Shown here: piece after piece, positions 1 to 64,000 of the stretch
Position numbering within the stretch: position 1 is the stretch's first letter
Layout: each line of letters begins with the position of its first letter
Translations under genes and position numbers: made by a program
Assembly: GCA_035559535.1 (NCBI GenBank)
Contig: DATMBG010000006.1
Span: 1-64,000 of the forward strand
DNA from: Candidatus Limnocylindrales bacterium
Lineage (GTDB): Bacteria > Moduliflexota > Moduliflexia > Moduliflexales > JAUQPW01
Direction: 5' to 3'
DNA: 64,000 bases
Notes under the pieces: generated by a model
What the model was told of the DNA's origin: nothing
Database searches by the model: none
The model's input: the letters and a program-made list of their open reading frames with translations, nothing else

Positions 1-2169
1 GATGGAGGTAATGAGGCCGGTTTCTTCGGCCAGTCGGATAAAGTTTCCTGGGAGGACCAGTCCCAATTCTGGGTGTTGCCAGCGGATCAAGGCTTCCACG
101 CCGACCATCTTTCCGGTTTTGAGATTTACCTGGGGTTGATAATATACCACAAATTGTTCTTGTTCCACGGCACGGCGTAATTTGGTTTCCAGGGCCAGGC
201 GCTCCATGGTCGCCTTGTTCATGGCCGGTGTATAGAACTGATAGTTATTACGCCCCTGCTCTTTAGCCCGGTACATGGCAATATCGGCGTTTTTCAGTAG
301 GGTTTGAGTATCCTGACCGTCTGTAGGGTAGATGGCAATCCCTAAACTTGTAGTAATATGGAGTTCATGTCCATCCAGATAAAAGGGGGGTTTAAGGGTG
401 TCCAGGATTCTTTGAGCAATCCTGGCTATGTCGTTTACATGATTGACTTTAGGTAGGAGAATGGTAAATTCATCCCCTCCCAAACGAGAGATGGTATATT
501 TATCGCTTTTGAAACGAGAGATGGTATCTCCTTTACGGAGACAGTTTGTGAGCCGGTCGGAGACCTCGCGCAACAACCGGTCTCCGAGGGTATGACCCAG
601 GGTATCATTGATGGTTTTAAAGCGATCCAGGTCGAGGAAGATCAGGGCCAACATGTGCTGGTCGCGGGAGGCTTGAGCCAGGGCCAGATTGAGGCGGTCG
701 TTGAAGAGAGCCCGATTAGGTAGACCTGTGAGGGCATCAAAGTAGGCTAACTGCTTAATAGTTTCTTCTGCCCGCTTACGCTGGGTAATATCCTGAAAAT
801 AAACGGTGAGTCCCTCCTTAGACGGATAGGCTCGTACTTCAAACCAGCTATTGAGGGGCGAATAAAAATACTCGAACTCAACCCTTACCTGCTCGGTGAT
901 GGCACGATGGAATTGCTCATATACTATCGAGTTCCCCAGATGGGGGAACAATTCCCAAACATTCTTGTTAAGCACCTTCTCGCGGGTCAATTGGAGGCGT
1001 GTGAGGAGTTTTTCTGCTTCCTGATTTAAATATGTGATACACCATTCTTTGTCGAAGGTGCAAAAGCCATCGGCGATACTTTCAAGGATATTAGCGATTT
1101 GTTTTTGTGTTGCCTCCGCCCGGGTTCTTTCATTTTGGACCAATTCAAACAGCCGGGCGTTGTCTATGGCGATGGCTGCCTGGGCTGCAAGCCCCACTAC
1201 GATCCGCTCGTGGCGTTCTGTGAAGACTCCGGCTTCCGGATGCCCAAAGAAAAGTCCGCCCAGTACCTCACCTGAACGGGAGATAACCGGAGCAGCCAGA
1301 TAACTGGTCACAGGTAAATGACCGGGAGGCATTCCATAGTAAGGAGGGTTTTTTCCATAACGGGGATCCTTCGTCACATCGGCAATACGAATAACCTCCT
1401 CACCCCGAAAGGTAGGTCCAAAAAGATCTGTGTTGTGCGGCATGGGAAAATGACCAAAGGCCTCACGGGGAACGCCTGAGAGGGTGTAAAGCATGTAAGA
1501 TTCGCCACGTTCATCTATAACATTGTAGAAAAAAGAGCCAAATGCGGCACCTGTGAGTTCGGTAGCAGCATCGGTCAGAGCCTGCACGACCTTTTGCAGA
1601 TCAAGCTCTGCTGACAGTATTTGCCCGATACGGTTGATGGTCTCAACCACCTCGGTTTGCTCACGCAGGTTGGCCTCCGTCTGCTTACGCTCGGTAATGT
1701 CCTCCATGCTCCCAGTGAGGCCAGAGAGTTCTCCATGCTCATCCCAGACTCGAAAGGCACGATTTTGGACCCAACGTATTGACCCATCGGGTCGCAGGAT
1801 ACGAAACTCCTCATCCAAATCTGCCCGGCCTTCCATGAGTCTGGCTAAACTGTCAACCACTCGCCCACGATCCTCGGGAAGGATGGCCTCAAGAAAGGAT
1901 TTCGGATCCTTGTAAAAACTTTCGCAGGTACGACCCCATACCTTCTCATAGGCAGGACTCATATAAAAACACCGGGTCATCGGAGGATCGACCATCCAGA
2001 GAACCGCAGGGATATTCTCCGCCATCTGGTGAAATCGCCTTTCGCTCTCCCGTAGTGCTTCCTCTCTTTTCTTACGTTCCATCTCTCTTACTTCGAGCTC
2101 GGCCAGTCGTCGGCGGAGTTCCGTTAATTCATTTACAAGCTGTCCTTTGGTTTTCGCTTCATCTTTCAT
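1..2169 (-). CDS. PAS/GAF-GGDEF-EAL diguanylate cyclase/phosphodiesterase (3' end runs off the window)
   Basis: Absent from the ORF track; translated by hand. Starts MKDEAKTKGQLVNELTELRRRLAELE after AGGAGAG. Contains PAS and GAF segments, SRLGGDEFT (~463-489) and VGVEALIRW (~79-105). Confidence 0.92.
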   Translation of the reverse strand, partial: MKDEAKTKGQLVNELTELRRRLAELEVREMERKKREEALRESERRFHQMAENIPAVLWMVDPPMTRCFYMSPAYEKVWGRTCESFYKDPKSFLEAILPEDRGRVVDSLARLMEGRADLDEEFRILRPDGSIRWVQNRAFRVWDEHGELSGLTGSMEDITERKQTEANLREQTEVVETINRIGQILSAELDLQKVVQALTDAATELTGAAFGSFFYNVIDERGESYMLYTLSGVPREAFGHFPMPHNTDLFGPTFRGEEVIRIADVTKDPRYGKNPPYYGMPPGHLPVTSYLAAPVISRSGEVLGGLFFGHPEAGVFTERHERIVVGLAAQAAIAIDNARLFELVQNERTRAEATQKQIANILESIADGFCTFDKEWCITYLNQEAEKLLTRLQLTREKVLNKNVWELFPHLGNSIVYEQFHRAITEQVRVEFEYFYSPLNSWFEVRAYPSKEGLTVYFQDITQRKRAEETIKQLAYFDALTGLPNRALFNDRLNLALAQASRDQHMLALIFLDLDRFKTINDTLGHTLGDRLLREVSDRLTNCLRKGDTISRFKSDKYTISRLGGDEFTILLPKVNHVNDIARIAQRILDTLKPPFYLDGHELHITTSLGIAIYPTDGQDTQTLLKNADIAMYRAKEQGRNNYQFYTPAMNKATMERLALETKLRRAVEQEQFVVYYQPQVNLKTGKMVGVEALIRWQHPELGLVLPGNFIRLAEETGLITSI

Positions 2170-2408
2170 TGCATCTTCTCTCCTGGAGGTCATGGGGTGA
2201 ACCATCAAAAACCATCAAAAATAAAGATAAAAATGTCCCAAACTGATACAGTAATAAATTAGAAGGTCTTTCAAAGCCGAAAGGCAATCCATGGCACCCT
2301 GTTAGGCTAATGAAGCCGAATCAACTGAAAGATGAGGTTCTTAAGTGCAAAATATATGCGATGTATCTGTTGATAATAGAAACTACCCGATTCCCCTCGG
2401 CCTTTCCG

Positions 2409-2433
2409 GGGTAGGGTTTTTCTAACCTAACCC
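2409..2433. repeat. 25-bp sequence repeated in inverted orientation at 4532-4556
   Basis: gggtagggtttttctaacctaaccc is the exact reverse complement of gggttaggttagaaaaaccctaccc. Confidence 0.85.
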
Positions 2434-2909
2434 TTTCGCCCCCTACACGCCAGGTTATGGTGCCTCCCGCCCAGTCCTTCCTCCCTTTCCTGAAGAAGGG
2501 AACTTCGTTTCAGAGCTCCTTCCCCAATAGATTTGTCGAAAGTCTTTTTTCTCAAAGACTTCCAAGAGATGTGGGTAATGTATAGCTTGAGGGAGGAAGG
2601 GGATTCGGAGGGGTCAGGCCCAAAAAACCTGTCCCAGAAAGCCCTTGACCTCCCCTTTGGAGTAACTGAAGAAAGCAAAGAGGTGAGTATCTTATTCAGC
2701 TTGTCTTCCGTCAAAGTATAGAAGAAGAAACTGGATTCCGGCTATTTGCCGCAATTCGCAGAACCGGGTAACAAATTTTTATGGGATGTAATAAATGAGA
2801 TCTTGACAAGAAAAAAGAATTCACACAATTTTTTAGCATGGTTTTTGATGGATGATATCAAGAAACTTAATTTCTGGTATAAGGCTTAGTAAAGGAGGAG
2901 AGGTAACTC

Positions 2910-3668
2910 ATGAGTGTACTCAGAAAGGTTGCTATTGTTACAGGAGCAGGGACGGGAATTGGTAAAGCTGTCTCACTCGCTCTTTTACGGGAAGGATATT
3001 CAGTTGTTCTGGCTGGGCGTCGTTTGGAGCCTTTAGAGATGGCTGTAAAGGAAGCCGGGCCGCTGGGTTCTCAAGCGCTGGTTGTGCCTACCGACGTAAG
3101 AGAGCCTGAATCGGTTCGCGCCTTGTTCGCCAAGACTAAGGAGACCTTTGGTCGACTGGATCTTTTGTTTAACAATGCCGGGGTCGGTGCCCCCCCTGTA
3201 CTTTTAGAAGATCTAACCTACGAGCAGTGGAAAACCGTCGTGGACATCAACCTGACCGGAGCCTTCCTGTGCACGCAGGAAGCCTTCAAGATTATGAAAA
3301 GTCAGACTCCCCGGGGAGGCCGCATCATTAATAACGGGTCTATCTCAGCCCATGCTCCCCGCCCTAACTCGGCACCCTATACGGCTACCAAGCATGCCAT
3401 CACAGGTCTCACCAAGTCAACAGCCCTGGATGGACGTAAATATGATATTGCCTGCGGTCAGATCGATATCGGTAATGCGGCAACTGAATTGACGGCAAGA
3501 ATGAAGGATGGGGTCTTACAGGCCAACGGGACAATTGCGGTTGAACCGACTATGGATGTCGAGCATGTAGCGCGTGCAGTGGTATATATGGCCAGCTTAC
3601 CACTAGATGCGAATGTACTCTTCATGACCGTTATGGCAACCAAGATGCCCTTCGTTGGACGGGGTTGA
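2910..3668 (+). CDS. Short-chain dehydrogenase/reductase
   Basis: [12 protein letters not shown] and YTATK motifs; AGGAGG RBS. Confidence 0.95.
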
Positions 3669-3734
3669 TCGAAAGATCACAAGATCTCCCTCTACGTCGC
3701 TGAAGCTTAGTCTATAAGGGTCTTTGAGGCAAAA

Positions 3735-4046
3735 ATGATACGTGTGGTCTATCGGTGGAAAGTAAAGTTAAGTGAAGAAGACCTGTTCGTGAAGGCATGG
3801 ATTCGGGTAACCAGGGCGATTCGAGCCCAACTCAAAGGAGCCCGGGGAAGTCAGCTACTTCGGAGCCGTAACAACTCTCAGGAGTTTATGGCCATTGCCC
3901 GTTGGGAAAGTTTCGAGGACTGGCAGGCTTTTCGACAGGGTGAGAGGGTAGATCTGGAGGGTATTGAAGCGATGCATGCCGTAGGGGAGCTTTTGTCCAT
4001 GGAGGTATGGGACGAAGTGGAAAATCTCTTGAAGGAAGAGGTATAG
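3735..4046 (+). CDS. Antibiotic biosynthesis monooxygenase (ABM)-like dimeric alpha/beta barrel protein
   Basis: 103 aa with a GSQLLR...FMAIARWESFEDW pattern typical of ABM domains. Confidence 0.75.
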   Translation: MIRVVYRWKVKLSEEDLFVKAWIRVTRAIRAQLKGARGSQLLRSRNNSQEFMAIARWESFEDWQAFRQGERVDLEGIEAMHAVGELLSMEVWDEVENLLKEEV

Positions 4047-4053
4047 CTTCCAT

Positions 4054-4125
4054 CCATTGGAGTCGGGGCCAGGTAAACACAGGGACTGAGGAGTCCCTGT
4101 GTTTACCTGGCCCCGACTCCAATGG
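4054..4125. repeat. Perfect 34-bp inverted repeat with 4-nt loop
   Basis: ccattggagtcggggccaggtaaacacagggact-gagg-agtccctgtgtttacctggccccgactccaatgg. Confidence 0.95.
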
Positions 4126-4378
4126 TATTAAGTTAAGATCAAATAGTAAAGCTGAAGGGCTTTTAGCTCCGTCAGGAGTGTTCTCTTTATAATCAAGGTG
4201 CGCGTCTAAAACCCTAAACCCTTAGAAGAGAACGGTAGAAGAGAACGGCGTTAAGTTAAGGTCTCCTTCCTGACCTTCCTCTGCTATCGCGGCTTTCTGG
4301 ACTTAACCCCTCTGACTCCTATAGGCGCCAGGATAAGAAGGTCAGCCCCAGCGGGGCGACCTGTGGATAGCCCCTGGC

Positions 4379-4407
4379 GTAAGGGCACGGCGCCGCCGTG
4401 CCCCTAC
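4379..4407. repeat. GTAG-type REP-like palindrome
   Basis: gtaagggcacggcgccgccgtgcccctac; relatives at 55564 and 60580. Confidence 0.75.
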
Positions 4408-4671
4408 AACGTCGTCGTCTCTTTTCAGCTTAAAAAAGGCGCCTATGCCTCCGACTTTCCTTCCCTGTGAAGGAAGGGAAGAGTGGGGACCTGTACAATC
4501 TCCGAGTTCTCTCTTCCTGGGTCGGGAAGAGGGGTTAGGTTAGAAAAACCCTACCCAGAAAGTACTATCGCAGGGGAAGGAACGTTGCAGTCAAGATCTC
4601 TGCCCCTTTAAAGCAAGGAAGGGAATTGTGTCATTGCAAAGGCCGATGAGCCGAACAAAGCTCCGCTAACC

Positions 4672-5904
4672 TTAACCCCTCAGATAGCTTGTTGAAGATT
4701 CCTTTTTTTTAACTCCGACGGATCCTTCCACCTCATCGGAAATAATAATTTCTATAAAACGTTCCATCACCTGATCCCATTGAAAATTTTTTGCTACATA
4801 GGCCTGCCCGTTTTCTCCCATCCTTTGACGTTTTTCAGGATGGTTTAAGAAAAAATGAACACATTCCTCAAATTCTAAATAGTTCTTAAAAAAAAGCCCT
4901 CCTTGACTTCGACGGCAATGATCTGAGGTCACGGCACACCGTGCATGGACCAGAACCGGAGTTTTACAGACCCAGGATTCCATAATAACATAGGAAAAAC
5001 TCTCATGGATAGAAGGCTGACAGGTGAAGGTAGCCGCTGCAAAAGCATCATACTTATCCGTTTCAGAAAGAAATCCCAGGTCCAGAACTTCCCCTTGCAA
5101 AGACTCCGGAATAACGACCTGACCTCCTCCACTGAGAACGAGTTTTAAAGGAGTCGAGTGACGGTCTTTATATTTTTTAAAATACTCCAGAAGCAAAGGG
5201 GTATTTTTCTCCGGAAGTTTTCTTCCCGGACAGAAAATAAAATCTTCGTTCAGAGAAAATTTCTTTCTGAAACGACTTCCATCAAAATCTTTTCGCAGAT
5301 CTATCCCTAATCCTAACACAAGGGGCTCCCTTTTGAGATCTAATACCCGTTCTGCCAGTTGCTTTTCGGGTTCTGCATATAGAATGAGCCGTCGAACTCG
5401 CTCCAGGGCCTTACGATAGCCGATTAGATTTAGGTAATTTTCTTCATGTAAGCAAGGGATAATAAAGGAATTTTCCGGCGTAATCCAACTGCCCCAATAG
5501 GTCGTTCCGAAGAGATAAGGGGTAAAAATAAACCAATACTTATCTCGATGCTCTGCGATGTAGTGGTAAAGATTCTGACTGTTGATCATCTCTTCTATGA
5601 AACTCCTGGCTTCATCGACCGTCAGGGGTTCTCCCCGGAGAATTTTTAAGTTAATTCGATCGAAACAGAACCGATCCCTTGGATCTACTTCAAAACGTCG
5701 CACTTTTATCCCATGGACTTCATAAATTCCTTCTTCATAAAAATTTTCCCAAAAATAAAAATCCCGTGCACAAGTGGTCAAAATTTCTACGGGAATTCCC
5801 CTTTGATAAAGATGTTCTGCCAGCTCCCGACAGGCTCTCTCGGCTCCTCCCAGGAGGTTCTCCCCATACCAGGGAATAACAAAGGCAATGGGTTTGTGTA
5901 TCAT
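4672..5904 (-). CDS. GT4 family glycosyltransferase
   Basis: GGAE N-terminus; PSIHESFSYVIMESW (EX7E). Confidence 0.92.
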   Translation of the reverse strand: MIHKPIAFVIPWYGENLLGGAERACRELAEHLYQRGIPVEILTTCARDFYFWENFYEEGIYEVHGIKVRRFEVDPRDRFCFDRINLKILRGEPLTVDEARSFIEEMINSQNLYHYIAEHRDKYWFIFTPYLFGTTYWGSWITPENSFIIPCLHEENYLNLIGYRKALERVRRLILYAEPEKQLAERVLDLKREPLVLGLGIDLRKDFDGSRFRKKFSLNEDFIFCPGRKLPEKNTPLLLEYFKKYKDRHSTPLKLVLSGGGQVVIPESLQGEVLDLGFLSETDKYDAFAAATFTCQPSIHESFSYVIMESWVCKTPVLVHARCAVTSDHCRRSQGGLFFKNYLEFEECVHFFLNHPEKRQRMGENGQAYVAKNFQWDQVMERFIEIIISDEVEGSVGVKKKESSTSYLRG

Positions 5905-5991
5905 GGTTAAAAGTCGAAAATCAGGGAAGAAAGATCACGGTTTTCTATCTTCTATGCCGGATCTTTTCAAGGAGAAAGTTAGATGTTGGAT

Positions 5992-6828
5992 TTAGAGGTT
6001 TAATTTTTTCTCCAGTTCCTGGATCTTTGTTTGCAATTCTTTAATTTGGGTTTCCATAATTTCCTGCCGGTGTTCCATAAACGCACAGTAGCTGGATACG
6101 GACGATATGGCATCTAACTTGGTCGTCAGATCCTGGATCAGTCTGGATTCGTGGGCCAGTTTTCTGTCTATTCTAAAGGTTTCCCGATCTATTTTTCGAT
6201 CGATCCGAGTGGTCTCCTCTATCAGAAAGCGAACCACTTCATTGTAGAACTTAACCGCTTCTCCGCTCAAGGCTCTCTGCTTATCCAGCTTTCGTTCAAG
6301 CCTTATGATTCGTGAGAGAAGCTGAACCAGGCGGTCTACAAGTTCGTTAATGAATTGCACTAAAGTGCTGTTAAAGATCTGCTGAGCTTCGAGTACAGGG
6401 TGGAGCCAGGTATAGAGTTTGAGCCTGAGAGAGTTAAGAATTCGACCTATCAAAGGTCTGGGAGAAGCCGGAAGAGGTTGGATATGGGTGAGTTGCCATT
6501 TTTGATTGAGCGCCGTTAAGAAACGGTGCCAAAACTCAAATTTAACCACCTTTGTTTCTTCGCTCTCCAACTGTTCCTCGGTCATAAGTTCTTTCCATAG
6601 ATTGTTGATCAATAAAAGATGCCGATCCCAGAAATGAAACTCCAGGTTCTTTCTATGCTGTTCCCAAAAGGCGTCCTGTTTGGCTTCATCGAAATTTCCC
6701 TCTTCTTCAGGCGATTCTAACTCAGGTGGAAGGACTTCTGCTCCTTGCTCTCGCTCGATCTTTTCGTATATCTTAGCCATGATTTCCTCAACCCTGAGGG
6801 GTTCTTTTTCTGAATTAAGTTCTGACAT
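5992..6828 (-). CDS. Coiled-coil protein, paralog of the N-terminal half of the 12620-14137 methyltransferase
   Basis: Heptad-rich; shares the W-Q..P..S....G..L..L..L..W..P...Q..FN segment with that protein. Confidence 0.75.
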   Translation of the reverse strand: MSELNSEKEPLRVEEIMAKIYEKIEREQGAEVLPPELESPEEEGNFDEAKQDAFWEQHRKNLEFHFWDRHLLLINNLWKELMTEEQLESEETKVVKFEFWHRFLTALNQKWQLTHIQPLPASPRPLIGRILNSLRLKLYTWLHPVLEAQQIFNSTLVQFINELVDRLVQLLSRIIRLERKLDKQRALSGEAVKFYNEVVRFLIEETTRIDRKIDRETFRIDRKLAHESRLIQDLTTKLDAISSVSSYCAFMEHRQEIMETQIKELQTKIQELEKKLNL

Positions 6829-6864
6829 TGTTCTTATTTATTGTCGGTTGTCCGTTGCCGGTTG

Positions 6865-9270
6865 TTATCTGGCCGATCGATCTGCCAACCTTACTCCAGA
6901 CAACTGACGGGTGATAAAATCCACATACTTTTTTTCTATGACATCTTCCGGATAACGGGCTTTAACATATTTTTTTCCCTGCTTTCCTAAATGATGGCGC
7001 AGGTTATCGTCTTGGAGCAGCAGGTCGAGACAGGCGGCAAATTCTGGATAATTTTTGTACCATAAACCCGCCTGGCTTTGGATACAATGATCCCTTAATA
7101 CATCGCATTGTCCATTAACCAGAACCGGTTTTCCGGATCCCCAGGCTTCCAATATGGCAATGGATAAACTTTCAAAGGGAGAGGGGTTGACGATCACGGT
7201 GGCTGCGGCAATGGCATTGTATTTATCCGTATCCGGAACAAAACCTACATAACGAATTGCTGCATTCTGGGGAAGTGTCCCGTTCAGCCTTCCCATTAAT
7301 ACCAGTTGGATCTGTTGGTCTGATTCACGTCGGTATTTCAGAAAATAATCGAAGAGTTCCTCACAACCCTTGGATTTGGCAATTCGACCCATATAGAGAA
7401 GGAACTTTCCCTCGATTCCGTATTGTTTACAAAACAGATGAGGTTCTACCTTTTCAGGAAGGTTTAATCCTATCCCGATCACCTCAGAGGGAATTCCTTC
7501 ATTATGGAAAACCCGGTTCACCAGGTTTTTTTCTTCTTCTGTCAGGTAAATAATGGCTCGAGGCTTACGGAAGACCGGCTCGAAGATTTGGAGGAAGAGC
7601 GGAGGTTCATTATGGGCGGTGGGAACTAAAATACTTTTATCGGGATTGAGCTGAATCCCGAAGTAGGTGGGGTAATACAGGTAAGTGAAGAAAATTATCA
7701 GGTCGTATCGGTCCTGGTGCTTCTGGAGATACTCCACCAATCGCGTCGATTGGGGACCTTGTTTCTTCATCCACTGAAGTTGATCATAATAGCTGGTCCC
7801 TGGTTGGAAAACCTTCTGAGATTGTTTAAGGAAGTCTTCGTAATTCCGTTCCGCCTCTACCGGAAACCGTCGAACCTTGACCCCATTAAGCCGTGTTTCT
7901 CCTTCAGGATACACATTGGTCCAGAGGTTATAATCCATGGCGCAGGTGGTTAAAACTTCCAAGTCAAAGTATCTGGATAGGTGCTCTGCAACCCACCGAC
8001 AAAGGAACTCCGACCCCCCGGTGACTTCTAAGCCATAGCGTTGGACGACAAAAGCAAGTCGAGGACGTGACGATGCCAGGATAAGTTCTTCCTTCTCAGG
8101 TTTCTGTATCTTCCTGTCTCCGAGTTTCCATCTTCCCCTGTCATTATCAAAATGGGTCTTAACCAGTTGTATCAGTTCCTCCTCTAACCGCTTTTCGGTA
8201 AAGAGTTCTGCCCGTTCCCGGCATTTAATTTTTAGCTTTTGATAGGTATCCAGATCTTCCCATATCTGTTGGATGGTTTGAGCAATAACTTCGGGTTCTA
8301 ACTTATCCACCAGGATTCCGGCATCTTCCAGAACTTCTGGAATCGCAGTAGCATTATAACCGATAACGGGAGTTCCGAAGAACATGGATTCGAGTAACGG
8401 TACACAAAAGCTTTCCCATTTGGAAAGGTAGAGGGAAAATCTGGCATGTTTATAGAAGCTGGCCAGTTGGGCAGGTTTAGAAATTCTTCCGGTAAATAGA
8501 ATATCCTTTTCCAGCTTCAATTGTTTAACTAAATCTAGAGCTTTTAAATAATACCGATCTTGAGGAAAGTAGTGACCGACCAGAAAGAGTTTGATTTTGG
8601 AAGGGTCTGAGGTCTGGGGTTTATTTTCTCGTAGCTTTTTAAAATGGTAGAAGGTTTCCAGAATTTCTAAAATGGATTTCTGGGGAGTGATTTTTCCCAC
8701 AAACAGAAGGTAATCCAATCTCTTTAAATAAGAGGAAAGTTCCAGATCTTCGATTGGCCGTTTTTCGTTATTCATTGTCTGTTGCGGGGGGGGAGGGTCT
8801 ATGGGAGACGTAAATCGGGAAGTATCTACCACAAGGGGGATTTTGATAATGTGGGGGTAGCCCTTTTCTCGGAGCAGAGAAGCCGAATATTCAGAATGGG
8901 CTATGCAGAGGTCGAATTCTCCAGAAAGGCGGTTTAATAAAAGTTCCCCGCGTTGACACAGTTCTTCAATCCCCGGGTTATATTCAGCGGGAGATACGCC
9001 ATGGAAGTCCATGATCTTAAAATCCTTGCTTTGTTGAATGATACGTAAATTCGGGGAGGCAATGGAATAATGATACCAGAGAATGTCGTGTCCGGTGGGA
9101 CGATAATAGCTCGAATGTTGGCAATGGGACTTCAGATGGGGCTCATAATGATCTGCGAAGACCTTCACCGTAAAGCCCAGCTTAGATAAAATACGAAGCT
9201 GGGTTTGAATCCAATTGCCGATGGCATCCCCCTGGATATAGGTAGCCGTCATGATATTTATCGTAGGCAT
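6865..9270 (-). CDS. Double-domain GT4 glycosyltransferase
   Basis: Two EX7E motifs: ESFCVPLLE and ESLSIAILE. Confidence 0.92.
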   Translation of the reverse strand: MPTINIMTATYIQGDAIGNWIQTQLRILSKLGFTVKVFADHYEPHLKSHCQHSSYYRPTGHDILWYHYSIASPNLRIIQQSKDFKIMDFHGVSPAEYNPGIEELCQRGELLLNRLSGEFDLCIAHSEYSASLLREKGYPHIIKIPLVVDTSRFTSPIDPPPPQQTMNNEKRPIEDLELSSYLKRLDYLLFVGKITPQKSILEILETFYHFKKLRENKPQTSDPSKIKLFLVGHYFPQDRYYLKALDLVKQLKLEKDILFTGRISKPAQLASFYKHARFSLYLSKWESFCVPLLESMFFGTPVIGYNATAIPEVLEDAGILVDKLEPEVIAQTIQQIWEDLDTYQKLKIKCRERAELFTEKRLEEELIQLVKTHFDNDRGRWKLGDRKIQKPEKEELILASSRPRLAFVVQRYGLEVTGGSEFLCRWVAEHLSRYFDLEVLTTCAMDYNLWTNVYPEGETRLNGVKVRRFPVEAERNYEDFLKQSQKVFQPGTSYYDQLQWMKKQGPQSTRLVEYLQKHQDRYDLIIFFTYLYYPTYFGIQLNPDKSILVPTAHNEPPLFLQIFEPVFRKPRAIIYLTEEEKNLVNRVFHNEGIPSEVIGIGLNLPEKVEPHLFCKQYGIEGKFLLYMGRIAKSKGCEELFDYFLKYRRESDQQIQLVLMGRLNGTLPQNAAIRYVGFVPDTDKYNAIAAATVIVNPSPFESLSIAILEAWGSGKPVLVNGQCDVLRDHCIQSQAGLWYKNYPEFAACLDLLLQDDNLRHHLGKQGKKYVKARYPEDVIEKKYVDFITRQLSGVRLADRSAR

Positions 9271-9275
9271 TTCTT

Positions 9276-10079
9276 TTAAATCTCCTCTGCAAAAGTTCCA
9301 CGTAATTTTTCGAAAATAAGGTGTCCGACCACATAAGTGATTATACCAATGATAGCTACACGTGCCAGTTCATAGTAATTGGGAGCGCGCCCATAGTAGA
9401 TGATATCATGATACGCGGCAATGAGAGATGCGACCGGGTTTAAAACGATGGTGAATCGCCATTTCTCGGGAATATCCAAGATTCGGTAGATGACCGGGGT
9501 TACAAAAAACCAGAGAGTTAGTACATTGGCCAGGATGTGTTGAATGTCCCGGAAATGAACGCAAAGGGCTGATACCATCAAAGCCAGGCCTAGGGTGAAA
9601 ATCAACTGAATCAGCATAATAAGGGGTAAAACCAACATGACCGAATGGAGCTTAAATCCAAACAGCAGGCTGAGTAAAATGAGAATGGGCAACCCCAGGA
9701 GAAAATTAACTAAATTGGAAAGAACGGTCACAATAGGAAGAACTTCGGCAGGAAATAGAACTTTCTTAACCAGACTTCCACCTGCTAAAATAGAAACAGA
9801 GGCTTCCTGGAGTGAACTGGAAAACCACAACCAGGGGAGTAGGCCACTGAATAGGAAAACAACATAATGATCCATTCCAAAACGGAAATAAATGGAAAAA
9901 ACCAAGGTGTAGACGGAAATAAGTAAGAGGGGATTCAAAAAAGACCATAAAAATCCTAAAATAGAGCCTCGATATCTTGCTTTTAATTCTCTGATTACAA
10001 GGCTTTGGATAAGGCTTCGAAATTTATAGAGTTCTTTCAATTGTGCCCAGATGTCATGAATCCACATAATACAAACCAT
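9276..10079 (-). CDS. wzm: ABC-2 polysaccharide export permease
   Basis: RELKARYRGSILGFLWSFLNP, FRDIQH and LNPVASLI motifs. Confidence 0.9.
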   Translation of the reverse strand: MVCIMWIHDIWAQLKELYKFRSLIQSLVIRELKARYRGSILGFLWSFLNPLLLISVYTLVFSIYFRFGMDHYVVFLFSGLLPWLWFSSSLQEASVSILAGGSLVKKVLFPAEVLPIVTVLSNLVNFLLGLPILILLSLLFGFKLHSVMLVLPLIMLIQLIFTLGLALMVSALCVHFRDIQHILANVLTLWFFVTPVIYRILDIPEKWRFTIVLNPVASLIAAYHDIIYYGRAPNYYELARVAIIGIITYVVGHLIFEKLRGTFAEEI

Positions 10080-10121
10080 AGACCTTCAGGGTTTTAAAAA
10101 TCTGAGAGATCCGTAAAGGAT

Positions 10122-12623
10122 CTATTTTACAACTTCGATTTCCTCGATCATAACCCCTAAATCCCGTAAATCTGGAACATTCAAAGCATCTCTGGGATTC
10201 CAGGTGGGTACGACCAGGGTTAGAGTTAAGGGATCTTCGATGAGATTTGCCGGTATGACCACCTCGTAATCCTGAAAATCTGAGGGTGAGCTACCGGGGG
10301 TAAGGAGTTGAATAACTGCAGCCAGGGTATTTTTGGTAAAAACTTCCATGTTAACTTTAGGGAGAAAATCGGGTCGCCAGGCTCGCATGCGAATCCGAAA
10401 TTTAGACTCTCCAGGAACAAGTACTTTAGCCGTTCCCTTTGTCCAACGATACTTCCTGTTTCCATCGGGTAAATCCTCAATGTGATAAAAGCCTTCAATC
10501 AACCCAAAATCGTTAATTCCTAATTTCAAAAGATATTTACTTACTCCATCCTTTTCTGTCAACCGGTAAACATATAAATCGCTGTAAAGTTCATTGATTT
10601 TCTTCGGTAAATGTCCAATGGCATACTCCATTTCAGGTACTTTCAGGGTAAATTTTTTGGTCAGTTCCAAACTCTGAGGGAGCGGGGTTACAAAATAAAC
10701 CTCCTGCCCTTCCTGGATCCACCGATGGACCAGTTGAATAAACTTTTGATAACTCTCCAGGGTGTTCTGATAAAGGACCAGGGCTTTTTTCTGATAAATA
10801 TATTCTAAGGGAGGAGCGATCCGGATTGTGACATCAAAATTATCCATCACCACAACAGCATTACCCGGAAATACCTTGGCTATTTGATCCATCAGACGAA
10901 TAATCCCTGAATATTCCCGGTGGGTCAGTATAGGTCTGGCAACCACCAAAGAATACGTCAGCAAGAAGATTAAAACGACGGAAAAGATCAATTTGGGGAG
11001 TTGAGGAGTTCCGTTGAAACTTAAGGTGCGAAACTTAAGAAGGTGCCAGAGTGCGTAGGCTGTGAACAGGAGAAACACCGGGATTACCACCGGTACAAAT
11101 CGCCGCATGATCCAAAAATGATCCCAGGCATCTTCGGTACCCTTTAAAACAGAAAAAGAAAAGGTCAAACCGATGAGAAGAAAAAACAGGTTAACCCGGT
11201 CCAGCCGGTTGTGGATGAATAAACAGGCCCCCAGGACTCCCAGAAAAACGGCAACCGGAGATATGTACCATCCCAGATGAACCAGACTATCCATGGCGTA
11301 ATCTCGATCCAGTCGGGCCATCTCGGGGTGATAGACTTCTTGGGCCAGTTGAGGCCGTATAAAGTATGCGTACAGGCTTAAAGCGATAACCAGGAGGGAC
11401 AGGGAAAGGCGGAAATAGGGAGAGGTAAAAATCCCTTGGGATACTAAAATACGAAGGCGTGGAGATAATTTGATGCTTAACCAGAAAAGGATCCCCAGGA
11501 TGATCAGCAGGGAGATTAAAAACTTATGGGATTGGAGTCGTTCCAGGTGTCCCAACATGTAATAAGAATTAAACCAGTAGATGTGAAGAACCGCATGGAG
11601 TAAATTCAGCAGGAAAGGAAAGATAAAGTATCCCTCCAGGGGGGTATAACCCAAAGAAGTTTTTCCATAAACATACAGACCGATGGGGATGAGCAAGAGA
11701 AAGGCCAGAGGTTTAACCAAAAGAGTTAGCCCCAGGGCAACAGCCGAAATCATACCTAACCACCTGTTGGTTTCACGTTGATAGCGGTCATAGGTATAAA
11801 TTCCGGCAAAAATCAGAAATTGGAGCAAAATTTCCGGGGAAGGATAGCGCATATACCAGATTTGAGTTGCATTAACGGTCAGGAGAAGCGCGGATAGAAG
11901 TCCTACCAGGGGGTGGAATATTTGCCTTCCAGCCAGATAAACTCCAAAAATACCTAAAATCCCGAAGAACCCACTAACCCCCAAAGCTCCTTTTAATCCA
12001 AAGGTTAAATAAAAAATGGCTATCCAGACAGAAAATAAAGGAAGAAATTGAGGTAGGATCGTCGACCCTTCTCCAAAAAAGCCCGGATATTTCGCATAAT
12101 TATAATAGGCCGGTTTGTAAAAAAGCTCTTGCTGGGAGGTATCCATACCTTCCAGCAGCTTATCCTGGATTATGAGGGAACCGGTATGGGCCAGGTTAAT
12201 TCCAGTATTTATATAGACACCGGGATCCCGACCACCTAAAATGTACTCAAAAGAATAACTCCCTAAACCCAAGGCAAGTAAGAGGATACAAATAAAAAGA
12301 AACTGATAGAATGAAGGGGTCGGAGAAGGGGTAAGATCTCCTGCTCTTTCGGCCATCCATTCTTTGACCCGTAATTTCTTGGTGAAGAATAATCCTGCTA
12401 ACAGCAAGAGACAATAAAACCCTGACAAAATTAAAAGCCTGGGGAGTGAAAAAACACTTAACTCGGCCAGGATGACTCCAAGGATAGAAACTACCAGGAT
12501 ACTGATCAGTAAAACGAGGAAGGAGGTCTCAAAAAAATCCCATGCTTTCTTTTTCACATAAGGAAAGGTTACAAGTCCTGGAAGAAGAAGGATACCGATG
12601 AGAAGGAGACCTTTTATTATCAT
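10122..12623 (-). CDS. Multi-pass GT-C (PMT/ArnT-like) glycosyltransferase with C-terminal extracytoplasmic domain
   Basis: GRDPGVY after the first TM block; many TM helices; RRFVP motif. Confidence 0.75.
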   Translation of the reverse strand: MIIKGLLLIGILLLPGLVTFPYVKKKAWDFFETSFLVLLISILVVSILGVILAELSVFSLPRLLILSGFYCLLLLAGLFFTKKLRVKEWMAERAGDLTPSPTPSFYQFLFICILLLALGLGSYSFEYILGGRDPGVYINTGINLAHTGSLIIQDKLLEGMDTSQQELFYKPAYYNYAKYPGFFGEGSTILPQFLPLFSVWIAIFYLTFGLKGALGVSGFFGILGIFGVYLAGRQIFHPLVGLLSALLLTVNATQIWYMRYPSPEILLQFLIFAGIYTYDRYQRETNRWLGMISAVALGLTLLVKPLAFLLLIPIGLYVYGKTSLGYTPLEGYFIFPFLLNLLHAVLHIYWFNSYYMLGHLERLQSHKFLISLLIILGILFWLSIKLSPRLRILVSQGIFTSPYFRLSLSLLVIALSLYAYFIRPQLAQEVYHPEMARLDRDYAMDSLVHLGWYISPVAVFLGVLGACLFIHNRLDRVNLFFLLIGLTFSFSVLKGTEDAWDHFWIMRRFVPVVIPVFLLFTAYALWHLLKFRTLSFNGTPQLPKLIFSVVLIFLLTYSLVVARPILTHREYSGIIRLMDQIAKVFPGNAVVVMDNFDVTIRIAPPLEYIYQKKALVLYQNTLESYQKFIQLVHRWIQEGQEVYFVTPLPQSLELTKKFTLKVPEMEYAIGHLPKKINELYSDLYVYRLTEKDGVSKYLLKLGINDFGLIEGFYHIEDLPDGNRKYRWTKGTAKVLVPGESKFRIRMRAWRPDFLPKVNMEVFTKNTLAAVIQLLTPGSSPSDFQDYEVVIPANLIEDPLTLTLVVPTWNPRDALNVPDLRDLGVMIEEIEVVK

Positions 12624-14137
12624 GGCAGCTTTCTGGCTATAATGGCATAGTCCCGGTAGCCAAATAAAAGTGTATTCAGCTTTTCCAGGTTTTCGTTCAT
12701 GACCTGAACATAACTTTGCAGGTCGGTATTTTTTAAAGTTTCCGTAAAAGTGAGAAGCTTTACCCCATCGGGTACCGGTGAAGTATATCGAATTTGTACA
12801 TCTGTGAACCCATGGGCCTTCATAAGAAATTCTGCTGTCTGGGGATGGAGAGGTGTTTTATGGGAGAGGTCTACAAAGAAGAATAAAAAGGGTAAAATCG
12901 AGGAGACATTGACCGTCTCCAGAACCACATAGGAATCAGGTTTCAATTTGGCATAGCATAATTTGATCAACTGAATCAGGCTGTCCGGGTCCAAATGTTC
13001 TATCACTTGAGAAGAAAAGATCCCGTCCAGGGAGTTATCTGCCAGGGAATTCAGGTGAGTTAAGGCGTCTGCAACTTCGGCTTTGAGTCCTTTCCCTGTA
13101 CAGTAGGCCACCATCTCCCCGTTGGTATCGATTCCATAGCCTCCAATGTGGTTTTCCCGCATCAGTTCAAGGAATTCTCCTCGCCCACAGCCAATATCCA
13201 GAACCTGTTCACAGTGTTGGAAGAAGGGGAGATAATCGGCCTGCCGCTTTTTGATTTCTAGAGGATCTCCCCGGAATTGATTCTCAAACTGAAGGTACTT
13301 ATGGGCATCGATTTCCCTCCGGTACCGGGATAGCTCTTCTTTAAATTCAGCCGATAAAGAATTTCGATCTACCGGGTGGGGATAAAGTGCTGAATTATCC
13401 GGGTTTAGAATCGACAGTATCCGCTCGAACTTTCGGTTTTGAATATAATAGCCTTGCAAACAGCTCTCCAGCTTCTGTCGAAGCTCCGAGAGGGTTTCTT
13501 TACCAAAAGATATTTTTTCAAAGATAATTTGTTGGATATAGGCCGTTCTCTCGTTCAACACCTGACTGATATAGGCGATTCTCTCATCCAGAATCTGCTG
13601 GGTTTTCAAGGATCGTTCATCTAACAACTGACGAAACAGTTCCGTACGCTCGTCCAGCATTTTTTTTAATCCCATAACCTCTTTCTCCAGATATCTCAAA
13701 ATGTCTCGATCGATATAGTCTATCAAGGCATTGAAGGATTGAACGAATTTGGCATTAACCTCTTTTTGAAGTTCTATCTTCTGAACCAGGATATCCAGGT
13801 GATCGGTTATTTTACCAAGGGTTCGTACAGTTCGGGCATTAAATTCCCGCTGATCTGAAAAAACAGGAGTAAGATACGCATGAATCCAGCGATAAACCAG
13901 CTTTTTTAAAGGAAACAGGAGATACCCCAGCCAGGAGGATGGGGGGGATAGGATGGGTTTTGGCTCGACCTGCCAGGAGTGATGAAGTTCCGAAAGACTT
14001 TCGCCTATGTTACCGGACTCGGGTGGGGTTCGTACACCTTCTAGATCCCAGATTCGGTTTAAGACCTTTAGATATTGGTCCCACATTTGAAAATGAAAAG
14101 AAGAGCGTTCAGATTGTGGAGAATTGCTTTCAGGCAT
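12620..14137 (-). CDS. Coiled-coil + class I SAM methyltransferase (glycan capping/chain-terminator-like)
   Basis: FENQFRG, VLDIGCGRGEFL and QVIEHL motifs; long N-terminal coiled coil. Confidence 0.85.
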   Translation of the reverse strand: MPESNSPQSERSSFHFQMWDQYLKVLNRIWDLEGVRTPPESGNIGESLSELHHSWQVEPKPILSPPSSWLGYLLFPLKKLVYRWIHAYLTPVFSDQREFNARTVRTLGKITDHLDILVQKIELQKEVNAKFVQSFNALIDYIDRDILRYLEKEVMGLKKMLDERTELFRQLLDERSLKTQQILDERIAYISQVLNERTAYIQQIIFEKISFGKETLSELRQKLESCLQGYYIQNRKFERILSILNPDNSALYPHPVDRNSLSAEFKEELSRYRREIDAHKYLQFENQFRGDPLEIKKRQADYLPFFQHCEQVLDIGCGRGEFLELMRENHIGGYGIDTNGEMVAYCTGKGLKAEVADALTHLNSLADNSLDGIFSSQVIEHLDPDSLIQLIKLCYAKLKPDSYVVLETVNVSSILPFLFFFVDLSHKTPLHPQTAEFLMKAHGFTDVQIRYTSPVPDGVKLLTFTETLKNTDLQSYVQVMNENLEKLNTLLFGYRDYAIIARKLP

Positions 14138-14315
14138 ATAGGTTTCCTATCAACAGCTTGATTTGGTCAAGATGGTTAAGATAACCCTTGCAAATAGATC
14201 AATGAATTATCAGTTACCAGGTTTTGGAGGTATTGTCAAGGAAATGTTAGGGTCTGTCCTGTAATCCTCGGATAGGCGGTATCTAAAAGTGTTATAGATT
14301 CCGGCTAAAAAAATC

Positions 14316-14345
14316 TTGACACCTTTTAAGGACAGGGGCTAGTCT
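14316..14345 (+). promoter_or_regulatory. Candidate sigma-70 promoter for the ABC importer
   Basis: TTGACA-N18-TAGTCT upstream of 14432. Confidence 0.4.
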
Positions 14346-14431
14346 GGAAGAAAAAAAGTCAGACTTTTTCTCAACTTAACTAAACCTACTGATGGGATGG
14401 GATATCTACTCTAGGAAGGAGACTTCTACCT

Positions 14432-15655
14432 ATGGTTAAAAGAAAACTCTGGACGTGTTGGATTATTCCATTAATAATGGGGATTATACATTTAGTTTTG
14501 CTATTTATTAACTCGGGAAATCTTGTTTTGGCTCGGGATGCTATTTTAATCGGAGGTACCCTTTCTGAGACCGGTACTTTTAATACCGACGTAGGTCCTT
14601 TTCGAAAACTTATGGAAAGCTGGGCCGCCATGATCAATGAACGGGGAGGATTACCGGTGGATGGACAAAAGCTTCCCGTTAAGTTCATCCTTTACGATGA
14701 TAAAAGTGATCGGGATACGGTTTTGAAGTTTTATGAGAAGTTGGTAACTGAAGATAAAGTAGATTTACTCATAGGTCCTTACAGCAGCTTTCTGACCCTG
14801 GCAGCCAGTACCGTTGCTGAGAGGCATGGGATTCCCTTTATTGCGGTTGAAGCCAACTCACCCAAGATCTACGAAAGGGGATTCAAATGGATTGTAGGGG
14901 TTTTAGCTCCTGCAACAATCTGGTCTGAGCATTATTTCAATATGATCCGGGCGGAAGGTAAAGCTAAGAGTATCGCTTTTATCTCGGAAGATATCGTTCA
15001 TGCACGGGAAGTTTACGAAGGTGCCATCAAAAAGGCTGAAGAAATCGGGCTTAAAGTTCTCTTTAAAGAAATAGCACCCTCCAAAACAGTAGATTTCAGT
15101 GCACCTATCGCTAAAATGAAGGAATTGGATCCCGATATCGTTTACATTTCCTCTTTCCATCCCTTTGCGGTTGCCTTTATGAAACAGGCTAAAGAGTTAG
15201 ATCTCAATCCCAGGGAGTTTCATCCTATCCATCATGGTATTGGTTTTCTAAGTGCTTTGGGCAAAGATGCCGAGTATGCCGTCGGTGAAACCTATTGGGT
15301 CCCAGGGATTCAAAAAGGGGATGCTAAATTCTTCGAAGAACTTCTCAAAAGATCTGGAATTGATGTAGGAGAGTGGCCCTGGGCAGGTATTCGAATGGGT
15401 GCCTTTGACGCCATTAAGGCAGGAATCGAAAAAGCAGGAACTCTAGAACCTGCCAAATTGATGAACGCTTTGAAGACTCTGTCGGTGGAGACCATTACGG
15501 GAACTCTTCGATTCGATGAAAAAGGGGTAGGTACGATGAATACGATTCCAACTCAGATTCAAAATGGGAAATATGTTTTGATCTGGCCAAAAGAGGAAGG
15601 GATGCCCACCGGTAAACACTGGTATCCGACACCTAAATGGTCAGAACGCCGGTAG
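14432..15655 (+). CDS. Branched-chain amino acid-type ABC substrate-binding protein
   Basis: Signal peptide; INERGG...YDDKSD...DKVDLLIGPYSS (LivJ/K-like). Confidence 0.9.
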   Translation: MVKRKLWTCWIIPLIMGIIHLVLLFINSGNLVLARDAILIGGTLSETGTFNTDVGPFRKLMESWAAMINERGGLPVDGQKLPVKFILYDDKSDRDTVLKFYEKLVTEDKVDLLIGPYSSFLTLAASTVAERHGIPFIAVEANSPKIYERGFKWIVGVLAPATIWSEHYFNMIRAEGKAKSIAFISEDIVHAREVYEGAIKKAEEIGLKVLFKEIAPSKTVDFSAPIAKMKELDPDIVYISSFHPFAVAFMKQAKELDLNPREFHPIHHGIGFLSALGKDAEYAVGETYWVPGIQKGDAKFFEELLKRSGIDVGEWPWAGIRMGAFDAIKAGIEKAGTLEPAKLMNALKTLSVETITGTLRFDEKGVGTMNTIPTQIQNGKYVLIWPKEEGMPTGKHWYPTPKWSERR

Positions 15656-15657
15656 AT

Positions 15658-15767
15658 TGCAGGAGTAAGGAAGTGTGGAAGTGTGGGGGTATGGGGGTAT
15701 GGGAGTGTGGAAGTGTGGGAGAATAAGTACTTATATTCCCATACCCCCACACTCCCATACCCCCATA
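15658..15767. repeat. Palindromic element of G-rich 7/8-mer tandem repeats
   Basis: (gggggtat/gggagtgt/ggaagtgt)n - gaataagtacttatatt - (cccatacc/cccacact)n; relative at 21868. Confidence 0.85.
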
Positions 15768-15793
15768 TATTCTACCTTTATTCAGTCAGCGCA

Positions 15794-16669
15794 GTGTCAG
15801 CTCAACTTTTTATACAGATCCTGATAGGGGGACTTCTCCAGGGTGGAATCTATGCCCTGGCAGCCTTTGGGCTTTCCATCTGCTTTGGGGTTTTGGGGGT
15901 TTTAAATGTAGCCCATGGGGAGTTCTTGATGCTGGGGGCTATAACAGCTTATGGACTTTTTAAGTTCTTACATTTTCCCCCCTTATTAACGGCTGTAGGG
16001 ATTTTTCCTTTGTTTCTACTGATCGGTTTTCTCTTTGAACGCTGGCTACTACGACCTATCCGGGCAGGTTCACAACATGAGTTCTTAATTGCTTCGATTT
16101 TGGTGACCCTGGGGGCTTCCTTAACCATAGAGGACGTAGCTTTCTTCCTGCTGGAACAGGCTTCTATAAGTATTCCTTTTTCTCTACCTTCGCTGAAATG
16201 GAGGGGAATTGTCATTCCTTCGATTCGATTAATCATCTTAGGCATTATAGTTTGTTTAACCTTACTGGTTCACTTTTATCTCAGGTATTCCTTTACAGGA
16301 AAAGCAATGCGGGCTATTACCCAGAATCGAGAGGGCGCTCTGGTTGTGGGAGTGAATGTCTCCCGTATCGCCATGATTACCTTTGGAATTGGCACGGCTC
16401 TGGCCGCTACCGCAGGAGCGTTCTATGTGATTCTCTTTGCGGTAACCCCCTCTATGGGCATTCCCCTGACAGTTCGCTATCTTTCCATAGTGGTTCTGGG
16501 TGGACTCGGTAGTTTAATGGGCTCTTTACTGGGTGGGATCATCCTGGGTCTTACTGAGGCGATTACCAGCTTTTATGTGGGAGGTCATTGGGTTCCGGCT
16601 TCGTCTTTTTTTCTCTTAATTTTGGTTTTGCTTCTAAGACCTCAAGGATTGCTGGGATATAAATCTTAG
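15794..16669 (+). CDS. livH: Branched-chain amino acid ABC permease, LivH-like
   Basis: GVLNVAHGEF, VVLGGLGS and LRPQGLLG motifs. Likely GTG start at 15794; the upstream ORF extension is repeat-derived. Confidence 0.88.
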   Translation: MSAQLFIQILIGGLLQGGIYALAAFGLSICFGVLGVLNVAHGEFLMLGAITAYGLFKFLHFPPLLTAVGIFPLFLLIGFLFERWLLRPIRAGSQHEFLIASILVTLGASLTIEDVAFFLLEQASISIPFSLPSLKWRGIVIPSIRLIILGIIVCLTLLVHFYLRYSFTGKAMRAITQNREGALVVGVNVSRIAMITFGIGTALAATAGAFYVILFAVTPSMGIPLTVRYLSIVVLGGLGSLMGSLLGGIILGLTEAITSFYVGGHWVPASSFFLLILVLLLRPQGLLGYKS

Positions 16670-16756
16670 TTTTGCCATTTTATCTATCTGCCTGCTGGCA
16701 GATAGAAACCAGGATCATCTATTATCTCCTTTGCCTATGGTCAATAGAGGCAGTAA

Positions 16757-17761
16757 ATGATAGCAAGAACAAATGGCAAAGAGGGTAAGTTACAACGATT
16801 GGCATCCCTGTTCAGTTTGCAACGCCTTCCGATTTTCATTATTTTAGTTATCCTCTTGCTTGCTCCCTACCTGGTAGGGTCCTATAAGGTGATTTTCCTT
16901 TACCTGATCTTTAAATATTTATCCCTGGCCGCCAGCTATGATATAATAGGTGGTCGGATGGGGTATATGAATTTAGGGCATTCGTCATTTTTCGGTATTG
17001 GGACTTACACGTTTGGTATTCTTTTCTCCAAAGGATTTGGAATGGTTTTCTCTCTCACGGCGGCAGTTATATTGGCCGTTCTCTTTGCTTTAGGTATAAG
17101 TTACCCGCTCTTTCGCCTTAGAGAAGCGTACTTTGCTCTGGCTACCTTTGGCTTGATGACACTCCTTGAATTGCTGGCCTTCAATCTAACGGGTCTGACA
17201 GAAGGTGCAGCCGGATTATCCATTATGCCAGGGGTATCCGGTAGGTGGCTTCTTCTGATTTCTTACTATCTGGCTTTGACCACAGCCCTGGTAACGTTGA
17301 TAACCAATTACTTGATTGCCAACAGTCGATTTGGACTTGCCCTCGCAAGTATTCGAGAAGATGAAGAAGTTGCAGAAACCTCCGGAGTTCCTACCTTTCG
17401 ATATAAGCAACGGGCCCTGGTGATAAGTTCTATTTTTCCGGCTCTCATGGGTGGGATTAACATGTGGCAGTTAACTTTTACAGATCCCGAAGGAGCTTTT
17501 GGTATTGAAGTTGCACTAACACCCGTTATCATGGCTATGCTCGGTGGTACCGGGACTCTTTGGGGTCCCGTAATTGGAGTTGTTTTTGTTACCCTTGTCC
17601 AAGAACTTCTCTGGACGCGAATGCCATATTTGCATCTGGCTGTTTATGGAGTGGCGTTGCTTTGGGTAGGCCTTCTTTTACCAGGTGGCCTGGTGAGTAT
17701 TAAAGGATTTAATTTTTTTAAAAAGCTATTTTTACCCATTGGTAAAAACAGTCGGAAATAG
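16757..17761 (+). CDS. livM: Branched-chain amino acid ABC permease, LivM-like
   Basis: NLGHSSFFGIG, YFALAT, SIREDE and LGGTGTLWGP motifs. Confidence 0.88.
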   Translation: MIARTNGKEGKLQRLASLFSLQRLPIFIILVILLLAPYLVGSYKVIFLYLIFKYLSLAASYDIIGGRMGYMNLGHSSFFGIGTYTFGILFSKGFGMVFSLTAAVILAVLFALGISYPLFRLREAYFALATFGLMTLLELLAFNLTGLTEGAAGLSIMPGVSGRWLLLISYYLALTTALVTLITNYLIANSRFGLALASIREDEEVAETSGVPTFRYKQRALVISSIFPALMGGINMWQLTFTDPEGAFGIEVALTPVIMAMLGGTGTLWGPVIGVVFVTLVQELLWTRMPYLHLAVYGVALLWVGLLLPGGLVSIKGFNFFKKLFLPIGKNSRK

Positions 17762-17965
17762 TTGGATGGAGGTAAGTTAGAAGGAATTTAACATCGCCAG
17801 GATAAGTGGTTTTGAGTAGAACAGCCTGCTTCCGGCTGTCCTGTTTAAAGGCAATTAGAAAAATTACCCCAAGGTAATCAGATAATACCTTCTTTAAGAG
17901 ATCGGTATAAGAAGAGAGAATTAGAATCAAAAAAGATCTAAAAACCTCTTCTGGGAAGAATAACC

Positions 17966-19852
17966 GTGAGCAATCGGACCATTTTAATTGTTGACGATAA
18001 CGAAACCGTTTGCAACCTTCTGAAAGCCCAACTTCAGGCAAAAGGATTTCCCCATGTTTTGACGGCATTTAATGGAAGCGAGGCCCTAGATGTTATTGTA
18101 AAGCAAACACCAGATCTTATTATTTCAGATATTCATATGCCCGTTCTAGATGGGTATCAACTCTGCCGGGTTTTGAAATCTGAGGAATTCCGAGAGTATA
18201 ATCATATTCCCGTTATCTTGATTTCAAAATTTTATCAGGATAGCGATGCAGAGCGTCAGGCCAGAGAAGTTGGAGCTATTGCCTGCTTGCAGGTTCCTTA
18301 TCAGGAAAAAGCCTTGCTGGATCTCATCCACAATAAACTGACGACCCCGACAACCCCTTCGCTGGAGCAGGTCAGGTATAAAGGGAAGCTTCTCATTGCA
18401 GAAAATGATCCTGAAGTCGCCAGAACCCTGGAACAATGCCTGGTTAAGCATGGATATCAGGTGGCTGTTGTTGAGGATGGGATCCGGGCCATGAATTATA
18501 TTAAAAACCAACACCCCGAGTTGATTCTCTTAGACTTTCAGCTTCCTGAGCTTAGCGGTATAGAAATATTGAAATGGATTAAAACCGAGTATCCCGAAAT
18601 CCTCATCATAGTCATGACCAATTTTGTCTCTGAACAAACGGCAGTAGAGCTTTTTAAGGCCGGGGCCGATGAATATCTTAGAAAACCCTTTGATGCCGAG
18701 CTGGTTCCTATAATCTGCGATAATGTCTTCAAACGTGCAAATATTCGGCTCATCTCAAAACAATTTGAGAAAAGAGCCAACATGCTGGCTGAACTTTATC
18801 AGAAAGAGAAAGAGGCCAGGCGGAGGGAGGAGGAAAAAACCCGGAAACTGATGGCCCTTATGAAGGCTACTCAATTTATGACCTCTTCCTTAAATCTGGA
18901 TCAGGTTCTTAATTCTATCATTCGTTTATCTCAAGATTTTATCTACGGATCCGAATGCAGTCTTATGTTGTTAACAGAGAATCAAGAACTTAAGGTAGTA
19001 GCCAGTACGGCAGATTTTGAAGGTTGGGGGGCTCTACGAATTAGAGTAGGGGAAGGCTTACCGGGTTGGGTCATCGAGAATAAAGAAACCTTAGTCGTTC
19101 CAGATCTTCTCTCAGATGCACGTTGTTCTTCTTACGAGCTGGCTCGGGCCCATCAGTTTAAATGCTACCTGGGAATTCCGCTCCAGGTTAAAGAAAAAAT
19201 CATCGGGGTTCTTAATGTTTATGCTGCCGGACCGGGCTCTTTTTCCGAAGAAGATATTCATCTGCTTCAAAGTTTCGCAAACCAGGCCGGTATTGCCATT
19301 GAAAATGCGCAACTTTACGAACGTGAACAAAGGGATAGGCAAATTCAAGAAAAACTGGCTATTACCGATGGACTGACGGGAATTCCTAATCATCGACATT
19401 TACAGGATTTCCTGGCTAAGGAATTTGAACGGGCCCGGCGCTATATGCATCCGCTCTCACTTATCATGCTGGATATCGACTCTTTCAAAAATATTAATGA
19501 TACCTGTGGACATGAAGTCGGTGATTTGGTTCTGAAGGAAATAGCCAAACTTTTGGCTATTTCGGTTCGTGAAGTCGATCTGGTGGCCAGATACGGTGGT
19601 GAGGAATTTGCCATTGTCTTGCCGGAAACCTCTCTAGAAAGTGCTTTTAATACCGCTGAGCGGCTCCGGCTGAGAATAGAGAGGAGCAAAATCCAGACCC
19701 CTAAGGGAGAGCTTCAAGTAACAATCAGCCTGGGTATTTCTTGCCTGAAAGCCAGCCATCAAACAAAGGATGAATTAATTAGCGCGGCAGATGAAGCTTT
19801 ATATAGAGCAAAAAGAGGTGGAAAGAACCGGGTCGAGCTTCAACGTGAATAA
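17966..19852 (+). CDS. REC-REC-GAF-GGDEF diguanylate cyclase
   Basis: Two receiver domains, a GAF domain, and REVD (I-site) followed by ARYGGEEF. Confidence 0.93.
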   Translation: MSNRTILIVDDNETVCNLLKAQLQAKGFPHVLTAFNGSEALDVIVKQTPDLIISDIHMPVLDGYQLCRVLKSEEFREYNHIPVILISKFYQDSDAERQAREVGAIACLQVPYQEKALLDLIHNKLTTPTTPSLEQVRYKGKLLIAENDPEVARTLEQCLVKHGYQVAVVEDGIRAMNYIKNQHPELILLDFQLPELSGIEILKWIKTEYPEILIIVMTNFVSEQTAVELFKAGADEYLRKPFDAELVPIICDNVFKRANIRLISKQFEKRANMLAELYQKEKEARRREEEKTRKLMALMKATQFMTSSLNLDQVLNSIIRLSQDFIYGSECSLMLLTENQELKVVASTADFEGWGALRIRVGEGLPGWVIENKETLVVPDLLSDARCSSYELARAHQFKCYLGIPLQVKEKIIGVLNVYAAGPGSFSEEDIHLLQSFANQAGIAIENAQLYEREQRDRQIQEKLAITDGLTGIPNHRHLQDFLAKEFERARRYMHPLSLIMLDIDSFKNINDTCGHEVGDLVLKEIAKLLAISVREVDLVARYGGEEFAIVLPETSLESAFNTAERLRLRIERSKIQTPKGELQVTISLGISCLKASHQTKDELISAADEALYRAKRGGKNRVELQRE

Positions 19853-19878
19853 AGGGTCAAAACCCTGGAGGTTCACTT

Positions 19879-20685
19879 TTGATTTCTCTTCCCTCTTTCA
19901 AAATAGTTAAAGGAGATCTGATCTCCCTCATCGGAAGTGGCGGCAAAACCACCCTGATGTATAAACTGGCCCGGGAAGCCACCCGTATGGGAATGAAGGT
20001 TATCTCTACCACGACAACCCATATGTATGTTCCCACGCCGGGTCAGACGGAGAAGTTTATCCTCCTCCGTCAAATACAAGGAGGAATGATGGTAGGTCAA
20101 CCGTCCCCGGTTGATGAATACGAACGGATAAAGACTTCCTCCCCCTCTTCATACTCTCAGACTCCTCTCTTTGATTATTTAAAGGCCCAGTTTCATCAAT
20201 ACTCTCATATTACTTTAGCACAGGATTATGTAGAAGATCGCAAGGTCAAAGGTCTTCCACCCGATTTAATTTGTGAGATTTATGCCCAAAACCTGGCGGA
20301 TCTGATCTTAGTTGAGGCTGACGGAGCCAGACAAAAACTCTTTAAGGCCCCTAAAGACCATGAGCCGGTTGTTCCATCCTGTAGCTCAGGCTGCATTCTT
20401 GTTGTTAATCTGGCGGTCATTGGAAAGCCTTTAGATGAAAGATATGTACATCGGATCCAGCTTGTTTCTGAAATTACGGGTTTGACTCCAGGAGAAACCC
20501 TGACCCCTCAAGCGATTTGTGAAGTGATCAACAATCCAAAGACTTATCGAAATAAGATTCCACCCTCTGCACGAAGAATCCTTTTTTTGAATGGGATCCA
20601 AACTTTGAAAAATCAAAGCTGGGCGGAAGAAGTAAAAGCGAGAGTAGATCCGGAATTCATTCAGGAGATTGTAGGAGGGGATTGA
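19879..20685 (+). CDS. yqeC: YqeC-type selenium-dependent molybdenum hydroxylase accessory protein
   Basis: GSGGKTT, STTTH and VEADGAR...KAP..HEP motifs. Confidence 0.85.
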   Translation: MISLPSFKIVKGDLISLIGSGGKTTLMYKLAREATRMGMKVISTTTTHMYVPTPGQTEKFILLRQIQGGMMVGQPSPVDEYERIKTSSPSSYSQTPLFDYLKAQFHQYSHITLAQDYVEDRKVKGLPPDLICEIYAQNLADLILVEADGARQKLFKAPKDHEPVVPSCSSGCILVVNLAVIGKPLDERYVHRIQLVSEITGLTPGETLTPQAICEVINNPKTYRNKIPPSARRILFLNGIQTLKNQSWAEEVKARVDPEFIQEIVGGD

Positions 20686-20691
20686 CCGTAT

Positions 20692-21843
20692 TCAAAGTTC
20701 TGAGAGAATTTTCACAATCCGCTCGGCCGTCTTTCCATCCCACAGCTTGGGAATGCGACCTGCTTTTCCTTCCCCCCGTAGGATCTTTTGACTTTCGAAG
20801 ATAATCTTCTCCGGGTCTGTTCCGACCAGGGTATTGGTTCCTTCGGTAATGGTTACAGGGCGCTCCGTGTTTTCTCGTAAGGTTAAACAGGGTATTCCCA
20901 GTGCTGTGGTCTCTTCCTGTAAACCCCCAGAATCTGTGAGGATGAATTTAGCCCGGGACATTAAACCGAGAAAATCCAGATATCCCAAAGGTTCTATCAT
21001 TCCAATGAAGCCTTTGGTTGATTCTACCGAAGTAGTTTCCAGATCTTTAAAAAAAGATTGATAGCCAAAGGCTGCTATCTGTTTTCGGGTTCTGGGATGT
21101 ACCGGGAAGATAATAGGGAGATGTTGAGAAACCCCGGTGAGTGCCTGGATAATTCTCAAGAAGACCTCAGGATCGTCTACGTTAGAGGGACGATGGAGGG
21201 TCAATACGGCATAGTCCAGAAGATTTTCCACCATAGGAGCAGTTTTCAGATTCTTCTGGATCAATCCTAATTTCTTCAAAATATGGGTCCTTTTAGCTTT
21301 TTCCAGATGTTGAAGTAGACTATCGATCATGACGTTGCCGACAAAAAAGATTTTTTCTTCCGGTATTCCTTCCCTTTTTAGATTGAGGTTTGCGTCTTCG
21401 GAGGTTGTAAACAGATATTCACTCAAGGCGTCTGTTACCACACGGTTAATTTCCTCGGGCATCGTGCGATCGAAACTCCTCAATCCAGCTTCCACATGGG
21501 CGATAGGCACAAGCAATTTTGCCGCTACCACCGAGCAAGCCAGGGTTGAATTCACATCTCCAACCACCACAATGAGATTTGGTTTTTCCTGTTCCAGGAC
21601 CTTCTCAAATTCTACCATGATTCTGGCCGTTTGAGCCGCATGACTTCCAGAGCCAACTCCCAGGTAAATATCCGGTTCTGGAAGTTCCAGATCCTCAAAA
21701 AAAGCCCGAGACATGGTTACATCATAATGCTGTCCAGTATGAACGAGAATCGGGTTAAGCCGGGGATAAGAGGACATAACTTTCAGGATGGGAGCCATCT
21801 TCATAAAGTTAGGTCGAGCCCCTACCACATTGATAATTTTCAT
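20692..21843 (-). CDS. wecB: UDP-GlcNAc 2-epimerase (non-hydrolysing)
   Basis: VGARPNFMK, HTGQHYD, HVEAGLRS and TDSGGLQEE motifs. True start MKIINVV at 21843. Confidence 0.95.
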   Translation of the reverse strand: MKIINVVGARPNFMKMAPILKVMSSYPRLNPILVHTGQHYDVTMSRAFFEDLELPEPDIYLGVGSGSHAAQTARIMVEFEKVLEQEKPNLIVVVGDVNSTLACSVVAAKLLVPIAHVEAGLRSFDRTMPEEINRVVTDALSEYLFTTSEDANLNLKREGIPEEKIFFVGNVMIDSLLQHLEKAKRTHILKKLGLIQKNLKTAPMVENLLDYAVLTLHRPSNVDDPEVFLRIIQALTGVSQHLPIIFPVHPRTRKQIAAFGYQSFFKDLETTSVESTKGFIGMIEPLGYLDFLGLMSRAKFILTDSGGLQEETTALGIPCLTLRENTERPVTITEGTNTLVGTDPEKIIFESQKILRGEGKAGRIPKLWDGKTAERIVKILSEL

Positions 21844-21867
21844 TTTCAACGACCCCTTGAGAAGGGG

Positions 21868-22049
21868 GTGCAGAAGTATGGGAGTGTGGGGGTATGGGGG
21901 TATGGGAGTATAAGTACTTATTCTCCAGTACTTATTCTCCCACACTTCCACACTTCCCTACTTCCCTACTCCCACACTTCCACACCCCCATACTCCCGTA
22001 CTCCCATACCCCCATACCCCCATACCCCCACACTCCCATACTTCTGCAC
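21868..22049. repeat. Palindromic 8-mer tandem-repeat element with 39-bp perfect terminal inverted repeats
   Basis: gtgcagaagtatgggagtgtgggggtatgggggtatggg ... cccatacccccatacccccacactcccatacttctgcac. Confidence 0.9.
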
Positions 22050-22050
22050 T

Positions 22051-22668
22051 TTATAAATACCCCAGCGTGCTTAATCGAATCCGAACTTTTTCTTCCTCTT
22101 CGGGGGAGTAGATTTCTGTACCAAAACCGTCCGATGGCGACAGATAACCCAGTTCTTCCAGTTTTCTGATGACTTTCATGGCACTCTCCTCTGGAGTTTC
22201 CTTATCGGTTTCCAGGACAACTTCCGGATTTAAGGGTTCTTCATAGGGATCTGAAATACCCGTAAAAGCTTTTACCTCCCCGGCCAGAGCTTTCTTGTAA
22301 AGTCCCTTGACATCCCGCTGAATGCAGGTTTCTAGAGAGCATTTAACGTAGACTTCTATGAAATGCTGGATTTCTTTTCGGGCATATTCCCGGGCTTCCC
22401 GATAAGGAGAAATGGCCGCTGCAATATTGACGACTCCATTTCGGGTTAACAGTTTACAGACAAAGGCAATTCTCTTAATATTGGTATCTCGATCTTCTTT
22501 ACTAAAACCTAAGCCTTTACTTAAATTTTCTCTGATAACATCCCCATCCAGAATTTCTACGTTGGGAATCCCTCGATCCAGAAGTTTATTTTTTACAATA
22601 TGAGAAATGGTTGTTTTTCCTGCTCCAGAGAGCCCTGTAAACCAAATCGTAAATCCTCGTCTATTCAT
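22051..22668 (-). CDS. cysC: Adenylyl-sulfate kinase with C-terminal RLxxLGY tail
   Basis: WFTGLSGAGKTT, LDGDVIR, ISPYR and FTGISDPYEEP motifs. Confidence 0.95.
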   Translation of the reverse strand: MNRRGFTIWFTGLSGAGKTTISHIVKNKLLDRGIPNVEILDGDVIRENLSKGLGFSKEDRDTNIKRIAFVCKLLTRNGVVNIAAAISPYREAREYARKEIQHFIEVYVKCSLETCIQRDVKGLYKKALAGEVKAFTGISDPYEEPLNPEVVLETDKETPEESAMKVIRKLEELGYLSPSDGFGTEIYSPEEEEKVRIRLSTLGYL

Positions 22669-22785
22669 GACCGGTATGATTAACCTCCTTTAATAAGCCG
22701 TTGATATTAAACCTAGAGTTCTGTCGGTTAAAGTATCTAAAAGGTAATTCCAAATTGAGCAAGAGACCAGCCCAGGTTTCTTATA

Positions 22786-22801
22786 TGCTAAAAATGAGCC
22801 A
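22786..22801 (-). promoter_or_regulatory. Candidate sigma-54 promoter (cysC-wecB)
   Basis: TGGCTCATTTTTAGCA, GG-N10-GC spacing. Confidence 0.35.
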
Positions 22802-23217
22802 AAAGATAAGGCATCGTAATGAAATAAAATAATCATAACAAAAGTAGAGTGTAAATACCTTCTAAAATTTTATATTTTATATTTAAGGTTTGGAGTGTGC
22901 CAGGAATTTTACAGAAAAGCAAAAACCTTTTCGCATTTATCCGGGTACTTTTGGTGTTGATGAAGGGAAAAAGTTCCCCCCTGTTCCCAGTCGGACCTTC
23001 GGTCAGTTAAGGATTAAAATCCCTCAGAGGCGGTGGACATAGGGTCACGGGAGTGTAATCTTTCTCAAAACCCTATAGAAGCGCTCTGAATAAGAGGGTA
23101 CTTCCTGGAATAAGCTCAGAACCGTGACCCAAGGGCTCATGGGATGAACATCCTGGTCTGGCAGGTGGGGTTCTGAAGGATAGCCTGCCGGTGCGAATGG
23201 ATGGAATCAAGATTTCC

Positions 23218-23233
23218 TGGTGTAAACCTTGCA
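23218..23233 (+). promoter_or_regulatory. Candidate sigma-54 promoter (sulfated glycan operon)
   Basis: TGGTGTAAACCTTGCA, GG-N10-GC spacing, ~95 nt upstream of 23327. Confidence 0.5.
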
Positions 23234-23326
23234 CGATGTATAAAGGAGAAAATCTCCTATTAACCCGGCTCCTAAGATTTAAGAAATTAGGAACTTAGTG
23301 TATTTAGCTTAGAGGAAAAAAGAATC

Positions 23327-25027
23327 ATGCAGCCCTATAAAGTACTCGTTATTGGAATGGATGGAGCAACTTTTGATCTCATTTTACCTTGGACGGCCGA
23401 TAATCGGTTACCCAACCTGGCTTCCTTAATTCAAAAAGGAACCAGATCCTTTCTTAGATCTACGATTCCGCCCATGACTCCGCCGGCCTGGGCTTCTTTT
23501 TTTACCGGTAAAAATCCGGGTAAGCATGGAGTTTTTGACTTTATCGAACTAAAACCCGGAAGCTACGACTTTCGTTTCACGAACGGTGCTTCGGTTCAAG
23601 CCAAATCCCTATGGAGTCTGTTAAGCGAGGCTCGCAAAAAAGTTGGGGTTATCAATGTTCCCATGACCTATCCCCCTGAGGAAGTAAACGGGTATTTGAT
23701 TTCGGGATTGGATGCCCCGGATGAAAAAAGCCGGTTCACCTATCCGGGTGAACTTTACAAGATCCTGAAGGAGGCCATTGGTGATTACCAGATTGATATT
23801 CGACATCTAGGTAATATGCGAGGAGATAAAGAACGTGACCTGACCCTGGAGGCCTTCCATGAGATTGAAGAACGACGGGGAGCCGCTGTCCGATTTCTCA
23901 TGGAGAAGTATCCGGCCGATTTGACCGTAGTTGTCTTTAACGCAACCGACCAGGTTCAACACCATTTCTGGCATTACATGGATCCTCAACACCCTCAGCA
24001 TGATCCCATAGGGGCCAGGAAATATGGTCAGGCTATTTTGGATATTTATCGGTGTGTGGACAGGGAAATCGGCAAACTGCTCCAGAGCCTCTCTGAAGAT
24101 ACCATTGTTTTAGTCATCTCCGATCATGGGGCCGGGGCTACCAGCAACCTGGGGCTTTATTTAAACCATTATTTACAGGAAATAGGTTTACTCCGATTCG
24201 AAAGTAGATCTCTTTCTAAGAATTGGCTACATCAGGGTGCCGAAAAAGTGGATAAACTTCTACGGGGGACCCTTTCATCTAAGCAAAAGGCCCGGTTAGC
24301 TAAACTCTTTCCCCAACTGCGTACGAAGTTGGAATCCTGGGCCACGGCTCCTCTAGATTGGGAGTCGACCCGGGCTTATGTTAACGAAGCTTATATCTTC
24401 TCGCCGGGTATTTGGGTCAATTTGAAAGGTAAAAGACCCCGGGGAACTGTGGAACCCGGCAAAGATTATGAAAACCTGATTCAGTTTCTTATTGAGAAAC
24501 TCTATGAACTAAAAGATCCTGATACAGGGCAGCAGGTCATAAAAAAGGTTTATCGCAAAGATGAGATCTACCAGGGTCGCTATATCGATCAGGCTCCGGA
24601 TCTGATCCTTTCCTGGTGGGAGGAGAATAGTTTTACGGTCAAGGCCAGTCAGCCTGAGCGAAAAGGACTTCCCATTCTGGAACGAGATCTGGGCCCCATC
24701 GTAGGAGGTCGAGATTTGAGTGGGGCTCATCGATTACATGGGGTTTTGATTATGAGTGGAGGACCCATCAAGCAAGGTCTTTCTCTGAAGGAAACTCAAA
24801 TTCTGGACGTAGCTCCCACAATCCTTTATTTGATGGGAATGCCGGTTCCAGGAGATTTTGATGGACGTATCCTGACCGAAGCCATCGAAGAAGATTTCTT
24901 ACGGGAAAATCCCCCCCAATATGGACGAGATCTGGCATCTCCCGATGAACGGTCGGGTACCGGTTATTCAGAAGAAGATATGGAGAAAATTCGGGAACGA
25001 CTCCAGGGCATAGGATACTTAGATTAA
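23327..25027 (+). CDS. Alkaline phosphatase superfamily (NPP/type I phosphodiesterase-like) protein
   Basis: IGMDGAT, STIPPMTPPAW..TGKNPGKHG, ISDHG and GAH motifs; ends RERLQGIGYLD; no signal peptide. Confidence 0.88.
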   Translation: MQPYKVLVIGMDGATFDLILPWTADNRLPNLASLIQKGTRSFLRSTIPPMTPPAWASFFTGKNPGKHGVFDFIELKPGSYDFRFTNGASVQAKSLWSLLSEARKKVGVINVPMTYPPEEVNGYLISGLDAPDEKSRFTYPGELYKILKEAIGDYQIDIRHLGNMRGDKERDLTLEAFHEIEERRGAAVRFLMEKYPADLTVVVFNATDQVQHHFWHYMDPQHPQHDPIGARKYGQAILDIYRCVDREIGKLLQSLSEDTIVLVISDHGAGATSNLGLYLNHYLQEIGLLRFESRSLSKNWLHQGAEKVDKLLRGTLSSKQKARLAKLFPQLRTKLESWATAPLDWESTRAYVNEAYIFSPGIWVNLKGKRPRGTVEPGKDYENLIQFLIEKLYELKDPDTGQQVIKKVYRKDEIYQGRYIDQAPDLILSWWEENSFTVKASQPERKGLPILERDLGPIVGGRDLSGAHRLHGVLIMSGGPIKQGLSLKETQILDVAPTILYLMGMPVPGDFDGRILTEAIEEDFLRENPPQYGRDLASPDERSGTGYSEEDMEKIRERLQGIGYLD

Positions 25028-25100
25028 TCCTTCTCGTGCCTATAGCCTTTTTTAAAAGGTTAAACCACGAGAGTGCCTGGAATCCCTCGATAGAGAACTT

Positions 25101-25823
25101 ATGAGCCTAAACCTAGAAAATTATACCAAAAAACCCAGTTTATCTCTCATCTTTCCAGCTTATAATGAGGAACTTAACATCGAGCAGGTTGTTAAATCTG
25201 CCTTGATAGTAGCACCTAAAGTTGCAGAAAAGTACGAGATCATTGTTGTCAATGACGGTAGCCGGGATCGAACCGGCGAAGTTATTAACAAACTGGCCGG
25301 TCTTCATCCCCCGGTAGTTGCGATCCATCACCCGATTAATCAGGGTTATGGGGCAGCTCTTAAATCGGGTATTAAAAGGGCTCAAAGTCAGTTTATCTTT
25401 TTCTGTGACTCGGATTGCCAGTTTGATCTCTTCGAGCTTCCCCTTCTGCTGAATTGGATCGACCATTATGATATGGTTATCGGATATCGCCAATCCCGTA
25501 AAGATCCTATTCACCGACTGATCAATGCCTGGGGATGGAATATGTTGGTTCGTTTGCTGTTGGGATTAAAAGTTCGGGATATCGACTGCGCCTTTAAACT
25601 GTTCCGCCGGGAAATTTTCGATCGAATTGAAATTAATTCTGTCGGGGCTATGGTCAATACCGAAATTCTCTCCAGAGCCGTCAAATTAGGATTTACCATC
25701 AAAGAGGTTCCGGTTACCCACTATCCCAGGTTTCGTGGCCGGCAAACCGGAGCCAGGCTCCGGGTTATTGTGAAAGCCTTCAAAGAACTTATTCGGCTGC
25801 ATAAGGAACTCCGCCTCTATTAA
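25101..25823 (+). CDS. GT2 polyprenol-phosphate glycosyltransferase (DPM1-like)
   Basis: PAYNEE, VNDGSRD, DSDCQF and DIDCAFKL motifs. Confidence 0.88.
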   Translation: MSLNLENYTKKPSLSLIFPAYNEELNIEQVVKSALIVAPKVAEKYEIIVVNDGSRDRTGEVINKLAGLHPPVVAIHHPINQGYGAALKSGIKRAQSQFIFFCDSDCQFDLFELPLLLNWIDHYDMVIGYRQSRKDPIHRLINAWGWNMLVRLLLGLKVRDIDCAFKLFRREIFDRIEINSVGAMVNTEILSRAVKLGFTIKEVPVTHYPRFRGRQTGARLRVIVKAFKELIRLHKELRLY

Positions 25824-26174
25824 GGCCTCTTCCTTTTAAATAAGCTTACCGGAGGCCCGATCTCCCAGAGGTTGGACCTCTTCTTTCACTCTTTCTCATA
25901 TCTCTTCACCGGGAAAGGGTTACCTGAAGAATCGAAGCGATCCCTTATACCTCAAGCTTTCATCCCCTTTCCATATGGAAACATCTCCTAAGGAGTAAGG
26001 GTAACCCCTGATAGTTACCCGGTTTCTTTGTCCAAACCAAAAATATATTTTAACAAAGCTTCGAAGAAAGTTATATCTAGCTTTAATAAAAAACCTAGCA
26101 TTATATTAAATAAGTTTGTCTGGACTTAGATTTTAATCTGGAAATGATGGGCGAAATGAAGGAGGCGAGAAAGA

Positions 26175-27146
26175 ATGAAGCGAGCTTTAATTACCGGTAT
26201 TACAGGACAGGATGGGTCCTATTTGGCTGAGTTTTTGCTAGATAAAGGCTATGAAGTTTACGGGATGGTAAGACGATTAAGCGTTGAGAATTATCTTCGC
26301 ATTGAGCATATTAAAGACCGGATTGTTTTACGTCAGGCGGATCTTTTAGACCAACTCTCTATCATTAATTTGATCCGTGATATCCAGCCCGATGAGATTT
26401 ATAATTTAGCGGCACAATCTTTTGTCCCGACTTCATTTGAGCAACCTGTGCTAACCGGCGAATTTACTGCGTTGGGGGTTACGCGTATGCTGGAAGCTAT
26501 TCGTTTAGTGAATCCCCACATTAAGTTTTATCAGGCCTCTTCATCTGAAATGTTTGGAAAAGTACGGGAAACACCCCAAAACGAATTGACCCCGTTTTAT
26601 CCCAGATCCCCCTACGGGGTAGCCAAGGTATATGGGCATTGGATTACGGTGAATTATCGGGAGAGTTATAATATTTTTGCCTGTTCGGGTATCTTATTCA
26701 ACCATGAGAGCCCGCGCCGTGGGTTGGAATTCGTGACCCGTAAGATTTCTTACCATGTGGCTAAAATCAAGTTAGGATTGGCCAACGAACTCCGGTTGGG
26801 TAATCTGAAAGCTCGAAGGGATTGGGGATTTGCCGGAGATTACGTGAGGGCTATGTGGCTCATGCTGCAACAGGAGGTTCCCAGTGATTATGTCATTGCA
26901 ACCGGAGTTACGCACTCGGTTCAGGAATTTGTGGAGATTGCCTTTGATCATGTGGGATTAGATTGGAAAAAATATGTCGTGGTCGATCCCAAATTTATTC
27001 GACCGGCTGAGGTGGATTTTTTGCAAGGAAATGCCCAAAAAGCCAAACAGGAGTTAGGCTGGGAACCCACGGTCTCCTTTGAGGAATTGGTTAAAATGAT
27101 GGTCGATGCAGATCTAGAACTTTTATCCAGAAAAAAGATAAATTAA
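26175..27146 (+). CDS. gmd: GDP-mannose 4,6-dehydratase
   Basis: [25 protein letters not shown] and FNHESPRRG motifs. Confidence 0.97.
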
Positions 27147-27258
27147 TCTTCGCCCGACTTTTGCAGATCCGGAGGAAACATGGGGTATTAAAGCTGCTTA
27201 ACAAGGTGGAAAAGGTTTTCCACTCTTTCCAGTAGTAAGTATTAGAGGATTTCAGTTT

Positions 27259-28161
27259 ATGTCCAGTGATAAAATCAAGGTCTTATATATCGCCGGTGCC
27301 CCAAGAACTGGGAGCACGCTGCTGGCTCTTCTGCTGGGCGAATTAGATGGCTTCTGGAGTATAGGAGAAGGTGCAAGGGCTCTTTTCAATACCAGATTAA
27401 GATCACAGGTAGTTCCCTGTAGTTGTGGCTCTCAAGTTTCTGAGTGTCTGTTCTGGAAAGATATCATCCGGGGGATCGATAGCGAAACCGAAAAGTTCGG
27501 TAGAGAGAAGATCCGAATCCCCTATCTTCCTTTTTTAGTAGGACCTGTGAAGCCTCGCACTTTTCAGAATCAATTCCAACACTTTCTATCCAAAACAGAA
27601 AATTTGTATAAACTCATTGCTAAAAATGCCGGTTGTAGGGTGATGGTAGACTCTTCCAAGAACCCACCCCATGCGTTCATGCTAGGTCAGATCCCCAGTG
27701 TTGACCTCTATGTAGTGCATTTAGTCAGAGATCCCCGGGGTGTGATCAGCAGTTGGTCTAAACCCAAAAAATATCTGAAAAAATTATCTGTAAAAAGAGT
27801 TATTTTGAATCTGTTATCCTTTAACTTTCTCTCTGAGTTGTTACGTAGGTATGCCAAGGGATATTTGTTAATTCGATACGAGGATTTGGTCTATAACCCT
27901 CCGGAGACCCTCAAAAAAATTGCTAACTTTGTGAACGAAGACGCTAAGGATCTGGATTTTCTGGAGAAGACCAGAGCGTGCATAGGGGTTCAACATTTAC
28001 TGGCCAGTAATCCCGATAAATATACCCAGGGATGGATTTCCATTGAAGAACAAACCTGGAATCTCTCGCGGCAAAAACACCTGTTGGTTTCCTTAATGAC
28101 GTTTCCTTTGCTTTATAGATACAGATACCCATTCTCTAAAACTTTTTCCTATGAGAACTAA
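27259..28161 (+). CDS. PAPS-dependent sulfotransferase
   Basis: 5'-PSB GAPRTGSTLL, VDSSK, HLVRDPR..S and RYEDL motifs. Confidence 0.9.
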   Translation: MSSDKIKVLYIAGAPRTGSTLLALLLGELDGFWSIGEGARALFNTRLRSQVVPCSCGSQVSECLFWKDIIRGIDSETEKFGREKIRIPYLPFLVGPVKPRTFQNQFQHFLSKTENLYKLIAKNAGCRVMVDSSKNPPHAFMLGQIPSVDLYVVHLVRDPRGVISSWSKPKKYLKKLSVKRVILNLLSFNFLSELLRRYAKGYLLIRYEDLVYNPPETLKKIANFVNEDAKDLDFLEKTRACIGVQHLLASNPDKYTQGWISIEEQTWNLSRQKHLLVSLMTFPLLYRYRYPFSKTFSYEN

Positions 28162-28178
28162 CTAAAAAATCGGAGCAG

Positions 28179-29618
28179 ATGAACCCAGAGCGAAATGTAT
28201 TTAAAAATTCTATTGAAGGTGTCCTGTCCCTGGGATTGGGATCTCTTCTACAACTTTTAGCCTTCTCTTTATTGGCCCGTTATTTAGGAACCGTAGGGTT
28301 CGGTCAGTACTCCTATATTATGGCCTTTGTAGGAGCCTTTCAGTTGTTTGCAGAGATGGGATTAACCCTTGTACTGGTTCGAGATATTACTTTAGATAAA
28401 AAAAATGTTAATAAATACATAGGCCAGGCTCTTCCTCTGTTGTGGGTTCTGGCTATTATAACCTTAGCCTTAATTATTCTGGCTGCTCGTCTTTTTCGTC
28501 TGACTCCAGAGCTTTTGTACCCTCTTTATATTGCCGGAATTGCCACGGTTGCAACTATTCAACCGAATATTTATGTTGCCGTTTTCCGTGCCTTTGAGAG
28601 CATGGAAATTAATAACCTTGGGTTTGTCTTACAAAAAGTTTTCTTTCTGGGGCTTATTTACCTGCTGGTTATTAAAGGAAAAGGACAGGTCGTTAGCTCA
28701 TTTTTGGCCCTTGCGGGAGCTAATCTGCTTGTATGGTTTTTTTATTATCTCTGTGCTATCCGAAAATACGGTCGATCTCAACTTAGGATCAATTTCAGGT
28801 ACTGGGTCTCCCTGTTAAAGGAGGCTGTCCCATTAGGCTTTGGGGCCATTTTGCGGAAGATTACTTGGCAGGTCGACACGCTTATCTTGGGAATTATAGA
28901 TACGGCAGTTTCGGTTGCCTTTTATAATAGTGCTTATAGACTTCTGGCTGCGTTAAATATGCTTCCTCAAGTCCTTGCTATCTCCATGTTTCCTTATTTT
29001 ACCCGATTAGCAGAGAATTCTCAGGATGATTTTGCAAAGGTCTATCAGAAGAGTTTGAAGTTCCTGTGGATTTTGAGTTTGCCTATCGCTATTGTAACAA
29101 CGGTACTCGCCGACCGAATCATCCTTCTCTTTTTTGGAAGTAGCTATGAGGGAGCAGCGGCGGCTTTAAAGATTCTTATCTGGGCTTCTATTTTTCTTTT
29201 CCTTTCCTCCCAGTATAAGCATATTTTCACAATCCTGCGAAAGCAACATCTTTATACGTATCTGGTGATCTTCGCCCTGGTGGTGAACGCTATCTTGGAT
29301 CTGGTTTTGATTCCGATATTTAGTTATATCGGCGCTTGTTTTGCAACTCTGATAACTGAAATTCTCCTGTATGTAGTAGGCTACTACCTTCTCAGAAGAT
29401 TAGGGGTTTCCATTGCTCTCTTTACAACTGCAGTTAAACCTGTGCTGGGAGGGTTTATAACAGGAGCGATCCTTTACTTGGTTCGGGATCTTTCTTACTT
29501 ACTTTTAGGGCTGGTTATTATTGTCGATTTTGGACTCTACTTTGCCCTGCTTTTTTCCTTCGGAACTTTTTCCCAAGGTGAGATAGACCGTATGCTTCGA
29601 TTGGTAAAAAGATCTTAA
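28179..29618 (+). CDS. wzx: Wzx-type (MOP) flippase
   Basis: LARYLG...FGQY, D..ILG.....VAFY..AYR and GAC.AT..E motifs; many TM helices. Confidence 0.88.
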   Translation: MNPERNVFKNSIEGVLSLGLGSLLQLLAFSLLARYLGTVGFGQYSYIMAFVGAFQLFAEMGLTLVLVRDITLDKKNVNKYIGQALPLLWVLAIITLALIILAARLFRLTPELLYPLYIAGIATVATIQPNIYVAVFRAFESMEINNLGFVLQKVFFLGLIYLLVIKGKGQVVSSFLALAGANLLVWFFYYLCAIRKYGRSQLRINFRYWVSLLKEAVPLGFGAILRKITWQVDTLILGIIDTAVSVAFYNSAYRLLAALNMLPQVLAISMFPYFTRLAENSQDDFAKVYQKSLKFLWILSLPIAIVTTVLADRIILLFFGSSYEGAAAALKILIWASIFLFLSSQYKHIFTILRKQHLYTYLVIFALVVNAILDLVLIPIFSYIGACFATLITEILLYVVGYYLLRRLGVSIALFTTAVKPVLGGFITGAILYLVRDLSYLLLGLVIIVDFGLYFALLFSFGTFSQGEIDRMLRLVKRS

Positions 29619-29685
29619 TGGCTTTTGTCTGTTATTCTTTACAGTAAACAAAGATAACAGACAATATAGACAACAAGAAAGTAAC

Positions 29686-31704
29686 ATGAAAGTTCACATA
29701 AAGGCCGGGGTTTGGAGCGGTATTTTGACCGGTTTTTTGGTTAGCTTCCTGGAATCGATATTTTTATTGTTTACCACCGGGAGCATTCTGGCAAACTTCC
29801 TCTTTTTCCTGAAGGCTGCACTCCTCTATGGAATCGTTGGAGTCGTAGGGGGATTGTTGATGGCTGCCCTTTTGAAGGGTTCCTTATTACGGGATGTCCC
29901 TTGGGAAGAGGAAAAGCTAAAATCCTTTTACTTTTCTCTGTTTCTCGGAATATCTCTTTTTGTAGAAATAACGGTTTATTTACTGGATATAGTTTTTCCC
30001 GTTTTGGGACGAGCCCCCAGTAACCTTCTCTATATTGGACTTGTGGCCGCCTTTTCAGCCATTTTGAGCTGGCTGCTGTTTAAATTCCTTCCTATCTCAA
30101 AGTGGGGTGGGAGCCGCAGAGGGTTTATTCCCCTCAGTTTGGTAATTTTGCTGATGGTTTATTACGGATTGTTTTTGATGGAAAAAAACAATGAACAAGA
30201 GTTCTATATGGCCAAAAAAATTTCCTCTTCAGATCAAAGGCCTAATTTCTTGATCATTTCCATGGATACAACCCGAGCCGATCGTTTTTCTTGTTATGGA
30301 CATTATCGGCAGACCACGCCCCATATTGATCAGATAGCCAGAGAGGGTAGACTTTTTAAAAATGCCATCTCACCTTCGACCTGGACGGTTCCCTCCCATA
30401 TGTCTCTGTTTACGGGAGTTTATCCCTCCAAGCATGGCGTGGGTTATCTGAATACTCATTTACCAGAGGATCTACCTACCCTGGCAGAAATTTTATCCAG
30501 AAATGGTTATCGCACTTTCAGTATCTATAATAATCCCTTTGTAGGAAGAATGGTGGGAGGGACAAAAGGCTTTAACGAAGCCATAGGAGTTAATCTGGAT
30601 CGTCGGGTTAATTTAACCCTTGAGAGATTGTTCGAACGGTTTGTCTATAATGATATCGGAGCAAATTCCAAGAAAACGGTGGATCTGGCTTCTAACTGGA
30701 TCAGTACCACCGCTCATACAGGGCTTCCGTATTTTGCCTTTGTCCATTTTAACGATGCCCATTCCCCCTATCGGGCTCGAGAACCTTACTTCAGCGAGTT
30801 TGTTAAGGACCTGGATCTTACTCAGGTGGATCTTTCTAAAGTTCAAAAAGTTAACGCCCATCGCCGGGCTTTTCACAAATATCTTACCGGAGAAGTACAA
30901 CCCTCCCGGGCAGATTTCGAATATTTAAAAGCTTTATACGATAGTGAAATTAGGTTTGTAGACGAACAGATTGGAAAATTACTTGAATTTCTAAAACAGA
31001 AGGGACTCTTAAAGAACACCCTGGTCATTATTACGGCAGACCACGGAGAGTATATCGGGGAACATAACCTGATGAATCATCATTTTTATCTTTATAATAC
31101 TGTACTCCACATCCCTTTGATCTTTTGGTATCCGGAACGGATTCAGCCGGGGGTGGACCTTCGCTATGCCTCTCTGGTGGATATTCTACCAACCGTTCTA
31201 TCATTAGCAGGTCTGGAAGGTCAAATACCTTCCCATGTTCAAGGTGCAAATCTGATCACTCCGGAGAGCCAAGACGTGAGGGTTGTTTCATTAGAACAAC
31301 CCAGGCCTGTTTATTCGGAGTGGTGGGGTTGGTTGTTAGGGGAAGCCGGCCAAGACAAGGCCCAAAGTGTATCTAAAGATGGGAGCAAAGCCATTTTGAA
31401 AGAAAATCTGACCCCGGCTGAAATTTTGAACTTTGCCAACCAATCCTCTAAAGATAGTTCAAAGGCTATTTACAACGGAGTTTGGAAATTAATCTGGTTG
31501 TCTAATGGCAAGCATGAATTGTATAACCTGGCTTATGATCCAAATGAACAGAGAAATCTTATAGAGGCTTATCCTGAAAAAGCTCAGGAATTGGAGGCTA
31601 AACTGGATCAATGGTTAGGTTCTTTTCAGCAAGCGCGTGCAGGGTCGAGTACAAATAAAAAGCAATTTAGGCAGATGTTAAGATCCCTGGGTTATGTACA
31701 ATAA
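29686..31704 (+). CDS. Membrane-anchored sulfatase-like/AlkP-superfamily enzyme (Thr-type signature)
   Basis: About 5 N-terminal TMs; DTTRAD, WTVPSHMSLFTG, DAHSPY and TADHGE motifs; ends LRSLGYVQ. Confidence 0.85.
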   Translation: MKVHIKAGVWSGILTGFLVSFLESIFLLFTTGSILANFLFFLKAALLYGIVGVVGGLLMAALLKGSLLRDVPWEEEKLKSFYFSLFLGISLFVEITVYLLDIVFPVLGRAPSNLLYIGLVAAFSAILSWLLFKFLPISKWGGSRRGFIPLSLVILLMVYYGLFLMEKNNEQEFYMAKKISSSDQRPNFLIISMDTTRADRFSCYGHYRQTTPHIDQIAREGRLFKNAISPSTWTVPSHMSLFTGVYPSKHGVGYLNTHLPEDLPTLAEILSRNGYRTFSIYNNPFVGRMVGGTKGFNEAIGVNLDRRVNLTLERLFERFVYNDIGANSKKTVDLASNWISTTAHTGLPYFAFVHFNDAHSPYRAREPYFSEFVKDLDLTQVDLSKVQKVNAHRRAFHKYLTGEVQPSRADFEYLKALYDSEIRFVDEQIGKLLEFLKQKGLLKNTLVIITADHGEYIGEHNLMNHHFYLYNTVLHIPLIFWYPERIQPGVDLRYASLVDILPTVLSLAGLEGQIPSHVQGANLITPESQDVRVVSLEQPRPVYSEWWGWLLGEAGQDKAQSVSKDGSKAILKENLTPAEILNFANQSSKDSSKAIYNGVWKLIWLSNGKHELYNLAYDPNEQRNLIEAYPEKAQELEAKLDQWLGSFQQARAGSSTNKKQFRQMLRSLGYVQ

Positions 31705-31754
31705 CAATTATCAATTACCGGTTGTTAATTGTTTATTAAAACAATTGTTAACTT

Positions 31755-32999
31755 ATGAACAAAAGAAGAGTGGTTGTTACAGGATTAGGAGTGGTTACAC
31801 CTCTTGGAAATAACGTCCAGGAGTTCTGGGAAGGACTTTGTGCCGGCAGGTCGGGGATTGGCTATATTACCCGATTTGACACTCAAGACTTCCCAATTAA
31901 GATTGCCGGCGAAGTAAAAGGATTTGATCCTCTTCAATATATAGATAAAAAAGAAGTTAAGAAAATGGATACTTTTATTCATTATGCCCTGGCAGCCAGC
32001 GAAATGGCTGTGCAAGATGCAGGGATTAAGTTAGATGATCTGGATAAGGATCGTGCCGGCGTCCTCATTGGGTCTGAAGCAGGTGGCCTCCCGGCCATCG
32101 AGGAAGAACACAAGCTCCTCCTGGAGAAAGGTCCCAAACGTATCTCTCCCTTTTTTATTCCAAGCCTTTTGATTAACCTTGCTTCGGGTCAAATCTCTAT
32201 CCGTTTTGGATTTCGAGGCCCCAATCTGGCTGTAGCTACCGCCTGCGCTGCGGGAACCCATGCCATTGGCGATGCCTTTAAGATTATCCAGAGAGGCGAT
32301 GCCGACCTCATGATCAGTGGTGGAACCGAAGCGGAAATTACTCCCCTTGCCATTGGGGGTTTTAATGCCTTAAAAGCCCTCTCTCGACGGAATGAAGAGC
32401 CTCAAAAAGCCAGCCGTCCTTTTGATAGAGATCGAGATGGTTTTGTCATGGGAGAAGGATGTGGTCTTCTCGTGCTGGAGTCTCTGGAACATGCTCTGAA
32501 AAGGAATGCGGATATCAAAGCGGAAATTGTGGGTTATGGACTGACGGCAGATGCCTATCATATGACCACACCTTCCCCTGGGGGAAGAGGAGCTGCCCAA
32601 TGCATGAAAATGGCCCTGGCGGATGCAGGATTGGTACCAGAGGAAGTAGATTATATCAATGCCCACGGGACTTCCACTCCTCTCAATGATGCTATAGAGA
32701 CTGCTGCTATCAAAGCAGTCTTTGGTAAGCATGCCTATCGGCTGGCCGTTAGCTCCACCAAGTCCATGATAGGGCACCTCTTAGGTGCCGCCGGAGGAGT
32801 TGAAGCGGTTGCAACCGTTTTAACCATTCGAAATAATCTCATCCCTCCCACCATTAACTATGAAACCCCAGACCCCAATTGTGATTTAGATTACGTGCCA
32901 AATAAGGCACGGCCTGCAGAGGTTAATGTAGCCTTATCCAATTCCTTCGGTTTTGGGGGAACGATCGGTTGTATCGTTTTTAAGAAATTTCAGCAGTAG
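31755..32999 (+). CDS. fabF: Beta-ketoacyl-ACP synthase II, variant
   Basis: [19 protein letters not shown] and SNSFGFGG motifs. Confidence 0.93.
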
Positions 33000-33076
33000 G
33001 TCTTAGGTCTGTGGTCCGTTGTGGGGAGTAACACAAATTACCTTATGTTTTACAACGGACCCCAGATGGCAGTCTT

Positions 33077-34522
33077 ATGCCAGTCAGACTTTTTAAACCC
33101 CTCGATAAGGGACTGGATCTCCTGATAAATCTTTTAGAGAGTTTGTCGGTTGCGACTATTTTAGCGGGTATAGGAGCCGGTTTTTTTTTAGGCGGCTTTA
33201 TTCTGGGGTGGTATAATGACCAGATTACCATCCCTGCAGGAGGTTATCTTACCCCTATTTTAGAGAACTCCCTGGGGAATCCCGGGTGTAAACTTCTCTC
33301 CTACATGAGCTTAACCATCTCAGCACCCGAGATAGCCTGTCATAATACACGTCCTGGATTAATGGAAATATTACATGCCATTCCTCGTCTCTCCTTTGGA
33401 AATCTGGCTCTGATATTTGGAATGTTGGGAAGTCTGACTATTTTTCGCCCCTTTCGTTTCCTTCGGATCCCCATTGGAACGGCATCTTTACTTCTAGGGA
33501 TAACCTTCATTGCTAAGTTGACGTGCTTCCATTCAAACCTTTTAGAGCCTTTAGTGGATATCAATGACCAGCATATGAAGCTTCTGTTTTTCAGTACCGT
33601 GAATCTCCCTCCTAATAATCTGGCCTTTGAGCCGAGTTTTATACCTGGATTTAAAACAGATTATTTGTTGGATCGGATCGATTCGACTTTTTACTTTTTA
33701 AGCTGGGGCTGGTATCTGACTATGGCCGGAGGGGTACTTCTCGTAAGTACGGGTTTACCTATAGGTATAGAGAAATCTAAGTATCTGCCTTTATCGGTTA
33801 TATTACGCAGGATTGGAATGGTTCTTTTCTTTTTATTTGTTTATAGCCTTGGTTTATTCCTGCCCTGTATGTTGGCCGAGTATGAACAGATAGAGGGAGA
33901 TAATTACCTGGCTCAGGGGAACTACGAACAGGCCTTGATAAAATATTTTTCAGCCCAACGTTTGAATAATCAACTTTTTTATCATCAGGTCTTCCGTGAA
34001 AATTTGGGTGAAGTTTACTATAAGCTAAATCGAGCAGATACCCCTGAGTATTATATCTATCGAGGAACTCTTCTTTCTAAGGAAGGTAAAACCCTGGAAA
34101 CCCTGGCGACTTACCAACAGGCTCTGAGGATGAGTCCGGATGATCCGGTGATAAAGAAATATCTGGTTTCCCTCTATATTCAGCAGGGATTAGATTATTT
34201 TAATGCCGGTTCCAATGAGTATAGTGCCATCCAAAGTTGGAAGGCTGCTCTAGAGATCGATCCTCGCCAGTTACAAGCCCACTTTTATATGGGGAAAGCC
34301 TATTTTGATATGGGTAATTATGAACAAAGCATCATAGAAAATCAGACTTTTATTGCTAAAACTACCAATAGCATTTTGAAAGCCAATGCTTATTCTAACA
34401 TTGGGGATTGCTATGTCAAGATGGAAAAACCCAAAGAGGCTAAGGCTGCCTATTTACTATCAAGAAGTTTAGATCGAGTTCTCAATAACCGGATGACAGA
34501 TAGTCTGGCCGGAGGTATATAG
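33077..34522 (+). CDS. Membrane protein with C-terminal TPR repeats
   Basis: Several TM segments followed by TPR-like helices (AHFYMGKAYFDMGNYEQ). Confidence 0.75.
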   Translation: MPVRLFKPLDKGLDLLINLLESLSVATILAGIGAGFFLGGFILGWYNDQITIPAGGYLTPILENSLGNPGCKLLSYMSLTISAPEIACHNTRPGLMEILHAIPRLSFGNLALIFGMLGSLTIFRPFRFLRIPIGTASLLLGITFIAKLTCFHSNLLEPLVDINDQHMKLLFFSTVNLPPNNLAFEPSFIPGFKTDYLLDRIDSTFYFLSWGWYLTMAGGVLLVSTGLPIGIEKSKYLPLSVILRRIGMVLFFLFVYSLGLFLPCMLAEYEQIEGDNYLAQGNYEQALIKYFSAQRLNNQLFYHQVFRENLGEVYYKLNRADTPEYYIYRGTLLSKEGKTLETLATYQQALRMSPDDPVIKKYLVSLYIQQGLDYFNAGSNEYSAIQSWKAALEIDPRQLQAHFYMGKAYFDMGNYEQSIIENQTFIAKTTNSILKANAYSNIGDCYVKMEKPKEAKAAYLLSRSLDRVLNNRMTDSLAGGI

Positions 34523-34580
34523 GAGGCTGATAGTAAAGTGTTTAAAGTTTCTTTTAGCTTTAGACACTTCAGGTATTTTT

Positions 34581-37500
34581 ATGGAAGAGCGTGGGGATAT
34601 AGAGAAAAAGGACGGAATGATAGAGGGATATGGAAGTGAGGGGACTCTCTCTGCATCTTCATCCTCGCGTTTCCAGGTCCCTATTTCGCTGACCTGTGCG
34701 CTCCTGGTTGCAGGATTTGGAGCCCTTTTGGGCTATTTTGTTTGGAATACTTACGCCAACCGTACACTCATTCATTCTTACCCCTTGAGCTGGGGAAATG
34801 CCCAGTGGATCGCGACTCAGACAGAAGCACCCCAGGGATATTTCCGCAAAAATCTTTACCTGCCGCGCAAAGTTAATCATGCCTGGATTAAAGTGGCCGC
34901 CCCGGATTCCTATACCCTTTTGGTCAATGGAATATCTGTAGGTAAAAAGACTTTTCATGCCATCAATGTTTCTGGGGTTTATGATATTACTCCCTATTTA
35001 CGTACCGGAAAGAATGTAATTGGGGTCTTGGTTCGATTATCCGTTTATCCCGGAACAGGTCGAACTTTAGTGGAGGGGGCTTATGTCGATGATGTGAATC
35101 AAGAAACTCGATTCATCTCAGATGGTACCTGGAAGGTTAAGATTGTTGAGGAAAGACAGGGAGAGGGAACTATTTTGTGGTCAAGTCCGTCGTTCGATGA
35201 TGGTAACTGGCCTTTTGCTAAAGTCCTGGGCCCTGCCAATATAGAAAGGGTTTACCCCCTCAACGTGGATTATGGAGCTACGGAGGATTCCGTCACGGCT
35301 ATCGAAATCCCCCCCACGCATCCTCAGCTTATTACAGAGGCTCCACACGGGGAGTGGATCTGGTATCCGGATCCAGAGGTACGAACAGCCTATTTCCAGA
35401 AAGTACTGGATTTATCCCACCGAATCCGGGAGGTTTGGATTCGTGTTGCGGCCAGCCAGCGCTATAATTTAGAAGTCAACGGTATTGAAATTGCGAGTAT
35501 TGATCAATCCCTTAATCCCACCATTCAATCCACCAGCACCACAAATATCGTTACATCGACCACTTCTATCGCTCCGGTAACGCCTACCCGTTCTACAAAT
35601 CGCATACCTGCTGGAGTTCCTCAGAATCCGGCTGAAGGAACCGGCTCCCCCGCTCCCTCTAAATCCGGTCAGCTATCGGGATCATTGGATATCTATAACA
35701 TTACTCCTTTTATCCATCCGGGCTCGAACAGGATAGGAGTGAGTGTTCACGGGGAGCGCTCCTCACAGGCCTTACTTGTAGATGGCCTCATGGTTCATCA
35801 AAATGGCGAGGTAGAATGGTTTAAATCCGATTCTTCCTGGAAAACCTTACCTGTAGAGGATCTGAGTCCGCAACACTCCCTGGAGACAGTCCCTTCAAAG
35901 TCCTTACTTAAAGATGCCCGAATCGTGGGGAAATATCCGGATCTGCCCTGGGGTCTTCTCAAGAAAAACGCAAAAATTATAACCCTACCGAGTAATCTTC
36001 AAACCATCGCCTGGCTACTCCTGCTGGCTTATATGTTGGCAGGTGCTCTGATCATGGTATTCTTCTGGATTCTCTCCGGCTATTTACGCTATCGGCTTAA
36101 TCCCGAAAGCATTCGGCAGAAAGCCGGGAGGAGTAAATTACCCGTTGGTTTAAATCAGGCCCTTAGTTTAGATACCCTCGCTCACGTTCCTCCTGCCCTT
36201 TTTCTGGGTATTTGCTACCTGCTCCAGTATGATGTACGCTTTGATTATTCTTTTCCCTTTCAACCCTGGATTATTGCCGTGGCTATCTTGCTTCTGATAG
36301 GATTCAAACTGGCTTTCATTTTGGAAGCTAAAAAGGTAATGCGAAATGGTATTTCACGCTACCTCCCTTCGGTTTCTCGCCTTCCTGTTGATACCCTCAC
36401 CTTAACTACTCTGGAGGAGAGTAAAAAATTTCAATTGGGGTGTTTGTTGGTTATTTTGATCTGTGGGACCTGGTTGCGAATTCATAATATAGATTTTGAA
36501 TCCATCAACGGAGATGAATGTGGAACCCTGCGGGATGCCCTATCCATTCTTGTCCGTGGGTATGCTTTCAGGACCTTGGGAATTTATGAGAAACCCCTGG
36601 TAACCTATGAACTGCTTCCTTATCCCATTTCCATTTCCTTCTTACTTTTCGGAGTTAGCGATTTTGCTTTGCGTCTCCCTTCAGCCCTATATGGAATTTT
36701 CAGTATTTTTCTGATCTTTTACGTGGGGAGTAAATTGTTCAATAAAAGAATAGGTCTACTCGCTTCCGCTATCTTCGCGTTCATTCCTCTTTCTATCCAT
36801 TGGGCACAAAACGATCGCTATCCACAACCTACCCATACCTTGGGTCTGATAGTTAGCTATCTCTTCTACCGGGCCATCAATGAAGAAAGAATAAGACCTC
36901 GATACATCTACCCTATTGCTGTTTTATATATCTGGATGTTCTTGACCTGGGAAGGAACCGGCTTTATGCTTGGAGCTCTTGCTTTGGGTCTGGTTCTGGT
37001 TAGATGGAAAGATTACAAATGGATAAAAGAGCCCCATCTTTGGGCGGCTCTCATAGGAATTGTAACGGTTGTTCTGGTCCAGGGATTCCGACGTAAGGTT
37101 TATACGGCAAAATACCTGGTAATTGGAGAAGGGCTCTTAAGTGGAGTAACTTTAGCACCTGTTTTTTTCGATCCTTTATACGATCCGTATTATTATGTGG
37201 ATAACTTTTTCCGGGCTGAGAATCATTCAATTATGACAGCCCTATCCCTCGTCGGATTACCCCTTTTTGTTATGAATCCGGGATTGCGCTTCTTTGCTAC
37301 TATTCTGATTACCGTCTGGTTTCTGTTCACCAACCTCTTTCCCTTGCCTACCAACCGATATCTTTATCATGTTCAACCGTATCTAATTATTCTGGCTGCG
37401 GCTACCTGTGTTTATTACGGAGATTATCTCATTTCCCTTGGCAAAGGGGTTATTTCTCAAACTAAAAGCTGGATCAATACGATGATCCTGGTTATTCCTC

Positions 37501-37985
37501 TTTTGGTTCTATTCCTTGCCACGAATCCTTTTATTTTACAATTGTACCGACTATCGAGTCTTCCTAATACCGGAGTCGTGGATACGCGCTACCGTACCTA
37601 TCAGTCGGATCAAAAGACCTCCAATCAGTATATAAGAGACCATTGGCAGGAAGGAGATTATGTGATAAGCGCAACTCCTGATGTGACAAAGTATTATGCC
37701 GGGCAATCCGATGCCTTTCTGGAAAGTTTTACTACCCTCATCGTAGTATATGCCGAGCAGGGAAAGGACTTCATATTGCAGGATAAATCTATCGGTGTAC
37801 CCTCTCTCATAGGACTACGAGATTTAAAAGACGCTGTAAACCAACATCAACGGGTCTGGATTGCGGCCGTCCCAAACAGTATGTTTAACAAGCTAAATAC
37901 GCCTGAAGTGTTAAACTATATTAACACAAATTTCAAGGTCGTATATGAATCCTACAACGCAAAGATTTACCTTTGGGAAAAATAA
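34581..37985 (+). CDS. Tandem galactose-binding-like domains fused to a GT-C (ArnT/PMT-like) glycosyltransferase
   Basis: YFRK...VNG...YDITPYLRTGKN pattern twice; then LRI.......GDE, ALRLPSA and a multi-TM region. Confidence 0.75.
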   Translation: MEERGDIEKKDGMIEGYGSEGTLSASSSSRFQVPISLTCALLVAGFGALLGYFVWNTYANRTLIHSYPLSWGNAQWIATQTEAPQGYFRKNLYLPRKVNHAWIKVAAPDSYTLLVNGISVGKKTFHAINVSGVYDITPYLRTGKNVIGVLVRLSVYPGTGRTLVEGAYVDDVNQETRFISDGTWKVKIVEERQGEGTILWSSPSFDDGNWPFAKVLGPANIERVYPLNVDYGATEDSVTAIEIPPTHPQLITEAPHGEWIWYPDPEVRTAYFQKVLDLSHRIREVWIRVAASQRYNLEVNGIEIASIDQSLNPTIQSTSTTNIVTSTTSIAPVTPTRSTNRIPAGVPQNPAEGTGSPAPSKSGQLSGSLDIYNITPFIHPGSNRIGVSVHGERSSQALLVDGLMVHQNGEVEWFKSDSSWKTLPVEDLSPQHSLETVPSKSLLKDARIVGKYPDLPWGLLKKNAKIITLPSNLQTIAWLLLLAYMLAGALIMVFFWILSGYLRYRLNPESIRQKAGRSKLPVGLNQALSLDTLAHVPPALFLGICYLLQYDVRFDYSFPFQPWIIAVAILLLIGFKLAFILEAKKVMRNGISRYLPSVSRLPVDTLTLTTLEESKKFQLGCLLVILICGTWLRIHNIDFESINGDECGTLRDALSILVRGYAFRTLGIYEKPLVTYELLPYPISISFLLFGVSDFALRLPSALYGIFSIFLIFYVGSKLFNKRIGLLASAIFAFIPLSIHWAQNDRYPQPTHTLGLIVSYLFYRAINEERIRPRYIYPIAVLYIWMFLTWEGTGFMLGALALGLVLVRWKDYKWIKEPHLWAALIGIVTVVLVQGFRRKVYTAKYLVIGEGLLSGVTLAPVFFDPLYDPYYYVDNFFRAENHSIMTALSLVGLPLFVMNPGLRFFATILITVWFLFTNLFPLPTNRYLYHVQPYLIILAAATCVYYGDYLISLGKGVISQTKSWINTMILVIPLLVLFLATNPFILQLYRLSSLPNTGVVDTRYRTYQSDQKTSNQYIRDHWQEGDYVISATPDVTKYYAGQSDAFLESFTTLIVVYAEQGKDFILQDKSIGVPSLIGLRDLKDAVNQHQRVWIAAVPNSMFNKLNTPEVLNYINTNFKVVYESYNAKIYLWEK

Positions 37986-38046
37986 CTCATTGTCCCTTGT
38001 CTAAGGACTCTAGGCAAGGGACAAAAAAAGACAAAGGATAAAGAAT

Positions 38047-38724
38047 ATGTTTTATAATCCCGCTTATTTTGATTTTGTAAAACTCCTTGAATCTAACTGG
38101 CTAAAGATCAGAGCAGAGGTTGAGCGGCTCCAGGGGGAGAATTTTAATCCCTGGTACGAGAAACACCTTTATAATAAGGACTGGACTGCCTTTGGTTTAT
38201 ACAATGGATATAAACAGGAGAGGGGGCAAAAGATAGAGGAAAACTGTGCCTTATGTCCGGAAACTACCAGGATTATTGAAGCTATTCCGGGTTTGATGAC
38301 GGCGGGTTTTTCGTGTCTGGCTCCGGGTACCTATATAAGACCCCATAAGGGTTATGAAGGAAATGTGCTGCGTTGTCACCTTGGCTTGATTGTTCCAGAA
38401 GGGTGTGGCATAACCGTTCAGGGAAAAACTAAAACCTGGACGGAGGGAAAATGCATTGTATTTGATGATACTTTTGTTCATGAGGCCTGGAATTTTGGAA
38501 AGAGTAAAAGAATTGTATTGCTGATGGATATTAAAAAAGATAAGGATGTCCTGGGAATAGATCTTTCTGATGAAAAGTATATAGAACCTTTCACATGGGG
38601 TGAAATTCTTAGAAGAGAGTTTCAGTATACCCGGCTTTTCTACTATAAAGTAACGACTAAGTTAGCTAAGATGAAGCAGGCCTTGAAGGGTTCTGGTGAA
38701 AAGCCATACAAATCCGCTGCCTGA
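38047..38724 (+). CDS. Aspartyl/asparaginyl beta-hydroxylase family (LpxO-like) Fe/2OG oxygenase
   Basis: CPET, PH.G...LRCHLGL and FDDTFVHEAWN motifs. Confidence 0.9.
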   Translation: MFYNPAYFDFVKLLESNWLKIRAEVERLQGENFNPWYEKHLYNKDWTAFGLYNGYKQERGQKIEENCALCPETTRIIEAIPGLMTAGFSCLAPGTYIRPHKGYEGNVLRCHLGLIVPEGCGITVQGKTKTWTEGKCIVFDDTFVHEAWNFGKSKRIVLLMDIKKDKDVLGIDLSDEKYIEPFTWGEILRREFQYTRLFYYKVTTKLAKMKQALKGSGEKPYKSAA

Positions 38725-38956
38725 CCCCCTTCTCTGTTTTGAGGACGAGGCATTCTTCAACGGTCAGGGTTATCCTCTCCTACTTTCACCGATGAATGCT
38801 TTGTCCTTACTCAAAATATTGCTTGATAAATCTGGATTTTAAGCCTATCTTATTGTCGATAAACGCTGGTAAGTTATGTCTCACTTTAAGAGCCGGTGGT
38901 TCTTGCTCCTTATTTTTTAGAGAGGAATATCTAAAATTAAATCCAATGAGATCGTC

Positions 38957-40006
38957 ATGCGTAAAATTCGACCTATTCTGTATGTAAGTATCCTGGTAAT
39001 TCTTTTATTTGCAGTTTTCCTTAAAAGACATCACTTCTTCAAAAAAATCCTCATAACCCAGAGCCAACGAACCTCCGAGCAAACTCAAAAAATCAATCGA
39101 ATCAAAAAAGATGTGAATATCATTCAACCCGAGCTAACCGACCCCAATATTGATACCTACCTTCATCCCCATATTGCTTATCGAAATTTAGAGGTTCCCG
39201 GGAAAGATAAACTCTTTGTGTTTCTGCCGGGTACCGAAGCTAAACCCAGTGGCGTGAAGCAACTACTTAAAGTAGTTGCGGATACCGGAACCCCCATTAT
39301 TGGGCTAAGCTATCCTAATGAGCCTAGTGTTCGAGACCTCTGTCGGAGTGATTCGGAATGCTATGGTAAAGTTCGGGAAGAGGTCATTTACGGAGCGGAT
39401 ACATCTCCACTGGTTAATGTAAATCGTGCAAATTCTATTATGAACAGGCTCATCAAGCTGCTGCAATATCTGGATCGCCAATCTCCGGAGGAAGGATGGG
39501 GGGAGTTTCTTAGGGAGGGTAATCAGATTAACTGGGCAAAGATTATCATTGCAGGTCATTCCCAAGGAGGGGGACATGCCGCCTTTATTGCAAAAAATCA
39601 TCTGGTGAGTCGTGTGGTTACCTTGGCTGCACCTTTTGATTCGCCCAACGAACCGGAGGATCCGAAAATTAAACCTGCCAGTTGGTTACTTGAACCCCAT
39701 GTGACCCCGGGTAACCGTTATTATGGTTTTGGTCATGTAGAGGATTTTGCATTAACGGTTCTTGTACCGATCTGGAGAACTTTACAATATCCTGGGGAAC
39801 CCGTGAATGTTGATAAAACAAGTCCTCCCTATAATAATAGTCATCAACTTTATACTGCTTTGGAACCTTCTGCAGTAAAAAACGTCCGTATAGGTATCCA
39901 AAAGGAAGCTCATATGATGATTGTATCCGATATAGCAACACCCCTCGACAAAAATGGAGAACCGGTATTTGCTCCGGTGTGGAGGTATATGTGTTGCCAA
40001 GAATAG
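38957..40006 (+). CDS. Exported alpha/beta hydrolase (BPSS1187-like)
   Basis: VFLPGT and GHSQGG motifs; N-terminal membrane anchor. Confidence 0.8.
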   Translation: MRKIRPILYVSILVILLFAVFLKRHHFFKKILITQSQRTSEQTQKINRIKKDVNIIQPELTDPNIDTYLHPHIAYRNLEVPGKDKLFVFLPGTEAKPSGVKQLLKVVADTGTPIIGLSYPNEPSVRDLCRSDSECYGKVREEVIYGADTSPLVNVNRANSIMNRLIKLLQYLDRQSPEEGWGEFLREGNQINWAKIIIAGHSQGGGHAAFIAKNHLVSRVVTLAAPFDSPNEPEDPKIKPASWLLEPHVTPGNRYYGFGHVEDFALTVLVPIWRTLQYPGEPVNVDKTSPPYNNSHQLYTALEPSAVKNVRIGIQKEAHMMIVSDIATPLDKNGEPVFAPVWRYMCCQE

Positions 40007-40007
40007 A

Positions 40008-41051
40008 ATGCCGTGTAAAGATGAGATGTCTATTATTCATAAAATCTTTTTCATTCTCTATAACCAGGGAATTCTTCTTTTTTTACTTGTAATTCTTCTG
40101 GGATGTACCCAAATTGGGAGGGGGAGCCCTGTGGGTAGATTACCACCCGAATTTGAACAAATTAGAAGAGAGGTTCATATCATTCGGCCTTATCAAACAG
40201 ACCCCAATATTAATACCTATCCTAATCCGCATATTGCCTATCGAAATTTACGGGTTCCAAGGAAAAACAGACTTTTCGTGTTTTTACCGGGTACAGAAGC
40301 GAAGCCCAGCGGGGTTAAACATCTCCTTAAAGTCGTTTCAGATACCGGCATACCGGTTATTGGGTTGAGTTATCCTAATGAACCCAGTGTTCGAAGTCTT
40401 TGCCAAAACGATCCTGATTGTTATGGTAGAGTCCGCCACGAAATTATCTATGGGGTCAATACCTCTCCCCTTGTTAATGTAGATCCTGCAAATTCCATTG
40501 TCGGCAGACTCACCAGACTATTGCAATATTTAAATTACCAGTTTCCCCAAGAAGGATGGGGAGAATTTCTTATCAATGGTAATCAAATTAACTGGTCCAA
40601 GATCATTCTGGCGGGTCATTCTCAAGGAGGAGGACATGCAGCCTATATTGCTAAGGATAACGTGGTCAGTCGCGTCATTACCTTTGCTTCACCTTTTGAT
40701 ACCATCAGTCAGCCGGGAGATCCAAGAATCAGACCTGCAAACTGGTTACTCCAACCCCATGTAACTCCTGCAAATCGTTATTACGGTTTTGGTCATATTA
40801 ACGATTTTGCACTGGATGTTCTTGTACCCATCTGGAGAGCCCAGCAATACCCGGGCGAACCTGTAAATGTAGACAGCGCAAATTCCTGGTACAATTACAG
40901 CCATCAACTTTATACTACCAGACCTCCTCGAACCGGAAATACCTATCGCGATGCGCACATGAGTATTGTTTTGGATATAGCAACCCCCTTGGACAGGAAT
41001 GGATATCCCGTTTTTGCTCCTGTATGGAGGTATCTCTGCTGCTCAGGTTAA
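40008..41051 (+). CDS. Exported alpha/beta hydrolase paralog, probable lipoprotein
   Basis: GHSQGG motif; LLGC lipobox; long stretches near-identical to the upstream gene. Start at 40008 or 40026. Confidence 0.8.
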   Translation: MPCKDEMSIIHKIFFILYNQGILLFLLVILLGCTQIGRGSPVGRLPPEFEQIRREVHIIRPYQTDPNINTYPNPHIAYRNLRVPRKNRLFVFLPGTEAKPSGVKHLLKVVSDTGIPVIGLSYPNEPSVRSLCQNDPDCYGRVRHEIIYGVNTSPLVNVDPANSIVGRLTRLLQYLNYQFPQEGWGEFLINGNQINWSKIILAGHSQGGGHAAYIAKDNVVSRVITFASPFDTISQPGDPRIRPANWLLQPHVTPANRYYGFGHINDFALDVLVPIWRAQQYPGEPVNVDSANSWYNYSHQLYTTRPPRTGNTYRDAHMSIVLDIATPLDRNGYPVFAPVWRYLCCSG

Positions 41052-41089
41052 CCACGTATATTTAAAGGGGCTGGTTATTTTCCTTAGAG

Positions 41090-44000
41090 TTATCTTCCAC
41101 CCGAGGCCGCTACAGGAATATCTCCGGGCTGACCCCATATATTGAGAGTAGAAATTCTAAACCCGGAGGAAGAAGTCAGGATAAACCATTCTCCCGTAGA
41201 AGCCTGAAAAATTCCCAAGTCAGTCCGTCTATCCCCGTCAAAATCTGCCTGAACCGGGAAATCGCCAGGTCGTGATACTTTTTGAACCATTTCACCTTTT
41301 TTGAGCAAAACGATCCAGGTATGAGTGACCGATCTCCAGATGGCTACATCAGCCAGTCCATCGCCATCGTAATCTCCAGGTACCGGAAAATCTCCCGGCT
41401 GTCCCAGGATGGAAATAGTACTCCCTCCACTGGAGTTAAGGATGTACCAGGTTCCGTTGGAAGGTCGAAAAACGGCTATATCCGTTTTTCCATCTCCATC
41501 ATAATCGGCCGGTGTAGGGATATCTCCGGCAATACCCCAGGAGGTAACCATAAAGTTAATGGGATTGGAGGGGGAAGATCCCGATAAAGAAATCCACCAT
41601 TCTCCTGTCGCAGGCCTCCAGATAGCACGATCTGTTTTTTTGTCTCCGTCATAGTCCCCCGGAACTGGAATATCTCCCCGGATACCCCAATTCTGAACGT
41701 CCTCACTCCCATTCAAAAGAACATGCCAATCTCCTGTAGAAGGTCGCCAGAAGGCAAAATCTGCAGTTCCATTTCCATCATAATCGCCTGGAACCGGAAT
41801 ATCTTCAGAGGATCCGAAAAATACAGGAGAAGTTCCCAGAACTAACCACTCCCCGGTAGAAGGTCTATAAAGGGCAATATCGGCTTTACCATCTCCATTG
41901 TAATCTGCCGTGTAGGCTACCGGGACTGTGTCAGAAATTTTAGCGATAAAAGCGTCTCCGAACCCCCCCCCAAAATTTGGTTGAAGCGCATTTACGGTTG
42001 GGAAGTTGGTTGAAGCGGCTCCACCGGCTATGTAAGCGGCACCTGCCGCGTCTACGGCCACCGCAAGACCAAATTCTCGGAAAATATCATTATTACCGCC
42101 GAGGTAAGTTGCATAAACAATGGAAGAACCTGTGGCATCCAACTTCGCTAGGAAGGCATCGCTAAATCCTCCTCCAAAAGTGGATTGTATAGAATTTGCT
42201 GTAGGCATGTCGGGTGAGCTGGTATCACAAACCACGTAAATATTCCCGGAGGTATCCACGGCGATATCGTTACCGATGTCAAAGTCACTACCTCCGAGAT
42301 AGGTCGAAAAAACCAGAGAAGACCCTGTTGGATTCAACTTTGCGACAAAGGCATCAAAAGCATCACTGGGATTGGTATAACCCCCCCCAAAAACTGCTTG
42401 CAGGGCATTCACGGTGGGAAAATCTAAAGAACGGGTAAAACCGGTCACATAGGCATTACCGTATTTATCTACGGCAATCCCGTGCCCAGTTTCTCCCTTA
42501 CTGCCACCCAAATAAGTGGAGTAAATAAAAGCAGTACCGGTAGCATTTAGTTTTACCACGAAGGCATCGGTGGGGAAGTCTGAATCTCCCCCCGCAAAGG
42601 AAGGTTGCAAAGCCTGAGCTGTCGGAAAGTCGACCGACTCGGTAGTGCCCATGATGTAAGCATTACCCAGGGTATCGACTGCAATATCATAACCCGATTC
42701 TCGACCACTCCCCCCCAGGTAAGTAGAGTAGACAAGGGCAGAGCCTGTTGAATTTAACTTGGCCACGAAGACATCCTCGCAGGGAGGAAGGGCACAAAGA
42801 TCTGCGCCCTTATTTGGCTGCAAGGGGTTCATAACGGGAAAGTTGGTGGATCGGGTCCCCCCGGTTATATAAGCATTGCCAGAAGCATCTACGGCGATAC
42901 TGTGACCCAGATCACTCTCACTGCCCCCGAGATAGGTGGCATAAATGAGTTTAGAACCTGAGGAATTCAATTTTACTACAAAGGCATCATCAAATCCGCC
43001 TCGTTTGGGTTGTAAAGGATTTACCAATGGGAAATCCGGAGAACTGGTCTGACCGGTCAGATAGATATTATTCAGAGGATCCAGGGCAATCCCATAGCTA
43101 AAATCACGGCCACTACCCCCCAAATAGGTGGCATAGAGGAGGGTAGATCCTGTGGAATCTAGTTTTGCAACAAAGGCATCGATGAAGCCGTTAAAAGTAT
43201 TCTGGAAAGGTTTCTGGGTAGGAAAGTTAATCGAATCCGTGGTGCCCGTTACATAAACGTTACCTAACGTATCTACAGCGATGGCACGGCCAAATTCACC
43301 ATAAATGTTGGTACTCCCCCCCAAATAGGTTGAGTAGATTAACACGGGATCTATAATCAGGGTTTTGGAAGCCATGTAAGTACCCAATTGAAATCCGATT
43401 TTAGCTGGCTTTCTGTCTTTTTGTAGGAAGGGATTCTCCGTAAGCTCCTCCTGGTTGAGTATCACATAACGACCAGGAATTACCTGCCTTGTACCATTGA
43501 TCTCTTGATAGATAACCGGCTTTTGTTGCCGGATTTCGCCTATGGGAGTGTAAAGTACAAGATCCCCATTGAGATCAATTTCAAGTTTCTCTACCCCTTC
43601 AAAAGAGAATTGGATAGCCGTAAGGTCTGCACCTGGAGTAATGACCCAATCATACTCTAAATGGCCTTGGTGACTGTGATAAACCAGATTTACACCGGGA
43701 TACACATCCTGATACACCACTTTTCCATAAGTTGGGATCTCCGTACGCCACCTGTCAGGATCATTACCGATAAAATAATTGCGCTTGCCTGGTAATTCAT
43801 CTAGCCCATTTATAAGGGGCTGAGGGTTAGCACCTATGAGTTGCATTCGAAGTACTGCGCTCGTATCCCTGTATAAATCGCTATCTTGTTTAAATAAATC
43901 CTCGATTTGTTCTACCTTTCGAGCCTTCCTTTCTTCCTTCTTAAGGATCCATACCGCCTCGGTAGGGGTCAAATACAAGTGGTAACCGCTCCCACGAACC

Positions 44001-44221
44001 AGGAACTTTACTTCAGGATCGGTTTGGCCTTGATTGATCTCAAAACTCAGGGATGGTTGTGTATAGGTCGGGGGTATCTGGGTTGGTTGTTCAGGAGTTA
44101 AGGGAGGTTGTGGTGGGGCCGCGAATACTGGCTGCAAATAGGCTGTCGGTCCTGGAAACCCCGATACAAGCCAGACTAAATACCCAACCCAGAGGATCAG
44201 GTGTTTTAAGTAGTACTTCAT
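41090..44221 (-). CDS. Secreted SBBP beta-propeller repeat protein with C-terminal FG-GAP/VCBS repeats
   Basis: FEINQGQ; repeated YSTYLGG..D.G..IAVD..GN.Y.TG.T.S.DFP; D.PVPGDYDGDG.TD repeats. Confidence 0.9.
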   Translation of the reverse strand: MKYYLKHLILWVGYLVWLVSGFPGPTAYLQPVFAAPPQPPLTPEQPTQIPPTYTQPSLSFEINQGQTDPEVKFLVRGSGYHLYLTPTEAVWILKKEERKARKVEQIEDLFKQDSDLYRDTSAVLRMQLIGANPQPLINGLDELPGKRNYFIGNDPDRWRTEIPTYGKVVYQDVYPGVNLVYHSHQGHLEYDWVITPGADLTAIQFSFEGVEKLEIDLNGDLVLYTPIGEIRQQKPVIYQEINGTRQVIPGRYVILNQEELTENPFLQKDRKPAKIGFQLGTYMASKTLIIDPVLIYSTYLGGSTNIYGEFGRAIAVDTLGNVYVTGTTDSINFPTQKPFQNTFNGFIDAFVAKLDSTGSTLLYATYLGGSGRDFSYGIALDPLNNIYLTGQTSSPDFPLVNPLQPKRGGFDDAFVVKLNSSGSKLIYATYLGGSESDLGHSIAVDASGNAYITGGTRSTNFPVMNPLQPNKGADLCALPPCEDVFVAKLNSTGSALVYSTYLGGSGRESGYDIAVDTLGNAYIMGTTESVDFPTAQALQPSFAGGDSDFPTDAFVVKLNATGTAFIYSTYLGGSKGETGHGIAVDKYGNAYVTGFTRSLDFPTVNALQAVFGGGYTNPSDAFDAFVAKLNPTGSSLVFSTYLGGSDFDIGNDIAVDTSGNIYVVCDTSSPDMPTANSIQSTFGGGFSDAFLAKLDATGSSIVYATYLGGNNDIFREFGLAVAVDAAGAAYIAGGAASTNFPTVNALQPNFGGGFGDAFIAKISDTVPVAYTADYNGDGKADIALYRPSTGEWLVLGTSPVFFGSSEDIPVPGDYDGNGTADFAFWRPSTGDWHVLLNGSEDVQNWGIRGDIPVPGDYDGDKKTDRAIWRPATGEWWISLSGSSPSNPINFMVTSWGIAGDIPTPADYDGDGKTDIAVFRPSNGTWYILNSSGGSTISILGQPGDFPVPGDYDGDGLADVAIWRSVTHTWIVLLKKGEMVQKVSRPGDFPVQADFDGDRRTDLGIFQASTGEWFILTSSSGFRISTLNIWGQPGDIPVAASGGR

Positions 44222-44329
44222 GGTAATGTTATAACTCCATCCGGGGCGAGTAAGCAAATGAAGCCATAAGGGAATGAAGCATTTCTCCTCCCTGACTCCC
44301 GTCGACGAGGGAACGAGGGACCGGTCAAA

Positions 44330-44695
44330 TTAGCTATTTTTTTTAAACGGTCCAAAAATCATCCCTATGATGGCTCCAACGGCTGCCCCCATAAGCCCTA
44401 TGAAAATGACTCCAATGGTACCCTGGAAAATACTCTCCAGAATAGCTCCGAGAATTTCCATACCAGTCCCTTCATGCACTCCGATTAGTATTCCAAAACC
44501 CATTCCAAGCATTGCTCCGAGGATCGCGCCAACCGTACCTCCCACCAGAGCCCCTCCGAGCGCCCGGTCTGGGAGACGGTGGGACTGTAATTCGGGAGGC
44601 AGTAGACGATAGATCTGGGATATGCTGTTTTCTAATCTCTTTTTTCTATCTGGGGTTGATCCGGTTTCAAACTTTGAGCCTTTATCCGTGTTCAT
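44330..44695 (-). CDS. Small glycine-zipper membrane protein
   Basis: Two GxxxGxxxG hydrophobic helices; no clear RBS. Confidence 0.55.
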   Translation of the reverse strand: MNTDKGSKFETGSTPDRKKRLENSISQIYRLLPPELQSHRLPDRALGGALVGGTVGAILGAMLGMGFGILIGVHEGTGMEILGAILESIFQGTIGVIFIGLMGAAVGAIIGMIFGPFKKNS

Positions 44696-44764
44696 GGGTC
44701 AAGGAAAGGGAGACTATACAGGATGTATTTACCAGGGTTTTATATTCTTTATTCAAATTACTAC

Positions 44765-44890
44765 TACACTGTTTACTTAATTTTAGCCTCATAGGGCTAC
44801 TTTCACTCCCCAGCTCCCCTCTCCCGCAGCGTGGGAGAGGGGCCGGGGGTGAGGGTAACTCTATAGGATCAAATTTAACTTTACAAAGTA
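44765..44890. mobile_element. MITE/REP-like element (CCCTCACCCC hairpin family)
   Basis: cccctctccc..gggagagggg hairpin; imperfect terminal IRs ending ttaactttacaaagta; copies at 51893 and 63175. Confidence 0.6.
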
Positions 44891-47800
44891 TTACTGTCCC
44901 TCAATAATTGTAATCTCCTGGTTGACCGGAACATTCTTCAAGGTCTGTTTTATACCACTGGGCCATTCGATTGAAATCCGATCAACCAAGGTAATCTGGC
45001 CCAACCCAAAGTGGAGAGGGCCGGCTCCCTGGGAAAGATAATGTCCACCTCCACCACCATTGGCCTCTCGATATTGAATAGTTTGGCCGCTCTTGATCTG
45101 AACCTTGGTTCCCAACCCTTGTCGGTCGCTTAGGGTTCCTATGAGCTTGATCTTAAGCCAGTTGTTTCCATTTCCTTCGTTATGATAAAGAAAATGCGGT
45201 CCTTTTTGAAAGGGAAAGGGATCCTGTCCATTGGTAACAAAGAGATCTAGAAATCCATCGTTATCATAATCCCCCCAGGCAGCACCACGGCCTCGACCTT
45301 CCCCTAAAGCTTCAACACCCCTCAAGCTGGCTACGTTGGTAAAAGTTCCATCCCGATTGTTTCTATAGAGATAGTTGGGAGCATCTCCTGCAGAAGCACT
45401 TCCAGAGTTGACTACATAAAGATCTAGATAACCATCGTTATCGAAATCTCCCCATACCGCAGCGTTGTTATTACTGGTGCTTCCGACTCCAGCTTGATCG
45501 GTTACATCTGTAAACGTCCCATCTCCATTATTCCTATAAAGGGTATCCTTCAAAATTTGCGCTTGAGAGGATGGCGTAATGCGGAGAAATCCTTGTAAGG
45601 GAGTAATCGAGGTTAGGCAACACCCCGTAATGACCCCATAAAATTGGTAATTGCCATTACCATCTCCACTCCATCGAACGTGCCAGATTCTTGTGGAAGA
45701 AGTTCCATCCAGGTTATCTGCCCAAATGAAGAAACCTAAATTAACTCCCGGTACATAAATGGGTTGTCCAAGACTGGAATCTCCGGTTATCGAAAAGGGA
45801 ATTTCTCCCGGATGAATCCCTCCCTGCCCTATGAAAACCAACGTGGGCTGGTGATTTTTTCCCACATATAAATCGAACGTAAGGGACTCTGCACTCGTTT
45901 GAAAGTCAAATCCTGTACCGGTATGACCGGTTATTTTATCGGTGAAGGAAACCACGGAAGCATTCCAGGACAGGCTCCCATTTTGATCATTGAAACCTCT
46001 GGATATGAAAAGATCCAGGTTACCATCGTTATTATAATCCCCCCAGGCAATACCTTTTCCATTGGTTAGAGGACCAAGACCTGCAGCCTCTGTGACATTC
46101 TTAAACTTTCCATGTTTGTTATTCTTCAGCAAAATATCAGGCCCATCCCCTACACAGAGGATATCCGGAAAGCCATCTTTATCATAATCTGCAAAAGCGC
46201 ACTCGGGATACTGAAGTCCCCCAAGACCGGCCTGTGCCGTCACATCTGTAAAGGTCCCATTTCCATTATTCCTATAGAGGACTAAAGGCGTGTCCAGATT
46301 CCCAATCAGAAGGTCCAGGTATCCATCGTTATCATAATCTCCCCAGGCTACACTTCGTCCCCTCCCAAAAGCATTGGGAACCCCTGCTAACAGGGTAATA
46401 TCCCTGAAATGTCCGGCTCCGGTATTCAAATAAAATCTATCCCGCTTCCCACCCACATCGGTTCCGTTACTTGCTCCGATAGTTATGAACAAATCCAGAT
46501 CCCCGTCATTATCGAAGTCTCCCCATGCGGAGCCGTGATAGTCTTGCTCTGCTACAATACCGGAGTTTTGTTGAATATTCGTAAACGTTCCATTTCCATT
46601 ATTTTGATACAACCGAGGAGCAAGTTCATAGTGATTATCCACAAAGAGGTCGAGATTTCCATCATTATTGAAATCACCCCAGATGGGATTTCCAAAGGTA
46701 TAGCCTTCCGGGGAAAGTCCTGAAGAAAGTGTAACATCGGTAAAAGTGGGAATTACCAGTCGTTTTCGTAGCTCCCCCTGAACTCCCTTTGCTTCTAACA
46801 CAATTCGATCGGGATTAGTCAATACAGTGACGAGGCCATATCCCGCATTTCCATTGTTACCGGATATAATTCCTTCACTCCAGGTTCCTTTGGGACCAGA
46901 GTCTCCACTCAAAAGGTTCGTATGGGGAACATTAAGCTCAGGAAGCCCGGCAAAAGTTCCGTCATCGATCCCACCTCCTGAATGTAAGTCTGCAGAGATA
47001 AGGATAACCCCCTGGATGTTGTTCTGTCGGATAAAATCTAAAATTTCGATCCGTTCTGTGTTATAAGCTCCCCAACTATCCCTGGGCTTACAGGTGGGAT
47101 TAAAGCATACGGTGGAGATCAAAAACTTCCATCGAGCTGTTGAGGCTAATAAGCCGGCTTTTAGCCAATCTTTCTGCCCATCGGGAATATGATCCCCGTC
47201 AAGCATGGACTTCTCCGGTCCATCCGGGTCGGTACTGGGATCTCTTTGGGACCGTAGGTCCAACATGAAAAATTCGGCCTGACCGTAAGTAAATTTATAC
47301 CAGATACCGCCTGTGGGGTTCGCCAAGTCAGGGGATGGGTAATACTCCCGAAAAGCTCGTATGGCATCTGCCCGCCCCGGAAACGTCTTGTCCCCATTAT
47401 TGGTTCCATAATCATGATCGTCATAAACATGGAATAAAGGAAATCGAGGAGCGAGGTAATAAAAGAAATCAAACCCCGAAGCAGTATATAATCCTCGAAC
47501 TTCCCGGTGCATGCGCCGCATCTCTTCCAGTGTCTGAGGATCTCTGTGATCAAAATCGCCAATCTGAAGGATAAAGGCCGGAGACTCTGCGGTTACCTGG
47601 GTATAAACCGGAGCCGGAACGGTAGGATATTTTTTAGTATTGATGAGATCTGCCAGAATAGCAAAACGGAAATCTCTAGCTGTACCGGGAGGAGGAAAGG
47701 TGGTAAAGGAGGGAAAAGGAGTAATCTGTTGAGGAAAACCATCCACCAGAACACGATAAGAGTAACGCGTCTCAGGTTTCAGGCCATTAAGCGTAATAAG

Positions 47801-48202
47801 GGTTGTAAAGTCCGTATCTGTTCCTGTCAGAACAGGAGCAGTCTGAAGAGGTGAGGTAAGGGCCGCATCCTCAGAAAATTCAATAACCACAGACGCGGCA
47901 CTATCGGTCCGGACAAAAACTTTGGCAGAAGTATCTGTTACAGCGCCAACCAATGGACCATCGGTCTGAACAGCAGCTAACAAAGGTTCTACCGGTAAAA
48001 GTAAGAAGACGAAAGACAAAAGACAAAAAATAAAGACCCCAGGTAGGGTGTCTTTATCGAATCTAACTGAAGAAATAAAAGGGAAAAGATCATGGTTCGT
48101 AGGTTCTTTTGGTTTTTGCTTTTTTAAATAAAAAAGCGAGAGCAGGAAAACTCTCCTTTTCATTTTTATTGGTTTCCTTTCATTTTTCCAGAGGCGATTC
48201 AT
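44891..48202 (-). CDS. PhoD-like phosphatase fused to CRTAC1-type FG-GAP repeats and ASPIC/UnbV domain
   Basis: GDF, DDHD, LDLRS and SADLH motifs; WGD(Y/F)DNDG.LDL repeats; LHFGLG....I.WPSG. Start may be downstream at MKRRVF. Confidence 0.85.
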   Translation of the reverse strand: MNRLWKNERKPIKMKRRVFLLSLFYLKKQKPKEPTNHDLFPFISSVRFDKDTLPGVFIFCLLSFVFLLLPVEPLLAAVQTDGPLVGAVTDTSAKVFVRTDSAASVVIEFSEDAALTSPLQTAPVLTGTDTDFTTLITLNGLKPETRYSYRVLVDGFPQQITPFPSFTTFPPPGTARDFRFAILADLINTKKYPTVPAPVYTQVTAESPAFILQIGDFDHRDPQTLEEMRRMHREVRGLYTASGFDFFYYLAPRFPLFHVYDDHDYGTNNGDKTFPGRADAIRAFREYYPSPDLANPTGGIWYKFTYGQAEFFMLDLRSQRDPSTDPDGPEKSMLDGDHIPDGQKDWLKAGLLASTARWKFLISTVCFNPTCKPRDSWGAYNTERIEILDFIRQNNIQGVILISADLHSGGGIDDGTFAGLPELNVPHTNLLSGDSGPKGTWSEGIISGNNGNAGYGLVTVLTNPDRIVLEAKGVQGELRKRLVIPTFTDVTLSSGLSPEGYTFGNPIWGDFNNDGNLDLFVDNHYELAPRLYQNNGNGTFTNIQQNSGIVAEQDYHGSAWGDFDNDGDLDLFITIGASNGTDVGGKRDRFYLNTGAGHFRDITLLAGVPNAFGRGRSVAWGDYDNDGYLDLLIGNLDTPLVLYRNNGNGTFTDVTAQAGLGGLQYPECAFADYDKDGFPDILCVGDGPDILLKNNKHGKFKNVTEAAGLGPLTNGKGIAWGDYNNDGNLDLFISRGFNDQNGSLSWNASVVSFTDKITGHTGTGFDFQTSAESLTFDLYVGKNHQPTLVFIGQGGIHPGEIPFSITGDSSLGQPIYVPGVNLGFFIWADNLDGTSSTRIWHVRWSGDGNGNYQFYGVITGCCLTSITPLQGFLRITPSSQAQILKDTLYRNNGDGTFTDVTDQAGVGSTSNNNAAVWGDFDNDGYLDLYVVNSGSASAGDAPNYLYRNNRDGTFTNVASLRGVEALGEGRGRGAAWGDYDNDGFLDLFVTNGQDPFPFQKGPHFLYHNEGNGNNWLKIKLIGTLSDRQGLGTKVQIKSGQTIQYREANGGGGGHYLSQGAGPLHFGLGQITLVDRISIEWPSGIKQTLKNVPVNQEITIIEGQ

Positions 48203-49763
48203 TTAAAACTTCTATTTTTGCCGACCTCAGGATCTGGAGGGTTTCTCGATATAATCGCCTGGCTTCAGGCAGGTTATTACGATGGAGATGATCTATGATT
48301 TGGTTCAGTTTGGTTTGAGCTTCAAGAAGTTGATCCCCAACCTGGGGATAGTCTTTCTGGAGGAGATCCAGGGTATTTCTGGCTTCCTGGAATTCCTCTA
48401 TGGATTTAGGTAAGTCCCGGGTAGAAAGTGCCCTTCTAGCCTGGCGCAATTGTTGGGTTAGTTGGCGAATTGTAGAAGTGGAAAGTTCATTGCCAAGGGG
48501 TTTCGATCCTTCCAGGGTGGAGGTTCCATTATCTATTGTTTCTGAGCTTTTACTTGTACCGGACTTTTGAAATTCAGAAGATTTGACCGAGACCCTTTGA
48601 AGTTGGGTAGCTGCAAATTGGATATCTTCCCTAAACTCTGGATTAACCACATCAAACTCATAAATTTCCAGGTAACTCGCTCCTCCTGCAAGGCCATTTT
48701 CTATAGCTTTTCGTAAGTTCCCCACCCGATTGGCCGTACCCAACATCTGAAATCCAATCGTCGTTTGCTTACTGAACTGTTGCAGGACCTTTAACCTTTC
48801 GGGGGAGGTATTAGCACTTAACCAATTTCCCTGGATAAACAACCGGCTCTTATAGGTCCCGAGGCCATAATCGATAATTTGTTGAGGAAGCTCCCGGTTT
48901 CCTAGGATTTGAAAAGCCATGTTTAAGACAATCGCTTTATTTGGAAAGGCCCTGGCATAGGCATCTATGCATTGTTTCCAGGCATCGAGTAGTTTAGCCG
49001 GGGTATACCCAAAACTTTCCCAGTCTTTTTCTTTACCTCGGAGATGGAATTCCACTGAAGTAACGGTAGGCCCTGCAACGGCAACCGCATAAAGGTTAGG
49101 ATTGGCCCGGTATCGCTTTCCCAGATTATCGATAAAATTTGTCCACTTAGCTAAATAAACGGGATCCCAGGGGACCGGTAGAGAAGGCAGTCTATCCTGA
49201 ACAGGGGGTCCACCATCTGGAAGCCCTTGTTCATTGCCTATAAAGGTCTCTCCTCTATCAGGGTTGGAAGAAAAGCGCTTTTTGCGGGGAGAACGTCCCC
49301 TATCGTCTGGTCGCTGAACCCTTTGAGCGCCCGCTTGATAGACCCACTCGGGTGTAAAAACACCGGGGTGAACCCGAAGGATAACTTTTTTATTGTATTG
49401 GGCGGCCGTTTGAAAAACTTCATCGAGATAACTCCAGACATAATGACCTTCCACAGGCTCTAGGGTCCACCATTTAACCCGGGGACTTATTCCTCGAACA
49501 TACGGAGAATTTAACCCTGTTGGATTAAAAGGTTCCTCCATTTTATTCAGGACATAAACCCCATAACCTTCGCTAGAGATGCCACTCATCTCCGTTCCTT
49601 CTTCCTGCGGTGAGTCTGTCGAATCCATAAAAGCTAAAGAAGAAGTAGGGACACAGCAGGTTGTGCCGGTACGGGATGAAGGGACAGAAGGTAGAAAACA
49701 AAAAACAAAAAGTAAAGAAAAGAAGAAAAAAAACCTCTTTCTGATTAATAACCAAAATTGCAT
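48180..49763 (-). CDS. Exported glycoside hydrolase-like TIM-barrel protein (GH-A/beta-galactosidase-like)
   Basis: W..LEP.EG.Y.W..LD, TPEWV and PVPWDP.Y...W..F...LG.RY patterns. Confidence 0.65.
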   Translation of the reverse strand: MQFWLLIRKRFFFFFSLLFVFCFLPSVPSSRTGTTCCVPTSSLAFMDSTDSPQEEGTEMSGISSEGYGVYVLNKMEEPFNPTGLNSPYVRGISPRVKWWTLEPVEGHYVWSYLDEVFQTAAQYNKKVILRVHPGVFTPEWVYQAGAQRVQRPDDRGRSPRKKRFSSNPDRGETFIGNEQGLPDGGPPVQDRLPSLPVPWDPVYLAKWTNFIDNLGKRYRANPNLYAVAVAGPTVTSVEFHLRGKEKDWESFGYTPAKLLDAWKQCIDAYARAFPNKAIVLNMAFQILGNRELPQQIIDYGLGTYKSRLFIQGNWLSANTSPERLKVLQQFSKQTTIGFQMLGTANRVGNLRKAIENGLAGGASYLEIYEFDVVNPEFREDIQFAATQLQRVSVKSSEFQKSGTSKSSETIDNGTSTLEGSKPLGNELSTSTIRQLTQQLRQARRALSTRDLPKSIEEFQEARNTLDLLQKDYPQVGDQLLEAQTKLNQIIDHLHRNNLPEARRLYRETLQILRSAKIEVLNESPLEK

Positions 49764-49778
49764 ATATCTTCTTTGATT

Positions 49779-50774
49779 TTATTCTATATGGGTAAGTCCT
49801 GTCGCAAGCAATAATTGAATCACAGGAACTCCATTTTCAACTCTTTCCTTCTCCATACGTGTCCAATAAAGCCAGCTATCTGGATATCGCGCAACATAAT
49901 ACTCCAATTGTGTGAAGTAATTCTGGACAATTCCTTTGAAGACTTCCTCATCTTCTTGCTGGACTTTGATAGGTTCCTTAAAAACAAAATGATGGGTTCC
50001 GTCTTCCCGTCGGATTACAAAGCTTAGAACTATAGGCGCACCGCTTTTTGCAGCCATAAGAACAGGTCCAAGCGGCGCTTTCAGCTTGACATTAAAGAAG
50101 TTGACTAAGGTGAATTTTTTTCCTAGAGGTCCGTCCCCGGCTGCACTGATAACTCGATTTTCTGCCAGGGATCGATACTGGTTTATAACTGCAGAAACCA
50201 GGGATTTTGAGGAGGTAATAATCTGGAAATTTCCTCGTTCTTTCCAGATCGAAGATCTGAGGTCTAAGATTTTCTGGGAAATCCAGGGACTTGCCCCTTT
50301 CGTCCCTGTTAATACCAGGATAGGACTCATTTTGTAGCCTTTATAGGTCAGATAAGTAGCTATCAGATTGGCAGAGCTAAAATGAAAATTTACTCCTACA
50401 ACACCTTTCCCTTCGGCTAAGGCCTGATCTAGATAACTTATCCCTTCATTGCTACAGGCGTCAAAATATTTTTTATAATCCTCTCTCGCCATAATAAAGA
50501 GATCGGTATAGGCCTTTTGTTTATGGATATAAATACCCCGTACAACGGCTTTTTTCTCCTGAAAATTAAGTTTATCTCCCAAAACCATATCCAGATTATG
50601 GATTATTTTACGTTTTTGTTTAGAAGGGACAAACAAGTAATGGATACTACCCAGTAAGGTGGCTATCTGATAACCGATCCGGAAAGGTAAAACTTGAATT
50701 AGCCAGCGATAGGGATAATAAACCAGAAGTAAAGAAAAATCCTTAAGATAGCGCTTTATGGGGAATTCTTTCAT
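49779..50774 (-). CDS. LpxL/HtrB-like acyltransferase (paralog 3)
   Basis: GKGVV...FH, GP..MAAKSGAPIV and LE..V..YP..W.YW patterns. Confidence 0.82.
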   Translation of the reverse strand: MKEFPIKRYLKDFSLLLVYYPYRWLIQVLPFRIGYQIATLLGSIHYLFVPSKQKRKIIHNLDMVLGDKLNFQEKKAVVRGIYIHKQKAYTDLFIMAREDYKKYFDACSNEGISYLDQALAEGKGVVGVNFHFSSANLIATYLTYKGYKMSPILVLTGTKGASPWISQKILDLRSSIWKERGNFQIITSSKSLVSAVINQYRSLAENRVISAAGDGPLGKKFTLVNFFNVKLKAPLGPVLMAAKSGAPIVLSFVIRREDGTHHFVFKEPIKVQQEDEEVFKGIVQNYFTQLEYYVARYPDSWLYWTRMEKERVENGVPVIQLLLATGLTHIE

Positions 50775-50801
50775 AGAGTTTGACTGAGCTCACCAGAGGT
50801 T

Positions 50802-51773
50802 TTAATCGGTTATTCCGGGAATTACCTGCATTACAGGAACTCCATTCTCAAAACCTTCCTTCTCCATGCGTGCCCAATGGGTCCAATAATCGGGATGCTG
50901 GGAAATATAATGCTCTAAATGCCGGATATATTCCTGAACAGCTCCTTTTAAGATTTCTTCCTCCTCTCCCTCGACCTGAATCGGTTCTTTAAAGACGAAA
51001 TATTGCGTAAAGTCTTTTTGCAAAATCACAAAACCAGGAACTATCCCTGCGCCGCTTTTTGCAGCCATGAGGACAGGTCCCAGAGGAACTTTTAGTTTTA
51101 CATTAAAAAAGTCTACCAGAGTAAATCTTTTCCCAAGTGCCCCATCTCCCGTTGCATCGATAATTTGATTCTGCTTTAAGCACTCATACTGAATTCTAAC
51201 TAAAGACAACAGAGATTTCAAGGAGGTAATAACTTGATAATTTCCCCGTGTTTTCCAGATGGAACTTTTAATACCCAGGACCTTTTGTGAAACCCAGGGG
51301 CTGGTATCCTTGAGATGGGTGGGCAATACCAGTAAAGGAGTTATTTTATAACCTCGATAAGCTAAATAGGCTGAAACCAGATTAACAGGACCAAAATGAA
51401 AGGTGACGACTACTAAACCTTTACCTCGAGATAAAACTTCGTCTATATAATTCAGACCTTCTACCTTACAGGCCCGGAAATACTTCCCATAATCTTTTCT
51501 TCCCATAATAAAAAGATCCATGAGGATCCTGTGTTTAGTAGCATAAAAACGTTTTAAAATAGTTTTCTTTTCTTGAAGGTTAAACTTATCGCCAAAAATG
51601 AGATTTAAGTTAGTAAGAATTTGATGTTTTTGTTTAGGGGAAGCGAAGAGATATTGGATATTTCCCAATAAAGTAGCCAGCTTATAGCTAATCCGAAAGG
51701 GTAAAGTCTGGATTAGCCAACGATAGGGAAAATAAACCAGCAAAAGCAGGAGGTTTTTGAAATACAGCTTCAT
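50802..51773 (-). CDS. LpxL/HtrB-like acyltransferase (paralog 2)
   Basis: Same motifs as its paralogs. Start MKLYFK at 51773, by alignment with the paralogs. Confidence 0.82.
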   Translation of the reverse strand: MKLYFKNLLLLLVYFPYRWLIQTLPFRISYKLATLLGNIQYLFASPKQKHQILTNLNLIFGDKFNLQEKKTILKRFYATKHRILMDLFIMGRKDYGKYFRACKVEGLNYIDEVLSRGKGLVVVTFHFGPVNLVSAYLAYRGYKITPLLVLPTHLKDTSPWVSQKVLGIKSSIWKTRGNYQVITSLKSLLSLVRIQYECLKQNQIIDATGDGALGKRFTLVDFFNVKLKVPLGPVLMAAKSGAGIVPGFVILQKDFTQYFVFKEPIQVEGEEEEILKGAVQEYIRHLEHYISQHPDYWTHWARMEKEGFENGVPVMQVIPGITD

Positions 51774-51892
51774 GTTAATGATCCGGAGCGCCCTTGAACC
51801 CGGTACCCGGTTTTGTGAAATCGTATATGCACCTGTATAACAGAGGTTACGGCTTAAGACCTTAACACAGGCACAGCATGCTGTGTCCCTGC

Positions 51893-52026
51893 TACTTTGT
51901 AAAGTTAATGCTGTGTAACGCTCTGCCCTCACCCCAGGCCCCTCTCCTACGCTGCGGAGAGGGGTGAGAAGATCTCTGGGTTAGCTTCTGGTGAACCCCT
52001 TCTTCCGAAGCTTCGGGAGAGGGGTG
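51893..52026. mobile_element. MITE/REP-like element (CCCTCACCCC family)
   Basis: tactttgtaaagttaa...ccctcaccccaggcccctctcc..ggagagggg. Confidence 0.6.
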
Positions 52027-52211
52027 CTTTGGGAGTTGGCCTGTTTAAGGACTAAATCTCTATTCGTCCTATTCGATGAGATTCGGTCTCAACAAATTGT
52101 TCTGCCACCCCTTGTACCCATATAACCGATCATTTGGATGCTCGGCAATCCCATAGGCGAGTTAGATAAATACTCCCGGGCAATACCCTTTAGCCTACCT
52201 GATCGGTCAAG

Positions 52212-52227
52212 TGCATAATTCCTGCCA
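52212..52227 (-). promoter_or_regulatory. Candidate sigma-54 promoter (acyltransferase operon)
   Basis: TGGCAGGAATTATGCA, GG-N10-GC spacing. Confidence 0.55.
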
Positions 52228-52355
52228 GAAGTGGATTTTTATGGATTGCCTACTTCATAAGTTCAAGGGTAAGAATCGAAATCTTCGGGAACTTTGAACG
52301 TGTCTTTAAGGCAAGGGGAAAATGGAGGTTTTAAGTGGGATCGGAGAGATCAATG

Positions 52356-52412
52356 AAAAAGCCTAACTTCCTCCCTCCTGTCCTACAGAACCAGGAAGAT
52401 GAAAGTTAGGCC
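52356..52412 (-). terminator. Probable intrinsic terminator after the Cys-rich protein genes
   Basis: gcctaactt...aagttaggc stem followed by TTTTT on the minus strand. Confidence 0.55.
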
Positions 52413-52439
52413 GATAAAAGCTACTTTATAAAGGTTGAA

Positions 52440-52802
52440 TTATCGTGGAACACATAAACAAACGAAGTTTTTCTGGGCATACTCTTTCCCGTTAAAAGGC
52501 ACCAGGCAATTAAAGGTATCAGTTACATTCTTACCGGGAACATAACCTGAAGAATATTGTCTTCTCCCCCTCTTTGCTGATGTGGGTACACCGCAGACAA
52601 ATAGCTGAGCCGTTGCACCTGACTTACTTCCTTCAGCTCCCGCATAAACCGGAGCCTGACCGGCTCTGGTACAGGTCGTATCGCAATTGGTTCCAGGAGG
52701 TGCAGCTAACCAACTATAGTTGGCAGCCCAAACCAGATCTTCTACTAAAGAAATTCCTGTCAGTAAAACAGCTAAAGAGGCAATTAAAATTTTCGTTTTC
52801 AT
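52440..52802 (-). CDS. Secreted six-cysteine mini-protein (paralog 2)
   Basis: GGAGG RBS, signal peptide, CDTTC...VC...C...CLCVPR. Confidence 0.85.
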   Translation of the reverse strand: MKTKILIASLAVLLTGISLVEDLVWAANYSWLAAPPGTNCDTTCTRAGQAPVYAGAEGSKSGATAQLFVCGVPTSAKRGRRQYSSGYVPGKNVTDTFNCLVPFNGKEYAQKNFVCLCVPR

Positions 52803-52991
52803 AGCTAACCTCCCTTTTTAGAGAAAAATTATAAAAACTGCCCACCTTCGATCCCTTTATAAGAAGACGCACAAATAACTTTAAGGTTTCTAGGCTGATA
52901 AAGAAATGTCTCCTGGGCTTACTTCTCATTAACCTCCCTTGTAGGAAAAAATTTCTTTCCCTACAAGGGATTTCCTCCTTAGAAGGATAAA

Positions 52992-53348
52992 TTATCGAGG
53001 AACACACAAGCAAACAAAGCTTTGTATGACGTTTTCTTTTCCATTAAAAGGTACATTGCAGGTCGTTGTTGCCACTACATTCTTACCGGGGACAAATCCG
53101 GAGGAATATTGTTGTCTCTGTCTCTGATATATTTTAACATCCACGCCACAGACGTAAAGTTGCGTAGCTGCACCTGATTTGCTCCCCTCGGTTCCAGAAT
53201 ACACCGCGACCTGACCGGCTCTTCCGCAAGTGGTATCACAGTTGGTTCCCTGGGCAGGTATCCAGGTGTAATTGGCGGCTAAAGTACTCTGGGAGAATAA
53301 AAAAATTCCTACCACCAGCAAAGAGGGTACTAAAACTTTGGTTTTCAT
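52992..53348 (-). CDS. Secreted six-cysteine mini-protein (paralog 1)
   Basis: AGGAGG RBS, signal peptide, same Cys pattern. Confidence 0.85.
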   Translation of the reverse strand: MKTKVLVPSLLVVGIFLFSQSTLAANYTWIPAQGTNCDTTCGRAGQVAVYSGTEGSKSGAATQLYVCGVDVKIYQRQRQQYSSGFVPGKNVVATTTCNVPFNGKENVIQSFVCLCVPR

Positions 53349-53427
53349 AGGAGCCTCCTTTTTATCCGAAAGGTTAACAGTTGTTTTACTAACTTTTGTT
53401 AATTAAACGGATTATTACGGAGGCTAG

Positions 53428-53456
53428 ATACTAACGTTTTTTTATTCTTCCGTCAA
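53428..53456 (-). promoter_or_regulatory. Candidate sigma-70 promoter for the mini-protein genes
   Basis: TTGACG-N17-TAGTAT. Confidence 0.55.
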
Positions 53457-53499
53457 TCAAAAAGTTTATAAATTTTCTCCGGGTAACGGTATTTTTTCT

Positions 53500-55512
53500 T
53501 CAAAACCGCCAGGTCATTGACGCAAAAACCAATCTATCCAGGACGGCAACTTCACTTTCAGCATGGGGATCAACAAGATTTTGACCCGTTACGGCGACTT
53601 CAAGGGTATCATTCAAGAAAGTTTTAGCCACTCGAACATCCAATCGGGTGTATGGAGGCAAGGAAATAGTTGGATCGGAGAGGGGCGCAGTATGATCCAC
53701 GTAGCTTAACTGAAGATTGGTCGAAAACCCATTTGGAAACTTAGCCCTCAATCCCAGATTGACTTTATGCCGGGGCGTTGACTTATCCAGATCTCCGGGG
53801 CGCAAAGCGCCCTCATCGCTAATATCAATAAACTCATAGGTATAATTGGCTCTTCCCTGTAACCAGTCTGTTAAAGGGGTCATGACCTCTAATTCAACTC
53901 CCTTGGAAAAACCATTAAATCCATCACTGATAAAAGTAGCTCGTGTGACCCCTGGAGGAGGTGGTGCAGGAGCGCTCCTGGGGAATTTGTCGATATCATT
54001 ATAGTAGAGTTCTACGTTAAGGCGGAGTTTATCCCACAGATAAGTCCGGTAGCCTATTTCATAGGCGGTATTAATTGCAGAATCCAGGTTTGGGTTGGAA
54101 AGTCGAGCAACGATGGCACCGGTTGGTAGAGTTACCCGGGTTTCATTAAAGACCTCAAATTGGGAGGGGGGTAGGATGGCCTGTCCCATAGCAAATCGAA
54201 AGGTATGATTCTTCCAGGGAGTATAAAGGAGAGTTCCTCGGGGGGCCACATCGGTTCCAGAAAGAGTATTATCCTGAACCCGTATTCCGGCAACCAAAGT
54301 TAACTGATCTGATGGTTTGTATTCATCCTGAATATAGAAGCCCAAGGCGCTATCCTGGCGACTGTGGATATTACCCTGGGGAGCATCCAAAAAATCCAGA
54401 ATATAATCTCCACCGAATACCAATTGATGTTGGGGGAGGAAAGAGAAGTTATATTGAAATTCTGCACCCAAAGTATCCATATCAAACTCTCGAATCCCGG
54501 AGACGGGATTCAAGAAGATGAACTTTGCGTTGGTGACATTCCAGTATCCTTGAACAAAAAGAGTTGAAGTGGGAGAAAACCGATTTTCATACCAACTCTG
54601 TAGGAAAAAACTTTCGAACTCTTCATGACCCGGTTCTCCGGCCGGATTTGCAGGAACGGGAAAACTTCCGGATCGGTCTCCGGTAAGATAACCTGTGGAG
54701 AGATGAAAATCTGAATCTTCAGACAGGTGATATTTAGCCCGAAAGGTCGCCTTGGGAATACGTTTTGCGTCCTCTAAGGGAGTTCCCTGCAGGCTCTTAT
54801 CGAAACCGGTATCCTGTTCATAACTGGTGGAGAGCCGATAGGAAAATTTATCATTATACACCTGATCATAAATGAGCGTTGCGAGGCCTAATTCCTCATT
54901 ACCTCCAAGGGTAGAGGAGAGAGTCCATCCCTTATACTTTTCTGGATCTTTCGTAATGATATTAATAACCCCTGTAAAGGCATTAATCCCATACAAGGTA
55001 GAACCGGGACCTCGAAGGATTTCAATGCGCTCGATATCCTCTAAAGAAAGGGGGAAGGTTCTCCAGAAAGTTCCACCCTGTTGATGGAGAAAAATAATAC
55101 GTCGATCGATCATCACGAGCATGGTTCTGGCGGTTTCCGAAGCAAATCCACGGGCTGACACTACAGAGCGAGGCCCATCCAGGGTTATAACATCCATACC
55201 CGGGATCATCCTGAAGAGATCTATAACATTCGTAGCTCCAGACTGTCGAATATCGTCAGCGGTGATAACGGAAACTGCTGAAGGGGATTCACTTAGATGC
55301 TGGAGTCTCCGGGAACCGATGGCAACAAGTTGCTCAACACGAAAAAACTCTTCTTCCCGGAAGATCGATCTATCCTCAGAAATAACCTGAGCGAGTATCT
55401 GGGGAGTTAAGAGATAAGAGATAAAAGATAAAAGAAAAAAAGTTCCTTCTAACAGCCGGACCCAAAAGGTCTCGCATTTCCAAGTAGAATGGCCTGGTCG
55501 TATGCTTTTCAT
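53500..55512 (-). CDS. TonB-dependent outer membrane receptor
   Basis: Plug (SVITADDI...IERIEILRGPGSTLYG.NA..GVINIITK); barrel ending WRF. Start probably MKSIR at 55512. Confidence 0.92.
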   Translation of the reverse strand: MKSIRPGHSTWKCETFWVRLLEGTFFLLSFISYLLTPQILAQVISEDRSIFREEEFFRVEQLVAIGSRRLQHLSESPSAVSVITADDIRQSGATNVIDLFRMIPGMDVITLDGPRSVVSARGFASETARTMLVMIDRRIIFLHQQGGTFWRTFPLSLEDIERIEILRGPGSTLYGINAFTGVINIITKDPEKYKGWTLSSTLGGNEELGLATLIYDQVYNDKFSYRLSTSYEQDTGFDKSLQGTPLEDAKRIPKATFRAKYHLSEDSDFHLSTGYLTGDRSGSFPVPANPAGEPGHEEFESFFLQSWYENRFSPTSTLFVQGYWNVTNAKFIFLNPVSGIREFDMDTLGAEFQYNFSFLPQHQLVFGGDYILDFLDAPQGNIHSRQDSALGFYIQDEYKPSDQLTLVAGIRVQDNTLSGTDVAPRGTLLYTPWKNHTFRFAMGQAILPPSQFEVFNETRVTLPTGAIVARLSNPNLDSAINTAYEIGYRTYLWDKLRLNVELYYNDIDKFPRSAPAPPPPGVTRATFISDGFNGFSKGVELEVMTPLTDWLQGRANYTYEFIDISDEGALRPGDLDKSTPRHKVNLGLRAKFPNGFSTNLQLSYVDHTAPLSDPTISLPPYTRLDVRVAKTFLNDTLEVAVTGQNLVDPHAESEVAVLDRLVFASMTWRF

Positions 55513-55563
55513 CAACTTATTAAGTAAAGAAAGACACTTAAATTCAGAAAGGCAGTAACCCTC

Positions 55564-55592
55564 GTAGGGGCATGGCGGTGCCATGCCCCTAC
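55564..55592. repeat. GTAG-type REP palindrome
   Basis: gtaggggcatggc-ggt-gccatgcccctac. Confidence 0.8.
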
Positions 55593-55621
55593 ATAATCGG
55601 TTAGTAGCCAAGGGAACTTAT

Positions 55622-57424
55622 TTATCTCCGTTTGCCAGGTTCCAGCCAGCAGCGTTCCCGCTGCCAGGGATAAGAGGGCAGTCCGACGCACTGCCCGTCG
55701 GTTGGATAGAGCCAGCTCCAGTCGATGGAATACCCCAAGGTATAGAGGGCACCCAGAGACCGAAGCATGGTCATTCGGTCTTCTTTTCCATCGAGAGGGG
55801 ATCGATCCATGATTCCTTTCTGGTCATTAGAGTTTGAAGTCTTTCGGCCTGAAGAGATATTCGGGTGAACTTCTCCCCGAAGAAAAATCTCCAGACACCG
55901 GATGAGTTCCTCCCGCGAGCGAAATACCAGGGCCAGGCGGTAGTCGTGATGACTTCGCCGTACACTGGCCGTATAACACAGATCTCGTAACGAAACGGCA
56001 GAGCCAGTATTTCCAACTCCTAAAAAGCTCTGATATGCCTGTACAAGAGCCTGAAGAGCTTTCTGGCTGTGTGCGGATAACGGAAGCAGGTACGGTGGAT
56101 CCAAAGGGAGGTCTTTCTCCTGTTTATAGGCTTCTGGAACTCCTGGAGTTCCCTCTAAAACGGCATGGGCGTTGGTTCCCCCGAAGCCAAAGGAACTCAC
56201 TCCGGCGAGAGTTGGACCGGATTCCTGGGGCCAGGGGCCCAGAGTTTGTTGAACTAGCAGTAGGAGCTCCTCAAAAGGGATATGTGGATTAGGTTTGTGG
56301 AAATGTAAGCTCGGGGGGAGCTCGCGGTGTCTAAGGGCCAATACGGTTTTAACCAGACCGGCGATACCTGCTGCGGTTTCCAGATGTCCAATATTGGTCT
56401 TGACTGAACCTATAGCACAATAGTGTCCGGGAGGACGGTCTATTGCAAGGACAGTCCCCAGTGCCTGGGCTTCAATGGGATCCCCCAAGAGGGTTCCTGT
56501 ACCATGGGCTTCAATATACTGAACCTGACCCGGTGAAACTTCGGCCTGCCGGTAAGCTTCTCGCAACACCTCTTCCTGAGCCCACCGGTTAGGAGCCGTG
56601 AGTCCGTTGGTGCGTCCGTTATTATTGATAGCACTTCCCCGAATAACAGCATAAATCGGATCATGATCGGTCAGGGCGTTTGACAGGGGTTTTAAGACCA
56701 CCATACCGGCCCCTTCACCACGAACATAGCCATTTGCCCCTGCATCAAAAGCCTTGCAACGACCCTCGGGAGATAGAGCCCTTGCTTTACTGAAGCCAAT
56801 GGTAAGTTCTGGTGATAGGATGACGTTTACCCCCCCGGCCAGGGCAAGGGAAGATTCATGGGTCCAGAGACTTTGGCAGGCAAGATGGACGGCAACCAGG
56901 GAGGAGGAGCAGGCCGTATCTATGGAAATACTGGGTCCTCTAAAATCAAAGAGATAAGAAATACGATTCGATGCAATGGATAATAAGTTACCGGTATTCG
57001 TGTAAGCATTGATGAAATCAGGATTGCTTAATTGCATCCGACCGTAATCTCCGGGTCCAATTCCAATAAATACCCCCGTTCGGGTACCTGCCAGCCGATC
57101 TACCACCTGTCCGGCATCTTCGAGGGCTTCCCAGGCTACCTCCAACAAGAGTCGTTGTTGGGGATCCATTCGAGCAGCTTCCCATGAGAGGATCTTGAAA
57201 AAGTGATAATCAAATTGATCTATCTGCTCCAGAAAGCCCCCCCAACGCGTGTTCATTTTGCCCGGTGCTTTAAGATCGGGGTGGTAAAAGGCTTGCAAAT
57301 CCCAACGATCCGCCGGAACTTCTGTGACGGCATCTACTCCGTCCCGGAGAAGCCGCCAGAAAGCCTCTAGATTTCCGGCACCCGGGAAACGACAAGCCAT
57401 ACCGATAACCGCGATAGGTTCCAT
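55622..57424 (-). CDS. Stand-alone type I PKS ketosynthase without AT domain
   Basis: EPIAVIGMACRFPG, DPQQR, DTACSSS, EAHGTGT and NIGHLE motifs; KS-AT linker joined almost directly to the post-AT LPSYPWQRERCW. Confidence 0.92.
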   Translation of the reverse strand: MEPIAVIGMACRFPGAGNLEAFWRLLRDGVDAVTEVPADRWDLQAFYHPDLKAPGKMNTRWGGFLEQIDQFDYHFFKILSWEAARMDPQQRLLLEVAWEALEDAGQVVDRLAGTRTGVFIGIGPGDYGRMQLSNPDFINAYTNTGNLLSIASNRISYLFDFRGPSISIDTACSSSLVAVHLACQSLWTHESSLALAGGVNVILSPELTIGFSKARALSPEGRCKAFDAGANGYVRGEGAGMVVLKPLSNALTDHDPIYAVIRGSAINNNGRTNGLTAPNRWAQEEVLREAYRQAEVSPGQVQYIEAHGTGTLLGDPIEAQALGTVLAIDRPPGHYCAIGSVKTNIGHLETAAGIAGLVKTVLALRHRELPPSLHFHKPNPHIPFEELLLLVQQTLGPWPQESGPTLAGVSSFGFGGTNAHAVLEGTPGVPEAYKQEKDLPLDPPYLLPLSAHSQKALQALVQAYQSFLGVGNTGSAVSLRDLCYTASVRRSHHDYRLALVFRSREELIRCLEIFLRGEVHPNISSGRKTSNSNDQKGIMDRSPLDGKEDRMTMLRSLGALYTLGYSIDWSWLYPTDGQCVGLPSYPWQRERCWLEPGKRR

Positions 57425-57451
57425 TTTCTCCCGTCCTCTATAGCTTTTCCA

Positions 57452-57757
57452 TTAAGTACGGGCGATCTGCTGGTCGCTCCTACCGTTCCAGGATTGTTCC
57501 AGGATCAGATTAATCAGGTCTTCAACGGTACTAACTTTTGTAAAATCCACCGAATCCAGCCGGATAGAAAATGCTTTTTCTATAACAATAATCATCTCTA
57601 CCGTATCCAGGGATTTGATACCCAGATCTTCTTGCAAGCGGGTATCCAAAGTAAGGAATTCAATATCTTCGGGATTCAAGATATCCCTTAAAAGGGTCCG
57701 AAGATTTTCAAAAACCTCTTCCTTGGATAAGGTTTGATTTTGTTTTACAGATGACAT
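57452..57757 (-). CDS. Acyl carrier protein
   Basis: DLGIKSLDTVE...E..F.I (Ppant Ser in KSL). Confidence 0.82.
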   Translation of the reverse strand: MSSVKQNQTLSKEEVFENLRTLLRDILNPEDIEFLTLDTRLQEDLGIKSLDTVEMIIVIEKAFSIRLDSVDFTKVSTVEDLINLILEQSWNGRSDQQIART

Positions 57758-57775
57758 GTAGCCCCTTCCTTTCTA

Positions 57776-58756
57776 TTAAGTTTCAAAAGGTTTTCGTGTA
57801 ACCAGCCGTATCAAAGGTATACCACCCTCAAACCCTTCTATCTCCATCCGATTCCAATAACCCCAATGGGCCGGATATCGGGAAACATAATGTTCCAGAC
57901 GTTGAATGTATCTCTGAACGGCCATCTTCAAGGTTTCTTCCTCTTCATTAGCTACTTGAATCGGTTCTTCAAAGATAATATGGTGCGCATTATCTTTTCG
58001 TCGGATTACAAAGTTCGGAACCAGGGCTGCTCCGGTTTTTGCGGATAAAAGAGCAGGTCCAAGGGGAACTTTCAGTTTTACATTGAAAAAATCGACCAAG
58101 ATAAATCTTTCCCCCAGAGCTCCATCTCCGGCTGCACTGACAATATAGTTCTGTCTTAGATGCTGATATTGGGCTACAACCATGTAGGTAAGAGATTTCA
58201 GGGAAGAAAAAATCTGAAAATTCCCGCGTTCTTTCCAAATAGAATGCTTGATATTTAGAACTTGTTGGGAGAGCCAGGGATTAACTCCTTCGATAGGAGA
58301 CTGCAGGACCAGAAAACCGACGATTTTTTTATAGCCCTTATAAAGGGCAAAAGGTGGAATCAGGTGAGCAAAACCAAAGTGGAAGTTGAGTCCGATCATT
58401 CCCTTTCCTTGGGATAAAACCTGATCCACATAATCCAGACCTTCTATACTGCAAATCTGAAGATAATTTTTGTAATCTTTTCTTCCCAGGATAAAAAGAT
58501 CCACAATCTTTTTCTGTTTCTCAACGTAGAAGTCCCGCAGGATGGTTTTTTTCTCCCGAGTATCGAGTTTATTACCGAAAACTAAATCAAGATAGGAAAA
58601 GAACCGATGTTTTTGATGGGAGGAAAGAACTTTGTATTGGATATTTCCAAACAGAGTAGCTATTGAACAGCTTATTTGAAAAGGTAAAGCCTGAACGAGC
58701 CAGCGGTAAGGGAAACAGACCAATAACAGAAAAAAGTCTTTAAAATATTGTTTCAT
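57776..58756 (-). CDS. LpxL/HtrB-like acyltransferase (paralog 1)
   Basis: GKG.I...FH, GP..LSAKTGA and LE..VSRYP.HW patterns. Confidence 0.82.
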   Translation of the reverse strand: MKQYFKDFFLLLVCFPYRWLVQALPFQISCSIATLFGNIQYKVLSSHQKHRFFSYLDLVFGNKLDTREKKTILRDFYVEKQKKIVDLFILGRKDYKNYLQICSIEGLDYVDQVLSQGKGMIGLNFHFGFAHLIPPFALYKGYKKIVGFLVLQSPIEGVNPWLSQQVLNIKHSIWKERGNFQIFSSLKSLTYMVVAQYQHLRQNYIVSAAGDGALGERFILVDFFNVKLKVPLGPALLSAKTGAALVPNFVIRRKDNAHHIIFEEPIQVANEEEETLKMAVQRYIQRLEHYVSRYPAHWGYWNRMEIEGFEGGIPLIRLVTRKPFET

Positions 58757-58815
58757 TTTTCTTTCTGTTTATCGTCTCTAACCAACCTTTTCTATAAAAA
58801 AGGTCTCGTTTTGGA

Positions 58816-60210
58816 TTAAGGTACAGGTGTTATGTTGGATTTAAAATCGGTTAACTTGAGATTTAACGAAGGTTTTCTTTTTTCCAGGATTATCCGCATA
58901 CCATATTTAGGTCGTAGCGTCACACTTAACATAATCTGGACAGGATGGTTTGGGACGAGCCGCATCCGCCACCTCTGGGCCAGTGTCGCGATCAAAAGGA
59001 TTCCTTCCATCCAGGCAAAAGACTCGCCGATACACTGTCGGGGACCGGCTCCGAAAGGAAAATAGGCACATCTGGGCAACCTGATTTCTGGTCTGGGAAG
59101 CCACCGCTCGGGATCAAATTTAAAAGGATCGGGAAAATATCGAGAATCATGGTGGGTTACATAGGGACAGATCATAATAACCGAGTCAGCAGGCAAGAGA
59201 TAGTTTTCAATTCTGTAATCCTCAAGAACTCTGCGGCATATCCTCCAGGTTGGCGGATAAAGGCGCATGGCCTCCATAAACACCATCCGGGTATAGGGTA
59301 ACTGTTCCACATCGCTGGCTGTGGGAGGTCTATCTGCCAGAACGGTATCGATTTCAGCGTGAAGTTTTGCCTCCACATCGGGATATTGCGACAATAAATA
59401 CCAGGTCCATGTCAGGGCAAGGGCTGTGGTTTCATGACCTGTTATAAAAAGGGTCATGATCTCGTCACGTATTTGCCGATCCGTCATGCCACTTCCGTCT
59501 CCCTCCACGTCCTGAGCTTGCAATAGCATAGAAAGCACATCACCTGGATCTACGCCGCTGATCCGACGTTCATTAATCATTTTATGGACAAAGGTATTTA
59601 CTTGATTCAAGGCTTTCTGACGGCGATGGACACTGGGCAGTGAAAGTTTCTCTAACAATCTATAAAAGGGTCCTGGAGTGAGGCCCCACTTTATGAACAG
59701 GTTGAAGGTCTCACTGATCTCCCCCGTTTCTGATTCAAGATCCCTATCAAAGAGTGTTTTCCCGACAATTCTTAAAGTCAGGTGGGTCATTTCCTCTAAT
59801 ATATCCAGATTCATACCTTCTTGCCATCGTTGCTGCATTTCCAGGCTGTATTTTGTCATTACCTCTGCATAAGTCAAGATACGCTGTCGATGAAAGGCCG
59901 GTTGTATAAGCCGTCGTTGGCGAAGGTGGAAATCACCCCTGCTATAGAGCAATCCTGTTCCCATCACCTGTCGGGCAGGTGGGGTTTGTCCTTTTTTTTC
60001 GAAATTTCGGTTATGTCTTACCAGTACGTCTTCGAGATGATCCGGGTGATTCAGTAAGAAAAAATTCCTGGGGCCAAGCCTGAAATGGACGATATCGCCA
60101 TAGTTGCGGATAGCTTTCATTAAAAAGCCAATCGGATCACGCCGATAAGAAAAAAGATGACCGATGAACGGTAGACCCACTGGACCAGGAGGATATCGGA
60201 TTATCGTCAT
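58816..60210 (-). CDS. Cytochrome P450
   Basis: TGHETT, EAMRLYPP, PERW and FGAGPRQCIG motifs. Confidence 0.96.
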   Translation of the reverse strand: MTIIRYPPGPVGLPFIGHLFSYRRDPIGFLMKAIRNYGDIVHFRLGPRNFFLLNHPDHLEDVLVRHNRNFEKKGQTPPARQVMGTGLLYSRGDFHLRQRRLIQPAFHRQRILTYAEVMTKYSLEMQQRWQEGMNLDILEEMTHLTLRIVGKTLFDRDLESETGEISETFNLFIKWGLTPGPFYRLLEKLSLPSVHRRQKALNQVNTFVHKMINERRISGVDPGDVLSMLLQAQDVEGDGSGMTDRQIRDEIMTLFITGHETTALALTWTWYLLSQYPDVEAKLHAEIDTVLADRPPTASDVEQLPYTRMVFMEAMRLYPPTWRICRRVLEDYRIENYLLPADSVIMICPYVTHHDSRYFPDPFKFDPERWLPRPEIRLPRCAYFPFGAGPRQCIGESFAWMEGILLIATLAQRWRMRLVPNHPVQIMLSVTLRPKYGMRIILEKRKPSLNLKLTDFKSNITPVP

Positions 60211-60234
60211 GTAAATCTCCTTTAGAGGTAGATC

Positions 60235-60561
60235 CTAGGCTTTTCCAACTAAATATCGAGCAAGGACCTCAATGTTAGGATAATCATACACAAGGGTGGG
60301 AGGAAGTCGACATCCCAACCAGTCTTGTAACTCACCGGAGAGAATTGCGGCTTGCCTGGAATCCAGGCCATAATAAGCAAAAGGTTGTTGCACCTCAATA
60401 TCTTGAGGATCAACTTCTGTCAATTCAGAAAGCTTAGAGATTAACCAGGTTCGAATGGCTTCCTCATTTTGAGGTTGTTTTGGAGGATCTATCTGGTTGT
60501 TGGAGCCCTTTCCATGAGAAAAACCGGATGATTTACTATCTTTCGGATTTAGAATTCCCAT
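60235..60561 (-). CDS. Acyl carrier protein (FAAL/PKS-type)
   Basis: PF..YGLDS....L...L..WLG..L.PTL.YDYP.I..LA pattern. Confidence 0.92.
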   Translation of the reverse strand: MGILNPKDSKSSGFSHGKGSNNQIDPPKQPQNEEAIRTWLISKLSELTEVDPQDIEVQQPFAYYGLDSRQAAILSGELQDWLGCRLPPTLVYDYPNIEVLARYLVGKA

Positions 60562-60579
60562 TTTTTTCTTCCCTCCTGT

Positions 60580-60607
60580 GTACGGGCGTACGGCCGTACG
60601 CCCCTAC
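60580..60607. repeat. GTAG-type REP-like palindrome
   Basis: gtacgggcgtacggccgtacgcccctac. Confidence 0.7.
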
Positions 60608-60621
60608 TAGAAGGGGTAGCC

Positions 60622-61629
60622 TTAATAGCCCGTCTTAGCCTCCGCTATCATACGCGATGTGGGGATTTTAACATCCCAGGCAAGACCCACCATTTCAAAG
60701 ATGCGAATGATCCAGGCGCTTAAGTCGGGTTCCCACCATCTTAATCCATGTTTTGCTGAACTGGGGAAAGCGTGATGATTGTTTTGCAATCCTTCCCCAA
60801 ACGCGATGAGAGCGACCCAAAAATTATTCGCACTGTAATCATGGGTATTGAAAGGACGACTGCCAAAGGTATGGCCTATTGAACCAACAGCCCAACAGGC
60901 CTGGTTTACCAGGAAAATTCGAACGAGCCCTCCCCACAGAAATCCCTGGGAGATCCCGGTCCAAGTCCCCGTTAGAATCCCTCCTAAAACAGCCGGGATA
61001 ACTAAACCCAGGGATACCCAAACAAAATAGAGTTGATTTATCCTAAAGAGGGTAGGATCCCGAAGAAGATCCGGTGCGTAATAGAGGGAGTTGGCGATTT
61101 TATCGGAGAACATCCAACCTATATGGGCATGCCACAATCCCCGAACTAAGTTCCATATTCCTTTTCCCTGGAGATGGGGTGAGTGGGGGTCACCTGGCTG
61201 GTCACTGTAAGCATGATGGCGGCGATGGGAAGCTACCCAGAAGAGGATAGGGCCTTGAGCAGCCATAGAACCGAGGATGGCCAGGATGATCCGTAAGACT
61301 CTACCAGCTTGAAAGGCACGATGCGCAAAATAGCGGTGGAAGCCGACCGTAACACCTATCATGATGGCCGTATACATGCTGACGAGGATTCCCGCCTCTA
61401 CACGATCAATTCCATATTTCCAGGCTAAAATCATGGCTACAACAAACCCTAGAAAAGGTATGACTATCACCGCCAGCGCGATACTTCGTTGAAGTCTTCG
61501 GGCAAAAGGGCTTATGACTATGACTCCTGGAATCTTAGGTAAATTCGTAGAAGTTTTAAACGGGGGTCGGAAATTACTTTCACCTGATGAGGTAGTGGGT
61601 TTACTATTTTCTGAATTCTGGATTTCCAT
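60622..61629 (-). CDS. Membrane-bound fatty acyl desaturase/acetylenase-like protein 2
   Basis: HRYFAH, HRRHH and QNNHH boxes; QGP motif. Start at 61629 (GGAGG RBS) or 61656. Confidence 0.92.
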   Translation of the reverse strand: MEIQNSENSKPTTSSGESNFRPPFKTSTNLPKIPGVIVISPFARRLQRSIALAVIVIPFLGFVVAMILAWKYGIDRVEAGILVSMYTAIMIGVTVGFHRYFAHRAFQAGRVLRIILAILGSMAAQGPILFWVASHRRHHAYSDQPGDPHSPHLQGKGIWNLVRGLWHAHIGWMFSDKIANSLYYAPDLLRDPTLFRINQLYFVWVSLGLVIPAVLGGILTGTWTGISQGFLWGGLVRIFLVNQACWAVGSIGHTFGSRPFNTHDYSANNFWVALIAFGEGLQNNHHAFPSSAKHGLRWWEPDLSAWIIRIFEMVGLAWDVKIPTSRMIAEAKTGY

Positions 61630-61668
61630 TTTTCCTCCCTTCTCGATAGGATCCATTCTGGGTTTGAT

Positions 61669-62643
61669 CTAACGACTCTTTCTGGACTCTACGAGCATAC
61701 GCGCTGTGGGGACTTTGACATCCCAGGCTAAACCTATTCTCTCAAGGATACGGATAACACAACCATTCCAGTCAATCTGCCACCACTTTAACCCATGTCT
61801 GGCTGAGCCTGGGAAAGCATGGTGGTTATTGTGCCAACCTTCACCGAAGGCAAGAAGGGCAATCAAGAAATTGTTTCTACTTTCATCACGACTATGGAAG
61901 GGACGGGTACCACAAACATGGGTAATGGAGTTAACACTCCAGGTGGTATGGTGAACCAAAAAGGTCCGTATGAGTCCTCCCCATAAAAATCCCTGGAGGG
62001 CTCCTATCCAGGTCCCTGTCAGAATTCCACCCAGAAGAGTGGGAATAAGGAGGCCCAGGAACACCCAAACAAAATAAAGCCGATTAACTTTAAAGAGAAG
62101 AGTATCTCGAAGTAAATCGGGTATATAATGGCTCCAATCGGTAACTTCGTGGACAAATAGCCATCCGGTATGGGCATGCCATAGCCCACGGAGCAAACCG
62201 GAAATTCCATCCCCATGGAGATGAGGTGAATGAGGATCGCCTGATTGATCGCTGTAAGCGTGATGGCGCCGATGAATAGCTGCCCAAAAAAGGACAGGCC
62301 CTTGAGCAGCCATGGAACCGAGGATGGCAAGAATAACCCGTACTACCCGGTTGGTTTTGAAAGCACGATGGGAAAAATGCCGATGGAACCCCACTCCAAT
62401 TCCAATTATGGTGGCCGCGTACATACCGATGAGAAGACCTAACTCCACAAGACCCAGAGCATATCCCCAGAATAGAATAGTGGCAGCAAGGAACCCGAGA
62501 AAGGGCGTAATGACAACCACCAGGGCAATAGTTCGTTCGAACTTTTGGGCAGGTAAACTGGCCATTGCTATCCCAGGAAACTCAGATGGCTTTGAAGGGG
62601 TTTTAAATTTTGCCTGGCTTCCTAATTTAGTGACCTCTGACAT
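61669..62643 (-). CDS. Membrane-bound fatty acyl desaturase/acetylenase-like protein 1
   Basis: HRHFSH, HRRHH and HNNHH boxes; QGP motif; AGGAGG RBS. Confidence 0.93.
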   Translation of the reverse strand: MSEVTKLGSQAKFKTPSKPSEFPGIAMASLPAQKFERTIALVVVITPFLGFLAATILFWGYALGLVELGLLIGMYAATIIGIGVGFHRHFSHRAFKTNRVVRVILAILGSMAAQGPVLFWAAIHRRHHAYSDQSGDPHSPHLHGDGISGLLRGLWHAHTGWLFVHEVTDWSHYIPDLLRDTLLFKVNRLYFVWVFLGLLIPTLLGGILTGTWIGALQGFLWGGLIRTFLVHHTTWSVNSITHVCGTRPFHSRDESRNNFLIALLAFGEGWHNNHHAFPGSARHGLKWWQIDWNGCVIRILERIGLAWDVKVPTARMLVESRKSR

Positions 62644-62881
62644 GACTGGCCTCCTTTAGGTTTTCTTATTAAAAGGATTTTAATTGCAAAAATCACACTC
62701 TATCTAACCGATGGTCCACTTACTGCCTAAGGTATTGAGAGATTTTGATAGAAAAGATTTGTTTCAGGCAGTGTCCTATTAAACAGGAAAGTAACGAAAC
62801 ACCATACTTACTTAATCCCGTAGAGTAAGTCAACTGGAAAAATACGGAATAATTAAATTAGTTGGTATGAGGTTACTTAGA

Positions 62882-62897
62882 TGCAAAGAGTGAACCA
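62882..62897 (-). promoter_or_regulatory. Candidate sigma-54 promoter (desaturase operon)
   Basis: TGGTTCACTCTTTGCA, GG-N10-GC spacing. Confidence 0.5.
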
Positions 62898-63174
62898 TTT
62901 ATTTTAAGGGATAAAAGAAGGCTTATAGCTTATACCCATCCCTATTTCATGGGGTAATTATACGATCCTGGGAATTATAGGACTCCAGTAGGGGTAAATG
63001 TCAAACCGGCTCCTATTTATAGAAAACTTCTTGATACTACCTGTGGAAAGGAATTTTAAAAAGTTGAGATTTCAGTGGCATTCCTTGAGCTTCTAAACAG
63101 TAACCTTCGGTTTCCTGAAGACTGGAAAAAACTTTTCGCAGAAGCTATTTTTACAGGAATTTTATGGCTCTACT

Positions 63175-63250
63175 CCCTCACCCCCGGCCCCTTTCCTGAA
63201 GCCTGGGGAGAGGGGTATAAATAATTGTTCAAATTTAACTTTACAGAGTA
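63175..63250. mobile_element. MITE/REP-like element (CCCTCACCCC family)
   Basis: ccctcacccccggcccctttcc..ggagagggg...aaatttaactttacagagta. Confidence 0.6.
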
Positions 63251-63281
63251 TGAGTTATCCCCTTCAATTCAGATACAGACT

Positions 63282-64000
63282 TTACTCTTCCAGCACGTTT
63301 AGGCTTCCAGATAGAAATCCGGCCCGGCAGGCATAATGCTGGATTTTGCCACTGGAGGTTTTAGGAATGCTATTTGCTTTAAGTAGCAATACAGCATGAA
63401 TGTGCATTTCGTGATTTTCTACTACCGCCTGTCGAATGCTCCCAACTATTTCCTTGATGCTCCAACGTCTTAAATCATAGGAATGCTCCAGTTCGGCTAC
63501 AATAACGAGTCGTTCTTCACCATTCTGATCTATGGAAAATGCTGCACAGCAGCCCGGGCGTAAAGCCGGATGGCTCTGTTCCACGGTCTGTTCGATATCT
63601 TGAGGATAATAATTACGACCCCCTAGGATGATCAAATTCTTCAGACGACCCGTGACGAACAGCTCCCCCTTCTTCAAGAATCCTAAATCTCCTGTACGAA
63701 GAAAGGGGCCCTCACCGGTATCTGCCAGATAAGCCTTGAAGGTCTGCTTTGTCTCTTCGGAGCGATTCCAGTAGCCTTGAGCAACGCTGGGTCCTGATAC
63801 CCAAATCTCTCCCACCCGGTCAGGTGAACATAGGGTTAAGGATTCTGGATCGACAATAATAATCTTCTGACCCGGTAAAGATCGACCACACCCTATGAGT
63901 TTTTGGGTATCCTTTGTAGAACTATCGAGAGGGGATGCTTCTACTACCTGGTTCTGTTTTAGAGCAGTTCTCAGAACGCTGAGAACCGTGGGAAGGGTTC
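63282..64000 (-). CDS. Fatty acyl-AMP ligase (C-terminal part; 5' end outside the window)
   Basis: Frame open to the window end: ...VLRTALKQNQVVEASP...LIGCGR (FAAL-type insertion region), GEIWVSGPSVAQGYW, FLRTGDLGF, GRNYYPQDIE, IPKTSSGKIQ. Confidence 0.9.
   Translation of the reverse strand, partial: TLPTVLSVLRTALKQNQVVEASPLDSSTKDTQKLIGCGRSLPGQKIIIVDPESLTLCSPDRVGEIWVSGPSVAQGYWNRSEETKQTFKAYLADTGEGPFLRTGDLGFLKKGELFVTGRLKNLIILGGRNYYPQDIEQTVEQSHPALRPGCCAAFSIDQNGEERLVIVAELEHSYDLRRWSIKEIVGSIRQAVVENHEMHIHAVLLLKANSIPKTSSGKIQHYACRAGFLSGSLNVLEE

Follow-up and report, generated by a model that had tools for sequence, protein, structure and literature searches.

A JamABC/polyyne-related cassette that may feed acyl transfer within an envelope-glycoconjugate locus

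We examined a bacterial locus in which relatives of the JamABC and polyyne genes stand next to an LpxL-family acyltransferase, a second acyl carrier protein and a ketosynthase without an AT domain. In our judgement the chances are about even that this is a horizontally acquired acyl-modifying cassette of the JamABC/polyyne type, placed within a large envelope-glycoconjugate locus and feeding acyl transfer in the envelope. Its product is best read as an acyl chain that has been desaturated (possibly to the acetylenic state), hydroxylated and extended by C2, and that is carried by an envelope glycolipid or polysaccharide anchor. A preliminary description of the same DNA had proposed a similar interpretation, which is partly supported by our results.

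Gene content and spacing

The window is the whole stretch of DNA that was analysed, 64,000 nucleotides long (G000:C6:1-64000); the contig was read further in order to cover the whole FAAL gene and 36 kb beyond. The eight co-oriented cassette genes previously reported were all found in place, on the minus strand, and are given here with the neighboring features.

C6:63282-65108, minus: FAAL, entire gene on the contig (608 aa)
63282-64000, minus: FAAL, 3' part within the window; the gene continues past the window end
62644-63281, minus: FAAL-Des1 intergenic region (638 bp)
61669-62643, minus: Des1, membrane SCD-type desaturase (324 aa; PF00487, 82 bits)
60622-61656, minus: Des2, membrane SCD-type desaturase of PgnF/CayC type (344 aa; PF00487, 81.6 bits)
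60235-60561, minus: ACP1, JamC/PgnG-like, predicted carrier for FAAL and the desaturases (PP-binding, 55.8 bits)
58816-60210, minus: cytochrome P450 (464 aa; PF00067, 312.8 bits)
57776-58756, minus: Lpx1, LpxL/LPLAT-family acyltransferase (326 aa; PF03279, 63.7 bits, cut-off 22.3)
57452-57757, minus: ACP2, AcpP-like carrier protein (101 aa; PP-binding, 36.3 bits)
55622-57424, minus: KS (600 aa; ketoacyl-synt N and C domains, KS-AT linker)
53500-55611, minus: TonB-dependent receptor (703 aa; Plug and beta-barrel domains)
50802-51932, minus: Lpx2, Lpx1 paralog (PF03279; 65.8 and 73.7 bits for the Lpx3/Lpx2 pair)
49779-50774, minus: Lpx3, Lpx1 paralog (PF03279; scores as given for the pair)

The intergenic gaps from Des1 through KS are 12, 60, 24, 59, 18 and 27 bp, and a further 10 bp separate KS from the TonB-dependent receptor, all gaps from Des1 to the receptor lying between 10 and 60 bp. 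Judging from spacing alone, the receptor may be part of the system; it occupies the same position, at 94% identity, in G001, which is the only other species of the genus. The arrangement is not a chance neighborhood, because gene order is kept in G001 over 20 genes at 83-98% protein identity; this sister species constitutes the conservation evidence.

FAAL lies 638 bp from Des1. This region contains no ORF of any family and no Rfam match, and is 84% identical to its counterpart in G001, barring one 70-bp insertion that is present in the G000 gap and carries a dispersed G-rich repeat. It is probably the start of a transcription unit running from Des1 to the receptor. The gap also sets FAAL apart from the rest of the cassette, which counts against the best reading.

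Desaturases and the polyyne comparison

The boxes of Des1 are intact (HRHFSH, HRRHH, WHNNHH), and the protein is 45-58% identical to stand-alone desaturases. The third box of Des2 is LQNNHH, as in the second desaturase of L036, the pgn-type locus of Pseudomonas danubii through which the polyyne clusters (cay of Trinickia caryophylli, pgn of Pseudomonas protegens) were compared. This box is rare (2/105 locus or tree sequences, 5/237 database matches).

In a maximum-likelihood tree of 70 desaturases, a cassette-linked clade (97/89) of 10 context-verified cassette desaturases and 12 of unknown context includes Des1 and Des2, and a separate stand-alone clade (100/94) holds 36 rows, 35 of them stand-alone and one with partial context. 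Housekeeping-type desaturases from cassette-bearing genomes lie within the outgroup. Within the cassette-linked clade Des1 groups with P0002 and a Gemmataceae protein (95/83) and is not sister to the first pgn-type desaturase, and Des2 is sister to the second one, that of L036 (100/98). Placement of Des1 and Des2 in the stand-alone clade by constraint was rejected (delta lnL 51.65, p-AU 0.0109). The phylogenetic comparison with ordinary enzymes, which the preliminary description had set as a test, thus came out in favor of the kinship it claimed with JamABC and polyyne cassettes, the Jam-side rows being cyanobacterial homologs (including Moorena) of unverified function, with no authentic JamB or TtuB among them. 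On sequence grounds, these results place Des1 and Des2 with the FAAL/ACP-linked (JamB/Pgn-related) desaturases and not with stand-alone ones, and support assigning Des2 to the same orthologue type as the second pgn-type desaturase.

The likeness to polyyne clusters extends to an identical FAAL-Des-Des-ACP order in L036 and to thiotemplated logic with a dedicated PKS-like ACP. Unlike those clusters, the present locus lacks the third (delta-12-like, thioesterase-fused) desaturase, the thioesterase and the rubredoxin, has an LpxL-family acyltransferase, a second ACP and a KS at the release position, and belongs to a host of another phylum. The reported absence of a desaturase-thioesterase and a rubredoxin from the window holds for the 36 kb upstream beyond it, where no desaturase-thioesterase (which could have lain just past the window end), other thioesterase or rubredoxin was found. 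Across the genome, which was assembled from a metagenome, comes from an uncultured bacterium and is 95.8% complete, rubredoxin gave no match in a search that was positive in 7 of 14 control genomes, and PF00487 matched Des1 and Des2 only. With only two desaturases and no rubredoxin in the genome, and no thioesterase in the 36 kb beyond the window, the locus does not qualify as a canonical polyyne cluster. The earlier term polyyne-like fails in the strict sense, the indispensable desaturase triad being incomplete (PMC9828172).

Since polyynes need all three desaturases and pgnDEFG alone yields no detectable polyyne (PMC9828172), the two-desaturase set may stop at alkenes. Triple-bond formation cannot be read from sequence, and the chain is possibly acetylenic; few residues set acetylenases apart from desaturases, and homology cannot distinguish them (reviews, PMC8341276). 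These points, together with the identity of Des1 to stand-alone enzymes, favor a somewhat unlikely alternative, namely the same pathway with no alkyne, in which Des1 and Des2 act simply as regiospecific desaturases and introduce one or two cis double bonds. The envelope glycolipid or lipid A-like molecule would then carry a hydroxylated chain with one or two unsaturations, made by a specialised dedicated-ACP/LpxXL logic that is perhaps the sole means by which the organism obtains unsaturated acyl chains. Being the sole PF00487 desaturases in the genome, Des1 and Des2 could also serve ordinary lipid unsaturation; in the sister family, the genomes encode another desaturase, one of outgroup type. 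However, the tree and the AU test place both proteins with JamB-related and Pgn types, Des2 has a rare active-site box in common with a polyyne desaturase, and ordinary membrane desaturation needs neither a dedicated FAAL nor a PKS-type ACP.

Proposed route from fatty acid to acyl transfer

In the preferred reading, every chemical step of which is predicted from homology, FAAL would adenylate a free fatty acid and load it onto ACP1. The FAAL protein contains the Pfam AMP-binding domain (220.5 bits) and a DIP2-like C-terminal domain. Its top NCBIfam models are FadD32 (432 bits) and fatty-acid--AMP ligase (428 bits), both below their curated cut-offs, and CoA-ligase models rank below those of FAAL type. 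ACP1 has the serine of its GLDSR motif, finds its top NCBIfam matches in the Pks13 N-terminal ACP and PKS ACP, and is 37-50% identical to ACPs from other cassettes. The ACP1-bound chain would be dehydrogenated by Des1 and the PgnF-type Des2 to a diene, enyne or diyne, and hydroxylated by the P450, which has the haem loop FGAGPRQCIG. Its nearest solved structures are 7wzl and 3dbg, and among NCBIfam models terpenoid oxygenases come closest, with scores below cut-off. A paralog (59% identity) lies on contig C20 of the same genome; the P450 of one actinobacterial cassette is unrelated (23% identity).

FAAL, a same-clade membrane desaturase and a dedicated ACP are also the components of JamABC/TtuABC (with unverified cyanobacterial homologs on the Jam side). 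The FAAL is 59-61% identical to those of cyanobacterial FAAL-Des-ACP cassettes and 48-49% to those of Ca. Angelobacter. As in the JamABC-type cassettes, a type I KS comes next, the present one being 50-61% identical to PKS KS domains adjoining cyanobacterial cassettes. The locus differs in having two desaturases instead of one, and its "PKS" consists of a single KS that lacks AT, ACP and processing domains, with no NRPS/PKS assembly line.

The KS would take the chain off ACP1 and condense it with malonyl-ACP2, ACP2 having been loaded in trans by a housekeeping malonyl transferase, and the resulting 3-oxoacyl thioester on the AcpP-like carrier would be converted by a housekeeping reductase to the 3-hydroxyacyl thioester. 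Malonyl loading and reduction would lean on housekeeping enzymes because the operon encodes neither a malonyl transferase nor a ketoreductase; it encodes no electron donor either. The KS scores 333 bits for ketoacyl-synt and 150 bits for Ketoacyl-synt_C, has a CurL-like/RhiE-like linker and no Acyl_transf_1 domain, and keeps the Cys-His-His set intact (TACSSS, EAHGTGT, NIGH); its full-length matches are trans-AT KS structures and CurL. ACP2 has the serine of its KSLD motif and scores 43-50 bits with NCBIfam acyl carrier protein models, below cut-off. In three other assemblies AT-less KS homologs lie on the same contigs as desaturase homologs, in one case with protein accessions three apart; beyond the sister species, this is the only comparative hint of coupling.

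We regard it as very improbable that two unrelated systems abut here, a JamABC-like cassette with the P450 on one side and Lpx1, ACP2 and KS acting on ordinary fatty acids on the other. Lpx1 paralogs and homologs do work without the cassette, ACP2 is AcpP-like whereas ACP1 is PKS-like, and comparative support for coupling comes from one sister species. Against this stand the same-strand gaps of 12-60 bp from Des1 to KS, the resemblance of the KS to the type that follows cyanobacterial cassettes and the co-occurrence on three other contigs; moreover, minus Lpx1 or KS, the cassette would have no release or hand-over enzyme nearby.

In the coupled pathway that we prefer, Lpx1 would move the chain to a sugar hydroxyl of an acceptor made by neighboring genes (a glycolipid, a lipid-A-like molecule or a polysaccharide lipid anchor); with no thioesterase, no free acid would be released. 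The replacement of a thioesterase by LpxL-family acyltransferase, ACP and AT-less KS, as first described, is supported by their tight spacing and by the 36 kb beyond, which contain none. In fold, Lpx1 matches Lip_A_acyltrans clusters of the atlas (TM 0.84), and the family profile aligns full-length with LpxM 5kn7, with the catalytic His kept and the +5 acid replaced. Lpx1 is 53-56% identical to Lpx2 and Lpx3, making three local paralogs, and all three are without the acid of the HX4D/E motif. They are divergent (63-72 bits, whereas the ordinary LpxL-like gene of this genome reaches 214 bits), and the Lpx1 score lies far under the equivalog cut-offs of LpxL/LpxXL type. The label "lipid-A-type" is therefore valid for the PF03279 family and does not extend further.

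Two known systems offer precedents. The acpXL-fabZXL-fabF1XL-fabF2XL-lpxXL cluster places an (omega-1)-hydroxy very-long-chain fatty acid on lipid A, its LPLAT enzyme acylating from a dedicated carrier (PMC5613085). It shares the clustering of a dedicated ACP, a ketosynthase and an LpxL-family acyltransferase, and a special hydroxylated chain on an envelope glycolipid. In contrast, the present locus has a type I PKS-like KS rather than FabF and lacks FabZ; a P450 would supply the hydroxyl, the chain would enter via FAAL and be desaturated, and the putative acceptor is suggested by the neighborhood only. VexE is an LPLAT that acylates from acyl-ACP, needs beta-hydroxyacyl-ACP and is without the motif's acid (PMC9597891). 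The resemblance is confined to logic and motif: an LPLAT/LpxM-like enzyme is encoded within a polysaccharide locus that also has a GT4 enzyme, the HX4D/E acid is replaced while His and a distal Asp are kept, and the VexE donor is a 3-hydroxyacyl-ACP, the form that the KS step and reduction would yield. Unlike Lpx1, VexE carries a long TPR domain and draws on acyl-ACP from housekeeping metabolism.

Genomic context and distribution

Most of the window consists of glycoconjugate genes, and the surrounding 80 kb is devoted to glycoconjugate biosynthesis. The next 36 kb upstream encode a HlyD-type adaptor, phosphodiesterase-family proteins, GT4, a sugar epimerase/dehydratase and a DegT aminotransferase. 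Lpx homologs at 57-62% identity occur in metagenome loci with Wzx, PMT_2, GT4, DegT sugar-aminotransferase and GH42-like genes, and sulfotransferase genes also accompany Lpx homologs; no desaturase cassette was found in these loci, and genes of the same families make up the window and the 18 kb that follow. This gene context makes a sugar or lipid acceptor, as originally proposed, likely.

The neighborhood also bears on a quite unlikely reading in which the product is a diffusible secondary metabolite and not an envelope lipid. KS would join acyl-ACP1 with acyl- or malonyl-ACP2 by nocuolin-type FAAL/KS chemistry, Lpx1 would off-load onto a small acceptor, the HlyD-type adaptor would export the compound and the TonB-dependent receptor would re-import it or a complex of it. 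A HlyD/DevB-like adaptor is indeed encoded directly upstream of FAAL, and the receptor 10 bp past KS. One FAAL and a KS can join two acyl-ACPs, as in NocH/NocG (PMC10088813), and related cassettes are known to yield toxins and antifungals (PMC8406139). However, the KS is of the type I PKS elongating type, head-to-head condensation being putative; thioesterase, NRPS and further PKS module are all absent from the window and the 36 kb beyond; and the locus holds two Lpx1 paralogs, with homologs elsewhere in polysaccharide or glycolipid loci that have no cassette.

Des1-type, P450 and Lpx2-type genes were each found in 2 of the 9 phylum genomes sampled, and within the phylum, as sampled in our collection, the cassette is confined to one genus. 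As to whether the whole order matches another locus, the FAAL-Des-Des-ACP part does so in L036, and the Lpx1/ACP2/KS wiring is absent from all of the best 80 desaturase loci of other genomes. The nearest relatives of the cassette by sequence are in other phyla, which supports its probable acquisition by horizontal transfer.

Gene content and surroundings of the cassette

To our knowledge, FAAL-desaturase-ACP cassettes are the sole bacterial route to fatty alkynes and polyynes, and they are prized for the antifungals, toxins and bio-orthogonal tags that they yield. The outlets that we know of so far are PKS/NRPS lines or a terminal thioesterase, and we know of no report of JamB/Pgn-type cassettes from the phylum of this organism. 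Here, on contig C6 of the source genome (G000), a cassette of this kind is followed by a P450, an LpxL-family acyltransferase (Lpx1), a second carrier and a ketosynthase (KS). All the genes named in the preliminary description were recovered on the minus strand, as judged from coordinates, domains and motifs:

C6:63282-65108, minus: FAAL, 608 aa, the last 238 codons of which lie inside the window
62644-63281: gap of 638 bp between FAAL and Des1
61669-62643, minus: membrane desaturase Des1
60622-61656, minus: membrane desaturase Des2
60235-60561, minus: carrier protein ACP1
58816-60210, minus: P450
57776-58756, minus: LpxL-family acyltransferase Lpx1 (PF03279)
57452-57757, minus: carrier protein ACP2
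55622-57424, minus: KS, 600 aa, with KS N- and C-terminal domains and a KS-AT linker but no AT
53500-55611, minus: TonB-dependent receptor, beginning 10 bp past the KS stop

The genes for FAAL, Des1, Des2 and ACP1 follow one another in this order within 5 kb, and the intergenic gaps from Des1 to KS are 12-60 bp. Promoter-like and terminator-like sites are no commoner than in shuffled sequences, so the operon structure is read from spacing; a scan of 44-64 kb with Rfam gave no match. The translations carry the conserved motifs: three His boxes in each desaturase, a serine in each ACP, and the haem loop FGAGPRQCIG in the P450. In the NCBIfam ranking of FAAL, FadD32 and fatty-acid--AMP ligase models stand above CoA ligases, with every score below its curated cut-off. 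The top model for ACP1 is the N-terminal ACP of Pks13, and for ACP2 it is AcpP-type carriers.

Upstream of FAAL, nearest first, are encoded a 776-aa protein of the HlyD/RND-adaptor type, a membrane protein, two phosphodiesterase-family proteins, YdjM, a GT4 glycosyltransferase, an NAD epimerase/dehydratase, a DegT aminotransferase, a further phosphodiesterase-family protein and a PfkB kinase. The adaptor gene (C6:65160-67490, past the window end) is separated from FAAL by 51 bp; its product is about twice the usual size and weakly matches DevB, a glycolipid exporter adaptor, and no ABC or RND partner adjoins it. The 305-aa membrane protein next to it is uncharacterised and matches no family. 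Downstream of the receptor lie genes for two small DM9-like proteins, Lpx2 and Lpx3 (paralogs of Lpx1), a GH42-like protein and a PhoD/FG-GAP/ASPIC protein. The DM9-like pair (52440-53348) are tandem paralogs, each some 120 aa long, in which the DM9 repeat is faintly matched (E about 5e-4). Elsewhere in the window, genes of glycoconjugate biosynthesis predominate: glycosyltransferases, an ABC-2 permease, UDP-GlcNAc 2-epimerase, APS kinase, a sulfotransferase, a Wzx-type flippase, GDP-mannose dehydratase, a sulfatase-family protein, a FabF-like KS, a PMT_2 (ArnT-like) protein and an LpxO-like Asp/Asn hydroxylase.

Desaturase phylogeny and comparison with polyyne clusters

We placed Des1 and Des2 in an IQ-TREE phylogeny of 70 rows, in which desaturase genes were labelled "cassette" when FAAL and ACP tblastn matches lay within 6 kb and "solo" when neither did. 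Besides Des1 and Des2, the rows comprised all 10 cassette desaturases, 2 with partial context, 36 of 71 solo desaturases (every second one, 35 being dropped), 10 database proteins of unknown context and 10 more distant sequences, among them the remaining desaturases, of housekeeping type, of the Pleurocapsa, Angelobacter and Pseudomonas genomes. The polyyne reference was a pgn-type locus of Pseudomonas danubii (L036), whose FAAL, desaturase, desaturase, ACP and desaturase-alpha/beta hydrolase fusion reproduce the published pgn architecture (PMC8406139). The N-terminal half of its desaturase-thioesterase was left out of the tree with a branch length of 10, in agreement with the description of the polyyne desaturase-thioesterase enzyme as delta-12-like and not related to jamB (PMC9828172).

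All 10 cassette desaturases fell into one clade with 12 of unknown context, including Des1 and Des2 (UFBoot/SH-aLRT 97/89). A second clade (100/94) of 36 rows held 35 of the 36 solo desaturases and one of the two with partial context, and the housekeeping-type desaturases of cassette-bearing genomes went to the outgroup. Forcing Des1, Des2 and the close homolog P0002 into the solo clade cost 51.65 log-likelihood units (p-AU 0.0109), a test weakened because the constrained group was chosen after the tree had been seen. The sister of Des2 is the second desaturase of the pgn-type locus (100/98). Des1 has P0002 and a Gemmataceae protein as its companions (95/83); the first pgn-type desaturase is not its sister. 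In addition, Des2 and the second pgn-type desaturase share the third iron box LQNNHH, which reads WHN.HH in the others; LQNNHH occurs in 2 of 105 locus and tree sequences and in 5 of 237 database matches. One bearer, P0014, shares a metagenome contig with P0002, the relative of Des1. HXXHH/QXXHH boxes are mentioned for the cay (caryoynencin) and pgn desaturases in PMC9828172.

That Des1 and Des2 might be ordinary delta-9 enzymes is argued against by the cassette clade, the AU test and the LQNNHH character taken together. On this sequence evidence both belong to the JamB-related lineage and not to the housekeeping delta-9 group, in a tree where Moorena proteins of unverified role stand in for authentic JamB, TtuB, CayB and CayC; a database search with a cyanobacterial cassette desaturase returned no JamB-named entry among the 120 matches listed. 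Triple-bond formation is beyond the reach of such a tree: no sequence signature separating acetylenases from desaturases is known according to PMC8341276. We regard an acetylenic acyl chain as a serious possibility, though the less probable outcome.

The co-location that defines a JamABC-type cassette, of FAAL, a fatty acid desaturase and an ACP (PMC8406139), is seen here, with a membrane desaturase. [quoted passage not shown] The genome of this organism, 95.8% complete with 4.1% contamination, has two PF00487 matches, Des1 and Des2 only, and so no third, delta-12-like desaturase. No member of a thioesterase or hydrolase family was found among the ORFs from window position 44.9 kb to contig position 82 kb. 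This interval includes the genes upstream of FAAL, and none of these encodes a desaturase-thioesterase just past the window end. Rubredoxin gave no PF00301 match in the genome; the same search was positive in 7 of 14 control genomes. With the third desaturase, the thioesterase and the rubredoxin missing, the locus is a two-desaturase relative of the polyyne systems.

The preliminary description had read the locus as an alkyne/polyyne-like cassette wired to a lipid-A-type acyltransferase and an AT-less KS. We retain a JamB/Pgn-related cassette that lacks a thioesterase and is likely to have its outlet to a sugar or lipid; the likeness to polyyne clusters has to be reduced, the desaturase triad being incomplete. 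In the published work, every incomplete desaturase set, pgnDEFG included, gave no detectable polyyne, and a point mutation in any single polyyne desaturase abolished production (PMC9828172). The link between the diyne microcarbonin and a two-desaturase cluster is put forward as a hypothesis only (PMC6836626). A natural two-desaturase set, one of them of the PgnF type, raises the question of how much of the "triad" chemistry two enzymes can manage.

Distribution and origin of the cassette

Among nine species-level genomes of the phylum in our collection, the Des1 type is found in two, the source genome and that of its single congener (G001), the remaining matches being at most 41% identical. 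The P450 and the Lpx2 type are likewise confined to these two genomes of the nine. The congener carries the entire locus in the same order on two contigs, from the phosphodiesterase gene PDE767 to PhoD/FG-GAP, at 83-98% protein identity. An outgroup-type desaturase occurs in two of seven sister-family genomes and is absent from both members of the genus.

A scan of one genome per species matched at least 600 stretches; 594 of these were confirmed, and we kept the best 80. By tblastn of all locus proteins against these 80, FAAL, desaturase and ACP occur together in eight loci: two of Ca. Angelobacter (Acidobacteriota), four of cyanobacteria, and one each of Pseudomonas danubii and Nocardia thailandica. 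The FAAL of our locus shares 59-61% identity with those of the cyanobacterial cassettes, and its KS 50-61% with the KS domains beside them; the P450 is matched only in Nocardia (23%), and no homolog of Lpx1 was detected, all among the same best 80. One cyanobacterial cassette in this set, that of Pleurocapsa (L023), has two desaturases; it resembles our locus in desaturase number and differs in the outlet. Outside Proteobacteria, alkyne cassettes have been described from Cyanobacteria, Planctomycetes and Ca. Entotheonella; for clusters of the polyyne clade, Actinobacteria are named as well (PMC8406139).

Because the cassette is confined to one genus among the phylum genomes compared and the nearest relatives of its proteins are in other phyla, the sequence comparison indicates that it was acquired horizontally. 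The P450 may have a different history. An intact paralog of 446 aa and 59% identity is encoded on contig C20 of the source genome (L116:6154-7494) and is also present in the congener, which suggests that the cluster P450 was recruited by local duplication and was not carried in with the cassette. An in-frame TGA considered for this paralog lies outside the ORF, which is intact. A Bacteroidota origin was dropped after no T9SS tail domains were found, a weak test with a control positive in no genome.

In a 400-genome sample of the class of the Pseudomonas locus there was no further pgn-type cluster; six of the 400 gave matches at E<=1e-60, one being the query genome and the other five 38-42% identical. 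A 301-genome sample of the Ca. Angelobacter family contained a Des1 homolog in two. The two Angelobacter loci (L015, L021) have a fused class-III aminotransferase, then FAAL-desaturase-ACP, then a short-chain dehydrogenase and a PAP2 phosphatase, and are a further non-PKS, non-thioesterase setting of the cassette. The Nocardia locus (L040, 8184-16347) encodes a 575-aa protein without a family, a desaturase, an ACP, a 735-aa protein that ends in a P450 domain, FAAL and an alpha/beta hydrolase, and could belong to the polyyne-clade variants with a P450 that PMC8406139 mentions.

The acyltransferases, the ketosynthase and a proposed route

Lpx1, Lpx2 and Lpx3 are mutually 53-56% identical. Lpx1 has the Lip_A_acyltrans fold and family assignment (PF03279 with 63.7 bits, the cut-off being 22.3; TM 0.84 between its Atlas model and Lip_A_acyltrans clusters). 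When the three paralogs are combined with four metagenome homologs in a profile, the alignment to Acinetobacter LpxM (5kn7, E 0.0012) covers the entire profile. In this profile the catalytic His (H126) is invariant, and the invariant Asp D211 aligns with the aspartate of the LpxM PDH motif. The acid of the HX4D/E motif is absent, the +5 residue being H in Lpx1 and N in Lpx2 and Lpx3, and the best NCBIfam equivalog for Lpx1 reaches 61.9 bits against a cut-off of 248. The term "lipid-A-type" used earlier is a label of the fold family only. By their PF03279 scores (63-72 bits, against 214 for the ordinary LpxL-like gene of this genome on contig C32) the three are clearly distinct in sequence from that gene, and the locus adds a divergent LPLAT subfamily of three paralogs.

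A metagenome scan with Lpx1 recovered four loci with homologs of 59-62% identity, none with neighbours of the desaturase, ACP, P450, KS or FAAL type; the sole cassette-like neighbour was an AMP-binding gene, distantly related (31% identity), on the margin of one locus. Three of the loci encode Wzx, a phosphodiesterase-family protein, an outer-membrane efflux protein, a sulfotransferase, YdjM, TPR and PMT_2 proteins; a GH42-like gene is present in two of these three Wzx-bearing loci, one of which also has GT4 and DegT. The fourth encodes a DM9-like protein, two Lpx proteins, an ABC importer-like set, a FemAB-like acyltransferase, a GH42-like protein and PhoD/FG-GAP. The same gene families surround the cassette in the source genome, and from this shared context we infer that the Lpx subfamily belongs to a polysaccharide or glycolipid system, one paralog of which lies inside the cassette operon in this genus. 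In one metagenome locus (L098) a homolog of the DM9-like proteins (44%) precedes an Lpx gene.

Two published precedents make the wiring of the cassette to an acyltransferase appear chemically reasonable. VexE, an LpxM/PatA-like enzyme of the Vi-antigen locus, uses acyl-ACP with a required beta-hydroxyacyl donor and acylates UDP-GlcNAc at C-6 (PMC9597891); like Lpx1-3, it lacks the acid of the HX4D/E motif. The acpXL-fabZXL-fabF1XL-fabF2XL-lpxXL cluster combines a dedicated ACP and dedicated ketosynthases with an LpxL-family enzyme, so that lipid A receives a very-long chain with an (omega-1)-hydroxyl (PMC5613085). Only the logic is common to that cluster and ours, which has neither FabZ nor a FabF-type KS, its KS being of the PKS type. 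In the literature examined, the supplementary lists of PMC8406139 excepted, we found no account that links a cassette of the JamB/Pgn type with an LpxL-family acyltransferase.

The KS carries the Cys-His-His set of catalytic motifs (TACSSS, EAHGTGT, NIGH), has no Acyl_transf_1 domain, and over residues 2-595 matches solved trans-AT KS-linker didomains and also CurL. These motifs and the KS-linker architecture predict an elongating type I/trans-AT PKS ketosynthase served by an AT in trans. AT-less KS homologs of 593-612 aa, 56-60% identical over their full length, are on contigs of 17104, 85924 and 11000 bases, and Des1 homologs sit on contigs of exactly those sizes; in a Pyrinomonadaceae record, desaturase HEX8475584.1 and KS HEX8475587.1 have accessions with two genes between them. 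For these reasons other genomes, too, probably pair an AT-less KS with desaturases of this kind.

We propose that the KS would take the modified chain off the PKS-type ACP1 and condense it with malonyl-ACP2, adding C2 and at the same time moving the chain to the AcpP-like carrier. The ACP2-bound chain would then be a 3-oxo thioester and, after reduction, a 3-hydroxy thioester, the donor form favoured by LPLAT sugar acyltransferases such as VexE. Malonyl loading and reduction would have to come from housekeeping enzymes, since neither an AT nor a KR is encoded nearby. As product we consider most likely an envelope glycolipid or polysaccharide anchor bearing a desaturated, hydroxylated, C2-extended acyl chain. 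The fuller proposal, in which two desaturases suffice for a conjugated enyne or diyne and the chain, hydroxylated and extended by C2, is esterified by a recruited LpxL-family paralog to a surface glycolipid or the lipid anchor of a polysaccharide, seems to us rather unlikely.

If that proposal is true, an acetylenic acyl chain would be known for the first time from a glycoconjugate of the bacterial envelope, and the hand-over by the KS to an AcpP-like carrier and an LPLAT acyltransferase would be a new release logic for JamB/Pgn-type cassettes. Delivery through a lone KS and a second carrier to an LpxL-family acyltransferase set among glycoconjugate genes would add a third outlet for such cassettes, and would suggest that some bacteria put reactive or unusually unsaturated lipids into their envelope. 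If the desaturases are ordinary, the locus would still show in compact form how a dedicated carrier brings a tailored acyl chain to the envelope, much as in acpXL/lpxXL.

Some further features of the region were noted. The TonB-dependent receptor, an odd partner for a biosynthetic operon, is kept at the same place in the congener (94% identity). A G-rich 10-base motif is present in 130 copies genome-wide, where about 5 would be expected, and has the look of a small dispersed repeat element; sites were noted at 44846, 51926 and 63150-63220, the last in a 70-bp insertion of the FAAL-Des1 gap that the congener lacks. Window positions 20692-38724 form a probable sulfated-glycoconjugate locus, which includes the UDP-GlcNAc 2-epimerase, APS kinase, sulfotransferase, Wzx flippase, GDP-mannose dehydratase and sulfatase-family genes named above, the stand-alone FabF-like KS (31755-32999), the PMT_2/ArnT-like protein (1134 aa) and the LpxO-like Asp/Asn beta-hydroxylase (38047-38724).
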